A stretch of DNA of 64,000 nucleotides from Candidatus Bipolaricaulota bacterium (GCA_035528115.1 DATKZF010000003.1:22699-86698), one strand, 5' to 3'. Positions 1 through 64,000 are shown, numbered from the stretch's first letter. Notes: generated by a model from the letters alone, not told the origin. Made by a program: numbers and translations.

Positions 1-261
1 AAAACATTATAACATTATACAAAAATACTGTCAACAGTCACGCTCTCACAAAAAAACGTCATAATTTCCAATAGAATATTCACTTTTTATCCCGACTTTA
101 TACACAGCTCATTTGGCTTAAAACCCTCTTTTTCCCCCACACTTTTTCAACTTGCGAAGCGTGGGTTTTTTAGATAAGATGGAATAGCTTGTATCCTGTA
201 TCATGCCTGCCCGCCGTAGCACGATAGAGCGAAGGCGGGGAGCACGTAACAATGTAACAAT

Positions 262-345
262 ATTTCTCCATCCCCAGTTTCAAATTTCCGGTTTCCGGTT
301 TCAAATATCAATTCCCCAATTTCTAGTTTCTATTTTCCAACCCTA
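262..345 (+). promoter_or_regulatory. conserved upstream module (family E) ahead of dnaB
   Basis: atttctccatccccagtttcaaatttccggtttccggtttc...; preceded at 205-245 by the family G palindrome cctgcccgccgtagc..gagcgaaggcgggg. Confidence 0.5.
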
Positions 346-354
346 ATTTCCCCT

Positions 355-1713
355 ATGGACAATCTAACTAAAATTCCACCTCAAAATCTGGAAGCCGAAC
401 AATTTCTTTTGGGTTCGCTTTTGATCGACAAAGACGCGTTTTTGAAAATCGCGGATATTATAGATCCCGAAGATTTTTATAAAACAGCTCATCGGATAAT
501 TTTCGAGCAAATGAGAAAATTATACAGTCAGCAAGAACCGATTGATTTTCTGACTTTGTCAAACGCGCTGGAAGAAAATAAAATGATTGATAAAATCGGC
601 GGCAAAAGTTATTTGACCCAGCTTTCGAACATTGTGCCAACCTCAAGCCACGCCGCCAATTACGCTGAAATCATCAGAAAAAAAGCCACGCGGCGAAGAC
701 TTTTGGACGCGGCCGGAGAAATAGTGGAAATCGGCTATGATGAAGAAAGAGAAGTGGACAAATTATTGGATCAGGCCGAACAAAAACTTTTTTCCGTTTC
801 GCAAAAACATCTTAAACGAGCTTTCGTGCCAATCAACAGCATTTTAAACGAAGCCTTCGATCGCATCGATGAAATTCACAAAGGCGACGGCAAATTGCGC
901 GGCATTCCCACGGGTTTCGGGGATCTGGATAATCTGCTGGGCGGTTTGCAAAAGTCGGATTTGGTAATCTTGGCGGCCAGGCCATCGGTGGGAAAAACTT
1001 CGCTGGCGCTCGATATCGCCAGGCAAGCCGCGGTCAGATCAAAAACTCCGGTCGGCATATTCAGCCTGGAAATGTCAAAAGAGCAGCTGGTTGACCGCTT
1101 GCTTTGCGCCGAAGCCAATGTCGATTTATGGAAAATGAGAACGGGCAAATTGTCCGACCGCGAAGACAATGACGACTTTCCCAGAATCGGCCATGCCATG
1201 GGCTTATTGTCAGAAGCGCCGATTTACATCGACGACTCGGCCATGTGCAATGTTCTGGATATTCGAACCAAAGCGAGGCGTCTTCAAGCCGAACACGGTC
1301 TGGGTTTAATAGTGCTTGATTATTTGCAATTGATGGAAGCTCGAGCCAATGCCGAAAGCCGAGTGCAAGCCGTGGCCGAAATGACCAGGGCGCTCAAAGG
1401 CATTGCCAGGGAATTAAACATCCCAGTATTGGCCTTGTCGCAGTTGTCCCGCGCCGTGGAAATGAGCAAACCGGCCATTCCGAAATTGGCGCATCTTAGA
1501 GAATCGGGTTCAATCGAACAAGACGCGGACGTGGTCATGTTCATTTACAGAAAAACCGCGGACAGAAATTTTACTCCGGAGCAAATCTCTCCGGATGAAA
1601 AATATATGGCGGAAATCCACGTGGCCAAACACAGAAACGGCCCTACCGGACTGGTCAAGCTGTTTTTTCAAGAACAAACGGCCAGCTTCAAAAATCTGAC
1701 GAGGAATATGTAA
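355..1713 (+). CDS. dnaB: replicative DNA helicase DnaB
   Basis: 452 aa; N-terminal DnaB-N-like region (LEAEQFLLGSLL); Walker A ARPSVGKTSLAL; RecA-like C-terminal domain. Confidence 0.9.
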   Translation: MDNLTKIPPQNLEAEQFLLGSLLIDKDAFLKIADIIDPEDFYKTAHRIIFEQMRKLYSQQEPIDFLTLSNALEENKMIDKIGGKSYLTQLSNIVPTSSHAANYAEIIRKKATRRRLLDAAGEIVEIGYDEEREVDKLLDQAEQKLFSVSQKHLKRAFVPINSILNEAFDRIDEIHKGDGKLRGIPTGFGDLDNLLGGLQKSDLVILAARPSVGKTSLALDIARQAAVRSKTPVGIFSLEMSKEQLVDRLLCAEANVDLWKMRTGKLSDREDNDDFPRIGHAMGLLSEAPIYIDDSAMCNVLDIRTKARRLQAEHGLGLIVLDYLQLMEARANAESRVQAVAEMTRALKGIARELNIPVLALSQLSRAVEMSKPAIPKLAHLRESGSIEQDADVVMFIYRKTADRNFTPEQISPDEKYMAEIHVAKHRNGPTGLVKLFFQEQTASFKNLTRNM

Positions 1714-1829
1714 TCATGTATCATGGAGCGGTGTTACAAATTACAATCCTCTGTTTAGCTTTCAGGTTATTTGTTACGAATTACAAGATTCTCAGGCATA
1801 AGGCTATAGGTGAATGTAATTTGTAACAA
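1714..1829. repeat. MITE-like element family A
   Basis: gtgttacaaattacaatcc...agctttcaggttatttgttacgaattacaag...ggtgaatgtaatttgtaacaaa. Confidence 0.7.
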
Positions 1830-1861
1830 AAACGAATTTCAAATATTTAACGCATTTATGT

Positions 1862-2137
1862 ATGAGTTTTTTCGATCAAATCAAACAAATGAAACAGCTC
1901 CAAGCCCAAATGGCGGAAGAATTCGCCGAAGGCTCGGCCGGGTTTGGAAAAGTAAAAATTAAAATCAACGGCGCGCAGGAAATTTTGGACGTGCAAATCG
2001 ATGAAAGTCTTTTGGAAAACAAAGAAAAGCTTCAAAATCTCATCAAAGAAGCGACAAACGACGCCATTAAAAAAATCCAGCGGCAAATGGCTTTAAAAAT
2101 GAGAGGCCAAATGGGCGGAGGATTTCCGGGGCTTTAA
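1862..2137 (+). CDS. ybaB: nucleoid-associated protein YbaB/EbfC
   Basis: 91 aa; MSFFDQIKQMKQLQAQM start and GGFPGL end are typical of the YbaB family; gene order dnaB-ybaB-recR. Confidence 0.85.
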   Translation: MSFFDQIKQMKQLQAQMAEEFAEGSAGFGKVKIKINGAQEILDVQIDESLLENKEKLQNLIKEATNDAIKKIQRQMALKMRGQMGGGFPGL

Positions 2138-2258
2138 GCTTCCACCAGGCTTTACGTCGGACTTTAGTCCGAGCGCTTCAACCGGGCTTTAGCCCAGGGT
2201 CGTCGGACTTTAGTCCGAGCAAGCTAACCCTATCCAAAAAGCCCGGTAGAAATTTCAT

Positions 2259-2864
2259 ATGGTCATATACCCTTCCGAAATCGAAAACCTCATCGACAAA
2301 TTCAACAAACTTCCCGGCATTGGCAGAAAAACATCGGAGAAGTTTGTTTTTTATTTGCTCAGGGAAAATCCCCTCTTTCTTAATGAATTTTCAGCCAGCA
2401 TTTTAAATTTGAAAAAAAATCTCAACTTTTGCCAAAAATGCGGCAACTTCTCCGGCACAAAAACGATTTGCGAAATCTGCGCTGATGAACGCAGAGACAA
2501 ATCGCTTCTTTGCATTATCGAAGACATTCAAGATCTGGCCGTGATCGAATCGACCGGAGAATACCACGGGCAATATCACGTGCTCGGAGGACAAATCAAT
2601 CCGCTCGAAGGAATTACTCCCGAAAAATTGAATATTCAAAAATTAATCGACCGAGTCAAAGCCGAAAAATTTTCGGAGATAATTTTGGCCTTAAATCCGG
2701 ACATTCAAGGCGAAGCCACTTCCCTATACTTGGTCAAACTCTTCAAACCGCTCAACGTCAAATTCACCAAACTCGCCCGCGGCCTGGCCATGGGCAGCGA
2801 TTTGGAATACACGGATGAGACCACTTTGACCAACGCGCTCAAAGGCAGGCAGGAGGTAAAGTAA
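2259..2864 (+). CDS. recR: recombination protein RecR
   Basis: 201 aa; HhH (KLPGIGRKTSEK), C4 zinc finger (CQKCGNFSGTKTICEIC) and Toprim region; its last ~36 nt are the repeat unit seen three more times downstream. Confidence 0.9.
   Translation: MVIYPSEIENLIDKFNKLPGIGRKTSEKFVFYLLRENPLFLNEFSASILNLKKNLNFCQKCGNFSGTKTICEICADERRDKSLLCIIEDIQDLAVIESTGEYHGQYHVLGGQINPLEGITPEKLNIQKLIDRVKAEKFSEIILALNPDIQGEATSLYLVKLFKPLNVKFTKLARGLAMGSDLEYTDETTLTNALKGRQEVK
2821..2864 (+). repeat. recR 3'-terminal repeat, copy 1 (native terminus encoding ...TNALKGRQEVK*)
   Basis: ccactttgaccaacgcgctcaaaggcaggcaggaggtaaagtaa. Confidence 0.85.
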
Positions 2865-2989
2865 TTGATCATGGAGCATAAATCATGAAACAAAAACGGA
2901 TTAAATTTGCGATAGCGGTAACGAATCTCGAATAACAATCATCTCATTATAATCAACAATTTCATTAACTTTTATTTACTCAAAAAAAT

Positions 2990-4348
2990 ATGCAAAACTT
3001 TGAAAAACCAAAAGCGATAGACGAACAATGGTATGACACTTTTGAAAAACACGCGGCCTTTCAAGCTTATGAATACATGGATGGCGATAAAGAATACCGG
3101 GAAGAACAAAAAAAGAAATTTATAGCAGGCGAAATGGAAAATCCCGAATTGGATTATCCTAAAATCGATGTGAAAAAAATTGAAGAAACGGAACAAATTC
3201 TTCTAAAGCTTCGTAAAGACATTAAAACCCTGGAAGAAAATGAAATAGTCAGCCAGCTTTACAGGTGGCGGCTTAATGAAAAAATTGCCGAGCTTCGAAT
3301 CCTAAAAGCGGCGGCCAATAAAGACATGCATCGCTTTCAAGGATATTCGGAGTTTGTCTATGGCGCGCCTTCACCTGATATATTCGCTTACACTGTGCAA
3401 AACGTTAGGAAAACCGCTGAAAAGGCCGTTGAATCGGATAATGCTGATGTTAAAAAAACCGCTCAGGAATTGCTGTCCGCTCTGCCAGACAAAATGCCTG
3501 AAGTTAAAATTCAAGAATTGCCCGATGAGCCTACCGTGCAACTGGCTAAAGAAATGACGGAAAAAGAGATGAGCGACTTGATCAACATTTCGTACAAAGA
3601 CGGAAATTTTAACGCTGAAGATATCACGGCAATATTCACCCAAGCTTTGGCCGGCCTGCGCGCCGATGGCTGGCAGGTGGCGATTGACAAAAGCAGTAAA
3701 ACGGCCATCAGCGTTGATCAAGAATTAAAAACAATAAAAATTCCAGAGTCGAGAAAAATGCTTTTTAATAAACTCAGGACGCTGATCGCCCACGAAATAG
3801 GCACTCATGTCGCCCGCCGAACGAACGGAGAGCGAAGCCGCTTGAAATTGCTGGGTCTGGGACTGGATCGGTATGAAAAAGGCGAGGAAGGCGTGGCCAC
3901 AATGAGAGAGCAAGCTTTATCAGAAGAGCTGAATGATTTCGCCGGACTGGACGGCCATCTGGCCATCGGATTGGCATGCGGGCTTGACGACCAACCCAGG
4001 GATTTCAGAAAAGTGTATGAAATTTTGGAAAAATATTACCGGCTGAATAATTTGCTGCGAGGCAAAAAAATGGAAGAAGCCGTATCCGCTTCAACGACAA
4101 TTGCTTGGAACCGCGCGATTCGCACGTTCAGAGGCACTGACTGCAAAACTCCGGGCGTCTGCTTCACCAAGGATATAATTTACCGCGAAGGCAACATTGA
4201 AACATGGAATGTCGTAAAAAATAAACCGGAAGAGATGTCGCGCTTTAGCATCGGCAAATATGATCCGGCCAATCCGCGGCACATTTGGATCCTAGATACG
4301 CTGGGAATAACCGATAAGGAATTAAATCAAGCGCAACAGACCTCCTAA
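2990..4348 (+). CDS. hypothetical protein, DUF1704-like with HExxH motif (putative zinc metallopeptidase)
   Basis: 452 aa; HEIGTHVARR motif and a QALSEEL segment reminiscent of DUF1704 QEGLA-motif proteins (from memory); followed directly by recR-terminus repeat copy 2. Confidence 0.4.
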   Translation: MQNFEKPKAIDEQWYDTFEKHAAFQAYEYMDGDKEYREEQKKKFIAGEMENPELDYPKIDVKKIEETEQILLKLRKDIKTLEENEIVSQLYRWRLNEKIAELRILKAAANKDMHRFQGYSEFVYGAPSPDIFAYTVQNVRKTAEKAVESDNADVKKTAQELLSALPDKMPEVKIQELPDEPTVQLAKEMTEKEMSDLINISYKDGNFNAEDITAIFTQALAGLRADGWQVAIDKSSKTAISVDQELKTIKIPESRKMLFNKLRTLIAHEIGTHVARRTNGERSRLKLLGLGLDRYEKGEEGVATMREQALSEELNDFAGLDGHLAIGLACGLDDQPRDFRKVYEILEKYYRLNNLLRGKKMEEAVSASTTIAWNRAIRTFRGTDCKTPGVCFTKDIIYREGNIETWNVVKNKPEEMSRFSIGKYDPANPRHIWILDTLGITDKELNQAQQTS

Positions 4349-4383
4349 CCAACGCGCTCAAAGGGAGGCAGGAGGTGAAATAA
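4348..4383 (+). repeat. recR 3'-terminal repeat, copy 2
   Basis: accaacgcgctcaaagggaggcaggaggtgaaataa; 4 differences from copy 1, all synonymous in the RecR frame; abuts the stop of the 2990 ORF. Confidence 0.85.
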
Positions 4384-4393
4384 TTTTATAAAT

Positions 4394-4807
4394 ATGAACG
4401 AAAAACTAGAAACTTCCGGCGCTTTGGAAAAAATCAGCGCGGAAAAAATGAAAACTATAATTCAGGATGTGATCGACGACAATTTCTCGGTTTTCGACAA
4501 TGAAACCATGGCCGATTACGATGCTGATTTTTCCGGCGAAGAGCCTTGTCTCATAAACATTTGGGCCAAACGAAAAGGCTATGGATTCGGCTATTTGGTT
4601 TTTCATGATTTTCTGCGCCGAGTCGGTCTTCAAAAAACATTTCTTTCGACGGATTTTACGGAAGAAGGTTCAAACCTTTTTCAAAAAGCGATGTCCGACG
4701 GCTTGATAGAAAAAGTTTCCGAGCCGAGCGGTCTGCAAAGATTGACAAGATGGAAGGTCATAAACGACCCGATTCAAAATCTGGGAAAAATAAGCGACCG
4801 AAAATGA
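4394..4807 (+). CDS. hypothetical protein (cassette between recR-terminus repeats 2 and 3)
   Basis: 137 aa ORF with no recognisable motif; ends exactly at repeat copy 3. Confidence 0.5.
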   Translation: MNEKLETSGALEKISAEKMKTIIQDVIDDNFSVFDNETMADYDADFSGEEPCLINIWAKRKGYGFGYLVFHDFLRRVGLQKTFLSTDFTEEGSNLFQKAMSDGLIEKVSEPSGLQRLTRWKVINDPIQNLGKISDRK

Positions 4808-4815
4808 GATTTTTC

Positions 4816-4851
4816 AACCAACGCGCTGAAAGGCAGGCAGGAGGTGAAGTG
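4816..4851 (+). repeat. recR 3'-terminal repeat, copy 3
   Basis: accaacgcgctgaaaggcaggcaggaggtgaagtga; still encodes TNALKGRQEVK*. Confidence 0.85.
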
Positions 4852-4874
4852 AATATTTTATTAATCTATAATTT

Positions 4875-5528
4875 ATGAGTGCAGAAAATTGGGTACACGC
4901 TAGTTACATAGCAATATTTATTGGCGGTGTTATAGCCGCGTCTGGAGGTTTAGGGAGTTATTTTTTCAAAAATGCTTTGGAAAAAGAAGACTTAACAAAA
5001 AATAAGCCTGCGATTGAAATCAAAACTCAAAAGAATGATAACAAAATAAATTTTTATATAAAAAGCTCAAACGATAACGTAACTTCAATAGCGATTGATT
5101 ACCCTATCTGGGGAATCGTTACTAATATAACGGATTTCAATTCAATAACTGATGCCCAAACAAAAAAAATGGACGTCATAGGATCGACTAATGGTTATTC
5201 TCAGAATAACATTGAGATGCTTCTTGAAAAGATAAAACCAAATACTTCACTCGAATTTGAAGTTTCATTTAATAAAAATGGCATGTCTCCAGAAGATTTG
5301 GATTTAACTATTGTCGATTATGACAAATATATGAGCAGATATAAACTCTCATATACTTGGGAGTACAAAGGGAAAAAATACAGCGAAATGGAATGGCATC
5401 TTACAGGGGATGATAATTTAACCATTAAACCTGCAATAGAGTATAGAGATATTTCTATTATAAAAGAAGAGGATTCAATCACTCAAACGAATGTATCACA
5501 AAGAAGGAGTTTCATAAAAGCAGACTAA
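4875..5528 (+). CDS. hypothetical N-terminally membrane-anchored protein (AT-rich cassette)
   Basis: 217 aa; N-terminal hydrophobic helix (YIAIFIGGVIAASGGLGSYFF); about 30% GC unlike flanking host genes; followed by repeat copy 4. Confidence 0.5.
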   Translation: MSAENWVHASYIAIFIGGVIAASGGLGSYFFKNALEKEDLTKNKPAIEIKTQKNDNKINFYIKSSNDNVTSIAIDYPIWGIVTNITDFNSITDAQTKKMDVIGSTNGYSQNNIEMLLEKIKPNTSLEFEVSFNKNGMSPEDLDLTIVDYDKYMSRYKLSYTWEYKGKKYSEMEWHLTGDDNLTIKPAIEYRDISIIKEEDSITQTNVSQRRSFIKAD

Positions 5529-5555
5529 TCAAAAAACTTTAATAGCTACATGAAG

Positions 5556-5599
5556 CAACTTTAACTAATGCGTTTATAAGGAGGTAAGAGGTGAAATAA
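5556..5599 (+). repeat. recR 3'-terminal repeat, copy 4 (diverged, longer upstream match)
   Basis: caactttaactaatgcgtttataaggaggtaagaggtgaaataa aligns to copy 1 including the upstream cactttgac; coding potential lost. Confidence 0.7.
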
Positions 5600-5609
5600 A
5601 TAAGCAATA

Positions 5610-6521
5610 ATGTTTATTATGGCAAAATATTTAATCGTTTTAGGCGCTGGAGCTAGCTATGGCTCTGACAAGCCAGCAAACACACCACCGCTTACCAATA
5701 AATTATTTGACGAATTGTGTAAATCTAATCCAGAAGGCTGGGGTAGTTTAGATGGGAAATACAAAAAATTATTCAGGCAGGATTTTGAACAAGCGATGGA
5801 ACAAGTTGCAAAGGAACAACCACAGAACATGACAATTCTGCAAAGAGCAATGGCATACTATTTTTATAAATTTGAACCGTACTGTTCAAACCTATATTAT
5901 CAATTAGCTAAAAAAATAAAAAAGACAACATGGGATGGGGCTTTTGTATCCTTCAATTATGAAAGACTTTTAGAACTTTCCTTGTCAAGAGTAGGGTTTC
6001 AACCATATATTGGAAATAAGCCAAAAAATTCAAACAACCTGATAGAATTATGCTTACCCCACGGGTACTGCGATATTTTCTGTACCGCTGTAAAGGCAGG
6101 ATCAACAACAATTTTTTCTGGATGCAATGTTGATGGGCCAGTTAAAAAAACAAAAACGGAAGAAGAATTTGAAGGGGAAATTAAAAATAGTGTGCCACCT
6201 GTCATGAGTTATTTCGTGCCATCAAAAGTAACAATGAGTGGCACTTCTTTCATAAATCAACAAAGGAACAGATTTAAAGAACTTACCCAGACATCCTCTG
6301 TAATTGTCATTATTGGCATGCGGATTCGAAAACATGACGAGCATATTTGGGATCCTCTTTCGAGCACATCTGCCAAAATCATATATTGTGCAGGCACAAG
6401 CGCTGGCGAAGAATTTAAAGTATGGGCAGAAAAAAACAGAAAAGGCAAGGAAGATATAATGCTACAATTATACTTTAGAAATAACTTCAAACAAATATGT
6501 TTTCATTTAGGAATTATCTAA
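5610..6521 (+). CDS. SIR2-like domain protein (SIR2_2 family), candidate NADase defense effector
   Basis: 303 aa; N-terminal LIVLGAGASYGS...P...L motif and FNYERLLE motif match SIR2_2 (PF13289-like) signatures; candidate catalytic Asn at about residue 116 and His at about residue 151; AT-rich. Confidence 0.5.
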   Translation: MFIMAKYLIVLGAGASYGSDKPANTPPLTNKLFDELCKSNPEGWGSLDGKYKKLFRQDFEQAMEQVAKEQPQNMTILQRAMAYYFYKFEPYCSNLYYQLAKKIKKTTWDGAFVSFNYERLLELSLSRVGFQPYIGNKPKNSNNLIELCLPHGYCDIFCTAVKAGSTTIFSGCNVDGPVKKTKTEEEFEGEIKNSVPPVMSYFVPSKVTMSGTSFINQQRNRFKELTQTSSVIVIIGMRIRKHDEHIWDPLSSTSAKIIYCAGTSAGEEFKVWAEKNRKGKEDIMLQLYFRNNFKQICFHLGII

Positions 6522-6591
6522 TGTATAAATTTAGAATGTAACTCTCACAGTATGGCAACGCCATTAAGTAATCGTTAAATGATATAAAATT

Positions 6592-7014
6592 GTGAAAATA
6601 ATTACTAAAATGGAAATACTAAATACACTATTACAAAAAATCAAAGAAATGGACGAAAACATTGAATCTTGCATTATAGACAATTCGATTTGTTTCTCTC
6701 GCGAATTACACGATAAACACACAAATCATCCCCTAAACATGACTAGTGCTATTTGCATTGTAGAGAAACATGATGTTAACTTATATTTATTTATCTCTGA
6801 GCAAAAAAACACGAATGGTAGCAATCAAAAATTTAGCATCCACTTAAAAGATGGGGATAACACACTTTTAAAATATTACGACAAAGACACTAAATTCGGA
6901 ATACACATTCATGAATGCCCCAACGGGAAAAAGGAAAGGGCGCACAAGCCTTTTAATGGAGGAATAAATGAAATCGCACAGGATATAATTAAAATAATAA
7001 ATAATATTTTATGA
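6592..7014 (+). CDS. hypothetical protein
   Basis: 140 aa ORF, AT-rich; 4-nt overlap (ATGA) with the next ORF suggests translational coupling. Confidence 0.45.
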   Translation: MKIITKMEILNTLLQKIKEMDENIESCIIDNSICFSRELHDKHTNHPLNMTSAICIVEKHDVNLYLFISEQKNTNGSNQKFSIHLKDGDNTLLKYYDKDTKFGIHIHECPNGKKERAHKPFNGGINEIAQDIIKIINNIL

Positions 7015-7253
7015 AGATCTTAAAAATTATTGGAGTATTCATGATCGGTATTATAATTGGATATTTTATTTTTCACAAAGAAGACTCTAACGCAAACCTT
7101 GAGTACGGCCAAACAGGCGCTCCTAAAAATTGCAAAGCAATTATTTATGAAAATTATTTTGCATATAAAATTTCTGAAAAAATTACAGCAGAAGACGCTC
7201 TCACTTCCATTTATAGGAATTGTGGTGAAAATGGCCCAGCTTGGGAAAATTAA
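7011..7253 (+). CDS. small membrane-anchored hypothetical protein
   Basis: 80 aa; N-terminal TM helix (ILKIIGVFMIGIIIGYFIF). Confidence 0.4.
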   Translation: MKILKIIGVFMIGIIIGYFIFHKEDSNANLEYGQTGAPKNCKAIIYENYFAYKISEKITAEDALTSIYRNCGENGPAWEN

Positions 7254-7260
7254 AAAAACT

Positions 7261-7491
7261 ATGTCCAAATCTTGCACATCTTATAACTTCCCCTTAGGCA
7301 AATACAAACATTTCAAAGGCAATATCTACGAAGTCATCGGCTCGGCCAAACACAGCGAAACATTGGAAGATTTGGTGATTTATCGCTCGGTTGAGAATCC
7401 CGACGAGCTTTGGGTTCGGCCGAAAAAAATGTTTTTTGAAGAAGTGGAAGTAAACGGAGAGAAGATTCCCAGATTCGAATTTATGGAATAA
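7261..7491 (+). CDS. DUF1653 domain protein
   Basis: 76 aa; YKHFKGNIYEVIGSAKHSETLEDLVIYRS...ELWVRP matches the DUF1653 consensus; the longer track ORF 7057..7491 is an upstream read-through. Confidence 0.55.
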   Translation: MSKSCTSYNFPLGKYKHFKGNIYEVIGSAKHSETLEDLVIYRSVENPDELWVRPKKMFFEEVEVNGEKIPRFEFME

Positions 7492-7520
7492 ACGGCTCAG
7501 GCGAGGCCGTTTTTTGTTTT
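7492..7520 (+). terminator. putative rho-independent terminator
   Basis: acggctcaggcgaggccgt hairpin followed by ttttttgtttt. Confidence 0.45.
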
Positions 7521-7534
7521 CCCCAATATAATTC

Positions 7535-7560
7535 GAGTTGACTTGAAAAAATGTTATAAT
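7535..7560 (+). promoter_or_regulatory. extended -10 promoter (TGtTATAAT) for the 7588 gene
   Basis: atgttataat at 7551-7560, about 28 nt upstream of ATG 7588. Confidence 0.35.
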
Positions 7561-7587
7561 ATTTACAAAGATTATTAATTCCAACAT

Positions 7588-7842
7588 TTGGAAATTATTA
7601 TAAAAAATATGACACCTTACATTTTAATTTCAATCATTGTATTGGCAGTTATAGCGGCGCTGGTCTTTTTCCTCAAGGGCAAAAAATCAGGCGCCAAGCT
7701 CACGCCCTTAGCCGGAATTAGTTTCGCTTTCATTTTGGCGGGCATGGTTTTCGGCGAGAGCAGGATTGTTGGGTATAGCTTAATGGGCGCGGGCGTGGCT
7801 TTGGCGATCGTGGACATGATACTTAAATTGAAAAATAAATAA
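7588..7842 (+). CDS. small membrane protein (2 TM)
   Basis: 84 aa; two hydrophobic helices. Confidence 0.45.
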   Translation: MEIIIKNMTPYILISIIVLAVIAALVFFLKGKKSGAKLTPLAGISFAFILAGMVFGESRIVGYSLMGAGVALAIVDMILKLKNK

Positions 7843-7846
7843 TTTT

Positions 7847-7880
7847 AAAACCCCGAACAGCTGTTTAGCTGACGGGGCTT
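7847..7880. terminator. putative bidirectional terminator hairpin
   Basis: aaaaccccgaacagctgtttagctgacggggctt; ccccg/cgggg stem; lies between convergent genes. Confidence 0.35.
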
Positions 7881-7893
7881 GATGGAACATCCG

Positions 7894-8148
7894 TTACTCG
7901 CTAAGCTTGTCCGCGCGCCGGTAGATTTTGATCGTGTCGGTTTGATCATCCGGTTTTCGCACGAATTCCTTTCGCACGATGGCGCGCAGCAAATCGAGAA
8001 CGCAAACAAGTCCCGCGACCGGCATCTCCCATTCTCCGACCAGATGGTCTCCTTGCTCGCTGTCTCTCCAGAGGCTGACTTTTTCAAGACCCACGTAATA
8101 GCGGATCTTGGTCACCAGACGCAGTTTATACAGTTCAAGGTCAATCAT
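7894..8148 (-). CDS. hypothetical protein downstream of rplU; possibly ribosomal-processing cysteine protease Prp-like
   Basis: 84 aa; strong SD (ggaggagga) before ATG; QGDH...GLVCVL weakly resembles the Prp His/Cys dyad region; position after rplU is typical for prp. Confidence 0.3.
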   Translation of the reverse strand: MIDLELYKLRLVTKIRYYVGLEKVSLWRDSEQGDHLVGEWEMPVAGLVCVLDLLRAIVRKEFVRKPDDQTDTIKIYRRADKLSE

Positions 8149-8265
8149 CTCGATCCTCCTCCGTTTCCCGTTTTTGGGAATTTTTTAATGTTAACATCGG
8201 CCGCGCCTATTGTCAATCCGCAACAAAAAACAAGCCCGATCAGGCTTGCTTTTTATTTATTGAAA

Positions 8266-8640
8266 TTATTTCTTCACAGTTTTTGTAGCCGTTTTTTTCG
8301 GCTCAACCTTCTTTACTCCAGCTTTCACTCCGCCAACGCTTAAAATTTTAATTTGCGTAAAAGGCTGCCGATGTCCGTATTTTCTTCGATATCTGGTTTT
8401 GCTTTTGTACTTGATAACATCAATTTTTTTGGCTCTGCCCTGCTCTATAATTTCCGTTTCGACTTTCTTTGAAGTGAGCGGCAGGCCCAAATCAAAATCC
8501 TTAGCTGAAGCATCAGAGACGAGCATGGCGTCAAACGAAACCTTATCGCCGGCCTGGCCTTCAATTTTTTCTATTTTCAACATTTTGTTAGGAGTAACAA
8601 CGTATTGCTTGCCTCCGGTTTTTATCACTGCAATGATCAT
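8266..8640 (-). CDS. rplU: 50S ribosomal protein L21
   Basis: 124 aa; MIIAVIKTGGKQYVV... is a typical bL21 N-terminus; Lys-rich C-terminal extension. Confidence 0.85.
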   Translation of the reverse strand: MIIAVIKTGGKQYVVTPNKMLKIEKIEGQAGDKVSFDAMLVSDASAKDFDLGLPLTSKKVETEIIEQGRAKKIDVIKYKSKTRYRRKYGHRQPFTQIKILSVGGVKAGVKKVEPKKTATKTVKK

Positions 8641-8770
8641 ATTTTGGAAATTCGTTATATCGAAATTCGAGAATCGTTATCGAAAATCGAAATTAGAAAT
8701 CGGATTATGAATACAAGAGAAATTATAGCTAATCCAATGATTTTCGTCAAGTTTTGATAACCGCGAGGCA

Positions 8771-9874
8771 TCACTCTTTTTCCCTTAATTCTTTGGCTTT
8801 TTTATAAGCGAAAGCCATAATCAACATAAATGTCAAGAGCGCGGCCATGCCCAAAATTAAAAAAGCCAAGCCTTTGGTCTGCAAATACAGCGCCGCTCCG
8901 GCCAAAATCGCGCTGATTAACCACAAAAACACGCTGGCTCTCTTGACGCCGAAACCGGCGTCAAGCAAACGATGATGAAGATGTTTTTTGTCGGAAAAAC
9001 TGAATGATTTTTTTTCCATTTTGCGCCTAATGAGCGTCCAAGCCACGTCGAGTATGGGCAGGCTGAGCAACATCAAGGTCACCGTCACTTTACTGCCTGA
9101 AATAATGGACAGCGTGCCCAACACAAAACCCGTGTACGTGCTGCCGCCTTCGCCGAGAAAAATGGACGCGGGGTGAAAATTGAAAATCAAAAAGCCCAAG
9201 CATACGCCCGCAAAAATGATCGCCAGTAAAGCCACATCCGGCTGAACATCTTTATTCATCAAGGACACCGCGAAAATAAACAGCGCGCCGATTGTCGTAA
9301 TGCCGCCGACCAAGCCATCCAAACCGTCCAAAATTTTCGTGGTGTACATCATGCCCATCAGCCAAATGAAAGTGAACAAATCAGCCAAAAAAGTAACGCG
9401 GTAAGGAATGCCGTGAAACCACAATAAATCGATTTGATATTTGGCCAAATGCCAAATGCCGTCGCCGAACGGATTGGAAATCCAATCAATGCCGATGCCG
9501 GACATGCCTACCGATATTACGGCCAGGATCGGCCAAATGATTTGATATTTGGGTTTTAAATTATATTTGTCATCCAAAATCCCGCCCAACATTAAAAATG
9601 CGCCGCCGAACAGCAAGCCCCAGATGTATTTTATTAAAATGTTGCTGCCGACAAGTTCCTTGGTGAAATAAACATAAATTAAAATCACCGCGTTAAACGC
9701 CAAGAACAAAGCCAGTCCGCCCATTTTAGGAACCGGTTTATGGTGAATTTTTCTGAGGCTATTCGGATAATCCAGAATTTTTAATTTTTTCGCCAGGAAG
9801 CGAACCGTTATGGTCAAAACAACGCCGGACATAAACGCGATCGCTGCCGCGGCGATATAATCGGCGGCATTCAT
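8771..9874 (-). CDS. glycosyltransferase family 4 (MraY/WecA-type phospho-sugar transferase)
   Basis: 367 aa polytopic membrane protein; DDxxN/D-type motifs (ILDDKYNL, LDGLDGL). Confidence 0.75.
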   Translation of the reverse strand: MNAADYIAAAAIAFMSGVVLTITVRFLAKKLKILDYPNSLRKIHHKPVPKMGGLALFLAFNAVILIYVYFTKELVGSNILIKYIWGLLFGGAFLMLGGILDDKYNLKPKYQIIWPILAVISVGMSGIGIDWISNPFGDGIWHLAKYQIDLLWFHGIPYRVTFLADLFTFIWLMGMMYTTKILDGLDGLVGGITTIGALFIFAVSLMNKDVQPDVALLAIIFAGVCLGFLIFNFHPASIFLGEGGSTYTGFVLGTLSIISGSKVTVTLMLLSLPILDVAWTLIRRKMEKKSFSFSDKKHLHHRLLDAGFGVKRASVFLWLISAILAGAALYLQTKGLAFLILGMAALLTFMLIMAFAYKKAKELREKE

Positions 9875-9914
9875 ATTTTGCCTTTATTTTAATAAAAAAA
9901 ACGCGAAATTGCAA

Positions 9915-9981
9915 TCTACGGCGGCCGGCGGGAACGCGATCGTTCCCGCCCGTAGAGACGCGCCATGGCGCGTCTCTACGG
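9915..9981 (-). terminator. tandem GC-rich hairpins followed (on minus strand) by a U-run; terminator of the Clp ATPase gene
   Basis: ctacgg...ggcgggaacgcgatcgttcccgcc...cgtag stem-loop plus perfect 15-bp stem ccgtagagacgcgcc/ggcgcgtctctacgg; T-run at 9891-9899 on the transcript. Confidence 0.55.
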
Positions 9982-10085
9982 CATACGCGCGCGCATCGGC
10001 CGCCGACAAATAAAAAAACGCCTGTCCAGCGTCCTTATTGTTTCATGTTTCATGATCCATGATCCATGCTCCATGCTCCATGACA

Positions 10086-12866
10086 TCACAACGCCTCCGC
10101 CTTTTCCACGTGAATCTTGCCGCCAACGTCAAAAGTCACCGTGTCGCGTCTGCCGATCTGCGCGGTCAATAGATAATTGGCCAAGGCGTCATCGACTTGC
10201 GTTTGGATCACGCGGCGCAGCGGCCTGGCGCCGAATTTCGGATCAAAGCCTTGATGGGCCAAATCTCTGATCGCCTCGTCCGTCGCTTGGAAAGTAATGC
10301 CTTTTTCTTCCAATCGTTTGGCCACCTTGGCGATCAATAATTTCGCTATCGCGTAAACATTTTCTTCTGTCAGCGGTTTGAACACCATAATGCCATCGTA
10401 GCGATTCAAAAACTCCGGCCTGAAATATTCTCTCAATTCCACGTTGAGCAATTGATTTTTTATTTCTTCTATATTTTTATTTTGAGAAACCGCGTCTTGG
10501 ATATAGGAACTGCCCGCGTTCGAAGTCATGATAATAATCAAATTCGTAAAATCAATCGTTCGACCGGTGTTATCAGTTAAACGCCCGTCTTCCATTACCT
10601 GCAAAAATAAATTCAAAACGTCCGGATGCGCTTTTTCTATTTCATCAACGAGCAAAACCGTAAACGGATTTTTTCTGACCGCATCCGTTAAATAACCGCC
10701 TTCTTTGGACGCGCCCGCCGGCGCTCCAATCAGACGGTAAATGCTCTCCGGCGTTTGGTATTCGGACATGTCCAGTCTGATCATGTTTTCTTCACTGCCG
10801 AAATAAATATCGCCCACGGTCTTCGCCAATTCGGTTTTGCCGACTCCGGTCGGGCCCAAGAAAAGCAAACTGGCGATCGGCCGATCGCCTTCGCGAAGCT
10901 CGGCTCTGGCGCGACGCAAACTTGACGCGACCATTTTCACGGCTTCTTCCTGCCCGATGATTCGGTGATGTATTTCTTCTTCTAGATTCAATAATTTACT
11001 GGCTTCTTTTTGCGTTATTTTCGAAACAGGGATCGAAGTTTTCTCACTGATGAATTTGGCCACATCGTCGCCCGTGACGATTTGATTTTCTCCGCGCTCC
11101 TTTCTCACGGCAATGCCCACTTGTTCTATGATTTCCAAAGCCTTTTGCGGCAAATATTTATCATGAAGATAACGGGAAGACAAAACAACCGCTTTATCCA
11201 AACTGTCATATGAAAAGAAAACCTTGTTGGCGTATTCGATCGGTCCGCTCTTGGCCTCAAGCACCTGAATCGCTTCGTTTATTTCCGGTTCCTCCACTTT
11301 AATATTTTGGAACGAACCGGCCAGCGAGCTGGCCTCGATGTTCGCGAAATCAGCCGGCGTGGTCGTGGCCACGGAAAAGAATTGCTTACTGGTTAAAATA
11401 TCGGCCAGAACCTCTCCCAAATCCAAACCCGCTTCTTGCCCGGCCGTAATGCCGATCATGTCGTGAATATTTTCAATGGCTATAACTATATTTCTCGCGC
11501 GAGACGCTTCAGCCATGGCTTGAAGCAGCCGCTCTTCCGCCTGAGCCGGCGTGGCGCCGCTGACCAAATACGGCACGGATAAACTGACCAAGCGCTTATC
11601 TTTTAACATATCCGGCACATCGTCGGCGATCATCTTTTGCGCCAAGCCTTCCAAAATTGAAGTCTTGCCCACCCCCGAAAAACCCACAAGAAGCGCGCTG
11701 CTTCTCGAGCCTTCGATGATTCTGAAAATTTCTTCGAATTCTTTTTCGCGGTCAACGCACGGGAAAAGCGCGCCGACTCTGGCCGCTTGCGTCAAATCAC
11801 GGCTGATTTGATTCAAAAACGGCGTGGCCGTGGCGGTCATGGCGCGATCAATGCCGCTTTTGCTTTTCAATCTGGCGCGAGAGCGATATCTTGAAATCTG
11901 CCCGATCAATTGATTTTGAATTTTTATCCACACCACCACATTGAACAATTTCTGCCTGTTCAAGTCCAAATCAAGCAGCAGCTCGCCGATATAATCTTTT
12001 TCCAAATCGACAAAAAGCTCTTTAATCGTAAACGCGGCGGCCAAATCGGTCACCTCAACTTTTACTTTATCGTCCATCATGGCTTGCCAATAAGCCATGA
12101 TCAAAATTTTCTTGGCGGTCAATGACAAACGCGGCATTCCCCCGACCGCGGATCGCTGAGACAAAATATTATTGATCTTTTCCTGAATGACTTCTTTATA
12201 AAGTCCCAGTCGGCTAAAAATTATCATGCCGGGCTGGCTTTCCGGCAACACGTAAAATAGGCGCAATTCGCCGATTTGAGGTTCGCTGACGCTTTGCGCC
12301 GCGAAAAATGCTTTGTCTATCAACATTGATGTTTGATCGTTGTAGGATTTGGCAACGTCGATCAAATCGCTTTTCGGCCTGGCCAAAACATCTTGCCAAT
12401 CCGTGGGCAACGAAGAAAACAGCGAATCTTCGTCTCTGTACTCTTTTTTCAAAACTTTGAATTTGGGATCGGTTTCCTGATCAATACGATAATACAAATA
12501 CAAGTCGCCGACGACTGTCAGCCAAAAATAAAATTTTTCAAAACTCGGCTGACGAAACCAATAGTCGAAGGAATACGCCGGCGCGAAATCCAATTTGTAA
12601 AGCTGCCAAAACAAAATGAAAAAACCGCTCAAGCCCAGCAGGATCAAAATGATATTGATGGCCGCCTTGATTGACTTGGTGAATTTTTCATAATAAATGC
12701 TCCAAGTGTCGATTCTCTTGCCCCAATAAAAAACTTTATTTTTGAAAAATAAAACCGCGCCCAAGCCTTGGCAAACTCGGCACGTTTTGTCTTCGATCAC
12801 GCCGGCGCCTTTGCAAGCGTCGCAGACTAAAAACGGCAATTTTTTCAATGGTTTTTTTTCAGTCAT
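10086..12866 (-). CDS. membrane-anchored Clp/Hsp100-family AAA+ ATPase (two AAA+ modules; N-terminal zinc ribbon plus TM helices)
   Basis: 926 aa; N-terminal CxxC...CxxC (CDACKGAG...CRVCQG); TM helices (ILILLGLSGFFILFW); AAA+ domain 1 GFSGVGKTSI; AAA+ domain 2 GPTGVGKTELAK and VDEIEKAHPDV. Confidence 0.8.
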   Translation of the reverse strand: MTEKKPLKKLPFLVCDACKGAGVIEDKTCRVCQGLGAVLFFKNKVFYWGKRIDTWSIYYEKFTKSIKAAINIILILLGLSGFFILFWQLYKLDFAPAYSFDYWFRQPSFEKFYFWLTVVGDLYLYYRIDQETDPKFKVLKKEYRDEDSLFSSLPTDWQDVLARPKSDLIDVAKSYNDQTSMLIDKAFFAAQSVSEPQIGELRLFYVLPESQPGMIIFSRLGLYKEVIQEKINNILSQRSAVGGMPRLSLTAKKILIMAYWQAMMDDKVKVEVTDLAAAFTIKELFVDLEKDYIGELLLDLDLNRQKLFNVVVWIKIQNQLIGQISRYRSRARLKSKSGIDRAMTATATPFLNQISRDLTQAARVGALFPCVDREKEFEEIFRIIEGSRSSALLVGFSGVGKTSILEGLAQKMIADDVPDMLKDKRLVSLSVPYLVSGATPAQAEERLLQAMAEASRARNIVIAIENIHDMIGITAGQEAGLDLGEVLADILTSKQFFSVATTTPADFANIEASSLAGSFQNIKVEEPEINEAIQVLEAKSGPIEYANKVFFSYDSLDKAVVLSSRYLHDKYLPQKALEIIEQVGIAVRKERGENQIVTGDDVAKFISEKTSIPVSKITQKEASKLLNLEEEIHHRIIGQEEAVKMVASSLRRARAELREGDRPIASLLFLGPTGVGKTELAKTVGDIYFGSEENMIRLDMSEYQTPESIYRLIGAPAGASKEGGYLTDAVRKNPFTVLLVDEIEKAHPDVLNLFLQVMEDGRLTDNTGRTIDFTNLIIIMTSNAGSSYIQDAVSQNKNIEEIKNQLLNVELREYFRPEFLNRYDGIMVFKPLTEENVYAIAKLLIAKVAKRLEEKGITFQATDEAIRDLAHQGFDPKFGARPLRRVIQTQVDDALANYLLTAQIGRRDTVTFDVGGKIHVEKAEAL

Positions 12867-12872
12867 GTGAAT

Positions 12873-13292
12873 TTATTTAAAAACCGGCAAACCCAAATTG
12901 GCTAGGATCATCATTAAAACGAAAATCGGAAAAATAAGACGAATTAAAAAAACAAACGCGTAAAACACCGCCAAAAAGCAAAAACCGATAAAGCGAATGA
13001 CAACCATGGCGAGGCGCACGAACAAACTGACCAGCCTCCCCTGCCAATCCGTCTGGCCGAACATCGGGGTAAAAATATTTTTGGCCCAAAGCGTCAAGGC
13101 CATGTTTTCATTGGCGTGTCGCAGATTATTGCCCAAACTTCTCCATCCCTTGGCCAGACCTTTCGTGTACCACCAAATCGGAAAATAAAAAACATCTCCA
13201 ATCAGATCCTTGAAGAAAAATTTCAGCGATTTCAAAAACAGACTTTGCTCCATAGAATTTGTTTCGTCTACTATATTATAACATAAAAACAA
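12873..13292 (-). CDS. hypothetical membrane protein
   Basis: 139 aa; C-terminal hydrophobic helices. Confidence 0.4.
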   Translation of the reverse strand: MFLCYNIVDETNSMEQSLFLKSLKFFFKDLIGDVFYFPIWWYTKGLAKGWRSLGNNLRHANENMALTLWAKNIFTPMFGQTDWQGRLVSLFVRLAMVVIRFIGFCFLAVFYAFVFLIRLIFPIFVLMMILANLGLPVFK

Positions 13293-13393
13293 AGAAACAG
13301 AGAAACGCGGGTAGCGGTGGCGGTCTTGTGTAGGGACAGGTCACTGCCATGTCCTCGAATAGGCGATAATAATCCAAATTTATCGGCACCGAG

Positions 13394-13425
13394 TCGTAGG
13401 AACACAAAATTTTGTATTCCTACGA
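13394..13425 (-). terminator. hairpin terminator downstream of dNK
   Basis: tcgtaggaacac-aaaatttt-gtattcctacga, 12-bp stem with one mismatch. Confidence 0.45.
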
Positions 13426-13428
13426 CGC

Positions 13429-14043
13429 CTAATCCATTAAGTAAGATGAAATTTTTGAAATGAAATCATCAAAATCCTCCTGATTGTGTTTCAAATCCAC
13501 CTTGTCGTAATCAATGGTCAAAACCGGCGCGACTTTGAAATTCTCCGTCCACTCCGCATAAAGTTTGTTAAGCGACTCGACATATTCCCTGGAAATCAAA
13601 TTTTCGAATTCCCGACCGCGCTTTTTCACCCGCGCCATAATGGTTTCCGTCGAGGCCTTCAAATAAATCACCACGTCCGGAGCGGGTAAAATATTCAAAC
13701 AGATTTTGTAAAATTTTTGATAAACTTGCCAATCCCGAGTGGAAATAAAACCTTGGAGAAACAAGTTTTTGGCGAACACTTCCGAATTCTCATATAAACT
13801 GCGATCCAAGATCACAGAGCCGGGATTGATCGACAAATTATATTGATCCTCCAGCCGTTTTGATAAAAAATAAAGCTGGGATAAAAACGCCCACTTGTTC
13901 ATGTCCTGGTAAAAATCAGCCAAGTAAGGATTTTCCACAGCCGGCTCGACATAAGACGACCAGTTGAAATATTCGGCCAATTTTTTCGACAAAGTTGTCT
14001 TGCCCACGCCGATATTGCCGGCGATGGCTATAAACTTTTTCAT
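13429..14043 (-). CDS. deoxynucleoside kinase (dNK family)
   Basis: 204 aa; P-loop IAIAGNIGVGKTTL; dNK-type ERS/DR motifs. Confidence 0.8.
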   Translation of the reverse strand: MKKFIAIAGNIGVGKTTLSKKLAEYFNWSSYVEPAVENPYLADFYQDMNKWAFLSQLYFLSKRLEDQYNLSINPGSVILDRSLYENSEVFAKNLFLQGFISTRDWQVYQKFYKICLNILPAPDVVIYLKASTETIMARVKKRGREFENLISREYVESLNKLYAEWTENFKVAPVLTIDYDKVDLKHNQEDFDDFISKISSYLMD

Positions 14044-14057
14044 ACCGCTAATTTGCT

Positions 14058-14250
14058 GTTAGTTACAAATTACATTCACCTATAGCTTTAATCCTGAGAA
14101 TCTTGTAATTCCTGCCTGCTCCTCGAGTCTGAGCGACCTCGGAGTCGAAGACCGGCAGGCAGGCGTAACAGATGACCTAGAAGCTTAATAGCGGATTGTA
14201 ATTCGTAACAAATAACCTGAAAGCTAAATAATCGATTGTAATTCGTAACA
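14058..14250. repeat. MITE-like element family A (TIR ttgttacgaattacaa) with nested family B palindrome
   Basis: shares gtaatttgtaac / ttgtaattcgtaaca termini and an internal agctttcaggttatttgttac module with five other copies in the window. Confidence 0.7.
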
Positions 14251-16224
14251 TTAATCATAATAAATCGTCCTATCCTGCGAATCATTATCCAAATACGCGT
14301 TAAAATAATCATCCCCGCCCACGGTCACGTAAAGCGAAGGCTCCAATTCCTTGATGAACATGGACGGCTGATTTATCATTTCTCCGTATTCATAACTGAT
14401 GGTTCTGATCGGATAAATCATGGATAGTTCCTCCTTCGCCCGAGTAACGGCCACGTAAAAAAGCCGGCGCTCTTCTTCGAGCTGCGCCCGATCTTCCATT
14501 GATTTATGATGAGGGAACGCGCCGTCGCAAAGGCCTATAATAATGACATATGGCCATTCCAGGCCTTTGGCCTGATGGATGGTGGACAAGACCACTTCAT
14601 CTCGCGCCTCGGCGTCATTACGCCGATAACTTTCGCTGAGCATCACGTCGGTCAGCAGATCTTCGAGTTTTTCATAAGTGACCACGAAATTCATCAGCTG
14701 CCTGATGTCGTCGAGCCGGTCGCGATAGTTTTCAAAAACATTTCTGGCGTACTCTTTGTAATCCAAATCCAAAACGCATTTGATCATGTCCGCGATGCCG
14801 CGATTGTTTTCCTTTATTTCAAACATTTTTCTCAAAATATTGTTCAAATCATTCCAGCTGGCGCTCGCCCTCGAGCCGACCTGAATCTTAGTCGCCAAAA
14901 CTTCGTTCAAACTTTCGAACTTTTGAATTTTTTTCCAAATAGCGTCCGCGTTTTTCACGCCAATGCCTTCGCGCATTTTCAACAAACGCTTCCAGGAAAT
15001 CTCGTCCCTGAAATTTTGAATGATTTTCAAATATGAAACAATGTCTTTGATATGAGCCTGCTCGAAATAACGCAAACCGCCGCGAACGACATAAGGAATG
15101 TTTCTTTTGCTCATTTCCAGCTGCAATTCCGCGGATTGAAAAGTCGAGCGAAACAAAACCGCAGCCTCGCGCAAAGCTCGGCCTTTGTCTTTGATTTCCA
15201 AAATCCTATTGACCACCATGCTAGCCTGCTGATAAACGTCGCGCGCCGGAATGAGAATCGGCAAAATGCCATCGGGTTTATGAGTATTCAAATTTTTCCT
15301 AAATTGATCCTTGTTTTTTTCAATGCTGGCGTTGGCCAGATCCAAAATCTGCGGAGTCGAGCGGTAATTGGTTTCCAATTTGTAAATTTTTGCGTTTTCA
15401 AATCTTTTGGGAAAATTCAAAATGTTTTTTATATCCGCGGCGCGAAAAGAATAAATGCTCTGCGAATCGTCGCCGACCACCAAGACATTTTGATGAACGG
15501 ACGCCAATTCGTAAATTATTTCCGCTTGAATATGATTGGTGTCCTGATACTCATCCACCAAAATATAATGGAATCTCTCTGATAATTTGGTTTTGGTTTC
15601 CGGGAATTTTTTGAGCAAATCCAGCCACTTGGTCAAAAGATCATCAAAATCCATCAAGTTGGCCGATTTTTTCTTTTCCTCGTAGGAGGCCGCCACGTCA
15701 TCGATTTTATGGCTGACAAAATCGGGATAGCCGTAAATCTCCTCGGCCACTTCCAGCACGGGTTTTCTCGTGTTAAAAGCGAATGAAATTATGGAATGAA
15801 CCAAATCGGCTTTGGGAAAATCGTGGCCTTTGGTTTTTATGCCGAAATCTTCATAAACCGATTTCAATAATGTCACGCTGTCGTCTTGATCCAAAATATT
15901 AAAATTGCTTTGATAACCCAGCTTAGCCGCGTATTGTCTTAAAATCACGTTGCCGATATGGTGAAACGTGCCGGCCCAAAACTTCTTCGGCTCAAAGCCC
16001 AGCAATTTTTTTATTCGCTCCATCATTTCATTGGCCGCTTTATTGGTGAAAGTGACCAATAAAATATTTTCCGGCGAAACGCCTTTTTCAATCAAATACG
16101 CGACACGATAAACCAAAGTTCTGGTTTTTCCGCTGCCCGCTCCGGCCAAAACCAAAGCCGGCCCGTCCGCTTCGCTGACGACCTTGTATTGTTCTTCGTT
16201 CAGTTCCTTTTTAAAATCTATCAT
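14251..16224 (-). CDS. uvrD: ATP-dependent DNA helicase UvrD/PcrA family
   Basis: 657 aa; motif I AGAGSGKTRTL; motif II VDEYQDTN; UvrD-like C-terminal domain. Confidence 0.85.
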   Translation of the reverse strand: MIDFKKELNEEQYKVVSEADGPALVLAGAGSGKTRTLVYRVAYLIEKGVSPENILLVTFTNKAANEMMERIKKLLGFEPKKFWAGTFHHIGNVILRQYAAKLGYQSNFNILDQDDSVTLLKSVYEDFGIKTKGHDFPKADLVHSIISFAFNTRKPVLEVAEEIYGYPDFVSHKIDDVAASYEEKKKSANLMDFDDLLTKWLDLLKKFPETKTKLSERFHYILVDEYQDTNHIQAEIIYELASVHQNVLVVGDDSQSIYSFRAADIKNILNFPKRFENAKIYKLETNYRSTPQILDLANASIEKNKDQFRKNLNTHKPDGILPILIPARDVYQQASMVVNRILEIKDKGRALREAAVLFRSTFQSAELQLEMSKRNIPYVVRGGLRYFEQAHIKDIVSYLKIIQNFRDEISWKRLLKMREGIGVKNADAIWKKIQKFESLNEVLATKIQVGSRASASWNDLNNILRKMFEIKENNRGIADMIKCVLDLDYKEYARNVFENYRDRLDDIRQLMNFVVTYEKLEDLLTDVMLSESYRRNDAEARDEVVLSTIHQAKGLEWPYVIIIGLCDGAFPHHKSMEDRAQLEEERRLFYVAVTRAKEELSMIYPIRTISYEYGEMINQPSMFIKELEPSLYVTVGGDDYFNAYLDNDSQDRTIYYD

Positions 16225-16316
16225 ATTGAGTATACGAGATTACAGATTTGCGTACAGATTATACGAGATAATTCCAATCTGTATAATCTCGTATGTTTAT
16301 CTGTAATCTCGTAACC

Positions 16317-16847
16317 TCAATTCACTGAGAACTCGCAGCCGCAATAATTCTGCCTATGAAAATGTTCCTTATCGCAAATCTCGCAAGACTTTTTGAACCC
16401 GTCTCCCTTTCTCCAAATATTATCAATAAATGTCACTCCGTACATGGCCGCCATTTCATGGCCGATTTCATTGATCAATTCCGCCGGTTTGTGCGGACTG
16501 ACCGTCAGGGTCGCGGCGATGGCGTCAAATCCGTTTTCGCTCGCGACTTGAGCCGTTTCCGACAATCTGAGCGTAAAATCGACTTCACAGCGCTTGCCTT
16601 TCTCCGGTTCTTTTTCCAAACCTTTGATTTTTTCCAACCAGGCGCCATGATCGTATTCTCCTTCGATTAAATTCACATCGTATTTTTCGCAAAGTTTTTT
16701 CGCTTCGCTTAATCTCAAATCATATTCTTCTTTGGGAAAAACATTGGGATTATAAAAAAAAGCGGTTACATCCCACCCCATTTCTTTTAATTTTTCAATA
16801 ACATAACCGCCGCACGGAGCGCAGCAGATGTGAAGCAATACTTTCAT
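16317..16847 (-). CDS. queH: epoxyqueuosine reductase QueH (DUF208)
   Basis: LLHICCAPC N-terminal Cys motif and C-terminal CGC; start moved to the MKVLL ATG at 16847. Confidence 0.7.
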   Translation of the reverse strand: MKVLLHICCAPCGGYVIEKLKEMGWDVTAFFYNPNVFPKEEYDLRLSEAKKLCEKYDVNLIEGEYDHGAWLEKIKGLEKEPEKGKRCEVDFTLRLSETAQVASENGFDAIAATLTVSPHKPAELINEIGHEMAAMYGVTFIDNIWRKGDGFKKSCEICDKEHFHRQNYCGCEFSVN

Positions 16848-16975
16848 AAACTCTAAATTCGAAATCCTAAACAATATCGAAATTCCAATTTCCCAATGTT
16901 CCAAACGTTTGGAATTTAGTGTTTTGAAAATTAAAATTTGTTTAGGATTTAGAGATTAGTGTTTAGAATTTTTTA

Positions 16976-17320
16976 TTATTCTTCTCTTCTCAAAAGCAAT
17001 CCCGTCAGAGTCGTCACCAAAGTGTACAACAACGCGCCCAAAACCGCCGCCCAAAATCCGCTGACCGCAAATCCTTTGATGAATGTGGACACAAGCCAGA
17101 ACATCAGGCCGTTGATGATTAAATTGGACAAACCAAGCGTTAAAATGGTGATCGGCAAAGTTAAAAGTTTGAGAATATTTCCGATAATCGCGTTGACTAT
17201 TCCCAAAATAAGCACGAGGATCAAGGCGATGTAAAATTTTTCTACGCCGATACCCGGCACCAAATACGCAATGGCCAATAGCCCGAGAGCGTTCAGCAGC
17301 CAAGTTAAAATTAGTCTCAT
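16976..17320 (-). CDS. YvlD-like membrane protein (phage holin 4_2 / DUF360 family)
   Basis: LLNALGLLAIAYLVPGIGV...LTLPITILTLGL...NGLMFWLV closely matches B. subtilis YvlD-type sequences; start at MRLILT with SD aggagaaaat. Confidence 0.7.
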   Translation of the reverse strand: MRLILTWLLNALGLLAIAYLVPGIGVEKFYIALILVLILGIVNAIIGNILKLLTLPITILTLGLSNLIINGLMFWLVSTFIKGFAVSGFWAAVLGALLYTLVTTLTGLLLRREE

Positions 17321-17355
17321 ATTTTCTCCTGTAGCATGAAACATGAATCACGCTT

Positions 17356-17721
17356 TTAATGATTATCCAGTCCATTAAACGTCTTCCAAAGCATTGCGCC
17401 TATCTCGTCAGCCAACGCTTTCGCTTTCTGAAAATCACCCACAATCTCAATATAGCCTTCTTCTTTGGCAAAATCCATTAAATAAACGGATTCCTTCAGC
17501 GAACCATAAGCGATTTCCAAAAAATTTCGATGCACTTTATTTTTTATTCTGGCGTATCCTTCAATATAATTTAATATAACCGACAAAGCCGATCTCCTCA
17601 ATTGAGAAGTAACCCCATATAATTCCTCTATAGGAAAACATTTTGAAATTTTATAAACCAAATGCACATACTCATTCATCTTTTGTCTCATTATCCCATG
17701 AAATGTATTTTCATCTTCCAT
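17356..17721 (-). CDS. four-helix-bundle protein (23S rRNA intervening-sequence protein family)
   Basis: 121 aa; YK...ELYGVTSQLRRSALSVILNYIEGYAR...EIAYGSLKE matches the TIGR02436-type consensus. Confidence 0.7.
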   Translation of the reverse strand: MEDENTFHGIMRQKMNEYVHLVYKISKCFPIEELYGVTSQLRRSALSVILNYIEGYARIKNKVHRNFLEIAYGSLKESVYLMDFAKEEGYIEIVGDFQKAKALADEIGAMLWKTFNGLDNH

Positions 17722-17755
17722 ATTGTTTCATGATTCATGTTTCATGATTCATGCT

Positions 17756-18280
17756 TTATGACTTCCTAATCGCCGCGGCAAGACTTTTCCAGAAATGCAC
17801 ATCATCAAGCGCCTCAAAAAACGCTGCCGTATGCTCCCGGATAAGTTTTTCATTGGCCAGATAAATCAGCTTGGCGAGCCAATAATAAACGATAAGCAAC
17901 ATGATGATCAAATACAATCCTCCCCAAAACCACTTGTTGTTCAATGTCCAAAAAGAAACATTCACTTTCGCCACTTGCGAATATTGCCGGCCGTAAAAAT
18001 CATACGCCTTCAGTCTGACCAAATAATCTCCGTTGTCGAGCGTGCGCACCAGGTCGCGGCCTTCGTATGAAAAATCGTCGCTAAAATCCCACTCAAAAAC
18101 CAAATTCGCTTCATTCAAATTGTTTATTTTCGGTTCAAAATAAAAAGTGTTCCAATCAAGCTGTTTGATTCTGACGTAAACATTGCCGTCGCTTTGCATG
18201 CCGACTTGAGACGAAACAAACACTGCCGCGGCCAGCCAGGCGACCAGAAAAATAATTAAAATTTTTATTTTTGTTTTCAT
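17756..18280 (-). CDS. hypothetical secreted/membrane-anchored protein
   Basis: start at MKTKIKILIIFLVAWLAAAVFV (signal/TM); track ORF extends upstream through a repeat. Confidence 0.4.
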   Translation of the reverse strand: MKTKIKILIIFLVAWLAAAVFVSSQVGMQSDGNVYVRIKQLDWNTFYFEPKINNLNEANLVFEWDFSDDFSYEGRDLVRTLDNGDYLVRLKAYDFYGRQYSQVAKVNVSFWTLNNKWFWGGLYLIIMLLIVYYWLAKLIYLANEKLIREHTAAFFEALDDVHFWKSLAAAIRKS

Positions 18281-18350
18281 TTTGATTTTAGAAATTCGCC
18301 ACATCGAAATTCGATATTCGTAAGCGAAACGGGAAATTCGAAATTCGGAA

Positions 18351-18800
18351 TCAGTCCTCATGATAATTTTCCCATGTCTGTCCCAGCTTGGTCAACTGCC
18401 TGCAACATTTATCATATAAATCGATCAATTCTAAACAGGCGTCTCGACTATAAAATTTATTATAAAGATCCTTACACACCGATACATGATGAATTATTTC
18501 ATTTGATTCACCCGCGCAATCGTTCAAATATTTTCTCCAATTTTTCTTTTGATATCTTTTTGCAAATCCCTCCGCGATTAACGCCGGAGCCGCCTTGGAA
18601 GCTCTGCGCATCTGGCTCGCCAAATCAAATTTTTCATCATCAGGCAAAACCGGCACAATTTTTTCATGAACAATCAACATGGCTCGATATAAATTCTGAT
18701 AAACATTCAAATCCAAAAAACTCTTAATTGGTCCATATCGACGATTTTCGACGCCCGAATTTCCATTACGATTTTCGATTATCGACATAACGAATTTCAA
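18351..18800 (-). CDS. four-helix-bundle protein (23S rRNA IVS protein family), second copy
   Basis: 149 aa; LDLNVYQNLY...KFDLASQMRRASKAAPALIAEGFAKR...GESNEIIHH matches the same family. Confidence 0.65.
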   Translation of the reverse strand: MKFVMSIIENRNGNSGVENRRYGPIKSFLDLNVYQNLYRAMLIVHEKIVPVLPDDEKFDLASQMRRASKAAPALIAEGFAKRYQKKNWRKYLNDCAGESNEIIHHVSVCKDLYNKFYSRDACLELIDLYDKCCRQLTKLGQTWENYHED

Positions 18801-18801
18801 T

Positions 18802-19236
18802 TTATAATACTCTTAAGATTTTTAAGGCATGCTCAAAACCTTTAATGGCTTTGGCCGCTTCGCCGCGACGCAATTTGTAATCCGATTCATGCACGATTGT
18901 GTTTCTCAATTTATGCGCCCACCAAACATTTCTCAATTTTTCGTATTTGTAACAAGCGACTTTCAAACGTTGACCCAGGGTCTCGCCGGGCATGATCATT
19001 CCTTTCAAAACGAAATCCAGTAAATTATCCGCCTCGATAATCGCCACTCGCCACATGGCTTCGCTGTCTTTTGAAATCAAACTTTCAATTTCCACCCACT
19101 TGTCTTGTATTTGTTTGACGTCAATGTCTTCCGGCGGCCGGCGCCTGACCACAAACAAAATAATGACCACGACAAAAATCACTATCGCGCCGATTAAAAC
19201 GTCCAGCCATGAAAACTGCCAAGTTATGTCAAACAT
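18802..19236 (-). CDS. hypothetical membrane-anchored protein
   Basis: 144 aa; N-terminal TM (VLIGAIVIFVVVIILFVV). Confidence 0.4.
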   Translation of the reverse strand: MFDITWQFSWLDVLIGAIVIFVVVIILFVVRRRPPEDIDVKQIQDKWVEIESLISKDSEAMWRVAIIEADNLLDFVLKGMIMPGETLGQRLKVACYKYEKLRNVWWAHKLRNTIVHESDYKLRRGEAAKAIKGFEHALKILRVL

Positions 19237-19260
19237 AAATTCATAAATAAATAAACAAAG

Positions 19261-19394
19261 TTGTCATCTCGACCGCAGTCGTCCGAAGCCGCGGCGAAGG
19301 ATGACGGAGCGGAGAGATCTTTTCCAATTTTATTAAAAAGATTTCTCCATTTCGTTCTCCAGCCTGGCCGAGGGGTCGAAATGACAAAGACTAT
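19261..19394. repeat. MITE-like element family C (TIR ttgtcatctcgacc / ggtcgaaatgacaa)
   Basis: 14-bp terminal inverted repeats; internal gtcgtccgaagccgcggcgaaggatgac and gagagatcttttcc modules shared with copies at 30117, 31338 and 41994. Confidence 0.7.
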
Positions 19395-19400
19395 TATCGC

Positions 19401-20822
19401 TTAAAAACTCTGTTCAAACTGATGCGCCACTCTCAAAATGGTCGCTTCATCGAAATAATTGCCCAAAATCTGCAAACCGGTCGGGAATTCCCCGACTTGA
19501 TTCATGGGCACGGAAATGGCCGGCAACCCGGCCACGTTCGCGGACACCGTGTACACATCGGCCAAATACATTTGCAAAGGATCCTTCACTTTTTCACCGA
19601 TTTTAAACGCAATGCTCGGCGCGGTGGGCATTATGACCGCGTCGACTTTTTTGAAAGCCTTGGCAAAATCATGTTTGATCAGGGCTCGAACTTTTTGCGC
19701 TTGTTTGTAATACGCATCGCTGTAGCCTTCGGACAAAACATACGTGCCCATCATTATTCTTCTTTTAACTTCTTCTCCGAATCCGGCTTCTCTGGTTTTC
19801 AAGTACATGTTCATCAAATCGTCCGCTGCCGCTCTTTGCCCGTATTTGACGCCATCATATCTGGCCATATTGGAAGAGACTTCGGCTGACATTAAAATAT
19901 AATAAGCGGCCAAACTGTATTTGAAATAAGGCAATTCCACTCTTTTTATTTTCACTTTCAATTGTTCCAAAATCTTAATCGACTTTTTCAAATCATCAAA
20001 AACATTTCTATCCAGACCTTCGAAAAAACTTTCTTCCGGCAAGCCGATGGTCAGGCCTTTGAGCGGCTTTTCCAAATTTTGCAAAAAATCGTCTTGTCTG
20101 GAAACCGAAGTGGAATCAAACCTGTCTTGTCCATAAATGGTTTGCAAAATCATGGCCGCGTCTTCGGCCGTTTTGGCCAACGGCCCCACTTGGTCTAAGC
20201 TCGAAGCCATGGCCGCCACGCCATAGCGAGACACTCGGCCGTAAGTCGGTTTCAAACCCACGCAGCCGCACAGCGCCGCCGGTTGCCGCACCGAGCCGCC
20301 GGTATCCGTTCCCAAGGCTCCCAAACATTGATCATCGGCCACGGCCGCAGCCGAACCGCCTGATGAGCCTCCGGCCACGCGTTCCGGGTTAAACGGATTT
20401 TTAACCGCGCCGAAAGCGGAATTCTCGGTGGACGCTCCCATGGCGAATTCATCCAAATTCGTTTTGCCCAAATATACGGCATTCTGCTCGTTCAATTTCT
20501 CAATAACCGTCGCGTTGTACGGCGCCACGTAATTTCGCATAATCTTTGACGCGCAAGTGCAATGAACATCTTCAATCAAAATAATATCCTTGATCGCCAA
20601 AGGAATGCCTTCCAAAGTTTTCAGAGGCAGTCCGCTTGAAATTTTTTCATCGACAACTTTGGCGCGCGCCAGCGCGTCGCCTTCCATGACAGTTAAAAAA
20701 GCGTTTATCTCGGGCTGTCTTTTTTCTATTTGTTTCAAACAATCCTTGATCAATTCCGCGCAAGAAAATTCTTTTTCCCGCAGACCTCTTTGAGCTGATT
20801 TGATTGTTAATTTATTAAGCAT
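19401..20822 (-). CDS. gatA: Asp-tRNA(Asn)/Glu-tRNA(Gln) amidotransferase subunit A
   Basis: 473 aa; amidase signature GGSSGGSAAAVA; gatC is adjacent. Confidence 0.9.
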   Translation of the reverse strand: MLNKLTIKSAQRGLREKEFSCAELIKDCLKQIEKRQPEINAFLTVMEGDALARAKVVDEKISSGLPLKTLEGIPLAIKDIILIEDVHCTCASKIMRNYVAPYNATVIEKLNEQNAVYLGKTNLDEFAMGASTENSAFGAVKNPFNPERVAGGSSGGSAAAVADDQCLGALGTDTGGSVRQPAALCGCVGLKPTYGRVSRYGVAAMASSLDQVGPLAKTAEDAAMILQTIYGQDRFDSTSVSRQDDFLQNLEKPLKGLTIGLPEESFFEGLDRNVFDDLKKSIKILEQLKVKIKRVELPYFKYSLAAYYILMSAEVSSNMARYDGVKYGQRAAADDLMNMYLKTREAGFGEEVKRRIMMGTYVLSEGYSDAYYKQAQKVRALIKHDFAKAFKKVDAVIMPTAPSIAFKIGEKVKDPLQMYLADVYTVSANVAGLPAISVPMNQVGEFPTGLQILGNYFDEATILRVAHQFEQSF

Positions 20823-20882
20823 AGTTACAAATTACATTCGACTAATTAGCTTCCAGGCTGTTGTTACAAATTACATTCGCCC
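20822..20882. repeat. MITE-like family A fragment
   Basis: agttacaaattacattcg ... tgttacaaattacattcgc. Confidence 0.55.
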
Positions 20883-20892
20883 CGCAGGCGCC

Positions 20893-21276
20893 TTAATGCA
20901 AATTCAAAATCCTTCTAAATCTCAATGTTTTTTTCGCAAATAACGCAAGTATTCCCAATTTTAAACCTGTTTGTCCGAGATATCCATGGACTTGCGCAAA
21001 ATCATTGTTCGCAAAACTCTCTCCCCTTTTTATTTCCAAAACAATTTTCTCTTCGATGATGAAATCCGGCACATAACAACCTATTCTTTCGTCTCTATAT
21101 TTGATAGAAATTGTCTTCTGACTGACGCAATTTATATGTGAATCCTTAAACGCTTTTTCCAACGCCCGTTGATAATATTTTTCTTGCAATTGTCCGCCCA
21201 ATTCGGAATGGACATTTTTCAGCGCCCCCACGATTTTAAAACTGAGATATTTATAAATAATTTTACTTTCTTTCAT
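20893..21276 (-). CDS. GxxExxY protein (PD-(D/E)XK-like, rRNA-IVS-associated family)
   Basis: start MKESKIIY with SD; YxxLSFKIVGAL...Y..AL..E...VPDFIIEEKIVLEIK pattern is typical of the GxxExxY family. Confidence 0.6.
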   Translation of the reverse strand: MKESKIIYKYLSFKIVGALKNVHSELGGQLQEKYYQRALEKAFKDSHINCVSQKTISIKYRDERIGCYVPDFIIEEKIVLEIKRGESFANNDFAQVHGYLGQTGLKLGILALFAKKTLRFRRILNLH

Positions 21277-21296
21277 TTTAATTTCTCCTAAAAATA

Positions 21297-21390
21297 TTGT
21301 AATTCGTAACATTTATTAATCGGCCACCCAGATCATTGTACTTCGTAACAAATTACCTGAAAGCTTCACAGAATATTGTAATTCGTAACA
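21297..21390. repeat. MITE-like element family A
   Basis: ttgtaattcgtaaca ... acctgaaagct ... ttgtaattcgtaaca. Confidence 0.65.
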
Positions 21391-21391
21391 C

Positions 21392-21685
21392 TCATTTTTT
21401 CCCCCGCATCACTCCTTGCACCCTAATCTGCCCACTCTCAACTTCCGGCGCCTGACCGAGTAATTTTTCCGCCGAATAAATCAAATGAACTTCGTCCTCG
21501 CGACTGACATTGCTCAAGCCGGTGATATGCGAAACCGGTTCGATATTGCTCAAATCGATTGACTTTAATTCTTCGAAATATTTGAAAACTTCACCGATTT
21601 GCTTGGCGTATTTTTCTTTTTCTTCCTCGCTTATCCCGAGCCTGGCCAAGATCGCCAGCCTCTCTATCAACTCCTTATTTATCAT
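21392..21685 (-). CDS. gatC: Asp/Glu-tRNA amidotransferase subunit C
   Basis: 97 aa; LAILARLGISEEEKEKY... is typical of GatC. Confidence 0.85.
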   Translation of the reverse strand: MINKELIERLAILARLGISEEEKEKYAKQIGEVFKYFEELKSIDLSNIEPVSHITGLSNVSREDEVHLIYSAEKLLGQAPEVESGQIRVQGVMRGKK

Positions 21686-21968
21686 AAAATTTCGATTTGC
21701 TTGAAGTAAGAAATCTATTGGAATTATAGCACATTTTCATGAAGCATGGAACATGCCTGCCCGCCGTAGCTTAAGAGCGAAGGCGGGAAGCATGGAGCAT
21801 GAAACAGAGGCAGATAAGCTATGTTTTCGTAAATTTTGTAAATTCCTGTAGTTTCGCAGTCAAAATTCGTAACTATTCGTAATTATTAATAATGAATTTA
21901 ACTGGATTTGATTTGTAATCATTTGCAATTTATTTTTTACTAAAATAAGCTAAAAAAGCTCAGAAACA

Positions 21969-22000
21969 TTGACTAAAATTAGATTTTATGCTATTATAAT
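21969..22000 (+). promoter_or_regulatory. sigma70-type promoter TTGACT-17-TATTAT driving the high-GC island
   Basis: ttgact at 21969-21974, 17-nt spacer, tattat(aat) at 21992-22000; lies in AT-rich host-like DNA immediately before the GC jump. Confidence 0.5.
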
Positions 22001-22095
22001 ATGTTATTCTGCGCGAATCAGCCGGACAAAACAAAGCTTTTCGCGACAGAATATTGTTTTTCACGCGGTGGAAACCGCCAAATTAGGAGGGAAGG

Positions 22096-22569
22096 ATGAA
22101 TCTGCTGAACGAGATCACTCGATTCACCTGCAATCTGTTCGACGACGACGACCGCGACCCCGAGTTCTTCGGAATGCACGAGGTCGGGCGGCGCGGCGAC
22201 GCTCTGCCCTTCATCGGGGACGTCGCGCGGCAGATCGCGGACGAGGACGGAGACGGAGACGATGAGTTCGTCTACCGGCCCAACGCCCCGATCGAGGGGC
22301 CGCTTCCCCGCCGGTCGGCCGATCCGCCCGCGGCCAAGCCCATTTTCTGCTCGGTCATCCCTCCCTTCACCAACCGCCCGACGAAGCGGGGCATGTACCA
22401 GCGCACTCGCAGTCTGCCCGCGGACTCGCTCCGCGAGTGCAAACCCCGACGGGACTCGAACTGGAAGGACTCCGGGGCTGAGCGCCAGTTCGTCCGTCAC
22501 ACGGGACGCCGCGGACGGATCATGACCATCCGCGACCCCGCGCTCGTCGACAACGACGCGATCGGTTAG
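22096..22569 (+). CDS. hypothetical protein (high-GC island ORF1, Asp-rich, no signal peptide)
   Basis: 157 aa; AGGAGG 7 nt upstream of ATG; antisense ORFs in this region judged to be GC artefacts. Confidence 0.4.
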   Translation: MNLLNEITRFTCNLFDDDDRDPEFFGMHEVGRRGDALPFIGDVARQIADEDGDGDDEFVYRPNAPIEGPLPRRSADPPAAKPIFCSVIPPFTNRPTKRGMYQRTRSLPADSLRECKPRRDSNWKDSGAERQFVRHTGRRGRIMTIRDPALVDNDAIG

Positions 22570-22717
22570 CCCACCTGTTCTTTCCCACCTTTCGCCCAAC
22601 CTCATTCGTTGGGCTCCAATCCTTGCTTGATATAATCACATAGCGGGCAAAGATCGGAGATTGTTCCGAAACACCCACCATGCTTCCCGCTGAGAGCGGG
22701 AAAAGAGGAGATGCTAG

Positions 22718-25700
22718 ATGAAACGGATGATCGTGTGTCTTATGGTTGTTCTTCTGGCCGCAAGCTGCGGCAACAGCGCGTCCACCCGCAAGGTGGAAAC
22801 CGACGCCGGTCCCGCGCTCGAATGCGGGGAGGGCACCATCAAAGTGGACGGAGAATGCCGTCCGAAAGACGAACTCTGCAACGGCATCGACGACGACGGG
22901 GACGGAGTGACGGACGAACAGTGCGTCATCCCTCCCAGCAACGTGGCCTGTGGCGCGGGTACCATCCTCGTAGATGGGGAATGCGTTCCCCTGCCAAATC
23001 AGGACTACGATGAGGACAACGACGGCTTCTCGCCGTTCGAAGGCGACTGCAACGACGACGATCCGACCATCAACCCGACGGCGACCGAAGTCTGTGATGA
23101 ACTGGACAACAATTGCGACGGGCAGGTAGACGAGGACGATCCGTCGCAGGACGATTTCTGCATCTCGATGAACCAGTACAACGGCAATTACGTTGCCGTT
23201 CAGGGTACGGAGAGGTGCCATGGGATCGCCGGCATGATCTGCACGCCGCTACCGGTCGAGCTATGCCGGCAAAACGCAGAAATCTGCGACAATGCTCTCG
23301 ACGACAACTGCGACGGCGTGGTGGACGAGGGCTGCGACCCCGACTTTGACTTTGACAAAGACGGCTTCAGTCCGTTCGACGGAGACTGCGACGACGACAA
23401 CCGCGACATCCATCCGGATGCCATCGAAAGCTGCAACGGCCTGGACGACGACTGCGACGGCCAGATCGACGAGGGCTACCCGATCCAGTTTTTCCTCCGC
23501 GACGCGGATGGAGACGGGCACGGAGATCCCGAAAACATGATTCAGGCCGCCGACTGTCTCTCCGCGCCGTACGGATACATCGACTGGATCGTCGACCTTG
23601 ACAACGACTGCGACGACAGCGACAGTCACGTCAACCCCGCGGCCATCGAGTACTGCAACAACATCGACGATGACTGCGACGGCGCGACCGACGAGGACGA
23701 CCCGGATATGGGTATTGCCTGCACGGCCGTGCTGAGTCTGCACGACCACGACGTGCCGATCCTCGGCGTCAACCTCTGTGAGAACGGAGAGATGCTGTGC
23801 ACGCCTCCGCCGCTGGAAGAATGCCAGCTGCAGACGGAAATCTGCGGCGACATCTACGACAACAACTGCGACGGGCAGGTGGACGAGGACTGTGAAGAAG
23901 ATGGGGCCCCGCACTACTGCGAGCCGGTCTACACCAACTACGGCATCCTGATCGGCTACCGCGGCTGTTGCGGCGCCAGCCCGCTGACTACTACTCATCC
24001 CGAAGCGGGCATGTTGATCAAGACGCATGAGTACAGCTCAGTGTACTACTACGCCAGTGACGGATTCAGGTATGTCTTCCCGACTACGCTCGAGCTAGAT
24101 TCCTGGTACTCTCCCCTCGACGAATACGGCATCCCCGTTTCGCCCAACGAGGAGATCTGCCAGCAGGTCTACGACGTTTCACTCCTTGTGTTGGCATCGA
24201 TTCCAATGGGCATGAAAAACGTCACCCTTCGTCCCGGAGCATTCGTCACCGGAAGCACGACGGACTCGAGCCAGCGCTACGTGGTGGATCACTGCGCGAC
24301 GCGGAAAGAAGTCGATCCGATCACCGTGCTGGATGAGATCTACTCGTCCAACTACGGGTCGACCGCCTGGGAGCGAACGCACCCGGTGTGGAATGTCATG
24401 TGGGGCATGTACACGACCGGTCAGACAGTCACCTCCGCCGATAATTTCGACTGGCTGGAAACATACCAGTCGGCAACCATCGAAGAGGAGCTGGGAATCA
24501 GCGGGATGTGCGTCGACCAGGACGGCGACGGCTACAGCCCATTCGCGGGCGATTGCGACGACGGAAATGATTCGCTCTTTCCCGGCGCGCAGGAACTCTG
24601 CGACGGGATTGACAATAACTGCGACGGCGAAACCGACGAAGATTTCGCCGAGTATCTCGGCCAGCCATGCAGAGGATACGCCCGTAACGGTGAATTCCTC
24701 GATGGCTACTGTTCCGAGATCGGGACAGTCGTTTGCCATAACAACCTCGCGCTCAGGTGTTCATCCGCTGACGAAAATTCGCGGTGGACAACCGATTACA
24801 ACTGGTCGTTGCCCGAAGTCTGCGGCAACAGCCTCGACGACAACTGCGACGGGCAGGTGGATGAAGGCTGCGACCAGCCGCCGGACGGAGTGAGCTTCTG
24901 CGAAGTCGACGATGACTGCGCGGATGCCGCCTGGGGCCAGTACTGCGTGTATTCGCTAGTACTGGATGCCAGCTTCTGCCAGGCTTGTCGGCAAGACGTC
25001 GACCCCGTGGACATGTCTCAATGGGAGTCTGTCGGATGCGGTGGTCAGACGCCAATCTGCGCATGGGGAGTCCAAACCGTACCCGTAAGCGATGCGTTTC
25101 CCGATGGGTATGCGCCGTTCTACTGGTGCGTGGAATGCGTCCTCGACACGGACTGCACACCGGGGTTCATCTGCTCGCAAGACAATTTCGTCTGCGAGCA
25201 GCAAGCCGCCGCCGCGACTTTGACTGTCGATGTCGCCGGCATGCCGGCTTCCGGCAATACCTACGTCAAAGGCACTGACGGAGTTCCGGCCGTAGGATTC
25301 ATCTTCACGGCCGGCGATTCCGCTGACGCGCTGGTCAATTCCGTGAAATTGACGGTGTACCTCGACAACAACCAAAACGGCTTTAGCGATACCGCGGATG
25401 TCGATGACACTTCGGGCGCCCAAAACGTTTTGGCGACAGTCACCATCTACGACGCAGGGACTCCGACAACCCCGCTGGCCGACGCCAAGAACCTGACAGT
25501 CAATGCCAGCGACATCACCGTTCAGTTCGACTCGTTGAACTGGACAGTCCCATCAGGCAGTACAAAAGCTCTGTTGGTCAAAGCGACGTTGTCGACCACA
25601 GCTCCTTTGAGCGGAGATGACGACGATTTCGCCTTGACGATCCAGGAGTCTGGCGATGTTGACGCCGAAGATGGCAATGGCACGGCGGTCAATGTCGTTC

Positions 25701-26719
25701 TGCAAAACGGCAACCAGGAACCGGATGTCTGGCAAACCGCAACCGGTGGCGGCATCCTGGACCTGACCGAAGCAACAAGCACACCCGTCTCATCCTTGCT
25801 CGTGGCCGGCACCTCGAACAACCTGGTTTCCGTGGTCGAATTCGCTTCGACCGGCGAAGCCTTCATCGTCGAGAGAATGCAGGTCTACGATGCCGACGGC
25901 AATGGCTATGATGAGATCGGTGCCGTCAGAGTAAGCTATACGAACAGCCTCGGCGAGACCGAAGCCAAGGCCGCGATCCCGGACATGAACGGGATTGCAA
26001 TTTTCAACAACTTGGACATCTATGTCCCGAAAGATGCGGCCGCGGATGTCCGGATCTTTACGGATCTGAACACGGTCGCGGGTAGCGCGGACAATGGCGA
26101 TTCAATCAGACTCACGGTGGCCGAATCCGCGAACTTCAGAGCGGTCGGACGAGAGTCGGGGGTCGTCGTCATCGACACGGCGGCTGCAGCTGACCCTGAG
26201 GTCAACAGCCACTACGTGTTCGAGTCCGTACCGAGTGTTGCCTTCGCGGTGGACACTCCGTCCGGAAATCTGATCCCGAGCGCCAACACTTTGTTGGCTA
26301 AATTAGCGGTCACCGCTGACGGCGCGAAGGACATCACGTTCGACGCGGCTACCGGCGATATTACTTTCAAGATCAGCTCTTCTTGCGCCGGCACGGCGAC
26401 AGGAGATGTTTACTTGAAAGACGCAGATGGAACCACTTTGGCTACACCCACCGCTATCGCTCCGTGTTCCGCCACCAGCGTTAAGTTCCTTTTCGAAGAT
26501 GTTACCACCGACTGGAGAGTTCCGGCCGGCGAGACCAAGTACTTGTATGTTTGGGGTGATACGTCAATGATGACGTCTCAGGGCGATTCCATCCAGCTCT
26601 GGTTGGATGACGCTTCAAATGCAAACTTCACTTGGAGCATCAACGGAATCGGCACTTACCAACATGCTGACATCCTCTTTAGAGGCGATAAGTATGGCGG
26701 TCTGTTGCTCAAGCCATAG
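22718..26719 (+). CDS. giant lipoprotein with about 10 MopE-type putative metal-binding repeats (CxxxDDDCDGxxDE) and C-terminal beta-rich repeats
   Basis: 1333 aa; lipoprotein signal MKRMIVCLMVVLLAASC; repeated DxDGDGxSPFxGDCDDxxxxxxPxAxExCDGxDNDCDGxxDE units; C-terminal half Thr/Val/Ala-rich tandem modules. Confidence 0.7.
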   Translation: MKRMIVCLMVVLLAASCGNSASTRKVETDAGPALECGEGTIKVDGECRPKDELCNGIDDDGDGVTDEQCVIPPSNVACGAGTILVDGECVPLPNQDYDEDNDGFSPFEGDCNDDDPTINPTATEVCDELDNNCDGQVDEDDPSQDDFCISMNQYNGNYVAVQGTERCHGIAGMICTPLPVELCRQNAEICDNALDDNCDGVVDEGCDPDFDFDKDGFSPFDGDCDDDNRDIHPDAIESCNGLDDDCDGQIDEGYPIQFFLRDADGDGHGDPENMIQAADCLSAPYGYIDWIVDLDNDCDDSDSHVNPAAIEYCNNIDDDCDGATDEDDPDMGIACTAVLSLHDHDVPILGVNLCENGEMLCTPPPLEECQLQTEICGDIYDNNCDGQVDEDCEEDGAPHYCEPVYTNYGILIGYRGCCGASPLTTTHPEAGMLIKTHEYSSVYYYASDGFRYVFPTTLELDSWYSPLDEYGIPVSPNEEICQQVYDVSLLVLASIPMGMKNVTLRPGAFVTGSTTDSSQRYVVDHCATRKEVDPITVLDEIYSSNYGSTAWERTHPVWNVMWGMYTTGQTVTSADNFDWLETYQSATIEEELGISGMCVDQDGDGYSPFAGDCDDGNDSLFPGAQELCDGIDNNCDGETDEDFAEYLGQPCRGYARNGEFLDGYCSEIGTVVCHNNLALRCSSADENSRWTTDYNWSLPEVCGNSLDDNCDGQVDEGCDQPPDGVSFCEVDDDCADAAWGQYCVYSLVLDASFCQACRQDVDPVDMSQWESVGCGGQTPICAWGVQTVPVSDAFPDGYAPFYWCVECVLDTDCTPGFICSQDNFVCEQQAAAATLTVDVAGMPASGNTYVKGTDGVPAVGFIFTAGDSADALVNSVKLTVYLDNNQNGFSDTADVDDTSGAQNVLATVTIYDAGTPTTPLADAKNLTVNASDITVQFDSLNWTVPSGSTKALLVKATLSTTAPLSGDDDDFALTIQESGDVDAEDGNGTAVNVVLQNGNQEPDVWQTATGGGILDLTEATSTPVSSLLVAGTSNNLVSVVEFASTGEAFIVERMQVYDADGNGYDEIGAVRVSYTNSLGETEAKAAIPDMNGIAIFNNLDIYVPKDAAADVRIFTDLNTVAGSADNGDSIRLTVAESANFRAVGRESGVVVIDTAAAADPEVNSHYVFESVPSVAFAVDTPSGNLIPSANTLLAKLAVTADGAKDITFDAATGDITFKISSSCAGTATGDVYLKDADGTTLATPTAIAPCSATSVKFLFEDVTTDWRVPAGETKYLYVWGDTSMMTSQGDSIQLWLDDASNANFTWSINGIGTYQHADILFRGDKYGGLLLKP

Positions 26720-26771
26720 AGCGCCCTTTTCCGCCCAACCGTCCATGACGGTTGAGGCAAGGAGACACGAA

Positions 26772-26808
26772 AAAACGCCTTCCGGATCACTCTGGAAGGC
26801 GTTTCTAA
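26772..26808 (+). terminator. rho-independent terminator (copy 1 of a duplicated terminator)
   Basis: gaaaaaacgccttccggatcactctggaaggcgtttctaatttt; 9-bp stem acgccttcc/ggaaggcgt plus T-run. Confidence 0.7.
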
Positions 26809-26958
26809 TTTTAAAATCACCATTGACATATTCCTCAAACTGTGCAAAAATATGAATTCCGCGGATAATTGCCATTCAAGCCTTGTTTATTTGCTAAAAT
26901 AAGCGGGGCTTGGGTAGTAATTCGTGTTCAACGGCTTTCCAATAGGAGGGAAAAAGCC

Positions 26959-28017
26959 ATGAAACACTTCGGTTGCTTGTTCGCGTGCGTACTGGTTCTG
27001 GGCTGCGGCGACAACGGCAGCAAGCCACAACTGGGCGATGCCCAGGACGTCGCCGTGTTCGATTTCTCGGGCAACGACCTCCAAGAGACGTTCATGCCCG
27101 ACACGTCCGGCGACGTCAGCGCCGCCGAAGTCACGAGCGACGCGACCATCGAGGACGCCGGCGAGGACTCGGCCATCGAGGCCGGTTCCGACCTGCCGAC
27201 GCAAGACATGATCGAAGACGCGCCGGTCGAGCTGTGCGGCAATGGAGCGCTCGATCCGGGCGAGCAGTGCGACGGCGTCCCCGCGGACGACGTCAACTGT
27301 CAGACGCTCGGCTTCTACGCCGGGCACCTGTCCTGCGCGGACTGTTCGTTCGACACCAGCCAGTGCTCGAACGAAGTGCCCCCGACCTGCGGGGACGGCA
27401 ACGTGGACGCGGGAGAGGACTGCGATGGCGACAACCTCGCGGGATCCTACTGCACCTCGCTCGGATGGGAATTCACGGGCGGTTCGCTCGCCTGCCTCGA
27501 CTGCGCCTTCGACGCCAGCGGCTGCACTCCCCAGTGCGGCAACGGCGTCTGCGAGCCGGAAGAGTCCTACGACTCATGTCCGGACGACTGTCCGCAACCA
27601 TGCCTGGAGGCGCTCGTCATGGCCTTCGCGGCCGACGGTCCGCAGAACCTGGTCATGAACGTGAATGCGCACGTGGCCAGAATCAGCTTGTCCGCCATCG
27701 GCGAGAACGCGGTCGTGGACACGTTGACGTTCCGCGTCGCGGTCCAGATCGCCACGCCGGACAGCGACGTGGAGACCTGGCGTCTCAAGACGGAGACCAC
27801 GCTCGTGATCGCCGACTACCTGGCCGATCTCTCGGGCGATGAGAACGGCTTAGTGATCTTCAACATCAACAACCCGCTGACAATCACTCCCGGCGCGCCG
27901 AGGACGCTGGACATCTTCGTCAACACGGCCGAGATGGACGCGGCAACCGACACCCTTCAGCTGTGGCTCGTAACGGGCTGCGGCGAAGAGGTGGAAGGTC
28001 CGTTGCTGATCAAGTAA
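26959..28017 (+). CDS. lipoprotein with myxo-type cysteine-rich repeats (CGNGxxDxGExCDG) and a C-terminal domain shared with the giant protein
   Basis: 353 aa from ATG 26959 (AGGAGG RBS); signal MKHFGCLFACVLVLGC; CGNGALDPGEQCDG, CGDGNVDAGEDCDGDN and CGNGVCEPEE repeats; C-terminal TLQLWL motif also present in the 22718 protein. Confidence 0.65.
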   Translation: MKHFGCLFACVLVLGCGDNGSKPQLGDAQDVAVFDFSGNDLQETFMPDTSGDVSAAEVTSDATIEDAGEDSAIEAGSDLPTQDMIEDAPVELCGNGALDPGEQCDGVPADDVNCQTLGFYAGHLSCADCSFDTSQCSNEVPPTCGDGNVDAGEDCDGDNLAGSYCTSLGWEFTGGSLACLDCAFDASGCTPQCGNGVCEPEESYDSCPDDCPQPCLEALVMAFAADGPQNLVMNVNAHVARISLSAIGENAVVDTLTFRVAVQIATPDSDVETWRLKTETTLVIADYLADLSGDENGLVIFNINNPLTITPGAPRTLDIFVNTAEMDAATDTLQLWLVTGCGEEVEGPLLIK

Positions 28018-28051
28018 AAACAAGTCCGGCCAAGCCCGGACACAACACGAA

Positions 28052-28100
28052 AAAACGCCTTCCGGTCAGTCTGGAAGGCGTTTGAAATTTTAATTTTTTT
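28052..28100. terminator. rho-independent terminator (copy 2 of the duplicated terminator; may also terminate ligA)
   Basis: gaaaaaacgccttccggtcagtctggaaggcgtttgaaattttaattttttttt. Confidence 0.7.
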
Positions 28101-30239
<2,139 letters not shown>

Positions 30240-31247
30240 TTACTTCGAAGCTAAAATCTCAACCATCTTCACCAAATGATAACTATAGGCGTATTCATTG
30301 TCATACCACGCCATGATCTTCACCAAATCGCCGTCGACGACTTTCGTAAAATTCAAATCGACAATGGCCGAATAAATCGTGCCCACGATATCCGAAGACA
30401 CCAAAGCCTCTTTTGACACGCCCAAAACTTCCCTATAACGCGCGGTCTTGGCCGCGTCCATGAAAGCTTTATTGACCGCGGCCACGGTCGTTTTCTTTTT
30501 GGTCACAATGGTAAAATCCGACAACGAACCGCAAGACAGCGGAACCCGAACCGCCACCGCGTCGAATTTGTCTTTCAGCCCGGGCAAGGTTTTGACAGTG
30601 GCCAAAGCCGCGCCCGTGGAAGTGGGAGACATATTCATAGCGGCCGCGCGGCCGCGTCTAAAGTCCTTGGGATCCGGGCCATCAACCAATTTTTGCGTGG
30701 CCGTGTACGCGTGGATGGTGGTCATTAAAGCTTTTTTAATGCCGAATTTGGCTTGCATGATCGCCATGATCGGAGAAACGCAATTGGTGGTGCAGGACGC
30801 GTTGGAGATAACGACATCTTTTTTGGAAATCTTATTTTCATTGGCGCCGGCCACGAAAGTCTTTAAATCGGCCGACTTGGTCGGCGCGGAAATTATGACT
30901 TTTTTGGCGCCGGCTTTTATATGCTTGAAAGCGCCGTCTTTGTCCGTAAAAAATCCCGTGCATTCCAAAACCACGTCAACGCCCAGTTTTTCCCAAGGCA
31001 GTTTGGCCGGATCCTTTTCCGCGAATGTTTGAACTTTAACATCATCGATTTTCAAAAAATCTTTGCCCGCGAAAACCTGTCGATCGTATCTGCCGTAAAC
31101 CGTGTCGTATTTTAAAAGATAAGCCAAATTTTCCGGATCCACCAAATCATTTATGGCGACCACTTTTATTTTTTTGTTTTCCAAAGCAACTTTAAAAGCC
31201 GCGCGGCCGATGCGGCCGAAGCCGTTGATGGCGATTTTTATGGGCAT
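30240..31247 (-). CDS. gap: glyceraldehyde-3-phosphate dehydrogenase
   Basis: 335 aa; NGFGRIGR Rossmann motif; catalytic SCTTNC. Confidence 0.9.
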   Translation of the reverse strand: MPIKIAINGFGRIGRAAFKVALENKKIKVVAINDLVDPENLAYLLKYDTVYGRYDRQVFAGKDFLKIDDVKVQTFAEKDPAKLPWEKLGVDVVLECTGFFTDKDGAFKHIKAGAKKVIISAPTKSADLKTFVAGANENKISKKDVVISNASCTTNCVSPIMAIMQAKFGIKKALMTTIHAYTATQKLVDGPDPKDFRRGRAAAMNMSPTSTGAALATVKTLPGLKDKFDAVAVRVPLSCGSLSDFTIVTKKKTTVAAVNKAFMDAAKTARYREVLGVSKEALVSSDIVGTIYSAIVDLNFTKVVDGDLVKIMAWYDNEYAYSYHLVKMVEILASK

Positions 31248-31261
31248 AATTTTTATTTTAG

Positions 31262-31320
31262 TGAGTAAAAAGTAATTAGAAACTGGAAACCGGAAACTAG
31301 AAACTGGGGATGGAAAAATC
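31262..31320 (-). promoter_or_regulatory. conserved upstream module (family E: atttctccatcccc-gtttc-aatttccggtttccggtttc) in the gap leader
   Basis: same module in the same orientation lies about 35-90 nt upstream of the dnaB start (262-345) and the 42310 ORF start (42216-42300). Confidence 0.5.
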
Positions 31321-31337
31321 TATTCCCAAAAATCAGG

Positions 31338-31421
31338 AAAAGATCTCTCCGCTTCGTCATCCTTCGCCGCGGCTTCGGACGACTTCCTGCCTGCCGGCAG
31401 GCAGGCGGTCGAGATGACAAC
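31338..31421. repeat. MITE-like element family C (reverse orientation) with a family B-like palindrome
   Basis: reverse complement reads ttgtcatctcgaccgcctgcctgccggcaggcaggaagtcgtccgaagccgcggcgaaggatgacgaagcggagagatcttttcc. Confidence 0.65.
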
Positions 31422-31513
31422 AGCGGCAGACTTGTCTCTTTATTTCTCTGTTCTTTTGTTCCATGCTCCATGATACATGATTCATGATACAGGCGTGATA
31501 CGTGCTCCATGAC

Positions 31514-31999
31514 TCATGCTGCCGCGGATTGTTCTTCAAACTGAACCATAAGATCATCAATCACTTCTTTCGCCAAAGCTTCCACCTTAGCCACCATTTT
31601 TTTTCTGTTCGCCAATTTATACGCTTTAACGTCTTCCTGCTCATCTTGCGACATGACATTTTCCGGATCCTTATATTCTTTAAGCAGCGAATTCACTTTT
31701 TTCATCATTTTCTCCGCCTCTTTTTCGTCAAAAAAATCATCGATGGCGGATTGGATGTCTCCCAAAACAATCGATGCCCAGGTCGTTCTCAATTTATTTT
31801 CAAAAACTTTTTGACTTTCCTTTCTGGCGTATTTATCTTTATAACTTTCAGGACTCACCCACTCGTCTTCGAGTATTGGCCAAGCCAGCACTCTGTCAAA
31901 ATCGGCTATGGTTTTTCCGATTGCAATGGCTCGCTCCCTGTCTTGCGCGGGAACCTCCGACTTTCTCAATACATTTTCTTTCATATTTTTATGAAACAA
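31514..31999 (-). CDS. hypothetical protein
   Basis: 161 aa charged/helical ORF with no recognisable motif. Confidence 0.45.
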   Translation of the reverse strand: MFHKNMKENVLRKSEVPAQDRERAIAIGKTIADFDRVLAWPILEDEWVSPESYKDKYARKESQKVFENKLRTTWASIVLGDIQSAIDDFFDEKEAEKMMKKVNSLLKEYKDPENVMSQDEQEDVKAYKLANRKKMVAKVEALAKEVIDDLMVQFEEQSAAA

Positions 32000-33104
32000 A
32001 TTTATTCCAAATATTCGCGAAAACGTCTTTGAATTTGAATATGTCTCTGCCTGTAATCATTATAATCAATAAAATCAGCAAAGCAAAACCGATCGTGTGA
32101 ATGATATTCTCGATTTTTTGATTGATCGGCTTGCCGCGCAATTTTTCAATCAGCAGGAAAAGAGCCCGCCCGCCGTCGAGCGCCGGAAACGGAATGAAGT
32201 TGATTATCATCAAGTTAATCGATAAGAGCGCCGCGAATTGAATCACATAAATAATGCCCATTCTGGTGAATTGTCCGGTCAAGACGGCAATGCCCACCGG
32301 ACCGGCGACATCAAGGCCGGCGTGGCCGGTCGTCACCAAATTTTTAATCACGATCGCCAAACCTTTGACGATTTGTCCGGTCAGCAATGTCCCGCTTTTC
32401 AAACCGAGCCACAAAGATTTGTACCACGGATAAGATACGATGGCGGTCGAAACCACGCTCACGCCGATGCCGGGCTGTCCCAAATTCTCGAAATAAACGG
32501 GAGAAACGGACAAAGCCAGTGTCTCGTCGTATCTTTTGACTTTAATGTCAACGCTTTGTCCTTCTTTGGTTTTGATAATTTCCGCCACTTGCGAAGACGA
32601 CGACAAAGCTTGACCGTCTATTTCCAAAATGGCGTCGCCCGGCTCCAGTCCCGCGTCCATGGCCGGCGAATCGGCAGAGACTTCATACACCTGAACTTGC
32701 TTGTTTTTCAATAAAGCGGAGTTATCGCCGTTATCGATAATTTGCGGCGCGCCGATCATAAAACCGATTGACAATAAAACGCAGGCCAAAACGAAATTCA
32801 TGAATACGCCGGCGATGATTATTGCAAAACGCTTCCAAACTTTTTGAGCAATAAAGCTGTCTTTGTCTTCTTTATGCGCTCCGTCCTCGCCTTTTATTTT
32901 CACAAATCCCCCCAAAGGAATCCAATTCACCGAATAAAGGATGCCGGTTTTTTTGCTTTTGTATCCCCAAGCTTTGGGCGGAAAACCGATGCCGAATTCC
33001 TCGATTTTGACGCCGAGCTTTCTGGCCGTGAAATAATGGCCGATTTCGTGAACCAAAACCAAGACGGATAAAATGATGATGAAGACTATTGCAGTTAGGA
33101 GCAT
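31989..33104 (-). CDS. rseP: RIP metalloprotease RseP (site-2 protease, M50 family) with PDZ domain
   Basis: 371 aa; HEIGH motif (LVHEIGHYFTARKLG); PDZ region; LDGG motif (FPALDGGRAL). Confidence 0.8.
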   Translation of the reverse strand: MLLTAIVFIIILSVLVLVHEIGHYFTARKLGVKIEEFGIGFPPKAWGYKSKKTGILYSVNWIPLGGFVKIKGEDGAHKEDKDSFIAQKVWKRFAIIIAGVFMNFVLACVLLSIGFMIGAPQIIDNGDNSALLKNKQVQVYEVSADSPAMDAGLEPGDAILEIDGQALSSSSQVAEIIKTKEGQSVDIKVKRYDETLALSVSPVYFENLGQPGIGVSVVSTAIVSYPWYKSLWLGLKSGTLLTGQIVKGLAIVIKNLVTTGHAGLDVAGPVGIAVLTGQFTRMGIIYVIQFAALLSINLMIINFIPFPALDGGRALFLLIEKLRGKPINQKIENIIHTIGFALLILLIIMITGRDIFKFKDVFANIWNKFVS

Positions 33105-33139
33105 AATTTAAAATTAGTAATGAGTAAAAAGTAATGGGT

Positions 33140-33332
33140 AATTTGTTACGAATTACATTCTTCCATTTAGCTTCCAAGCGGTTGTTACGCCTGCCTGCTC
33201 CTCGAGTCTGAGCGACCTCGGAGTCGAAGACCGGCAGGCAGGAAGTACATTAACTTATAGCTTTAAGCCTGAGAATCTTGTAATACGTAACAAATAACCT
33301 AAAAGCTAAATAGAATATTGTAATTCGTAACA
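33140..33332. repeat. MITE-like element family A with nested family B palindrome (33190-33242)
   Basis: gtaatttgttacgaattacattc ... cctgcctgctcctcgagtctgagcgacctcggagtcgaagaccggcaggcagg ... ttgtaattcgtaacaa. Confidence 0.7.
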
Positions 33333-33335
33333 ATG

Positions 33336-34148
33336 CTACGTGCTACGTAAATCAACCTGCTCGATTTTTAATTTCTGTCCCAAAAACCTCTCGGCCATCT
33401 TTTCAAAATTCTCCGTCAAATCAGTCGCCAAATATTTTCTCTCTTTATTTTTACCCAATTTCGTTTCGATTTCAGGATGTCTTTTCAAATAATCTTTCAG
33501 CGACTCGGCCACGATCTTGGCCGGGTTGGGAACATCGACTTGCTTTCCCATCACCCGCCTGATTTGCTTGATTAAAATCGGATAATGAGTGCAACCCAAA
33601 ATCAAACTTTGAATTTTTTTGTTTTTTAACGGCCGCAGATAAGTTCTCAAAATCCTCATGGTTTCCGGACGATTGAGCCAATTTTCTTCAATCAGCGGCA
33701 CGAACAAAGGGGTGGCCGCTTGAAAAATCTTGGCTTTTGATTTTAATTTTTCCAATTCTTTTTTATAAACATTTGACGCGATGGTGCCCCTGGTGCCGAT
33801 GACCCCGATTCTTTTATAATCTTTTACGGCGAAAAATTCCGCCACCGGCCTGATGACTCCGAGTATTCTTTTCGTCTCGGAATTTTTCACCGGCAGATAA
33901 TCCTCTTGCAATCTTTTCAAAGCCAAGCCTGAGGAAGTATTGCAAGCCACGATAATCAATTCACAGCCTTGCTCAAACAAATAATCGCAAGCTTGTTTGG
34001 AAAACTCATAAATCGCCTCGGCCGAGCGATTGCCGTAAGGCACGCGGGCCGTGTCGCCCAAATACAAGTAATCGTATTGCGGCAAATTTTTCAATAATTG
34101 CCTAAGGACCGTTAAGCCGCCCAGGCCTGAATCGAATACTCCAATCAT
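33336..34148 (-). CDS. murI: glutamate racemase
   Basis: 270 aa; IGVFDSGLGGLTV; catalytic ACNTSS and GCTHYP motifs. Confidence 0.85.
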   Translation of the reverse strand: MIGVFDSGLGGLTVLRQLLKNLPQYDYLYLGDTARVPYGNRSAEAIYEFSKQACDYLFEQGCELIIVACNTSSGLALKRLQEDYLPVKNSETKRILGVIRPVAEFFAVKDYKRIGVIGTRGTIASNVYKKELEKLKSKAKIFQAATPLFVPLIEENWLNRPETMRILRTYLRPLKNKKIQSLILGCTHYPILIKQIRRVMGKQVDVPNPAKIVAESLKDYLKRHPEIETKLGKNKERKYLATDLTENFEKMAERFLGQKLKIEQVDLRST

Positions 34149-34259
34149 AAATAAACTGGGAATAGTTATGACATTATTAATTTACGAGGTTGTTAGGTCG
34201 TAGGTTCTTAGGGAAGCTATGAAATCCAACCCTAAAAACCTAATAACCTACCACCTACT

Positions 34260-35609
34260 TTATGTTTCATGCTTAATCAAAGCTGATATTTCAGTCGTCT
34301 TTGCCTCCATCATCTCTTTGGTCTTTGCTTCCAAATTCAATCTAAGCACCGACTCGGTGTTCGATGCTCTCACATTGAACCACCAATCATCAAATTCTAT
34401 TCTGATCCCGTCCATTTGCGAAACGTCTTTGGCGCCGGCCGCGTATTTTGATTTTAAATTATTCATGACGCCGTCCTGGTCATTGACTTCGAAATTCAAT
34501 TCACCCGATCGAAAATAAACATCCACCGCCCTGACCATTTTCGATAATTTTTCATTTTTTTCCGACAGCAATTCAAGCATGTAAAGCATGGTCAAATCAG
34601 CGGACTCGACATTGAAGAAATCACGGTAATAAAAGTGGCTGGACAATTCTCCGGCAAAAACCGCTTTTTGTCTGGCCATTTCCTTTATAATCAATGTCCT
34701 GCCCACCTTGAACATGACCGGCTGACCGCCGGCTTTCAAAACCGCCTCTTTGACCGCCCAGCCGGAGCGCAGATCATAAATGACTTTGCCGCCCGGATGC
34801 TTGGTCAAAACTTTCTCGGCCAAAAGCGCGGTTGCGATATCGCCTGACAAAATATTTCCTTGGTCATCGACAAAACCGACGCGATCCGCGTCGCCGTCAA
34901 AGGCCACTCCCAAGTCCGCGCCGCTTTCTTTGACTTTGGCCACCAAAGCGACCAGAGTTTCCTTTTTCAAGGGGTTGGCCTCATGATTGGGGAAATTGCC
35001 GTCAAGTTCCTTAAATAAATATTCAACGCGGCAAGGCAAACGATCCATGATTTGGTCTATCAAAAGTCCTCCCACGGCATTGGCCGTGTCAATGACCACT
35101 TTGAACGGCTTGATTTTCTCAATATCGATCAAGGATAAAATTTTATCCAAATATTCTTTTTGAAAATTCAATTCTTTGACCGCGCCTTTTTCCTTTTGTT
35201 CGAACTCGGCCTCAGCCATCAAATGCTTGATTTTATTCAAACCATGTTCCAGTCCGATCGGTTCGCCGTTTTTATCCAAGAATTTAAAACCGTTCCATTC
35301 TTTGGGATTATGCGAGGCCGTCACCATAATTCCCAAATCGACTTTTTTGTCAGTCAAAACGGAAAAATTAAACAGCGGCGTGGAAGCCAAGCCGATATCG
35401 ATCGCCTCCGCTCCCCCGTCAATGATGCCTTCGATCAAAGATTGTTTCAATTCCGGACTGGAAATTCTGGCATCGGCGCCGACCAGCACGGTCTTGGCAC
35501 TGGCAAAGGCCACAGCCGCTCGGCCCAGCAAAAAAGCGAATTCCTTGTTTATCCGCTCGGGATAAACGCCTCTAATATCATAGGCCTTGAAAATTTCATG
35601 GTCTTTCAT
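34260..35609 (-). CDS. phosphoglucomutase/phosphomannomutase family protein
   Basis: 449 aa; active-site TASHNPKEWNGFK; Mg-binding DGDADR. Confidence 0.8.
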   Translation of the reverse strand: MKDHEIFKAYDIRGVYPERINKEFAFLLGRAAVAFASAKTVLVGADARISSPELKQSLIEGIIDGGAEAIDIGLASTPLFNFSVLTDKKVDLGIMVTASHNPKEWNGFKFLDKNGEPIGLEHGLNKIKHLMAEAEFEQKEKGAVKELNFQKEYLDKILSLIDIEKIKPFKVVIDTANAVGGLLIDQIMDRLPCRVEYLFKELDGNFPNHEANPLKKETLVALVAKVKESGADLGVAFDGDADRVGFVDDQGNILSGDIATALLAEKVLTKHPGGKVIYDLRSGWAVKEAVLKAGGQPVMFKVGRTLIIKEMARQKAVFAGELSSHFYYRDFFNVESADLTMLYMLELLSEKNEKLSKMVRAVDVYFRSGELNFEVNDQDGVMNNLKSKYAAGAKDVSQMDGIRIEFDDWWFNVRASNTESVLRLNLEAKTKEMMEAKTTEISALIKHET

Positions 35610-35722
35610 AAAATATCCTTTTTAAGGTTATACAAATTCAATTTTACAGAAAAAATGGAATTACCACAAGTAAAAGCGCCCCGCCGAAATAATGACGGAG
35701 CGCTTTCCAATTATTAAAACGA

Positions 35723-36862
35723 TTAAGATTTGGAACTGTCCTTGATCGCCAAAATAAAGGCTCCCAGACCAACCAAGACGAGAACAACCCAGACCATTCC
35801 TCCGACAAACGGAATCAAGCCGATAACGGACAAGACAACCAAGCCGATCAAAAATCCCAAGTAACGATCTATTTTTTTCTTTTTGAATAAATATTTCAGT
35901 AACAAAGACCCGACGAATAAACCGGCGAAGACTTTCGAAACATACAACATCACCAAGAACAAAACCAAGGAAACGACGGCCAACGGCGCGCCGATGATGG
36001 TAATCAGTAAAATGACAAAAGCGACGGGCATCAGTATTAGCGCCAAGAATCCGAGGCCCAAGCTGACGCCGAATCTTTCCATGGCCTTGGCCGCCACCCG
36101 TTCGCCGAATTTGCCGAAAACGGCCATTAGCAAAAGACCTATTAAAAGCAGAGCGGCGAATGAAAAGATCTTTTTGCCCCAAAAATTATTTCGCGATTTT
36201 TCGGCGCTAACAGCCGCCACATTGACTTTTTTCACCACTTCGCCTTCCACGATCGCGCCATCTTCGCTTATCAACTCATTCGGCGCGGAGTATGTTATGC
36301 CTCCTTTGACATTGGCGCTGGAATGCAAAATAAATTGACCTTCTTTATCAATGCTGGCCCTAACCCCTTGATCAATGGCAGAATTGATTTCGAGCGATCC
36401 GGCCGCGACGCTGAGAGTTCCTTTCACCGGTCCGTTAACATTGACCAAACCGCCGGCCGCCATCAAATCCCAGCCGATCTCGGCGTTTTCCTTGACGAAA
36501 ATAATACCGGCGGCCACGGTCGCGTTTTTGCCGACTTTGCCGTCGATTTCAAAACTGCTGGCTCCGCCGCGCACATTGCCGGCCACATTGCCGGAGATTC
36601 GAACATATGAACCGAAAACGATCAAGTCGCCGTCTATATTACCGGTGACATTGACCATGTTGCCGAAGACGTAAACGTCTTTTTTGAAATTGCCGCCCAA
36701 GTCAATGGACTGACCGGCCGCGATGAAATTGGTCTCGACATCTTGCCCTGCCGGAATATAAATATTTTGCGGCATGGACTCACCGGCCAAAGAGACGGCC
36801 GGCATGGCCAAAGACATCAAAGCAACGCCCAAAACGGCGATTAGAACTTTTGTTTTTTTCAT
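35723..36862 (-). CDS. membrane protein with bactofilin-like (polymer-forming) repeats and C-terminal TM helices
   Basis: start MKKTKVLIAVLG (signal); repeated GN(I/V)xG(D/N)(L/V) beta-helix-like units; 3-4 C-terminal TM helices. Confidence 0.5.
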   Translation of the reverse strand: MKKTKVLIAVLGVALMSLAMPAVSLAGESMPQNIYIPAGQDVETNFIAAGQSIDLGGNFKKDVYVFGNMVNVTGNIDGDLIVFGSYVRISGNVAGNVRGGASSFEIDGKVGKNATVAAGIIFVKENAEIGWDLMAAGGLVNVNGPVKGTLSVAAGSLEINSAIDQGVRASIDKEGQFILHSSANVKGGITYSAPNELISEDGAIVEGEVVKKVNVAAVSAEKSRNNFWGKKIFSFAALLLIGLLLMAVFGKFGERVAAKAMERFGVSLGLGFLALILMPVAFVILLITIIGAPLAVVSLVLFLVMLYVSKVFAGLFVGSLLLKYLFKKKKIDRYLGFLIGLVVLSVIGLIPFVGGMVWVVLVLVGLGAFILAIKDSSKS

Positions 36863-36973
36863 AAAAAGGCTATTTGAATTATTAAATACGATTTTTGACA
36901 TTCCCGTTTATTCATTATACAATATTTAAACAAACAATCAAATATTCGTAATTAATATTAACTTAAAAATGTT

Positions 36974-37609
36974 ATGACAGGTTTACTAATAGTCATTGCA
37001 GCGATCGTGGTTATCGCCCTTTGGCTGGTCGGAATTTACAACGGTTTAATCAAGCTGAAAAACAGAACGCAAGAAGCTTGGTCCGATATCGACGTGCAGC
37101 TGAAAAGGCGCTATGATCTGATCCCCAATTTGGTGGAAACGGTCAAAGGCTACGCCACTCACGAGCAATCGACATTTCTCAAAGTCACCGAGGCGAGGAA
37201 CATGGCCATGGCGGCCACCACGCCCGAAGAAAAAGCCAAAACGGAAAACATGCTTTCTTCCACTTTGAAAACCTTGTTCGCTGTCGCTGAAAATTATCCG
37301 GAATTGAAAGCGAATCAAAATTTCTTGCAACTGCAAGATGAATTGTCCGACACGGAAAATAAAATTCAATCTTCCCGCAGATTTTACAATGGCAATGTCA
37401 GAGACTTTAACACCAAAATCGAAGTTTTTCCGAACAACATGATTGCCGGAACTTTAGGATTTAAAAAATTCGAATATTTCGAGGCGGAGGAAGAAGAAAA
37501 GAAAAACGTGAAAGTCAGTTTTCAGAACGAACAACCGGCGACTCCGGCTCCTGCTCCGGAAAATAAACCGGAAAACATGAACGGAGAAAGCGAATCAAAG
37601 CCGCAATAA
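36974..37609 (+). CDS. lemA: LemA family protein
   Basis: 211 aa; N-terminal TM plus WSDIDVQLKRRYDLIPNLVETVKGYA, which is the LemA consensus. Confidence 0.8.
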   Translation: MTGLLIVIAAIVVIALWLVGIYNGLIKLKNRTQEAWSDIDVQLKRRYDLIPNLVETVKGYATHEQSTFLKVTEARNMAMAATTPEEKAKTENMLSSTLKTLFAVAENYPELKANQNFLQLQDELSDTENKIQSSRRFYNGNVRDFNTKIEVFPNNMIAGTLGFKKFEYFEAEEEEKKNVKVSFQNEQPATPAPAPENKPENMNGESESKPQ

Positions 37610-37670
37610 TCTTTTACAATTCACTCGGCGTTAAACAGGCAAAAGTTAAGCGCTTTTGCTTGTTTGATAA

Positions 37671-37808
37671 ATGTTACGAATTACAATATTCTATTTAGCT
37701 TTCAGGTTATTTGTTACTAATTACAATCTTCTTAAGCATAATGCTATGGGTGAATGTAATTTGTAATATTCGTCTGTAGGCCAAATGGAATCTTGTAATT
37801 CGTAACAA
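37671..37808. repeat. MITE-like element family A (about 85% identical to the copy at 1714-1829)
   Basis: atgttacgaattacaat...agctttcaggttatttgttac...ggtgaatgtaatttgtaa...ttgtaattcgtaacaatg. Confidence 0.7.
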
Positions 37809-37878
37809 TGTAACAATGATTCATGTTATGTGTTATGTGATACGTGTTACGTGATATGTGTTCCATGATCCAGGAAAT

Positions 37879-38775
37879 ATGTACAAACAAATAGACTCCA
37901 ATAAAAGAAAAAGTTTTTTTCTGGTAACCATCTTCATTATCATTGTGTTATTGTTGGGCGCGATTTTCGGATATTTGACCGGATACTTTTTCGAATTCGT
38001 CTTTTTGGCTATTGTCATTTCGCTGGTCATGACGCTGGTCAGCTATTTTCAAGGAGATAAAATCGCGCTCGCTTCCGCCGGTGCGGTCGGGCCGATAGCC
38101 GAATCGGAGAATAAATACGTTTATCGATTGGTGCAAAATTTATGCATCACCGCCGGCCTGCCCATGCCGAAAATTTATCTGATCAATGACCCGGCGCCCA
38201 ACGCTTTTGCCACGGGCAGAAAACCTGAGATGGCTTCGATCGCCTTGACCACGGGCCTGATTGAAAAGCTGGAAAACGAAGAACTCGAAGGCGTCATCGC
38301 CCATGAATTGTCGCACATAAAAAATTACGATATCAGACTGATGATGATGGTGCTGATTCTGGTCGGCACGGTGGCGCTCATGGCCAATTGGTTTTTCAGA
38401 TTCTCCGCTTTCGGCGGACGCTCGCGAGATCGAAGCGGCCAAGCAGGAGGAATTTTGATTATCGTCGGCATCGTATTATCTCTTTTATCTCCTTTGATCG
38501 CCGAATTGATCAAATTGGCCATTTCTAGAAAAAGAGAATTTTTGGCTGACGCAGACGGCGCGCTTTTGACTCGCTATCCTGAAGGCTTGGCCAAAGCTCT
38601 TGAAAAAATCTCAGCTTACGACAGACCCATGGCCAAAGCCAGCAACGCCTCGGCCCATCTTTACATCGCCAATCCGTTTTTCGGGCAAAAAAAATTTTTG
38701 ACCGGCTTATTTTCCACTCATCCGCCGATTGAAAAAAGAATCGGCGAACTCAGAGGCATGGAAAGAAATTTATAA
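37879..38775 (+). CDS. htpX: zinc metalloprotease HtpX (M48 family)
   Basis: HELSH motif (IAHELSHIKNYD); 4 TM segments; start set at MYKQ (37879) because the upstream ATG lies in a family D repeat. Confidence 0.8.
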   Translation: MYKQIDSNKRKSFFLVTIFIIIVLLLGAIFGYLTGYFFEFVFLAIVISLVMTLVSYFQGDKIALASAGAVGPIAESENKYVYRLVQNLCITAGLPMPKIYLINDPAPNAFATGRKPEMASIALTTGLIEKLENEELEGVIAHELSHIKNYDIRLMMMVLILVGTVALMANWFFRFSAFGGRSRDRSGQAGGILIIVGIVLSLLSPLIAELIKLAISRKREFLADADGALLTRYPEGLAKALEKISAYDRPMAKASNASAHLYIANPFFGQKKFLTGLFSTHPPIEKRIGELRGMERNL

Positions 38776-41207
38776 TGATTATGTACAGCGACAAATTCGA
38801 CAACAACGTAAAAAAGGCCATTTATAAAGCCTTTAATATAGCCAAGGCAACGGGTTGCGAGCAAGTCTTGCCCGCGCACCTGCTTTTGGCGTTGATCAAG
38901 CAAAAAGGCACCATTGCCAATGAACTGCTCAGTCCGAAATCGCTGGAAAGCAAAATTTTGGACACCGTTTCCAAACACAAATCCTCGGAAACTTTGAGAA
39001 AATTGCCGACACTGTCTTTATCCACGGAAGAAATCGTTTTGCGCGCCGCAAAAACCGCTTTCGAAAACAAACATCCGTTCATCGGCACCGAACATTTGTT
39101 TCATGCCATCATTTCGGACGAGAGCAATGATTTGAAAGAAATCTTTTCCAATAAAATAAACCGCGCCAATATCAAAACCCAGCTTAAAGCCCGCTTTAGC
39201 GGTATTTCCAGATTTCCGGAAATACGCGATATGTTTAATTTTTTCCAGGCGGACATGCCGACAGACATTATCGATAACCCGGCCGGCGACAAAAAACAAA
39301 ATCTGCTGGAATTTTTCGCCGTTGATTTGACCGATCCCAAAAATCAAAAAAAATTCATGCCGCTCATCGGCAGAGAAAAAGAAATCAGCCAACTGATTCA
39401 AATTTTGTGCCGAAAGAATAAAAATAATCCGCTGCTGCTCGGCGAGCCGGGCGTGGGCAAAACCGCGCTGGTCGAAGGCCTGGCGCAAAGAATTCTCGAA
39501 GGCAAAACACCTGACATTTTGGCTGATAAAAAAATTATGGCTTTGGATTTGGGTTCCTTGGTCGCCGGCACCATGTACCGCGGCGATTTCGAATCTCGCG
39601 TCAAACAAATTCTGGAAGAAATAAAATCGGATCCGAAAATAATTTTATTCATCGATGAAATCCACGCCATCACCGGCGCGGGCTCGGCCAGCGGCGCGCT
39701 GGACGCGGCCAATCTTTTCAAACCTCTGCTCGCTCGAGGCGAACTCCGATGCATCGGCGCGACCACCGATCAAGAATACAAAAAAACCATCAGCCAGGAC
39801 GCCGCCCTGGCCAGAAGATTTCAACCGTTGTCGCTCGGCGAACCGACCGGCGAAGAAACCTTTGAAATATTGCAAGGATTGAAAGAATGTTATGAAGACT
39901 TTCACGAAATAAAAATCAGCGACCAAGCCTTGCTGGCCGCGATTGACTTGTCTTCAAAATACAATCCGGAAAGATTCCAGCCTGACAAATCTCTGGATTT
40001 GATCGATGAGGCGTCGGCCATGCTGAAAATAGAAAATCCCGCGGCCAACGAGAAAATCAAAAAAACCAAAAACCTGCAAAAACAAATCGAAATTTTGCGC
40101 GGCCGCAAAGAAAAAGCGGTGCTGGAAGAAAATTACCACGAAGCCATTAACATCAGGGAACAAATACGCAAGCTCAAAAAAAACATCGAGGCTGAAAACG
40201 GGCAAAACCCGGACAAAAAATCTCTGCCCCTGCTTGAAGCGAGCGATATTCAAAAAGTTTTGGCGCAAAAACTAAACATTGATTTATCTCAAATCAGCCT
40301 GACCCAAAGCGGAAACCTGGCCGGTCTAAATGAAAAAATATCCAATATTGTCATTGGCCAAAATGGCATTATCGAAAAAGTCGTAAAAACCCTTAAAAAA
40401 TCATACACCGGACTCAATGCCGGCAAACGTCCGCTGGCTTCTTTTATCTTTGCCGGACCGAGCGGTTGCGGCAAAACCTATTTGGCCGAAGCGCTGTCAA
40501 ACTCCCTGTTCGCGGGCAGAAATAATTTAATTCGCCTGGACATGTCCGAATTCTCGGAACAATTCAATATTTCCAAACTGATCGGCGCTCCGGCGGGTTA
40601 CGTGGGCTACCAAGAAGAAAATAAATTCACGGATCAGGTCAAGAAAAAACCGCACAGCATTATTTTGTTGGATGAAGTGGAAAAAGCGCACAAAAGCGTT
40701 TACAATTTATTTCTGCAAATCTTGGACAGAGGGCAATTGACTGACGCGGCCGGAAAAATAATATCGTTTCGGCAAGCGATAATAATTTTCACCACCAATC
40801 TCGGAAATTCCAACGAGCGAATAAAAATCGGCTTCGGCGGCGACGGCAAGGAAGACAGCGGAGACAATGTCATTTCCGAAATCAAAAAATTCTTTTTGCC
40901 GGAATTCATAAATCGCTTGGATGAAATTTTAGTTTTTAACAGCTTGGACTTAAATAATTTGGAAAAAATAGCTACAATGGAATTAGCAAAGATAAAAGAC
41001 CGGCTTGAGGCCGCCGGCAAAAAAATGACATTCTCCGATGAAATCGCCGCCACCCTGGCCAAGCAATGCGAAAAGAAAAACGCGAGATCTCTGCTGAAAA
41101 TAATCGAAGAAAAAATCATTGAACCCCTGACGGAAAAAATAATCAGCTCCGCCGATAATTCTCTCATTGAAATAACTCTCGACGGCCAAAATATAAACAT
41201 AAAATAA
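38775..41207 (+). CDS. clpC: ATP-dependent Clp protease ATP-binding subunit ClpC/ClpA-like
   Basis: 810 aa; duplicated Clp_N repeats; Walker A GEPGVGKTALVEGLA and GPSGCGKTYLAEALS; sensor/arginine-finger motifs. Confidence 0.85.
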   Translation: MIMYSDKFDNNVKKAIYKAFNIAKATGCEQVLPAHLLLALIKQKGTIANELLSPKSLESKILDTVSKHKSSETLRKLPTLSLSTEEIVLRAAKTAFENKHPFIGTEHLFHAIISDESNDLKEIFSNKINRANIKTQLKARFSGISRFPEIRDMFNFFQADMPTDIIDNPAGDKKQNLLEFFAVDLTDPKNQKKFMPLIGREKEISQLIQILCRKNKNNPLLLGEPGVGKTALVEGLAQRILEGKTPDILADKKIMALDLGSLVAGTMYRGDFESRVKQILEEIKSDPKIILFIDEIHAITGAGSASGALDAANLFKPLLARGELRCIGATTDQEYKKTISQDAALARRFQPLSLGEPTGEETFEILQGLKECYEDFHEIKISDQALLAAIDLSSKYNPERFQPDKSLDLIDEASAMLKIENPAANEKIKKTKNLQKQIEILRGRKEKAVLEENYHEAINIREQIRKLKKNIEAENGQNPDKKSLPLLEASDIQKVLAQKLNIDLSQISLTQSGNLAGLNEKISNIVIGQNGIIEKVVKTLKKSYTGLNAGKRPLASFIFAGPSGCGKTYLAEALSNSLFAGRNNLIRLDMSEFSEQFNISKLIGAPAGYVGYQEENKFTDQVKKKPHSIILLDEVEKAHKSVYNLFLQILDRGQLTDAAGKIISFRQAIIIFTTNLGNSNERIKIGFGGDGKEDSGDNVISEIKKFFLPEFINRLDEILVFNSLDLNNLEKIATMELAKIKDRLEAAGKKMTFSDEIAATLAKQCEKKNARSLLKIIEEKIIEPLTEKIISSADNSLIEITLDGQNINIK

Positions 41208-41870
41208 ATGACTCCGATCAATCAAGCCGCGGCGGCCGATGACAATCAAAGACAGGATGTCAACGCGACTGAAAATACCGATGTCAATAACGAACCCGCG
41301 CCGAAAAGAGGCGGGCTGGCTTATAGTGAACAAAAAGCCGCGCCAAGCAGCGCTCCGGCTCCGGATCGAGCGGCTGACGAGCTGACCATGGCCAGGCGAT
41401 TGAAACGGCGAAAGATGAAAGACAAAGTCAGGAGAGCAAGGAGCGTCGCCGGAGGCGGCGCCAAACTCGCGGGCAAAGGCATGAAAGTCGCGGGCAAAGG
41501 CATGAAAGTCGCTGGCAAAGGCATAAAGGCGGGGGGACAAGCCGTTGGCGCGACGGGCAGCGCCCTGTCATCAACCGGAATCGGCGCGATTGTCGGCGTG
41601 CCTTTGCAAATAGCGGGCGGCGCCATGTCCTTGGGAGGCTCGGCGGTCTCCGCGGGCGGCTCGGGATTGGGCAAACTCGGAAAAATGGCAAGCCCGGGCA
41701 AAGCGCGGCCGGAAGAACCGGCTCAAAAAGTCGTCAAAGCCGCAAAAAAAGCGATTTCCACCTTTGTAAAAATATTCGTGCCGCTCGTTTGCTGCAATCC
41801 TTTCTGTCTGCTTATTTTACTGATTTTATTCATAGTTATAATGATCGCGCACCAGCTTGGCATGTTGTGA
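41208..41870 (+). CDS. Gly/Ala-rich tail-anchored hypothetical protein, translationally coupled to clpC
   Basis: 220 aa; start overlaps the clpC stop (taaATG); three 21-bp tandem repeats encoding AGKGMKV; C-terminal TM helix. Confidence 0.5.
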   Translation: MTPINQAAAADDNQRQDVNATENTDVNNEPAPKRGGLAYSEQKAAPSSAPAPDRAADELTMARRLKRRKMKDKVRRARSVAGGGAKLAGKGMKVAGKGMKVAGKGIKAGGQAVGATGSALSSTGIGAIVGVPLQIAGGAMSLGGSAVSAGGSGLGKLGKMASPGKARPEEPAQKVVKAAKKAISTFVKIFVPLVCCNPFCLLILLILFIVIMIAHQLGML

Positions 41871-41993
41871 CGCATGGAGCCATATCACATATCACGTATC
41901 ATGGATCACATATCATGGAACATGAAGCATGGAGCACGTAACACGTATCACATAACAAAAGAACAGAAAGACAGAGAAACAAGGCCGACGCTG

Positions 41994-42205
41994 TTGTCAT
42001 CTCGACCGCCTGCCTGCTCCTCGAGTCTGAGCTCGGAGTCGAAGACCGGCAGGCAGGAAGTCGTCCGAAGCCGCGGCGAAGGATGACGAAGCGGAGAGAT
42101 CTTTTCCTAATTAACCATCGTTGTCATCTCGACCGAAGCGGAGAGATCTTTTCCTAATTAACCATCGTTGTCATCTCGACCGAAGCGGAGAGATCTTTTC
42201 CTAAT
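41994..42205. repeat. three tandem family C MITE-like copies (first with nested family B palindrome at 42009-42057)
   Basis: ttgtcatctcgacc...gaagcggagagatcttttcctaattaaccatcg repeated three times. Confidence 0.7.
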
Positions 42206-42215
42206 TCTTCGGAAT

Positions 42216-42300
42216 AGATTTCTCCATCCCCGGTTTCCAATTTCCGGTTTCCGGTTTCTATTTCCCATTCCCCATTACTCTTTACCAATTACTTTTAACA
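42216..42300 (+). promoter_or_regulatory. conserved upstream module (family E) ahead of the 42310 operon
   Basis: atttctccatccccggtttccaatttccggtttccggtttc is nearly identical to 262-302 upstream of dnaB. Confidence 0.5.
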
Positions 42301-42309
42301 AAAAAAAAT

Positions 42310-43581
42310 ATGAATTTATCAAATCTGCCCGTAAAAAAAATCGGTTTGGCCGCACTTATTTTAATCATCGCAGCCGGCGCCGGTTATGGAATTTATTATT
42401 TATTTTTCAGACAAGCCGCCCCGGTGATTACCGAAAATGAGGCAACCAATGAAGCGGCGGGCGGTTTGCCCACGGGTCCGGCCGGAGGCGTGACCAATCA
42501 AATCGTCAATGGCGTTCCGGTCAATGAAGCTTTGCCCGGAATTCCCGGAATTCCCAAAACCATCACCAAAGTCCCGGCTCCGACCGGTATTTCCGCCATC
42601 GCTGCGGGCGGCGTCACCAAAGTCGCCACCAATTTCACGGGCGCGGTGGCCGCGGTCAATATGCCGGCAGGACAAAACAATCCTCTCTTTTACAATCCTC
42701 AGGATGGTTATTTTTACGAAATCAGCTCCTTTGGCACGACCACTAAAAAGTCCAACACTTCTTATCCCAACGCGCAAAACATCGCCTGGGCGTCAAACGG
42801 AGACAAGGCTATTTTGGAATTTCCGGACGGCTCGAACATCTTGTACGATTTTAAATTGCAAAAGCAGACTTCCCTGCCCAAGTCGTGGCAAGATTTTCAG
42901 TTCAACGATCAAGGCTCGAAAATCGCTTTCAAAGATATAAATGTCAATGAAAATTACAACTGGCTGGCTATCGCCGATCCGGACGGTTCCAAACAAAAAT
43001 ATTTGGAAACATTGGGAGACCGCGGCAGCCGAGTGGAAATCAATTGGTCGCCGACAAGCAACACGGTCGCCAATTATTACAAATCCGAAAACGCGTCCTC
43101 GACCACGATTTACATGATCGGACAAAACGAAGAAAATTTCAGAGCGATCGATGCCAAGGGCCAATTCGTGCAATCCAAGTGGGTGCCTGACGGCAAGAGA
43201 ATGGTTTACAGCGCCTATAGCGCGGAAACGGACAACAAACCCAATCTTTATATCGTTGACGCCGTCGGCGACAGTGTGGGCTACAACCACAATTCTCTCA
43301 ATCTGAACACCTGGATCGATAAATGCGTCTTCCAAGGAGAAAGCATCATGTACTGCGCCGTGCCCAAATCTCTGCCCAGCGACGCGGGTTTTCAGCCGAC
43401 AATCGCGGACACCATACCGGACTACATATACAAAATAGATTTAAATACGGGCTCAAAGGTCATTATCGCCGAACCGGAATACAGCTACACGATTCAAAAC
43501 ATGGAAATTTCTCCGGACGGCAAATATCTTTACTTCACGGACAAAGCTTTGGGGCAGCTGCATAATATTCAATTGAAATAA
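42310..43581 (+). CDS. secreted/membrane-anchored hypothetical protein with beta-propeller-like (TolB/WD40-like) C-terminal region
   Basis: 423 aa; N-terminal TM (LAALILIIAAGAGYGIYYLFF); SPDGKYLYFTD-type motifs. Confidence 0.45.
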   Translation: MNLSNLPVKKIGLAALILIIAAGAGYGIYYLFFRQAAPVITENEATNEAAGGLPTGPAGGVTNQIVNGVPVNEALPGIPGIPKTITKVPAPTGISAIAAGGVTKVATNFTGAVAAVNMPAGQNNPLFYNPQDGYFYEISSFGTTTKKSNTSYPNAQNIAWASNGDKAILEFPDGSNILYDFKLQKQTSLPKSWQDFQFNDQGSKIAFKDINVNENYNWLAIADPDGSKQKYLETLGDRGSRVEINWSPTSNTVANYYKSENASSTTIYMIGQNEENFRAIDAKGQFVQSKWVPDGKRMVYSAYSAETDNKPNLYIVDAVGDSVGYNHNSLNLNTWIDKCVFQGESIMYCAVPKSLPSDAGFQPTIADTIPDYIYKIDLNTGSKVIIAEPEYSYTIQNMEISPDGKYLYFTDKALGQLHNIQLK

Positions 43582-43584
43582 AAT

Positions 43585-45333
43585 ATGAAAAAAATCGCGC
43601 TTTTCGCTTTTTGCATTTTTTTCGTTTTATCAATCAGGCCGGCTGACGCGGCCAATACTTTTTGCGATTGCCAAAACAGAACCGGCGACTGCCAAATACT
43701 TTGCAGCGGCTATCAAGATTCGGATAAAATTTGCGAATGCGAAGTCGGACAATCCTTTACCGCTATAGATCAAACGGTCTGCGACACCCAATGCGCGGCT
43801 CAAGCCGCGGCCGCCGCGAGCGCGAATTTACCCAAAGTCAATTCCATTTTCTGCGATTGCAACACTCAAATTTCGCAAACAAACGATCAATGTAAAACAC
43901 AATGTCCCAATTACAATAATCAAAAAATCTGCATGTGCGCAATCGGCGCCAAACCGACAACGATGAACGCGGATGCGACCGCCGCCGTCTGCCAAACAGA
44001 TTGCCAAACCGCGGCGGCCGGGCAAACGGAAACCTCTCCGCCCGCCGAAACCTCGGTTGAAGCCGGACAACCGGCTCCGGCCACCTCGCCGGCCATCAAA
44101 CCCAAATTATACGTGCCCATTCCCGATCTCCATTTTTCCGATGTTGTCTTGGCCACCACTGGCGGCGGCGCGGCCAGCCTGCCTTGGATTTCCGAATATG
44201 TCATTGCCGTTTACAAATACGCCATGGGCATCGGTTCTATTTTGGGCATTATTATGATCATGATCGCCGGGGTCTTGTACCTGACCTCAGCCGGCAATCC
44301 TCAAAGAGTCGGACAGGCCAAAGATTATATTGTCGGCTCAGTGATCGGCTTGACCGTTTTGTTTTCTTCGTATTTGATTTTGAATTTTATCAATCCTCAA
44401 TTAACAAAATTAGGCAGTCTCCAATTTCAAACCGTTTCTTTGGAACAACTTGAGATAGAATTCCAAGACGCGGAAGCCGTGGGCAGAGAGGATGTTAATG
44501 CCGGAGATTACGCCCCCATTCCCGGAGCCGCGCCTTCGGCGCCCGCTCCCCGCCCGTCAGGAGAAGTATTGCCTGTAGTTGCGCTAGATCCAGACAATTG
44601 TAAACCCAGTAAACCCAGTGGGATTGGCAACGCATCCTTGCTTTCAAAATATCAGGAAATGAATTGTTTAAGCCTTGGCCAAAGAAGTTTAGCTAACATA
44701 ACCAGAGTATACATTCATGAGGGTTCAACCGCCGAAAAAAATGTAAAATCTTGGATTAATAAATACAAAAAAGAAGGAAAAACCATAAGCAGCCACTACA
44801 CGATCAACCGCGACGGAACAATCTATCAAATGTTAGGTGAAGAAAAAGTCGCGGCTCATGTTCCATGTAGAAAAGTTTTTAATGAAAGAACCGGAAAAAA
44901 AGATAAATGTGACCCAAATGGAATACCCAACAAGAACTCCATTGGAATTGATTTGGAAGTCAATGTCCGAACAGCATACTATTGGAGCAAAATCAATACT
45001 TGCTTGGGATTGGTGAAAGATAAAAAGATTAAAGGGGTTGAAAACACAAAGGAAGCCGCGATCGAATTCTGCACACCCACATATACCCAAGCCCAGTATG
45101 ATTCTCTGAAAAAATTATTGCAGAGCATTGCCGGCAGAACAGGCTATTCTTATGACATAAGCCACACTTTCGCTCATTGCGAATGGGGCGGGCACACCGA
45201 TCCTCGAAACTTTGACTGGTCAAAACTGGGTCAAAGCACTGAGACGCATCAAGACAGAAATCCGAGCTATTGTAAATATTTTCCCATTTATGAAGAGAGG
45301 GTCAAAGAACTTGCTGATAAACTTTTTCAATAA
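43585..45333 (+). CDS. secreted Cys-rich protein with T4SS-pilin-like TM hairpin and C-terminal N-acetylmuramoyl-L-alanine amidase (Amidase_2/PGRP) domain
   Basis: 582 aa; signal peptide; more than 20 Cys in the N-terminal domain; pilin-like AMGIGSILGIIMIMIAGVLYLTSAGNPQRVGQAK motif; amidase motifs HYTINRDGTIYQ, IGIDLE and FAHCEWGGHTDPRNF. Confidence 0.6.
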   Translation: MKKIALFAFCIFFVLSIRPADAANTFCDCQNRTGDCQILCSGYQDSDKICECEVGQSFTAIDQTVCDTQCAAQAAAAASANLPKVNSIFCDCNTQISQTNDQCKTQCPNYNNQKICMCAIGAKPTTMNADATAAVCQTDCQTAAAGQTETSPPAETSVEAGQPAPATSPAIKPKLYVPIPDLHFSDVVLATTGGGAASLPWISEYVIAVYKYAMGIGSILGIIMIMIAGVLYLTSAGNPQRVGQAKDYIVGSVIGLTVLFSSYLILNFINPQLTKLGSLQFQTVSLEQLEIEFQDAEAVGREDVNAGDYAPIPGAAPSAPAPRPSGEVLPVVALDPDNCKPSKPSGIGNASLLSKYQEMNCLSLGQRSLANITRVYIHEGSTAEKNVKSWINKYKKEGKTISSHYTINRDGTIYQMLGEEKVAAHVPCRKVFNERTGKKDKCDPNGIPNKNSIGIDLEVNVRTAYYWSKINTCLGLVKDKKIKGVENTKEAAIEFCTPTYTQAQYDSLKKLLQSIAGRTGYSYDISHTFAHCEWGGHTDPRNFDWSKLGQSTETHQDRNPSYCKYFPIYEERVKELADKLFQ

Positions 45334-45336
45334 ATT

Positions 45337-47148
45337 ATGAAAAAAATATTTATTTACTTCTTCTTCAGCTTGATTTTTTTAACACTGAGCGCCCAGGATT
45401 CGTTCGGGGCTTCGGTTTTTTGCGATTGCGCCGCTCAAAGCGGTTGCGCGCTAACATGCCAAGGGCAAAGTACGGCTGCGAAAATATGCCAGTGCGCCAA
45501 TGGAAATGATTATAGCGTTTCCAGCCAAAGCGAGTGCGTTAATCAATGCAATATAACTAATTCAGAAATCCTATCATATTGCGAATGCCCTGTCAGCGGC
45601 GAATGCCCAACTTTATGTTCAAATACGCCCGCTGATTCAAAGATATGCAAATGCGACAACGGCAATACAATATCAGTCGCAAACTCGACTCAATGCGACA
45701 CTCAATGCGCGGCTCAAGCCGCGGCCGCCGCGAGCGCGAATTTGCCCACGGTCAATTCCATTTTTTGCGATTGCAACACTCAAATTTCGCAAACAAACGA
45801 TCAATGCAAAACTCAATGCCCCAATTACAATAATCAAAAAATCTGCATGTGCGGACTTGGCGCCAAACCGAAAACGATGAATGCCGAAGCGACCCCCGCC
45901 GTCTGCCAAACCGATTGCCAAGCCGCTGCGCTGGCTGTAACTTCCGCTCCGGCCGAGACCGCGGCCGAGCCCGGACAACCGGCTCCGGCCACCTCGCCGG
46001 CCATCAAACCAAAACTTACCGTGCCCATTCCGGATCTCCATTTTTCCGATGTCGTTTTGGCCACCGCGGGCGGCGGCGCGGCCAGCCTGCCTTGGATTTC
46101 CGAATATGTCATCGCGGTTTACAAATACGCCATGGGTATCGGCTCGATTTTGGCCGTGATCATGATCATGATCGCCGGAATTTTATACCTGACCTCGGCC
46201 GGCAATCCGCAAAGAATCGGCCAGGCCAAAGGCTACATCATCGGCTCGATCACGGGCCTGACAATTTTATTCAGTTCGTATTTGCTTTTGAATTTGATCA
46301 ATCCGGCATTGACGCGATTGGGACCTATTGGGATTGGAGTTGTTGAGGCGGAAAGGCTGGCATGGGAAGAATCTTTCGCGATTGCGGAGGCAGCAGCGAT
46401 AACGCCACCGAATGTTGAACAAACAGATCCTGAAAAATTAATACCAACCGAAAGAGCCGGTTGCACGGATACAGGTAAGGCAAGCAAGCCATCCGGATTT
46501 AGCATGGCGAATACTTCTCTTCTAGGTAAACTCGACTGCAACGCGACACGCCAAAGGCAAGTAAGCAGCATAAAATATATCGTATTGCACGACGGCGGCG
46601 GCGCCGCGTTCAATGTGAGTTTTTGGACAAAAAGATGTCAAGAAAAAGGCTATCAGAGTTGCCCGGCTTCTCACTACACAATCAATAGAAGCGGGGCGAT
46701 ATATCAAACATTGGGAGAAGAAAAAGTCGCCTACCACGCTCAAGCGTATAATTCCGCCGGCATCGGCATAGATTTGGAAAATGATTTGCCATCGAAATTC
46801 ATTTACAGTAGGGTAGATGATTGCCTGACAGCCTGCAAAGACGGCAAATATCCGTGCAAAAAAGCGACCGCGAACAATAAACAATACGCTATCAGCAAGT
46901 GCACGCCAGAAAAATCAGTGTCGCAATACGTGTCCCTGGCATTGCTTATACAAGACATCAGGACGCGCGCCCCAGGAGCTAAGGTAGTGGCTCACTGCGA
47001 AGGAGGAGTTCATAGCGATCCGCGCAATTTTAATTGGAGATTGATTGGGATTGATCCCGCGGCGCATCCAGACACAGCCCATTGTAAATTTTATCCCACT
47101 TACTCAGACAGGGTAAAATCCTTGGCAGATAAAATTTTTGGCCCATAA
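45337..47148 (+). CDS. paralogous secreted Cys-rich / pilin-like TM / Amidase_2 protein
   Basis: 603 aa; N-terminal and pilin-like segments nearly identical at DNA level to the 43585 gene; diverged amidase domain (SHYTINRSGAIYQ, VAHCEGGVHSDPRNF). Confidence 0.6.
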   Translation: MKKIFIYFFFSLIFLTLSAQDSFGASVFCDCAAQSGCALTCQGQSTAAKICQCANGNDYSVSSQSECVNQCNITNSEILSYCECPVSGECPTLCSNTPADSKICKCDNGNTISVANSTQCDTQCAAQAAAAASANLPTVNSIFCDCNTQISQTNDQCKTQCPNYNNQKICMCGLGAKPKTMNAEATPAVCQTDCQAAALAVTSAPAETAAEPGQPAPATSPAIKPKLTVPIPDLHFSDVVLATAGGGAASLPWISEYVIAVYKYAMGIGSILAVIMIMIAGILYLTSAGNPQRIGQAKGYIIGSITGLTILFSSYLLLNLINPALTRLGPIGIGVVEAERLAWEESFAIAEAAAITPPNVEQTDPEKLIPTERAGCTDTGKASKPSGFSMANTSLLGKLDCNATRQRQVSSIKYIVLHDGGGAAFNVSFWTKRCQEKGYQSCPASHYTINRSGAIYQTLGEEKVAYHAQAYNSAGIGIDLENDLPSKFIYSRVDDCLTACKDGKYPCKKATANNKQYAISKCTPEKSVSQYVSLALLIQDIRTRAPGAKVVAHCEGGVHSDPRNFNWRLIGIDPAAHPDTAHCKFYPTYSDRVKSLADKIFGP

Positions 47149-47151
47149 TTT

Positions 47152-48453
47152 ATGCTATTCACCTGCTCCAAATGCGACGCTCAATTGCCCAAATGGTCCG
47201 GACGCTGTTCCGAGTGCCAAGCTTGGGGCACGATTGAAAAAGCCGCCGGCAACGGGCAGAAGACGGCATTTAAAAGCGACTCCAAAATAATTTCGCTTGA
47301 TGAAATAGACAATCTAAGGCTGGAGCGGCTGAAAACCAAGGTAAAAGAATTCGATGAATTTTTAGGAGGGGGGCTGGTCGAAGGCAGCCTTCTTTTAATC
47401 GGCGGCGAGCCCGGCATCGGCAAATCCACGGTCGCCTTGCAGCTGCTCGGCAAATTCGGCCAAGATTCGCTTTATATCAGCGGCGAAGAATCCGCTCAGC
47501 AGATCAAACTGCGGGCTCAAAGAATCGGCGAAAGTAATTTGAAAATTCTCAACACCAACTCGCTCGAAGACATTCTTTATCATTTGCAAACTTCAAAACC
47601 AAAAATCGCCATCATTGATTCGATTCAAACGATTTATTCTTCGCAAATAGAAGGCGAGGCGGGCAATATCGCGCAAATCAAAACCATTGCGGTCAAACTG
47701 CTCGAGCTGGCCAAAAAACAAAACATCGCTTTGATCATTATCGGCCACATCACCAAAGACGGCTCCATTGCCGGGCCGAAAACGCTGGAGCATTTGGTGG
47801 ACGCGGTTTTTTATCTGGAAGGCGAAAAAAATTCGGATTTGAGAATTTTGAGATCAATAAAAAACAGGTTCGGCTCGACCAATGAACTGATTATTTTCGA
47901 AATGACCGAGGCCGGCCTTCAAATCGTGAGCAACCCGTCTAAATTATTTCTCTCGCCCACGCCGCTTGACGTGGCCGGCACAGTGACCGGAGCGGTCATC
48001 GAAGGTTCGAGATGTTTTTTGGTGGAAGTGCAAGCCTTGATCAATCAGACGGTCTTCGGGTATCCGCAAAGAAAATCAAGCGGCTATGATTTGAATCGGT
48101 TTCAACTTCTTTTGGCTGTGCTGGGAAAACGAGCGAATTTGAATTTCAATACGCAAGACGCGCATCTTAATGTCACGGGCGGATTCAAAATAAAAGAACC
48201 CGCGCTTGACCTGGCCGTGGCCATGGCTTGCGCCTCGGCCCTCACCAATAAGACGCTCGGCCCGAAAACATTGGTTTTCGGCGAAGTGGGCCTGGCCGGA
48301 GAAATTCGAGCCGTGAAACAGGCTGAAAAACGTCTAAAAGAAGGCGAAAAATTGGGGTTTGAGGCGGCTATTGTCCCTTTTGGCGTCAAATACACGGGCA
48401 ACATGAAAATCAGCCAAATAAAGACAATTTCAGAAGCGATTCAATTACTTTAA
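47152..48453 (+). CDS. radA: DNA repair protein RadA/Sms
   Basis: 433 aa; N-terminal C4 zinc finger; Walker A GGEPGIGKST; KNRFG motif; Lon-like C-terminus. Confidence 0.9.
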   Translation: MLFTCSKCDAQLPKWSGRCSECQAWGTIEKAAGNGQKTAFKSDSKIISLDEIDNLRLERLKTKVKEFDEFLGGGLVEGSLLLIGGEPGIGKSTVALQLLGKFGQDSLYISGEESAQQIKLRAQRIGESNLKILNTNSLEDILYHLQTSKPKIAIIDSIQTIYSSQIEGEAGNIAQIKTIAVKLLELAKKQNIALIIIGHITKDGSIAGPKTLEHLVDAVFYLEGEKNSDLRILRSIKNRFGSTNELIIFEMTEAGLQIVSNPSKLFLSPTPLDVAGTVTGAVIEGSRCFLVEVQALINQTVFGYPQRKSSGYDLNRFQLLLAVLGKRANLNFNTQDAHLNVTGGFKIKEPALDLAVAMACASALTNKTLGPKTLVFGEVGLAGEIRAVKQAEKRLKEGEKLGFEAAIVPFGVKYTGNMKISQIKTISEAIQLL

Positions 48454-48594
48454 TAATGCGACCTTGGCGCGTTCCTACATGTGGCGATGGCGGCGAATTT
48501 GGATTTTCATCGTCGATTTGAGGACAGGGCAGTGCCCTGTCCCTACACCATGCCGCCTTTTTCGTCATTCCCGACCCCGATCGGGAATTCGCTT

Positions 48595-49197
48595 ATGATT
48601 CCACTTAAATTCTACAATCAATCCACTCTAAAAATCGCCCAAGCTCTCTTGGGTCAATTTATTGTCCGCGAAATCAATGGCCGAAAACTAATGGGCAAAA
48701 TCGTGGAGACCGAAAGCTATGTCGGTTTCAATGACTTGGCCTCGCATGCTTCTCGCGGAAAAACGGACAGAACGAAAATCATGTTCGGCCCGGCCGGACA
48801 TGCTTACATTTATTTGATTTACGGAATGTACTGTTGCTTCAATATTGTCACTGAAAAAAAAGATTATCCGGCCGCGGTTTTGATTCGAGCGGTCGAACCG
48901 ATCGAGGGCATTGATCAAATGCTGAAAAATCGTAAACTTCAATCCCCGATTTCCAATTCAAAATTTCTAATTTCAATTTCCAACGGCCCGTCCAAATTCT
49001 GCCAAGCCTTTGCCATTGATCGCAAATTAAACGATCACGCGCTGAATAAAAAACCCCTGTATTTAATCAAGGGCGAAAAAATCAAACCATCTCAAATGGT
49101 CAAAGCGACGCGGATCGGCGTTGATTACTCCGGCGAATACGCCAAAAAGAAATGGCGGTTTTATATTAAAGGCAATGCGTTTGTTTCGAAAAAATAA
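48595..49197 (+). CDS. mpg: DNA-3-methyladenine glycosylase (Mpg/AAG family)
   Basis: LLGQFIVR...GKIVETESYVG...GPAGHAYIYLIYGMYCCFNIV...AAVLIRAVEP matches the MPG consensus; start set to ATG 48595 because upstream is a repeat. Confidence 0.8.
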   Translation: MIPLKFYNQSTLKIAQALLGQFIVREINGRKLMGKIVETESYVGFNDLASHASRGKTDRTKIMFGPAGHAYIYLIYGMYCCFNIVTEKKDYPAAVLIRAVEPIEGIDQMLKNRKLQSPISNSKFLISISNGPSKFCQAFAIDRKLNDHALNKKPLYLIKGEKIKPSQMVKATRIGVDYSGEYAKKKWRFYIKGNAFVSKK

Positions 49198-49246
49198 AAT
49201 TTCTACCCCACTTTAGTGGGCCGACTAAAAGTCGGGCAGACAATTT

Positions 49247-51292
49247 TTATTCAAAATGCAAAGACACCTTGGTCTCTTCGACTTTCTTTTTCAATTCTTC
49301 AAACTCATCTAGCCTCGGCGCGTATTTAATGGCGTCGCCTTGCGCCTTTTTAATCAATTCAATATCGGTCAAGCTGGCGATTTTCAAATCCGGCAAACCC
49401 GATTGGCGCGTGCCGTAAACTTCGCCGGGACCGCGAAGTTCGAGATCCATTTCCGCCAATTTAAAACCGTCATTGGTTCTTTCCAAAGCCTTTAACCGCT
49501 TAAAAGCGATGTCGTTCAAATTCTCGCCGAACAAAAAGCAATAAGACTGCTCCTCTCCCCTGCCCACTCGACCGCGGAATTGATGCAGCTGAGCCAGCCC
49601 GAATCGAGCAGCTCCTTCGATCGCCATGATCGCGGCGTTGGGCACGTCCACTCCCACTTCCACCACCGAAGTCGATACCAAAATATCGATTTTTTTATTT
49701 AAAAAATTTTGCATCACTTCATTTTTTTCTTTTGATTTCATTTTGCCGTGCAGCATGGAGATTTTTAAATCCGTGAAAATGTGTTTTGATAATTTTTCAA
49801 ATTCCTCGGTCACGCTCTTGACTCCCAATTTGTCGCTTTCTTCAATCAACGGACAAATAACAAAAACTTGTCTGCCTTCCTTGATTTTGTCTTTGATGAA
49901 TTTATAAGCTTGCGGCCGTTTGTCCTCAGTCACCAATTTCGTGATTATCGGCTTTCTGCCTTTCGGTTTTTCTTTAATGACGGAAACGTCCAAATCGCCG
50001 TACAAAGTCAAAACCAGAGACCTGGGAATGGGCGTGGCGGTCAATGACAGAAAATGCGGCACCAAATTCACTCCGGTTTCAACCAACTTTCTTCTCTGAT
50101 CCACGCCGAAGCGATGCTGTTCGTCCACGGCCACCAAAGCCAAGTCTTTTATTTTCACCTCATCGGAAATCAAGGCGTGCGTGCCGATGACCAAATCAAT
50201 TTCGCCGGTTAATAAACCTTCAAGAATCATCTTTTTGCTCGCCTTTTCTTGGCCATAAATCATTTTGCTCGAGCCGGTCAAAAGCGCGACTTTGACTTTC
50301 GGCGATAAAAACCTCGACAGGCTTTCAAAATGCTGGCGCGCCAAAATTTCCGTGGGAGCCATCAAAGCGCTTTGAAAACCGTTTAAGGCCACGTTCAAAA
50401 TGGCCAAGCCGACCACGATTGTTTTGCCCGAGCCGACATCTCCTTCGAGCAATCTGTTCATGGGCTTTTCTTTGTCCAAATCAAGTAAAATCTCCCAAGC
50501 CGCTTTTTTCTGATCATCGGTCAGCGTAAACGGCAATTTGGCCACGAAGTCTTTGGTGGCTTTTTCCAAAAACTTCACTTTGGGAGAGTTTTCTTTCGCC
50601 AAATCCTCGCGGTATTTTTGAATTTTCAATTGAATTAAAAACAATTCGTCGAATTTCAATCTTTCTTTGGCTTGTTCCATCAATTCTTTTGATTTGGGAA
50701 AATGAATGTTTTCAATCGCTTCGGTTATTTTCAAGAATTTGTTTTTCGCCATCAATTCATTCGGCAAAAATTCTTTCAATTCTTTGGCCAAAGGCAGGCA
50801 CTGCTTAATCCAATATCGAAATTGCTTTTGCGTCAAACTTCCGCTCAACGAATAAACGGGTTGCAGCCGCTCGGTCATAGTGCTGAATGAAGAAACTTTT
50901 TCGTAAAACGGGCTGATCATTTGCTGATGATAATTGTCGGAAACTTTTCCGGCCAAATACACCTCACTGCCCACGGGCAAAGTTTTGGTTAAAAATGGCT
51001 GATTGAACCAAACCACGTTCAGTTGACCCGAGTCATCGGAAACGACCGCTTCGGTGACGAATTTTCGCTGACGCCGACTTCTTCTGTTGGCGATCAAATC
51101 GATTTTGACCTTCACCGTGGCGTTTTCATCCGGCGTTAAGTCCGCGATAGTCCGCACAGAGGTAAAGTCGTCATAGCGAAACGGAAAATGAAAAAGCAGG
51201 TCATGCAAATCTAAAATACCCAATTTTTCCAATTGTTTGGACATTCCTTTGCCCACGCGATGCAGCATCTCGATTGATTGATCAAGTCGCAT
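49247..51292 (-). CDS. recG: ATP-dependent DNA helicase RecG
   Basis: wedge/OB N-terminal domain; helicase motifs GDVGSGKT and DEQHRFGV; start set at MRLDQSIE. Confidence 0.85.
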   Translation of the reverse strand: MRLDQSIEMLHRVGKGMSKQLEKLGILDLHDLLFHFPFRYDDFTSVRTIADLTPDENATVKVKIDLIANRRSRRQRKFVTEAVVSDDSGQLNVVWFNQPFLTKTLPVGSEVYLAGKVSDNYHQQMISPFYEKVSSFSTMTERLQPVYSLSGSLTQKQFRYWIKQCLPLAKELKEFLPNELMAKNKFLKITEAIENIHFPKSKELMEQAKERLKFDELFLIQLKIQKYREDLAKENSPKVKFLEKATKDFVAKLPFTLTDDQKKAAWEILLDLDKEKPMNRLLEGDVGSGKTIVVGLAILNVALNGFQSALMAPTEILARQHFESLSRFLSPKVKVALLTGSSKMIYGQEKASKKMILEGLLTGEIDLVIGTHALISDEVKIKDLALVAVDEQHRFGVDQRRKLVETGVNLVPHFLSLTATPIPRSLVLTLYGDLDVSVIKEKPKGRKPIITKLVTEDKRPQAYKFIKDKIKEGRQVFVICPLIEESDKLGVKSVTEEFEKLSKHIFTDLKISMLHGKMKSKEKNEVMQNFLNKKIDILVSTSVVEVGVDVPNAAIMAIEGAARFGLAQLHQFRGRVGRGEEQSYCFLFGENLNDIAFKRLKALERTNDGFKLAEMDLELRGPGEVYGTRQSGLPDLKIASLTDIELIKKAQGDAIKYAPRLDEFEELKKKVEETKVSLHFE

Positions 51293-51438
51293 ATACACAT
51301 AGTTTACAAGATCGGCGTTAAAATTCAATCCTGAAAAGCCCAAGAGAGCGGAAAGTCAAGCTTTCCGCTCAATTTACGCCCCGATATCATTAAAACAAAA
51401 AAATCCCCGCCAAAGGGACTTTAATCTTTCAACTGAAA

Positions 51439-51515
51439 TGGCGTACCCGACAGGAATCGAACCTGTAACCTCCAGCTCCGCAAGCTGACGCTCTATCCAG
51501 TTGAGCTACGGGTAC
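51439..51515 (-). tRNA. tRNA-Arg (anticodon read as GCG)
   Basis: perfect 7-bp acceptor GTACCCG/CGGGTAC; D arm GCTCAACTGGATAGAGC; anticodon loop TTGCGGA; T arm ACAGGTTCGATTCCTGT; CCA encoded. Confidence 0.75.
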
Positions 51516-51608
51516 ACATTCTTTCAAGCCAACTGCCTGCCGCGTCGTTCGCCAACGACGTGACCTGTCCGCCGTAGCGCATAGGTTAGCGAGTAGCGAA
51601 GCAGGAAA

Positions 51609-52103
51609 TCACATCTTGAAAAACTTAGCCAGCCTATCAGACAATTCTTCTTCCTCTTTTTCCAAATCCTCGAACAAATATTGTTTCAAACTATCTCTGA
51701 CTTTATTCGGATCAACTTCTTCCAGCGGCACGGGCAAGCTTCTTTTCAGCGGATTCTTATATTCCAAATAAAGCAATTTGGCCGGCGGATTGTAAATCAG
51801 CCAAAAATTTTCCAATTCTTGAAAAGCGTAAAATTTCCGCCCGATCATAATCCCGTCTTCAGTCACGGCGGCTTTCACTTTTTGAGGAGCTTGATAATGC
51901 TGAATTACCCCGATAAAAGCGGCCAACACCACTATCGCGCCGAACAAAATATTCCCGGTCCAAACGGCATATATTAAAAATATCGCGAATATGACAATGG
52001 CCGCCGCGTACCAGCCTTTGCCGCGGCTATGCTTTTCGAATTCATCAAAAGTCCATTCTATTAAAACTTCCGGATCGCCTCCGCTGTTTTTATTTTCCTC
52101 CAT
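51609..52103 (-). CDS. hypothetical membrane protein
   Basis: 164 aa; two TM helices near the N-terminus. Confidence 0.45.
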   Translation of the reverse strand: MEENKNSGGDPEVLIEWTFDEFEKHSRGKGWYAAAIVIFAIFLIYAVWTGNILFGAIVVLAAFIGVIQHYQAPQKVKAAVTEDGIMIGRKFYAFQELENFWLIYNPPAKLLYLEYKNPLKRSLPVPLEEVDPNKVRDSLKQYLFEDLEKEEEELSDRLAKFFKM

Positions 52104-52117
52104 ATGATTCTATCTAT

Positions 52118-52272
52118 TAAATGCCTTGATAATTTATATAAACTCCGATGGCGCTATTTATCAAAGTCAACACCAAAAATATTATACTTAAAACAAGTCC
52201 GGCAATGGCTTGTTTGGCTTTCTTGGCGGAGATATCTTCTTTTTTTGTCTCCATAATATTTCCGTTTGCCAT
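52118..52272 (-). CDS. small (about 50 aa) putative membrane protein, not in the ORF track
   Basis: reverse-strand ORF MANGNIMETKKEDISAKKAKQAIAGLVLSIIFLVLTLINSAIGVYINYQGI directly upstream of the 51609 gene. Confidence 0.3.
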
Positions 52273-52314
52273 AATTTATTTTTATTTTATTTGTTAATGA
52301 CTGAGCTGGCGGAG

Positions 52315-52338
52315 CCACGTCGTTCGAGAACGACGTGG
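52315..52338 (-). terminator. hairpin ccacgtcgttcgagaacgacgtgg abutting the tRNA-Ser 3' end
   Basis: perfect 10-bp stem; its terminal tgg supplies the encoded CCA. Confidence 0.5.
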
Positions 52339-52425
52339 CGGAGAGGGCGGGAGTCGAACCCGCACACCGCTTTTAGACGGTGACGGTTTAGCAAACCGCT
52401 GCCTTACCATTCGGCGCACCTCTCC
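52336..52425 (-). tRNA. tRNA-Ser(GCT), intact copy
   Basis: class II tRNA; acceptor GGAGAGG/CCTCTCC; anticodon stem-loop CGGTT-TGCTAAA-AACCG; long variable arm CACCG..CGGTG; T arm GCGGGTTCGACTCCCGC. Confidence 0.8.
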
Positions 52426-52495
52426 CTGATCACATATCACGTATCATGAAACACATAACAATCTATGGCCTGCCAGCCGTAGCCTTGGCGAAGGC
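52426..52495. repeat. 70-bp tRNA spacer repeat (copy 1; copy 2 at 52660-52729)
   Basis: ctgatcacatatcacgtatcatgaaacacataacaatctatggcctgccagccgtagccttggcgaaggctg, repeated with 3 mismatches. Confidence 0.8.
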
Positions 52496-52659
52496 TGACG
52501 GAGAGGGCGGGAGTCGCCCAGTACCAGAGCGAAGCACGGTACTGGGCGCCCCGAACCGTTCGAGCCAGAGGCTCGATCTGGTTTGGGGCGAACCCGCACA
52601 CCGCTTTTAGACGGTGACGGTTTAGCAAACCGCTGCCTTACCATTCGGCGCACCTCTCC
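52496..52659 (-). tRNA. tRNA-Ser(GCT) duplicate interrupted by a 74-nt insertion in the T-loop (intron-like element or pseudogene)
   Basis: identical to the 52336-52425 copy except the 3' end reads GTCA and a 74-nt insert splits GCGGGTT|CGACTCCCGC. Confidence 0.6.
52517..52590 (-). other. 74-nt structured insertion within the tRNA-Ser T-loop
   Basis: two strong hairpins: cccagtacc-12 nt-ggtactggg (9-bp stem) and gcccc...ttcgagcc-agag-gctcga...ggggc; boundary ambiguous by 1 nt (g at both ends). Confidence 0.6.
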
Positions 52660-52728
52660 CTGATCACATATCACGTATCTTGAAACACATAGCAATCTAT
52701 GGCCTGCCAGCCGTAGCCTTGGCGAAGG

Positions 52729-52819
<91 letters not shown>

Positions 52820-52867
52820 ATTAAACGATCTCATCCATTTTAGCATAATCGGCCATTTTTGTAAATA

Positions 52868-53782
52868 TTACACCTTTAGATACTTGCTGATGGCCAGGCC
52901 GCTGCTGAAAATAGTCAAAAATACCGCGCCGAGCAATTCAAGACCGAAAATAACGAAGAAATGGCTGTTGAAATAAGTGAGCAAATCAAAACCGTAATCC
53001 GCCAAAAGATTACTGAAATACGGCTGCATTAAACCTAGCAGCGGATATAAAATGACCACGGACAAAACAACGCTCAAAACAGCGTAAATTATACTGCTTA
53101 TTAAAAACGGAGTTCTGATGAACCAATTTGTGGCGCCGACTAGCCGCATGACTCCGATCTCTTCCTTATGAGTGTAAATAATCACCCTGATCGCGTTATA
53201 AACAATCAAAACGGCGATAAGGCCGAATATGGCGCTCATGGCCAGGCCGAATCTCTCCACTTTGCCGGTCACGCTGTTTATTCTGTCAATAATCAATCGA
53301 TGATCCGCAAAATCCTTGTCCTGAATCAAATCCTCAAAATCCGGATTTTCAAGCAAGGCCAAAACCGCGTCATAATCATCCGCGGAATTCGCTTTGACTA
53401 TAATGGAATTCAATAACGGATTTTCTCCTATTTCCGAAAGCGTCTCGTTTATTTTTTGGTCGTCCTGGTGTTTCTCTTTGAATTTTTCCAGCGCCTCTTC
53501 TTTGGAAACAAAAACGACTTCTTTCACTTGCGGCGCTTCTCGCAGCTTGGCCGATAAATTTTCTATTTCCGCTTGGCTCGCCGATTCGGTAAAAAACACG
53601 CTGACATCGATTTTATCCTGAACCGAAGAGATGACTTCATCTGTCATGGCATTCATTAATATCAAAACGTTGACTGACAGCAGCGCCAAAGTCAAAATAC
53701 TGACTGTTACCAGTGAAAGCCAAATATTGCGATAGAAATCCTGAACCGCGAATTTTATTATGCGAAAAGCGGCGACAAACAT
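52868..53782 (-). CDS. ftsX: cell division permease FtsX-like
   Basis: 304 aa; 4 TM helices with a large periplasmic loop; adjacent to ftsE. Confidence 0.8.
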   Translation of the reverse strand: MFVAAFRIIKFAVQDFYRNIWLSLVTVSILTLALLSVNVLILMNAMTDEVISSVQDKIDVSVFFTESASQAEIENLSAKLREAPQVKEVVFVSKEEALEKFKEKHQDDQKINETLSEIGENPLLNSIIVKANSADDYDAVLALLENPDFEDLIQDKDFADHRLIIDRINSVTGKVERFGLAMSAIFGLIAVLIVYNAIRVIIYTHKEEIGVMRLVGATNWFIRTPFLISSIIYAVLSVVLSVVILYPLLGLMQPYFSNLLADYGFDLLTYFNSHFFVIFGLELLGAVFLTIFSSGLAISKYLKV

Positions 53783-53870
53783 ATTTTAGTTAAAGTGGTT
53801 AGAAGAGTTAAAGTAGTTAGAATAGTTCGATTTTAACTCTTTTAACTAATCTAACTTTTATAACCGCGAA

Positions 53871-54551
53871 CTATAAAATATAACGACCGTGTTTTTGATC
53901 GCTGACGATCCTCCCTTTATCCAAAGTAATTACTCTTTGTTTTAATAAATTAACTATTTCCCGATTGTGCGTGACCAATAAAACAGTGGTGCCGAGTTCA
54001 TTTATCTTCACCAATAAATCAATTATTTCTTTGCTATTGATGGAATCCAAATTACCCGTCGGCTCATCCGCCAAAAGTATCTTCGGACGATGAATCAACG
54101 CTCTGGCAATGGCTACGCGTTGCTGTTCGCCTCCCGAGAGCTGTCTCGGGTATCGACCCAGCTTATCTTCCAAACCGACGACTTTCAAAATTTGCGGCAC
54201 GATCTTTTTTATTTTGCCGTGCGGCGCGCCGCAGACCTCAAGCGCGAAGGCGATATTTTCAAAAATAGTTTTTTTCGGCAATAATTTAAAATCCTGAAAA
54301 ATGACCCCTATTTGCCGGCGTAAAATGGAAATATCGCGATATTTAATATTGGTGATATTCCAGCCTCCCACGTAAATCTCTCCCTTGGTCGGTTTTTCCT
54401 CGGCGGTCAACATTTTCACCAAAGTGGTTTTGCCGGTGCCGCTCTGGCCGACGATTGACACAAACTCACGCGGCTTGATATGCAAATTAATGCCGCTAAG
54501 CGCTTTGGAATTCGCGATATATTGTTTGGTTACCCCCTTGAATCGTATCAT
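53871..54551 (-). CDS. ftsE: cell division ATP-binding protein FtsE (ABC ATPase)
   Basis: Walker A GQSGTGKTT; ABC signature LSGGEQQRVAIARAL; Walker B ILLADEPTGNLD; start at MIRFKGV. Confidence 0.85.
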   Translation of the reverse strand: MIRFKGVTKQYIANSKALSGINLHIKPREFVSIVGQSGTGKTTLVKMLTAEEKPTKGEIYVGGWNITNIKYRDISILRRQIGVIFQDFKLLPKKTIFENIAFALEVCGAPHGKIKKIVPQILKVVGLEDKLGRYPRQLSGGEQQRVAIARALIHRPKILLADEPTGNLDSINSKEIIDLLVKINELGTTVLLVTHNREIVNLLKQRVITLDKGRIVSDQKHGRYIL

Positions 54552-54577
54552 AAAGAAAATTGAATATTTCAAAACTT

Positions 54578-55369
54578 TTATTCCGCCAATTTCTCCAATT
54601 CGACTCTGACATTGGGCAAGATTCCCATGCGCGTCGAACCTATTTGAGAAAACGCCACTTTATCCAAATCAATCACGCGCTCCGGAAAAATATTTCGTTC
54701 CGGTCCGAAGTCATTGACTCTGACGATAATTGATTTATCATTGTCCAAATTCGTGACTTTAAGCAAACTGCCTTTTGGATAATCCGGAGACGCCGCGCAG
54801 TCGCAATCTTTGTAAGCGTACCAGCTGGCTTGTCCGAATTCCATTTTGCCCGTGGAATCCGTCCTGGTTAAAACGACCAATCTGGCGTACGGCAAATGAA
54901 AAGCCGCTTTGACGATTGCATCTCCGGCGCTGGCCGAAGGCAATTCCTGCCAAACCGCGTCCACGCCATTCCAAAAATAAATTCTTTTCTTCTGGGTCTC
55001 CGGCCTGAAAGTGCGCATGGTAACCCATACAGGTTTTTCATCGTTGAAATATTCTTTATTTTTTACATCAAATTCATACACATCGCTTAAAGACTCAAAC
55101 CCTTCGGGGAAATCAAACATTTCCCTGCTCAATTGCTTGGTGACGACCTCGGTCGGAGAATTCAAAACATCCGGAGTCAGGCCGACGCGAAACACCTGAT
55201 CCATGCTGGTGATGGTATAACCTTTGCTGATAGTCGCTTGATCTATGAATAAATTATTGATAATGGGATCGAAAGCGCCGGCGTCAACCGGGGTTGTCGC
55301 CCAAAACAAAGCGACAATCAAAATCATTGAAATAAAAAGCTTTTGTGAGGTCATAATTGATTTTTTCAT
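54578..55369 (-). CDS. rlpA: RlpA-like double-psi beta-barrel protein (septal ring lytic transglycosylase RlpA family)
   Basis: 263 aa; signal peptide; GQASWYAY...VTNLDNDKSIIVRVNDFGP is the DPBB/RlpA consensus. Confidence 0.7.
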   Translation of the reverse strand: MKKSIMTSQKLFISMILIVALFWATTPVDAGAFDPIINNLFIDQATISKGYTITSMDQVFRVGLTPDVLNSPTEVVTKQLSREMFDFPEGFESLSDVYEFDVKNKEYFNDEKPVWVTMRTFRPETQKKRIYFWNGVDAVWQELPSASAGDAIVKAAFHLPYARLVVLTRTDSTGKMEFGQASWYAYKDCDCAASPDYPKGSLLKVTNLDNDKSIIVRVNDFGPERNIFPERVIDLDKVAFSQIGSTRMGILPNVRVELEKLAE

Positions 55370-55484
55370 AAATCAATGTATAATAATTACTATTATGCCG
55401 AGATAGCTCCCGCCTTCGCCAAGGCTTCGTCGAGCAGGCGACTGGAGCAGCCCAGAATAGGGAGCGATTTTTTCTAAAACTTTT

Positions 55485-55560
55485 GCCTGAGTAGCTCAGT
55501 TGGTAGAGCAATGCTTTCGTAAAGCAGAGGTCGGAGGTTCGATCCCTCTCTCAGGCTCCA
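55485..55560 (+). tRNA. tRNA-Thr(CGT)
   Basis: acceptor GCCTGAG/CTCAGGC; D arm GCTCAGTTGGTAGAGC; anticodon loop TTCGTAA; T arm GGAGGTTCGATCCCTCT; CCA encoded. Confidence 0.8.
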
Positions 55561-55589
55561 ACACGTAAAATTCCTATAACGGGATTTTT

Positions 55590-56561
55590 TTATTTGACGA
55601 ATTTTCTGACTTTGCTGTTGGAAATGTAATCGACCAAATAAGCTTCGAAATCCGAAATTCTGATGAAAATGTCATAAACAAAAGCCTCATCTCCGCCTTC
55701 GCTTCGCTTATCCGTAATTTTAATGATATGAAATCCTTGTTCCGTTTCAATCAAGTCGCTCGTGTCCCCGACCTCCATTGCCATTACCGCGTCTTGCAAA
55801 GCCTTCGGCAACATATCAGCTGACACCCAACCCACTTCGCCACCGAGAGGCGCGAACCTTGAATCCTGACTGTATTTTTTAGCTAAATCCTCAAACGACT
55901 CTTTGCCTTTCTGAACCAATTTCAAAACTTCCTGAGCCAATTTGCGCGGCTCTTTTTTAATATCTTCGTTTTCCGCATATTTTTCGGCAACGCGCTCTTG
56001 ATACACGGAACTCAAAACCATTTCATTAAAAAACGTGTCAAAATCAATACCCACGGCTTCAAGGAACTTGGAATCCACTTCTTCTTTGGTGCCGCCGATC
56101 TCGGTCACCGCCTTTTCTTTTTCCGCCGCAATATCGTCATAACTCAATTTAACATCGAACTTATCAGCCAACTGCATGATAACTTTATCATGGATCAATT
56201 TATCCATCACCGTCTCTTTCAATTCCAGCTCTTGCTCGGACGTTAATTCCGGCTGCTGCTTGGCCACCAGCAACTTGAAATTCTCCAACTCCTTATAATA
56301 ATCGTGCAAGCTGACAATACGATAATTTACCAAAACCGCCGGATAAGGCACGTTGCTCGTCAGCTTATTCAGATAAACATTACTAACGCCGTATTTATAC
56401 GCCAACAGACCAGAAGACAAAACGGCGCAAACCGCGAAAACAATCAGCAGCAACGCCGCCAACGCGTGATGCTTATGAATGAATCCGAAAATCTTTTTTG
56501 TTTCCTTTTTGGCAGAATCTACTTTCTCGGTCGTCAAAATTGATTTATTTTCATTTTCCAT
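55590..56561 (-). CDS. peptidyl-prolyl cis-trans isomerase, PpiC/parvulin type (PrsA/SurA-like), membrane-anchored
   Basis: 323 aa; N-terminal TM; parvulin motif FHIIKI near the C-terminus. Confidence 0.65.
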   Translation of the reverse strand: MENENKSILTTEKVDSAKKETKKIFGFIHKHHALAALLLIVFAVCAVLSSGLLAYKYGVSNVYLNKLTSNVPYPAVLVNYRIVSLHDYYKELENFKLLVAKQQPELTSEQELELKETVMDKLIHDKVIMQLADKFDVKLSYDDIAAEKEKAVTEIGGTKEEVDSKFLEAVGIDFDTFFNEMVLSSVYQERVAEKYAENEDIKKEPRKLAQEVLKLVQKGKESFEDLAKKYSQDSRFAPLGGEVGWVSADMLPKALQDAVMAMEVGDTSDLIETEQGFHIIKITDKRSEGGDEAFVYDIFIRISDFEAYLVDYISNSKVRKFVK

Positions 56562-56567
56562 AATTTT

Positions 56568-56993
56568 TTATGATACTTTATCTCCAAAAAAATAATCCCA
56601 CCATAATTTCACATTGCTTTTGCCGCTTAGCGTCTCCGACGCGGAGGAATTGATTCCGTTGGGACCGTTCACCGACAAGTCGGGAGGAACGTTGTCTTCG
56701 TTAGTTTTTATTAAAACGACTTTCTCTCCTCTTTTTTTGTAATTGAAGTTTTCTCTGGCTGCCTGCTCAATAAATTCCTGCGAATTGTAATTATCGATTA
56801 ACGTGATAAATTCGTCCTGTTCTATTTTCAAACGATCAATTTCTTTTTCCAAGTCTGAAATCTCTTTATCCAATTGATGTTTGTGGATAAACTCCCTGCT
56901 GGCAGCCACTGAAAAAAGGGCAATTAAAACCAGCCCCGAAATAATCAATATTTTTGAGTTGAATTTTCCAAAAAATGTCTTTTTCTCCAACAT
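56568..56993 (-). CDS. septum formation initiator family protein (FtsB/DivIC-like)
   Basis: 141 aa; N-terminal TM then coiled coil (ISDLEKEIDRLKIEQDEF). Confidence 0.55.
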   Translation of the reverse strand: MLEKKTFFGKFNSKILIISGLVLIALFSVAASREFIHKHQLDKEISDLEKEIDRLKIEQDEFITLIDNYNSQEFIEQAARENFNYKKRGEKVVLIKTNEDNVPPDLSVNGPNGINSSASETLSGKSNVKLWWDYFFGDKVS

Positions 56994-57024
56994 GCATTAA
57001 TTATAGCAGAATCGACAACAAGCT

Positions 57025-57762
57025 TCAAATCGATTCCTCTTTCCAATAATCCTCAAGAAATTGATCACGATTTTTCCCTTTATTTTTTGATTTATCTTCA
57101 TTTTTTTCTTCCGCAGCCGGTTCTTTTTTGAGGCGAGAATATATTTTCTTTCGCTCGGTTTCGGGCAAACGTTCGATGCGGGAAAGGATATCTTCGGTTT
57201 CTTCATCCGGGCTTTCCGCCTCATCAGCCTCTTTGGGCTCGACCGCCGATTTTTTTTCAGTTGATTTTTCAATCAAGGTCAATAATAATTTCTGGAGATC
57301 TTCCACGTCCTTGAGATTATAAAGCTCGATCGGATGTTCATTGCCGAAAAACAATATTTCGAGATTGCCGTATTTAAACATTGTCTGCCATAAGCCTTTG
57401 GTGGCGCAAGCGATCTCCCGAATTTGCTCAAAAGGGTATGATGATACTTTCTTTGTAAAAAGACCTTGCTGATCGAAATCAATAATTCTTTTACTGGTAA
57501 TAATAAAGGCGTTCTTATGCCAGAAAAAAACCACTTTCAAAACGTAAAAAACGCTGATGGCCAAAACCGCCAAGAAAATAATACCGCCGATCGCTCCGTT
57601 TTTGAATAAGAAAAACAGCAGAAAAAAATCAATGACAATTATGGCGAAACTGATCAATAAGTGCGGCAAAAAAACCAAAAAGTGATGGCGAACTTTCAAA
57701 ATATAATCCTCATCTTCTTCCAATTTGTAAGGCAATTGAAATTTGGTCATAAAATATATCAT
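57025..57762 (-). CDS. PH-domain (bPH_2/DUF304) membrane protein
   Basis: 245 aa; two TM helices then a PH-like segment (TSKRIIDFDQQGLFTKKVSSYPFEQIREI); acidic C-terminal tail. Confidence 0.5.
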   Translation of the reverse strand: MIYFMTKFQLPYKLEEDEDYILKVRHHFLVFLPHLLISFAIIVIDFFLLFFLFKNGAIGGIIFLAVLAISVFYVLKVVFFWHKNAFIITSKRIIDFDQQGLFTKKVSSYPFEQIREIACATKGLWQTMFKYGNLEILFFGNEHPIELYNLKDVEDLQKLLLTLIEKSTEKKSAVEPKEADEAESPDEETEDILSRIERLPETERKKIYSRLKKEPAAEEKNEDKSKNKGKNRDQFLEDYWKEESI

Positions 57763-60398
57763 TTATTTCTTCTGATAAAAATATATTTGGCTATTTCTAT
57801 ACCAACAACTTTTATCGCGGACAAAGCCACCAACATTAGCCAATCAAAACCGTTCAAAGGAATGAAACTGAAAATATTTTGAGTCACCGGAACGTAAATC
57901 GGAGCCGCGAGCATTAACGTCCCGAAAGCGACCGCAACCAAAAGCCATTTATTTGACCAAAGCTTTATTTTCAAAATGGATTGCGTCAAACTGCGGCAAC
58001 TGAAAATGTAAAACATGGTGTCGAGGCCGAGCGCGGCAAACATGAATGTTCTCAAATGCCCGATTTCTATTTTGGCGATATTGTAAAGATACAGGAACAA
58101 TCCAAACAACACCAGATCGGTTAGAATTCCTATAATAAAAATAATTACCGTCATTTCTTTATCCAAAATCTTCGCGGTTTTTTTCTGCGGCGGCTCTAGC
58201 ATCACGCCCTTTTCTTCTTTCTCTTGCGTCAGGGAAGCCGCCGGGAAACTGTCACTGACCAAATTAACCCATAAAATTTGCGCCGCGGTCAGCGGCAAGG
58301 GCAAGCCGAACAACAAACTGCCGAAAAGAAGCACCACCTCGGTGAAAGAATCCGTCAACAAATAAACCACGACTTTTTTTATATTGGCAAAAATGACTCT
58401 GCCCTCTTTAATGGCATGGACGATAGTCGCCAAATTATTGTTCAATAAAATCAGATCGGCGGTTTGCTTGGTAATTTCCGAACCGGCGCCGACCGCGATG
58501 CCGATATCCGCCGCCTTTAAAGCCGGCGCGTCATTGACGCCGTCGCCCGTCATGGCCACCACTTCTCCGACAGCTTGGTATGCTTGAACTATTTTATATT
58601 TATCGACAGGGCTGACTCTGGCGAAAACATTGATGCTTGATATTTCTTTTTTCAAATTAGCCGCGGAAAGCTTGGCCAGCCGCTCCCCGTTCATCACGCT
58701 TTTTTCAGTAACCGAGAGTCCGATTTCCTTGGCGATGGCCGTAGCGGTCAGCACGTGATCTCCGGTAATCATCACTATTTTTATGCCGGCTCGCTCAATT
58801 GTTTTCACCGTTTTTTTCACGTCTTTTCTCAAGGCGTCGGAAATTATGAAATAACCCAAAAACACAAAATTGCCATTTTGGGAAATGCCGTTTTTCCCAA
58901 TCTCCTGATCTTTGTACGCCGCGGCCAAAACGCGATAACCGGATTTACCGAACACGACGAATTTATCGGTCAATTGACGGCGAATGTCTTCGGTCAGCCG
59001 CTCGGCTCGAGCATTTTGATAATGCGAACATTTTTTTAAAACCACTTCCGGCGCGCCCTTGCAAAAGACTCTGTTCGAACCGGATGAAAGTTTGTTCAAA
59101 GTGAACATGATTTTGGTTTTTGAAGAAAAAGGAACTTCGGAAATTCTGGCATATTTTTTCTGCCAGAGCTGGACATTCAGTTTGCTCGACGCGGCCGCGA
59201 AAAAAATGGCTTTTTCAGTCGGAGAACCGATAATTTTCCATTGACTCATTCTTTTTTTCGGATCAATCACCGCCGAATTATTGCACAAGACTCCTGCTTG
59301 AAACAAAAATTTTTCAACTTCATTCAAGCGATGACCGTCAAGCTTCAAATCTCTTGAAAAAGTGCTGATGGTCGTCACTTTCATGATGCCCGTTGTCAAA
59401 GTGCCTGTTTTATCAACGCATAAAACCGAAGTGCTGCCCAAGGTTTCCGCGGATACCAGTTTTCTGACCAAAGCTTTTTTCTTTAAAATTCTCTGCATGC
59501 CCGTGGCCAAAACCACGGTCATGGCCACGGGCAAGCCTTCCGGAATGGCGGAAACCGCCGAAGCCACGGACACGGCGAATATTTCAACAAAATCCCTGCC
59601 GGATAAAAGCCCGAACACGAAAATTATCAAAACCAAGGAAATCAAAGCCAAACCTATTTTTCTGCCAAAGGATCTGAGCTGAATTTGAAAAGGCGTCATT
59701 TCCTCTTCCGTTTTTTGCAAAATATCGGCGATTTGTCCGACTTTGGTTTTCATGCCGGTATTGACCACCACGGCCAACCCTGTGCCCTGAGCGATCAGAG
59801 TGCCCATGAAAACCATATTTTTTTGATCGCCGGTAATTAAATTTTTCTTGACCAGCGCCTGAGTAGTCTTAATCACCGGCGCGGCCTCTCCTGTTAAAAT
59901 GGCCTCCTGCGTTTGCAATTGATTGACTTCTATCAACCTGGCGTCCGCCGGCACTTTATTGCCCGCCTCAAGGTACAAAATATCTCCGGGCACGATCTCT
60001 TCCGATTCTATTTCCATTCTGTTCCCCGCTCGATACACCACGGCTTTTAATTTCAAAAACTTTTTCAATTCAAATAGCGATCGCTGAGCCTTGCTTTCTT
60101 GGATATAACCAACCAGAACATTCACGAAAACCGCGGCCAAAATCACGCCGAAATCCACCCATTCGGAAAATAACGCGGAAATCCCGGCGGCCGCGAGCAA
60201 AATTAAAATCAGCACGGATTTAAACTGTGAAAAAAACAATTTCAGCTCAGGCAACGGTCGCTCTTCCGACAATTTGTTAAATCCTTTGCTTTTCAATCTG
60301 GCTTTCGCTTCCCCGACCTCAAGGCCGCTTTTTTTTGTTTTTATTTGCTCGAAAATTTCTTGGACGGATAAATCGTACCAAGTTTTTTCTTTGGCCAT
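57759..60398 (-). CDS. cation-transporting P-type ATPase (Ca2+/Mg2+ type, P2 family)
   Basis: 879 aa; phosphorylation motif CVDKTGTLT; TGES region; MITGDHVLTA; GDGVNDAPALK; 10 TM segments. Confidence 0.85.
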   Translation of the reverse strand: MAKEKTWYDLSVQEIFEQIKTKKSGLEVGEAKARLKSKGFNKLSEERPLPELKLFFSQFKSVLILILLAAAGISALFSEWVDFGVILAAVFVNVLVGYIQESKAQRSLFELKKFLKLKAVVYRAGNRMEIESEEIVPGDILYLEAGNKVPADARLIEVNQLQTQEAILTGEAAPVIKTTQALVKKNLITGDQKNMVFMGTLIAQGTGLAVVVNTGMKTKVGQIADILQKTEEEMTPFQIQLRSFGRKIGLALISLVLIIFVFGLLSGRDFVEIFAVSVASAVSAIPEGLPVAMTVVLATGMQRILKKKALVRKLVSAETLGSTSVLCVDKTGTLTTGIMKVTTISTFSRDLKLDGHRLNEVEKFLFQAGVLCNNSAVIDPKKRMSQWKIIGSPTEKAIFFAAASSKLNVQLWQKKYARISEVPFSSKTKIMFTLNKLSSGSNRVFCKGAPEVVLKKCSHYQNARAERLTEDIRRQLTDKFVVFGKSGYRVLAAAYKDQEIGKNGISQNGNFVFLGYFIISDALRKDVKKTVKTIERAGIKIVMITGDHVLTATAIAKEIGLSVTEKSVMNGERLAKLSAANLKKEISSINVFARVSPVDKYKIVQAYQAVGEVVAMTGDGVNDAPALKAADIGIAVGAGSEITKQTADLILLNNNLATIVHAIKEGRVIFANIKKVVVYLLTDSFTEVVLLFGSLLFGLPLPLTAAQILWVNLVSDSFPAASLTQEKEEKGVMLEPPQKKTAKILDKEMTVIIFIIGILTDLVLFGLFLYLYNIAKIEIGHLRTFMFAALGLDTMFYIFSCRSLTQSILKIKLWSNKWLLVAVAFGTLMLAAPIYVPVTQNIFSFIPLNGFDWLMLVALSAIKVVGIEIAKYIFIRRNK

Positions 60399-60463
60399 AT
60401 TTGATTATATTTTAACACATCGGTTTGTTTTTTTCATTAACTTATTAACTTTTTAAAATTTAA

Positions 60464-60488
60464 AAACTGTTGAAACTTTCAACAGTTT
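60464..60488. terminator. perfect 12-bp palindrome aaactgttgaaa-c-tttcaacagttt
   Basis: lies directly downstream of the high-GC ORF 60498..60848. Confidence 0.5.
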
Positions 60489-60497
60489 GTAGGCCTC

Positions 60498-60848
60498 CTA
60501 GTCGTCGTACGACGGCGGCGGGGCGAAATCTTCGACCTGCTGATCGATGGGAACTTCATCCCCGTCTGCCGGCAACGGCGGCGGCATGACCTCCTCCGCC
60601 TCGACCTCCTCGACCGCCTCAGGCGACTGATCCGCTCTCTCCGAAGATTTCGACACGGTCAGGCGCGTCGACGTGCCGATCGCGAGCTCGACAACGTAGC
60701 CTTCGTTTCTCAGGCCTTCGGCCAGAGCATTGGCTTCATCTTCAGTGATGGAAATGAAACCAATCGCAAGCGGCTTTTCCCCCCGCAATGACAGCCAGAC
60801 ACCGATCCTCCAATCGGCATACGCCCGATAATATCGAAGTCTATACAT
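60498..60848 (-). CDS. high-GC hypothetical protein with acidic Pro-rich tail (PPPLP, PPPSY)
   Basis: 116 aa; about 60% GC versus about 40% around it; SD aaggagg before ATG; adjacent to the 3' side of tRNA-Lys. Confidence 0.45.
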   Translation of the reverse strand: MYRLRYYRAYADWRIGVWLSLRGEKPLAIGFISITEDEANALAEGLRNEGYVVELAIGTSTRLTVSKSSERADQSPEAVEEVEAEEVMPPPLPADGDEVPIDQQVEDFAPPPSYDD

Positions 60849-61049
60849 GACTGTCCTCCTTGCCCGATTTTGGGCTGTTTCATATATATCTTAATATATA
60901 AATGAATTTTGTCAAATAAAAAAACAAACCTTAACGGTTTGTGACTTCGCCTCATTCAAATAATAGCATTACCGGATATATTCTCCGCTACTCATAGTAT
61001 GGCCGCGCCATCCGAAGCTCCGACGAACGGAGCGAGGAGGAGCGAAGGA

Positions 61050-61126
61050 TGGTGGGTCCTCTGGGATTCGAACCCAGGACGCCCAGCTTAAAAGGCTGGC
61101 GCTCTAACCGACTGAGCTAAGGACCC
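61050..61126 (-). tRNA. tRNA-Lys(TTT)
   Basis: acceptor GGGTCCT/AGGACCC; D arm GCTCAGTCGGTTAGAGC; anticodon stem-loop CCAGC-CTTTTAA-GCTGG; T arm CTGGGTTCGAATCCCAG; CCA encoded. Confidence 0.8.
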
Positions 61127-61251
61127 AAATAATCAAATCCTAAATCCTAATCTCTAAATACTAAACAAATTACAATATTCCAAATCTCAAATAAGCTCCA
61201 AATCCAAAATTCCAATACTGAATAAAATTATAAGGCACTTTTCACGGGTTG

Positions 61252-62319
61252 TCAATGCTTTTGGGCTGTTTTAGTCACTTTTTCAATAATTGCTTGATAT
61301 GAGGCATTGGCGTTTTTGGACAATATTTCGCCAATGTTTTTTGACAATTTTTGCCGCTCAGGGTCATTTTCAATCAATGCCTTTATTTCTTCTTTCAATT
61401 TTCGGACGGTCAAATCTCTTTCGGTCAAAACCTCGGCCGCTTCATGTTTTAAAAAATATTCGGAGTTCTTGATCTGATCTTTATTGGGCAAAGGAATCAA
61501 AATCGCGGGCTTGCCCAAAGCGGACAATTCCGTCAAAGCTCCAAAACCCGCTCTGGAAATGACCAAGTCCGCGACCGCGTACGCGTCAGCCAAATCTTCA
61601 TTCAAAAATTCAAAAGAATGATATCTTTGACTTTTGAAATCAATATTTTTACCCGGTCCGGTGACATGAATCACTTGGCAAAATTCAACCAATTCCGGCA
61701 AAGTTTGATTGATGATGTTGTTGATCGCCGTTGACCCCGTGCCGCCGCCGAGAACCAAAACGACGGGCAAGCCATTTTCCAAACCGAACCTTTCGGCCGC
61801 GGAATCCCTTGAACCTGAAAAAATATTTTTTCTAACCGGATTGCCGATGACAATCGTTTTTTTCTCGGAAAATTCTTTTTTTAATATTTCCAAACTGACG
61901 GTAATGATCGAAGCCAAAGGAGCCATTAATTTATTGGCCAGGCCGACCGTAAGATCCTGCTGATGAACAATGATTCTTTTTCTCAAGACAAATCCCGCGA
62001 AAGCCACGGGCACGCAGACGAAACCTCCGGCGGTTAAAATAAGATCGGGCTTGAATTTCAATATGACGAGCAAACTTTGAAAAAATCCGGCCGCAAAAAG
62101 AAAAGGAGCGGCCAATGTTTTCCAACTGAAATATCTTCTCAATTTCGCCGAACTTATGTCTTGGAACTTAACGCCCGCTTTTTCCACCACTCGCCTTTCC
62201 GGCCCGTTTTTCGTGCCCAGCCATAAAAACTCGGCCTCCTTCGACCGTAAATCGTCTTTAATGGCGATAAGCGGCATAACCGAACCCATTGTTCCTCCGC
62301 CGGACAGTAGTATTTTCAT
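61252..62319 (-). CDS. murG: UDP-GlcNAc:undecaprenyl-PP-MurNAc-pentapeptide GlcNAc transferase MurG
   Basis: N-terminal G-loop MKILLSGGGTMGSV; GT28 C-terminal domain (VLVLGGGTGSTAIN); start set at MKILL. Confidence 0.85.
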   Translation of the reverse strand: MKILLSGGGTMGSVMPLIAIKDDLRSKEAEFLWLGTKNGPERRVVEKAGVKFQDISSAKLRRYFSWKTLAAPFLFAAGFFQSLLVILKFKPDLILTAGGFVCVPVAFAGFVLRKRIIVHQQDLTVGLANKLMAPLASIITVSLEILKKEFSEKKTIVIGNPVRKNIFSGSRDSAAERFGLENGLPVVLVLGGGTGSTAINNIINQTLPELVEFCQVIHVTGPGKNIDFKSQRYHSFEFLNEDLADAYAVADLVISRAGFGALTELSALGKPAILIPLPNKDQIKNSEYFLKHEAAEVLTERDLTVRKLKEEIKALIENDPERQKLSKNIGEILSKNANASYQAIIEKVTKTAQKH

Positions 62320-62446
62320 AAGATTATCAGTGATCAATAAATAGTAATGAATAATTTAAAAGGTGGTAGCTTATTAGCTTTTTAGGTTGTAGGTGGCCAC
62401 CTAACCAGCTAAGAAGCTACAACCTACAAGCTCGATCTAAAATAGC

Positions 62447-63169
62447 TCAACTGCCGTGCGCCAGCGCTAAAGCGCGCACTTCCTTGACCCCCGCGGCCTT
62501 TAACGACTTGGCCGCTTCGTTCATTGTTTGACCGGTGGTGAACACATCGTCAAATAAAAAAACTTTTTCAATCGCCGCTCCTTCGCGGGCGGAAAAAGCT
62601 TCCTTTATATTCTCAAAACGCTCGCTTTTAGTCAAATTGGCTTGATGAGCGGTGTTTTTTATCCGACAAAGCAAATCCGGACGAAAATTCATGTGCAACG
62701 CTTCGGCCACCTTTCGAGCGATCAATTCGGATTGATTAAATCCTCTTTCCAAAAATCTTTTTCGGTAAAGCGGAATCGGTATAATGATCTGATCGAACAG
62801 CGACGGAGAAATGTTTGATGACACAACGGCGTCAACGAACAATTTGGACAAATCAGCGGCCGCCTCCTCGACATAATCGAATTTGAGCAGTCTAATCAAT
62901 TCTTTGATCGCCCCATCGTATTTACCCATCACGAAAACGCCGTCCAAAAAAAATTCATTGCCGCATAATGGACAAAGTCGATTATCCGGCTTCGCCGGGC
63001 GGCCGCAAACAACGCATTGGTTTTCATTCGAAAAATCAATGGTTTTAAAACATTTTTTACACAAAAAAGATCCCTCCTCTTTGCAAACAACGCATTCTTT
63101 CGGAAAAACCAAATCCCAGAGGAGGGAGAATATTTTTTTAAACGGATTTTTATTGCCAATAAGCCGCAT
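62447..63169 (-). CDS. comF: ComF family protein (phosphoribosyltransferase domain)
   Basis: 240 aa; N-terminal Cys-rich zinc-finger pairs; PRTase motif VFLFDDVFTTGQT. Confidence 0.75.
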   Translation of the reverse strand: MRLIGNKNPFKKIFSLLWDLVFPKECVVCKEEGSFLCKKCFKTIDFSNENQCVVCGRPAKPDNRLCPLCGNEFFLDGVFVMGKYDGAIKELIRLLKFDYVEEAAADLSKLFVDAVVSSNISPSLFDQIIIPIPLYRKRFLERGFNQSELIARKVAEALHMNFRPDLLCRIKNTAHQANLTKSERFENIKEAFSAREGAAIEKVFLFDDVFTTGQTMNEAAKSLKAAGVKEVRALALAHGS

Positions 63170-63743
63170 TGATTAACCATTCGCCGTTAACTTTCACGAA
63201 GGCCAATTTTAAATCTTGGTTAAAAACGCGAATTTCGCCATCCTTGGTTTCTTTTCTCTGAGTGGAGACGATAATAACCGCGCTGCTATCGCTTTGACTT
63301 TCAATTTTGGCTATCGGCGCGATGGTGGTTACTCCGTAATATACCTCGTCGGCAGCGTATTGAGCGGACAACTTTTTTTTCTGAGCGACCAACCAATCCT
63401 GCATTTGAGGCGTTGACAGCGCGGCCAAATCGTCCAAATTGGAAAATGAGCCTTGATTGGAAAAGCTGCCGAATCTTTCCGCGAATATTTTCGCGATATT
63501 CTGAGCCTGTTCAATGCCTTTTTCCTCAGCGGTCATCTCAGGCAAATCAAATGCCGGCCTATTTTCCACGGGCACGATCTGCTCTCTCGCGGGCGGCTTG
63601 GTTTCATCGATCACGCCCGGCTCGACAGGTTCTTGCCCCGCGTTTCTGAAGTATAAGAAGCCGAAAATTATGGCGCCGATGATTAAAACCGCGATAACTA
63701 CTAGAATTATAATTTTGGTTCCGATTGAATATTTTTCCATCAT
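63150..63743 (-). CDS. hypothetical membrane-anchored protein
   Basis: 197 aa; N-terminal TM (IIILVVIAVLIIGAIIFGFLYF). Confidence 0.4.
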   Translation of the reverse strand: MMEKYSIGTKIIILVVIAVLIIGAIIFGFLYFRNAGQEPVEPGVIDETKPPAREQIVPVENRPAFDLPEMTAEEKGIEQAQNIAKIFAERFGSFSNQGSFSNLDDLAALSTPQMQDWLVAQKKKLSAQYAADEVYYGVTTIAPIAKIESQSDSSAVIIVSTQRKETKDGEIRVFNQDLKLAFVKVNGEWLINAAYWQ

Positions 63744-63758
63744 ATTTTAATCAATTAT

Positions 63759-64000
63759 TTAACTCGCTTTGGGTTTTAGTTGTTCCGGCGATTGAGTCTC
63801 GCCGCCGCGCCTTGAAGCCAATTCCTCTTCCATTTCCTTTCTCATCCTCTCTATTTCCAAAAGTTGCTGGGGATCGGAAGTGATCAATTGGTCTTCCATG
63901 CCCGAAGCCACCACCTTAATGGCCGCGTGCCGGTCGCCGGCGAAAAAGATGCCTTCGCCCACTCCGCCTTCAAGCAATAAATATCTTTCGCCTTCGGTCA
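63759..64000 (-). CDS. partial CDS (3' part only; continues beyond the window)
   Basis: open reverse frame from stop 63759 to the window edge. Confidence 0.3.
   Translation of the reverse strand, partial: TEGERYLLLEGGVGEGIFFAGDRHAAIKVVASGMEDQLITSDPQQLLEIERMRKEMEEELASRRGGETQSPEQLKPKAS

Follow-up and report, generated by a model that had tools for sequence, protein, structure and literature searches.

Tandem amidases built on a pilin-type hairpin in a conserved clpC–radA block of Patescibacteria

Patescibacteria represent a large share of bacterial diversity. The VirB2-like pilins described from Southlakia epibionticum and TM7x (PF18895 arrays; PMC10633639, PMC12102498) are small, stand-alone subunits (~70–120 aa when mature) encoded inside a T4SS cluster. 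Southlakia, the one genetically tractable species, cannot grow as an epibiont without its T4SS and VirB2-like 'pilins'; it is not yet settled if a pilus is made by these monoderms or what role the pilin-like proteins have (PMC10633639, PMC12857230), pilus formation being unproven even for the small pilins. A survey of ~3,000 genomes found that most Patescibacteria with VirB2 have no VirB1-type wall hydrolase; according to the same paper, comF, recG and radA are frequent in T4SS loci of the ABY1 class (PMC12102498). The VirB1-like hydrolases of Gram-positive systems (PrgK of pCF10, TraG of pIP501, CD419 and TrsG) are extracytoplasmic, tethered by a single N-terminal TM helix, and often carry several hydrolase domains of SLT, CHAP or LytM type. 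Known Amidase_2 enzymes include the cytoplasmic AmpD, the outer-membrane lipoproteins AmiD and AmpDh2 of diderms, and soluble Gram-positive autolysins and phage endolysins (LytA, Atl-AmiA, XlyA, LysCS, T7 lysozyme) that bind the wall via choline-binding, SH3b or LysM-type repeats. A search of the literature found no paper describing a fusion of the pilin-type hairpin to a hydrolase.

The window analysed here, 64,000 nt in length, derives from a tiny-genome Patescibacteria/CPR bacterium and carries two adjacent genes, g1 and g2 (Table 1). The first-pass annotation had described them as tandem fusions of a Cys-rich domain, a T4SS-pilin-like hairpin and a peptidoglycan amidase. Both ORFs were found exactly where it placed them, with that domain order behind a signal peptide, with every motif it quoted (SAGNPQR(V/I)GQAK, HYTINRDGTIYQ / HYTINRSGAIYQ, AHCEWGGH / AHCEGGVH), and with T4SS_pilin and Amidase_2 scores above the Pfam thresholds in both genes. 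Its interpretation held for the domains, gene conversion and operon, and failed on the recency of the duplication, the extent of conversion and one Zn ligand. Spacers of 3 nt separate the propeller gene, g1, g2 and radA, and the predicted operon arrangement stands, but the propeller, described as secreted, has a visible N-terminal hydrophobic anchor that looks like an uncleaved TM segment, and so appears membrane-bound. The adjacency of radA, also seen at first pass, reflects a conserved clpC...radA block, without functional link. Scanning for promoters and terminators inside the operon gave nothing exceeding the shuffled background. The g1 protein is identical to database entry P0001, annotated solely as 'N-acetylmuramoyl-L-alanine amidase', and its relatives are named just 'amidase', 'AmpD' or 'hypothetical'.

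Table 1. Positions of the gene pair, its domains and neighbouring features in the window
Feature	Coordinates	Strand	Details
clpC, upstream end of conserved block	38775..41207	+	Pfam Clp_N/AAA/AAA_2
Membrane-anchored PD40/Tricorn-like beta-propeller, 423 aa	42310..43581	+	PD40 30 bits (cut-off 20.9)
g1	43585..45333	+	582-aa hairpin-anchored amidase, type A amidase lineage
g1 Sec signal peptide, aa 1-22	43585..43650	+	...RPADA/A; sequence and hydropathy, cleavage site inferred
g1 disulfide-rich N-domain	43651..44022	+	two 8-Cys modules (16 Cys); regex module survey
Gene-conversion tract, g1 copy	43765..44390	+	85-98% nucleotide identity, sharp 5' onset; limits approximate
g1 hairpin module, aa 173-292	44101..44460	+	PF18895 at aa 208-269, 37.0 bits (cut-off 26.6)
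g1 amidase module, aa 340-582	44602..45330	+	8 Cys; H378, H531, D539, D456; PF01510 58.9 bits (cut-off 26)
g1 Zn ligands and catalytic acid	H378 (44716), H531 (45175), D539 (45199); D456 (44950)	+	catalytic acid D456
g2	45337..47148	+	603-aa hairpin-anchored amidase, type B amidase lineage
g2 N-domain	45409-45930	+	three 8-Cys modules (24 Cys); regex module survey
Gene-conversion tract, g2 copy	45685..46300	+	as g1 copy
g2 hairpin module	46009-46368	+	T4SS_pilin (PF18895) 37.5 bits (cut-off 26.6)
g2 amidase	46468-47145	+	H418, H553, D561 and D479; PF01510 51.3 bits (cut-off 26)
radA, downstream end of conserved block	47152..48453	+	Pfam AAA_25/ChlI/Zn-ribbon
T4SS cluster edge	62447..64000	-	comF (62447-63169), 197-aa gene (63150-63743), virB4 3' end (63759-64000)

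The Cys modules of both proteins follow the pattern C-x-C...C-x3-C...C-x-C...C-x3-C, and each g1 module is modelled by AF2 as a beta-alpha-beta-beta-alpha unit (pLDDT 75–89). The disulfide-rich N-domain is probably a binding domain, is hypervariable among relatives, and had no analog among the PDB matches listed in the structure comparison. Cys counts are even in both outer domains. The hairpin of g1 (pLDDT > 90) consists of a PKLxVPIPDLxFS motif, a strand, helix 200–233, the loop SAGNP, helix 239–269 and a second strand, with TM segments by hydropathy at 206–239 and 248–271 and low-confidence linkers at aa 147–159 and 297–333. Its short, basic loop is SAGNPQRVGQAK. Eight positions (P173, P180, Y210, G229, G255, L266, N270 and P271) are conserved across 44 family members, and the T4SS_pilin profile matches 60 of 92 relatives (best E 1e-27). 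The pair shares with VirB2-like pilins a signal peptide and a hydrophobic hairpin whose two helices meet in a short, basic loop, suggesting an N-out/C-out topology, as well as a match to the same Pfam family and a tandem arrangement of sequence-divergent paralogs. It lies within ~15 genes of virB4 and prgI. Unlike the known small subunits, these proteins are 582 and 603 aa long, and their hairpin is flanked by large folded domains (~150–200 aa of Cys-rich sequence before, ~300 aa of enzyme after). Their genes lie in the clpC–radA block, and helix 1 is preceded by an additional conserved motif, PxLxIxIPGLxFS. The NCBIfam Mbov_0395 pilin-like model scored 24.6 bits, under its cut-off of 40, and in the structural comparison no solved VirB2/TraA pilin stood out as a specific match. 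Searching the window and the adjacent 20 kb with a hairpin HMM turned up no additional copies.

The amidase domains are predicted to adopt the T7-lysozyme/PGRP alpha-beta fold, and Amidase_2 matches 83 of the 92 family members. A single-sequence search of PDB sequences gave no match; with the family profile, the best matches were AmpD, AmiD and AmpDh2-3 (E 2e-16 to 1e-13), H531 aligning with AmpD H154, D539 with D164, and D456 with E116. Of the Zn-binding His/His/Cys set expected at first pass, the two His are present, but the third position is taken, just as it is in AmpD/AmiD, by an Asp (D539 in g1, D561 in g2) and not by the Cys adjoining the second His; the acidic catalytic residue lies in a shared GI(E/D)L motif. 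H378, H531, D539 and the catalytic acid are invariant in the 44 sequences, and the catalytic site of the predicted amidase is, as read from sequence, intact. AmiD and AmpDh2 are envelope-anchored too, although in the outer membrane, whereas g1 and g2 differ from the whole AmpD group by disulfides, a Cys-containing insert, a C-terminal helix and a His replacing AmpD Lys162. In contrast to the soluble autolysins and endolysins, they are predicted integral membrane proteins. They resemble VirB1-like hydrolases in being extracytoplasmic and membrane-tethered, but a Pfam search found Amidase_2 as their only catalytic domain, with none of SLT, CHAP or LytM type, their anchor is a hairpin behind a cleaved signal peptide, and they are encoded outside the T4SS operon.

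The two genes share a ~0.6-kb central block that is ~90% identical in DNA overall: 92% between 43780–44016 and 45694–45930, and 85% between 44014–44313 and 45922–46221. The shared DNA reported earlier is real, its similarity lying far above chance, but 'identical' is too strong, the longest exact runs being 34–44 nt. Within the tract dS is 0.49, against > 2.4 (saturated) in the flanks, a contrast that upholds the proposed gene conversion; its extent, given as the N-terminal two thirds, shrinks to the last Cys module, linker and hairpin, with the first module(s) outside. Purifying selection is indicated by dN/dS values of 0.18 in the tract and 0.15–0.23 in every segment. The g2 amidase is 71% identical to P0004 (the L004 gene), the single gene of another genome, a Patescibacteria MAG, and the g1 amidase 52% identical to P0005, while the two are merely 39% identical to each other. 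Because the flanks are saturated and each amidase has a closer relative elsewhere, g1 and g2 are old paralogs with the middle 0.6 kb homogenised by gene conversion. The recent duplication with catalytic diversification that had been proposed was accordingly rejected.

The block recurs in each of the 20 related loci from Patescibacteria (relatives of Magasanik-, Falkow- and Uhrbacteria) in the order clpC, propeller, (DsbA), hairpin-amidase, (second hairpin-hydrolase), radA, recG, with clpC scored in loci reaching that far upstream and radA in loci extending past the hydrolase genes. The propeller gene lies directly upstream of the hairpin-amidase in every case, a DsbA/Thioredoxin_4 gene adjoins in many relatives, and the second slot carries C39, VanY or SLT+GDSL domains. 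In ABY1-type Patescibacteria, the stretch between clpC and radA contains a conserved envelope module: a TM-anchored propeller, in many cases a DsbA-like oxidoreductase, a hairpin-amidase that is constant and a hairpin-hydrolase that varies. The second slot and the N-domains turn over fast between genomes whose RadA proteins are > 80% identical, a pattern seen more often in interaction genes than in housekeeping autolysins. An exhaustive HMMER search was needed to find the family (a word-indexed homolog search gave three proteins only), and the genome scan used a 12-sequence alignment. The same hairpin carries C39_2, VanY/M15, SLT, SLT+GDSL, NlpC/P60 and Exo_endo_phos domains. On other CPR contigs, hairpin-SLT genes adjoin propeller homologs (24% identity, E 7e-24 and 7e-27), hairpin-NlpC/P60 genes elsewhere likewise lie beside a homologous propeller, and in some relatives 3–5 pilin hairpins are fused to SLT and paired with a hairpin-NlpC/P60 gene. 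The family to which g1 and g2 belong, with one hairpin joined to many different wall-degrading enzymes, is widespread and undescribed.

The function that we tentatively favour, giving it a little under an even chance, is that g1 and g2 are membrane-tethered hydrolases working on the producer's own wall, with the hairpin as anchor. Both would be exported by Sec and lose their signal peptides, leaving the two large domains outside the cell and the VirB2/T4SS-pilin-type helical hairpin (PF18895) embedded in the cytoplasmic membrane, its short, positive loop facing inwards. This location is suggested by the signal peptide and two TM helices, the even Cys counts and the DsbA/Thioredoxin_4 neighbour in many relatives. 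The N-domain and the AmpD/AmiD-type zinc N-acetylmuramoyl-L-alanine amidase would each hang on a flexible Pro/Ala-rich tether (~26 or 47 residues), and the amidase would cut peptide stems off peptidoglycan glycan strands ~10–16 nm from the producer's membrane, a reach that points to its own wall as target. Such cutting may serve growth or the separation of daughter cells, or may open the wall locally for machines that span the envelope. The hairpin would be a two-sided membrane anchor and not a polymerising pilin, and its presence with many different domains argues for a generic-carrier role. Action at the cell's own envelope is favoured by the membrane tether, by the purifying selection seen in a dN/dS of ~0.2, and by the fixed place among housekeeping genes; against it, the hairpin family is, to our knowledge, otherwise known only from T4SS contexts.

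Such a context is not far away. The T4SS cluster entering the window on the opposite strand continues beyond it with TraC-like, prgI and three large unknown genes, and virB4 is 16.6 kb (~15 genes) from the pair; in L007, where the recG...comF-virB4 order recurs, the distance is ~9 kb. No stand-alone pilin or peptidoglycan hydrolase was recognisable in the cluster (~85 kb inspected; genome size ≥ 0.76 Mb), which counts against a purely own-wall role. Two small ORFs at the cluster head were considered as pilins and rejected, having no TM hairpin. It is conceivable, if unlikely, that g1 and g2 are dedicated wall openers for the T4SS, i.e., functional VirB2–VirB1 fusions docked at the VirB4/PrgI/VirB6 machinery or pilus base and cutting where it assembles. 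The above-threshold PF18895 match, the nearby virB4, prgI and TraC-like genes, and the cluster's apparent want of a pilin and hydrolase are consistent with this, as are the comF/recG/radA content of ABY1-class T4SS loci, the rarity of VirB1 beside VirB2, and the multi-hairpin-SLT and hairpin-NlpC/P60 pairs, which mirror the SLT+CHAP hydrolases of Gram-positive T4SSs, SLT being the canonical VirB1 domain. However, in none of the loci seen do the genes lie inside the T4SS operon, no virB4 was found within 10 kb in L010, L013, L015, L067 and L068, the tightly conserved partners are the propeller gene and DsbA, and no solved VirB2/TraA structure was specifically matched in the structural comparison.

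Rather improbable, in our estimate, is the host-directed role put forward by the first-pass annotation. In this reading the Cys-rich domain would bind a host surface and the amidase would break down host peptidoglycan where the two cells touch, so that the cell can attach, take in or pass on material, or scavenge wall components; the hairpin might be extracted into a T4SS pilus-like fibre. The hypervariable N-domains, the varying hydrolase cargo of close relatives, the likeness of tandem divergent paralogs to the variable VirB2 arrays of Patescibacteria and the need for the T4SS and its pilins in epibiotic growth of Southlakia fit such a role. So does the finding that predatory Myxococcota and Bdellovibrionota have plain, secreted members of the same amidase subfamily, which also counts against action on the producer's wall. 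But a membrane-embedded protein with tethers of at most ~16 nm, estimated from the AF2 model, could not alone span its own wall to reach a host sacculus, all segments are under purifying selection, and the chromosomal site is fixed among core genes. Moreover, domains of 150 and 300 residues at the two ends of a pilin would hinder helical packing. We consider it very doubtful that the hairpin is a working pilin, which the nearby VirB4 machinery extracts and, with its cargo, either incorporates in a T4SS fibre or adds to the fibre's tip. If true, this would be a monoderm conjugative-type pilus with changeable hydrolases (amidase, SLT, NlpC/P60, VanY, C39) and Cys-rich binding domains, boring into the host wall.

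A non-catalytic, PGRP-like sensor, in which Amidase_2 binds muropeptides and the hairpin or propeller relays the signal, is very unlikely, since the zinc ligands and catalytic acid are kept across the 44 members as in active amidases, and there is a cytoplasmic loop of only ~5–15 residues and no cytoplasmic signalling domain. A remnant prophage lysis cassette, with a holin-like hairpin fused to an endolysin, is scarcely credible: the neighbours are housekeeping genes with no phage genes around the pair, the signal peptide, N-out/C-out topology and large N-domain are unlike holins, PHROGs matches were confined to the amidase domain with none to the hairpin, and the synteny kept in 20 loci, together with a scan of IMG/VR viral contigs that found no relatives of g1 or g2, effectively refutes a phage origin.

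Across dozens of sequence clusters, one hairpin serves as the middle piece of fusions with six or more kinds of peptidoglycan hydrolase, always next to a homologous membrane beta-propeller. The wall-opening activity missing from most Patescibacteria with VirB2 may reside in domains fused to pilin-like hairpins. PF18895 hairpins may, more generally, act as two-sided anchors in the membrane, and 'pilin arrays' would then have to be read differently.

The tandem genes g1 and g2 very probably encode catalytically competent amidases of the AmpD/AmiD type that, on sequence and model grounds, would be presented on the exterior of the membrane by a pilin-type hairpin, alongside a disulfide-rich domain in each protein. 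The two genes are separated by 3 nt and lie between radA and the gene for a membrane-anchored PD40/Tricorn-like beta-propeller protein. Profile searches agreed with the first-pass annotation of a pilin-like segment and an amidase in both: T4SS_pilin (PF18895) scored 37.0 bits in g1 (aa 208-269) and 37.5 bits in g2 (aa 260-321), and Amidase_2 (PF01510) 58.9 and 51.3 bits, all above the curated Pfam cut-offs (26.6 and 26 bits, respectively). In NCBIfam, the models for AmpD and for the pilin-like conjugal transfer protein Mbov_0395 were matched below threshold. Both proteins start with a Sec-type signal peptide, and the Cys-rich region that follows consists of repeats of a single 8-Cys module (C-x-C...C-x3-C...C-x-C...C-x3-C), with two copies in g1 (16 Cys) and three in g2 (24 Cys).

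Positions of the hairpin-hydrolase genes, their neighbours and other features (unprefixed positions are those of the window; L-numbers are loci or contigs used for comparison, L064 being the DNA next to the right end of the window)
Feature	Position	Strand	Content
g1	43585-45333	+	ORF, 582 aa
g2	45337-47148	+	ORF, 603 aa
Propeller gene	42310-43581	+	ORF, 423 aa; 3 nt 5' of g1
radA	47152-48453	+	3 nt 3' of g2
Gene between clpC and propeller gene	41208-41870	+	220-aa Gly/Ala/Lys-rich protein
Second slot, window			second amidase
Second slot, L003	7277-9994		Peptidase_C39_2; RadA 81% identical
Second slot, L004			no second hairpin gene
Second slot, L067	12208-14550		VanY/M15
Second slot, L014	3861-5249		VanY/M15
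Second slot, L005	1959-3803		SLT + GDSL esterase
Second slot, L018	4776-6500		SLT + GDSL esterase
Second slot, L016	3342-5045		GDSL esterase only; gene broken off at contig end
Tandem-hairpin + SLT gene, L065	1361-3217		'poly-pilin' plus VirB1-type fold; adjoins propeller homolog
Tandem-hairpin + SLT gene, L066	589-2427		'poly-pilin' plus VirB1-type fold; adjoins propeller homolog
Polyangiaceae amidase, L020	~9600-10591		homolog of the g1/g2 amidase subfamily
T4SS cluster	62447-64000 and next 9 kb (L064 1-10000)	-	comF, 197-aa gene, virB4, TraC-like gene, prgI, three large unknown genes
High-GC block	22000-28000		58-61% GC; genome ~44% GC
ORF in high-GC block	22718-26719	+	1333-aa predicted lipoprotein
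Genes around gatC and gatA	16900-21000	-	two 23S_rRNA_IVP (PF05635) genes, PDDEXK_3 gene, Phage_holin_4_2-family gene, mixed among gatC and gatA

An AlphaFold2 model of g1, built with a 44-sequence family alignment, had a mean pLDDT of 80.9. Values exceeded 90 in the amidase domain and in the long helices 200-233 and 239-269, reached 75-89 in the Cys modules (each a beta-alpha-beta-beta-alpha unit), and fell below 50 in the linkers 147-159 and 297-333. No specific relative of the hairpin or the Cys-rich domain was found among the solved-structure matches listed, a comparison that is uninformative for a helical hairpin. Searches with the family profile gave E-values of 2e-16 for AmpD and ~1e-13 for AmiD/AmpDh2. 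Profile alignments place H531, D539, H537 and D456 of g1 at H154, D164, K162 and E116 of AmpD, and the g2 counterparts of the catalytic-site residues are H418, H553, D561 and D479. The invariance of H378, H531 and D539 among 44 family members, together with the AmpD alignment, predicts a His/His/Asp zinc site for both proteins. C532, adjoining the second His, is probably a disulfide partner, since it is near-invariant in the family, as are C563, C473 and C496. AmpD likewise has an 'HC' pair, the Cys of which is not a zinc ligand.

The order of signal peptide, N-domain, TM1, a short basic loop (SAGNPQRVGQAK), TM2 and C-domain suggests that both large domains are extracellular. In agreement with this, the number of Cys is even in each outer domain, many relatives have a DsbA/Thioredoxin_4 gene immediately 5' of the ortholog, and a Myxococcota relative of the amidase is a plain secreted protein. 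The Pro/Ala-rich disordered tethers of ~26 and ~47 residues would, at an estimated 3.5 Å per residue, limit the reach of the domains from the membrane to roughly 9 and 16 nm.

The g1 and g2 proteins are 54% identical overall, but the identity is very unevenly spread. A block at ~43765-44390 in g1 and 45685-46300 in g2 shows 85-98% nucleotide identity and has a sharp 5' boundary; the 'DNA-identical' stretches initially described shrink to exact runs of at most 34-44 nt. By the Nei-Gojobori method, dS is 0.49 in the block, whereas synonymous sites outside it are saturated (pS 0.72-0.98, dS > 2.4); dN/dS is 0.15-0.23 everywhere. The two amidases share only 39-43% identity. That of g2 is 71% identical to P0004, the sole hairpin-amidase of a Patescibacteria MAG (locus L004) whose RadA is 83% identical to that of the window, and the g1 amidase shares 52% with its relative P0005 and 51% with the product of the second L003 gene. 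The hairpins, in contrast, are 79-86% identical between g1 and g2 and 50-71% to the same relatives, and the N-domains 71% and about 30%. This domain-wise pattern indicates two old amidase lineages in which gene conversion, itself of intermediate age, homogenised the last Cys module, linker and hairpin. Of the history first proposed, gene conversion stands; a recent duplication with later divergence of the catalytic domains was rejected, given that each amidase is closer to relatives in other genomes.

In an exhaustive HMMER search over 1.84 billion cluster representatives, 221 proteins reached E <= 1e-30, and dozens cover both hairpin and amidase. Among the 92 top matches, 83 carried Amidase_2 and 60 T4SS_pilin at E <= 1e-3. 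The conserved core of ~125 residues comprises a PxLxIxIPGLxFS motif, a strand, the hairpin and a further strand, and is followed by the amidase module. N-terminal regions vary freely; they may be absent, contain 6 to 30 Cys, or carry an Exo_endo_phos domain or a GxSxG hydrolase-like region. Among species representatives of GTDB, the fusion is confined to Patescibacteria MAGs (with the labels Magasanikbacteria, Falkowbacteria, Uhrbacteria, Parcubacteria or 'Patescibacteria group') and to bins mislabelled Gammaproteobacteria, while matches beyond Patescibacteria (Myxococcota, Nitrospirota, Bdellovibrionota and others) cover the amidase domain only. The Polyangiaceae homolog shares the Cys pattern and HCE...HGDPRAFDW motif; it lacks the hairpin and is simply secreted, and its gene comes immediately 3' of an SLT-like gene. 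The label 'uncultured Gammaproteobacteria' on several close relatives of the window's MAG looks wrong. The NCBI label Bipolaricaulota of the window's MAG (entry P0001, identical to the g1 protein) is probably incorrect too, as the closest relatives, locus organisation, gene content and contig size (~0.76 Mb) indicate Patescibacteria like those of the ABY1 class. The high-GC block of the window may be of foreign origin; its predicted lipoprotein (signal ...LAASC) has many Cu-binding_MopE-type CxxxDDDCDGxxDE repeats.

All 20 related loci show the order clpC, variable gene, beta-propeller, (DsbA-like), hairpin-amidase, (second hairpin gene), radA, recG, with bracketed genes not in every locus and flanks absent where contigs are short. 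The closeness of clpC and radA is reminiscent of the clpC-radA operon of Firmicutes, so the proximity of radA carries no functional message. The variable gene of the window encodes a protein with a KGMKVAG x3 repeat, a hydrophobic C-terminal tail with a CC motif and no Pfam match; conservation in L003 and L004 is limited to the final ~45 residues, and in L002 the slot gene encodes 739 aa. The second hairpin gene carries different cargo in different loci, and where SLT is paired with GDSL, de-O-acetylation may precede cleavage of the glycan. In the single polypeptides P0096 and P0100, encoded on other CPR contigs, SLT comes after a tandem row of 3-5 T4SS_pilin hairpins, and the adjacent propeller homologs match that of the window at E 7e-24 and 7e-27. 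The hairpin-SLT gene of L065 also adjoins a hairpin-NlpC/P60 gene, in the vicinity of jag, yidC, rnpA and dnaA. A membrane propeller with hairpin-anchored peptidoglycan hydrolases is therefore a recurrent module across different genomic settings.

The tentative view, held at slightly below even chance, is that g1 and g2 would hydrolyse the wall of the producer itself, anchored in the membrane by the hairpin. It draws on the tethering, the signs of purifying selection, the synteny with core genes, the partnership with DsbA and the propeller, and the fact that one hairpin serves many enzymes. A T4SS cluster lies 16.6 kb from g2 on the opposite strand, and L007 has the same recG...comF-virB4 order. 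No stand-alone pilin or recognisable wall hydrolase was found in the cluster, with ~85 kb inspected out of 0.76 Mb or more of genome, nor a recognisable relaxase or coupling protein in the part covered. The three large proteins past prgI (325, 490 and 913 aa) have no Pfam match, and a 935-aa LTD-domain protein follows. In several relatives, no virB4 lies closer than 10 kb to the hairpin-amidase module. T4SS loci of the ABY1 class commonly take in comF, recG and radA, genes of the VirB2-like kind are often arrayed in tandem as divergent copies, and VirB1 is absent from most VirB2-bearing genomes (PMC12102498). A cluster lacking pilin and hydrolase, the T4SS_pilin identity of the hairpin, the SLT and NlpC/P60 relatives and the speed at which cargo and N-domains are exchanged lend some weight to two other explanations. 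A VirB2-VirB1 fusion, hydrolysing the wall in the same way but coupled to the T4SS through the hairpin, is unlikely though credible; the host-directed action originally suggested is rather improbable. Sensor or phage-remnant roles, taken jointly, are very improbable.

Amidase_2, PF18895 and gene conversion between tandem paralogs are known, and databases already give both Pfam domains on the g1 and g2 proteins. The literature search, PMC12102498 included, found no mention of hairpin-enzyme fusions. Their combination as a conserved family and module, in which the hairpin is joined to six or more kinds of wall hydrolase and has a propeller partner, was found to be undescribed, and bears directly on the question of how VirB2-like proteins function in monoderm Patescibacteria.
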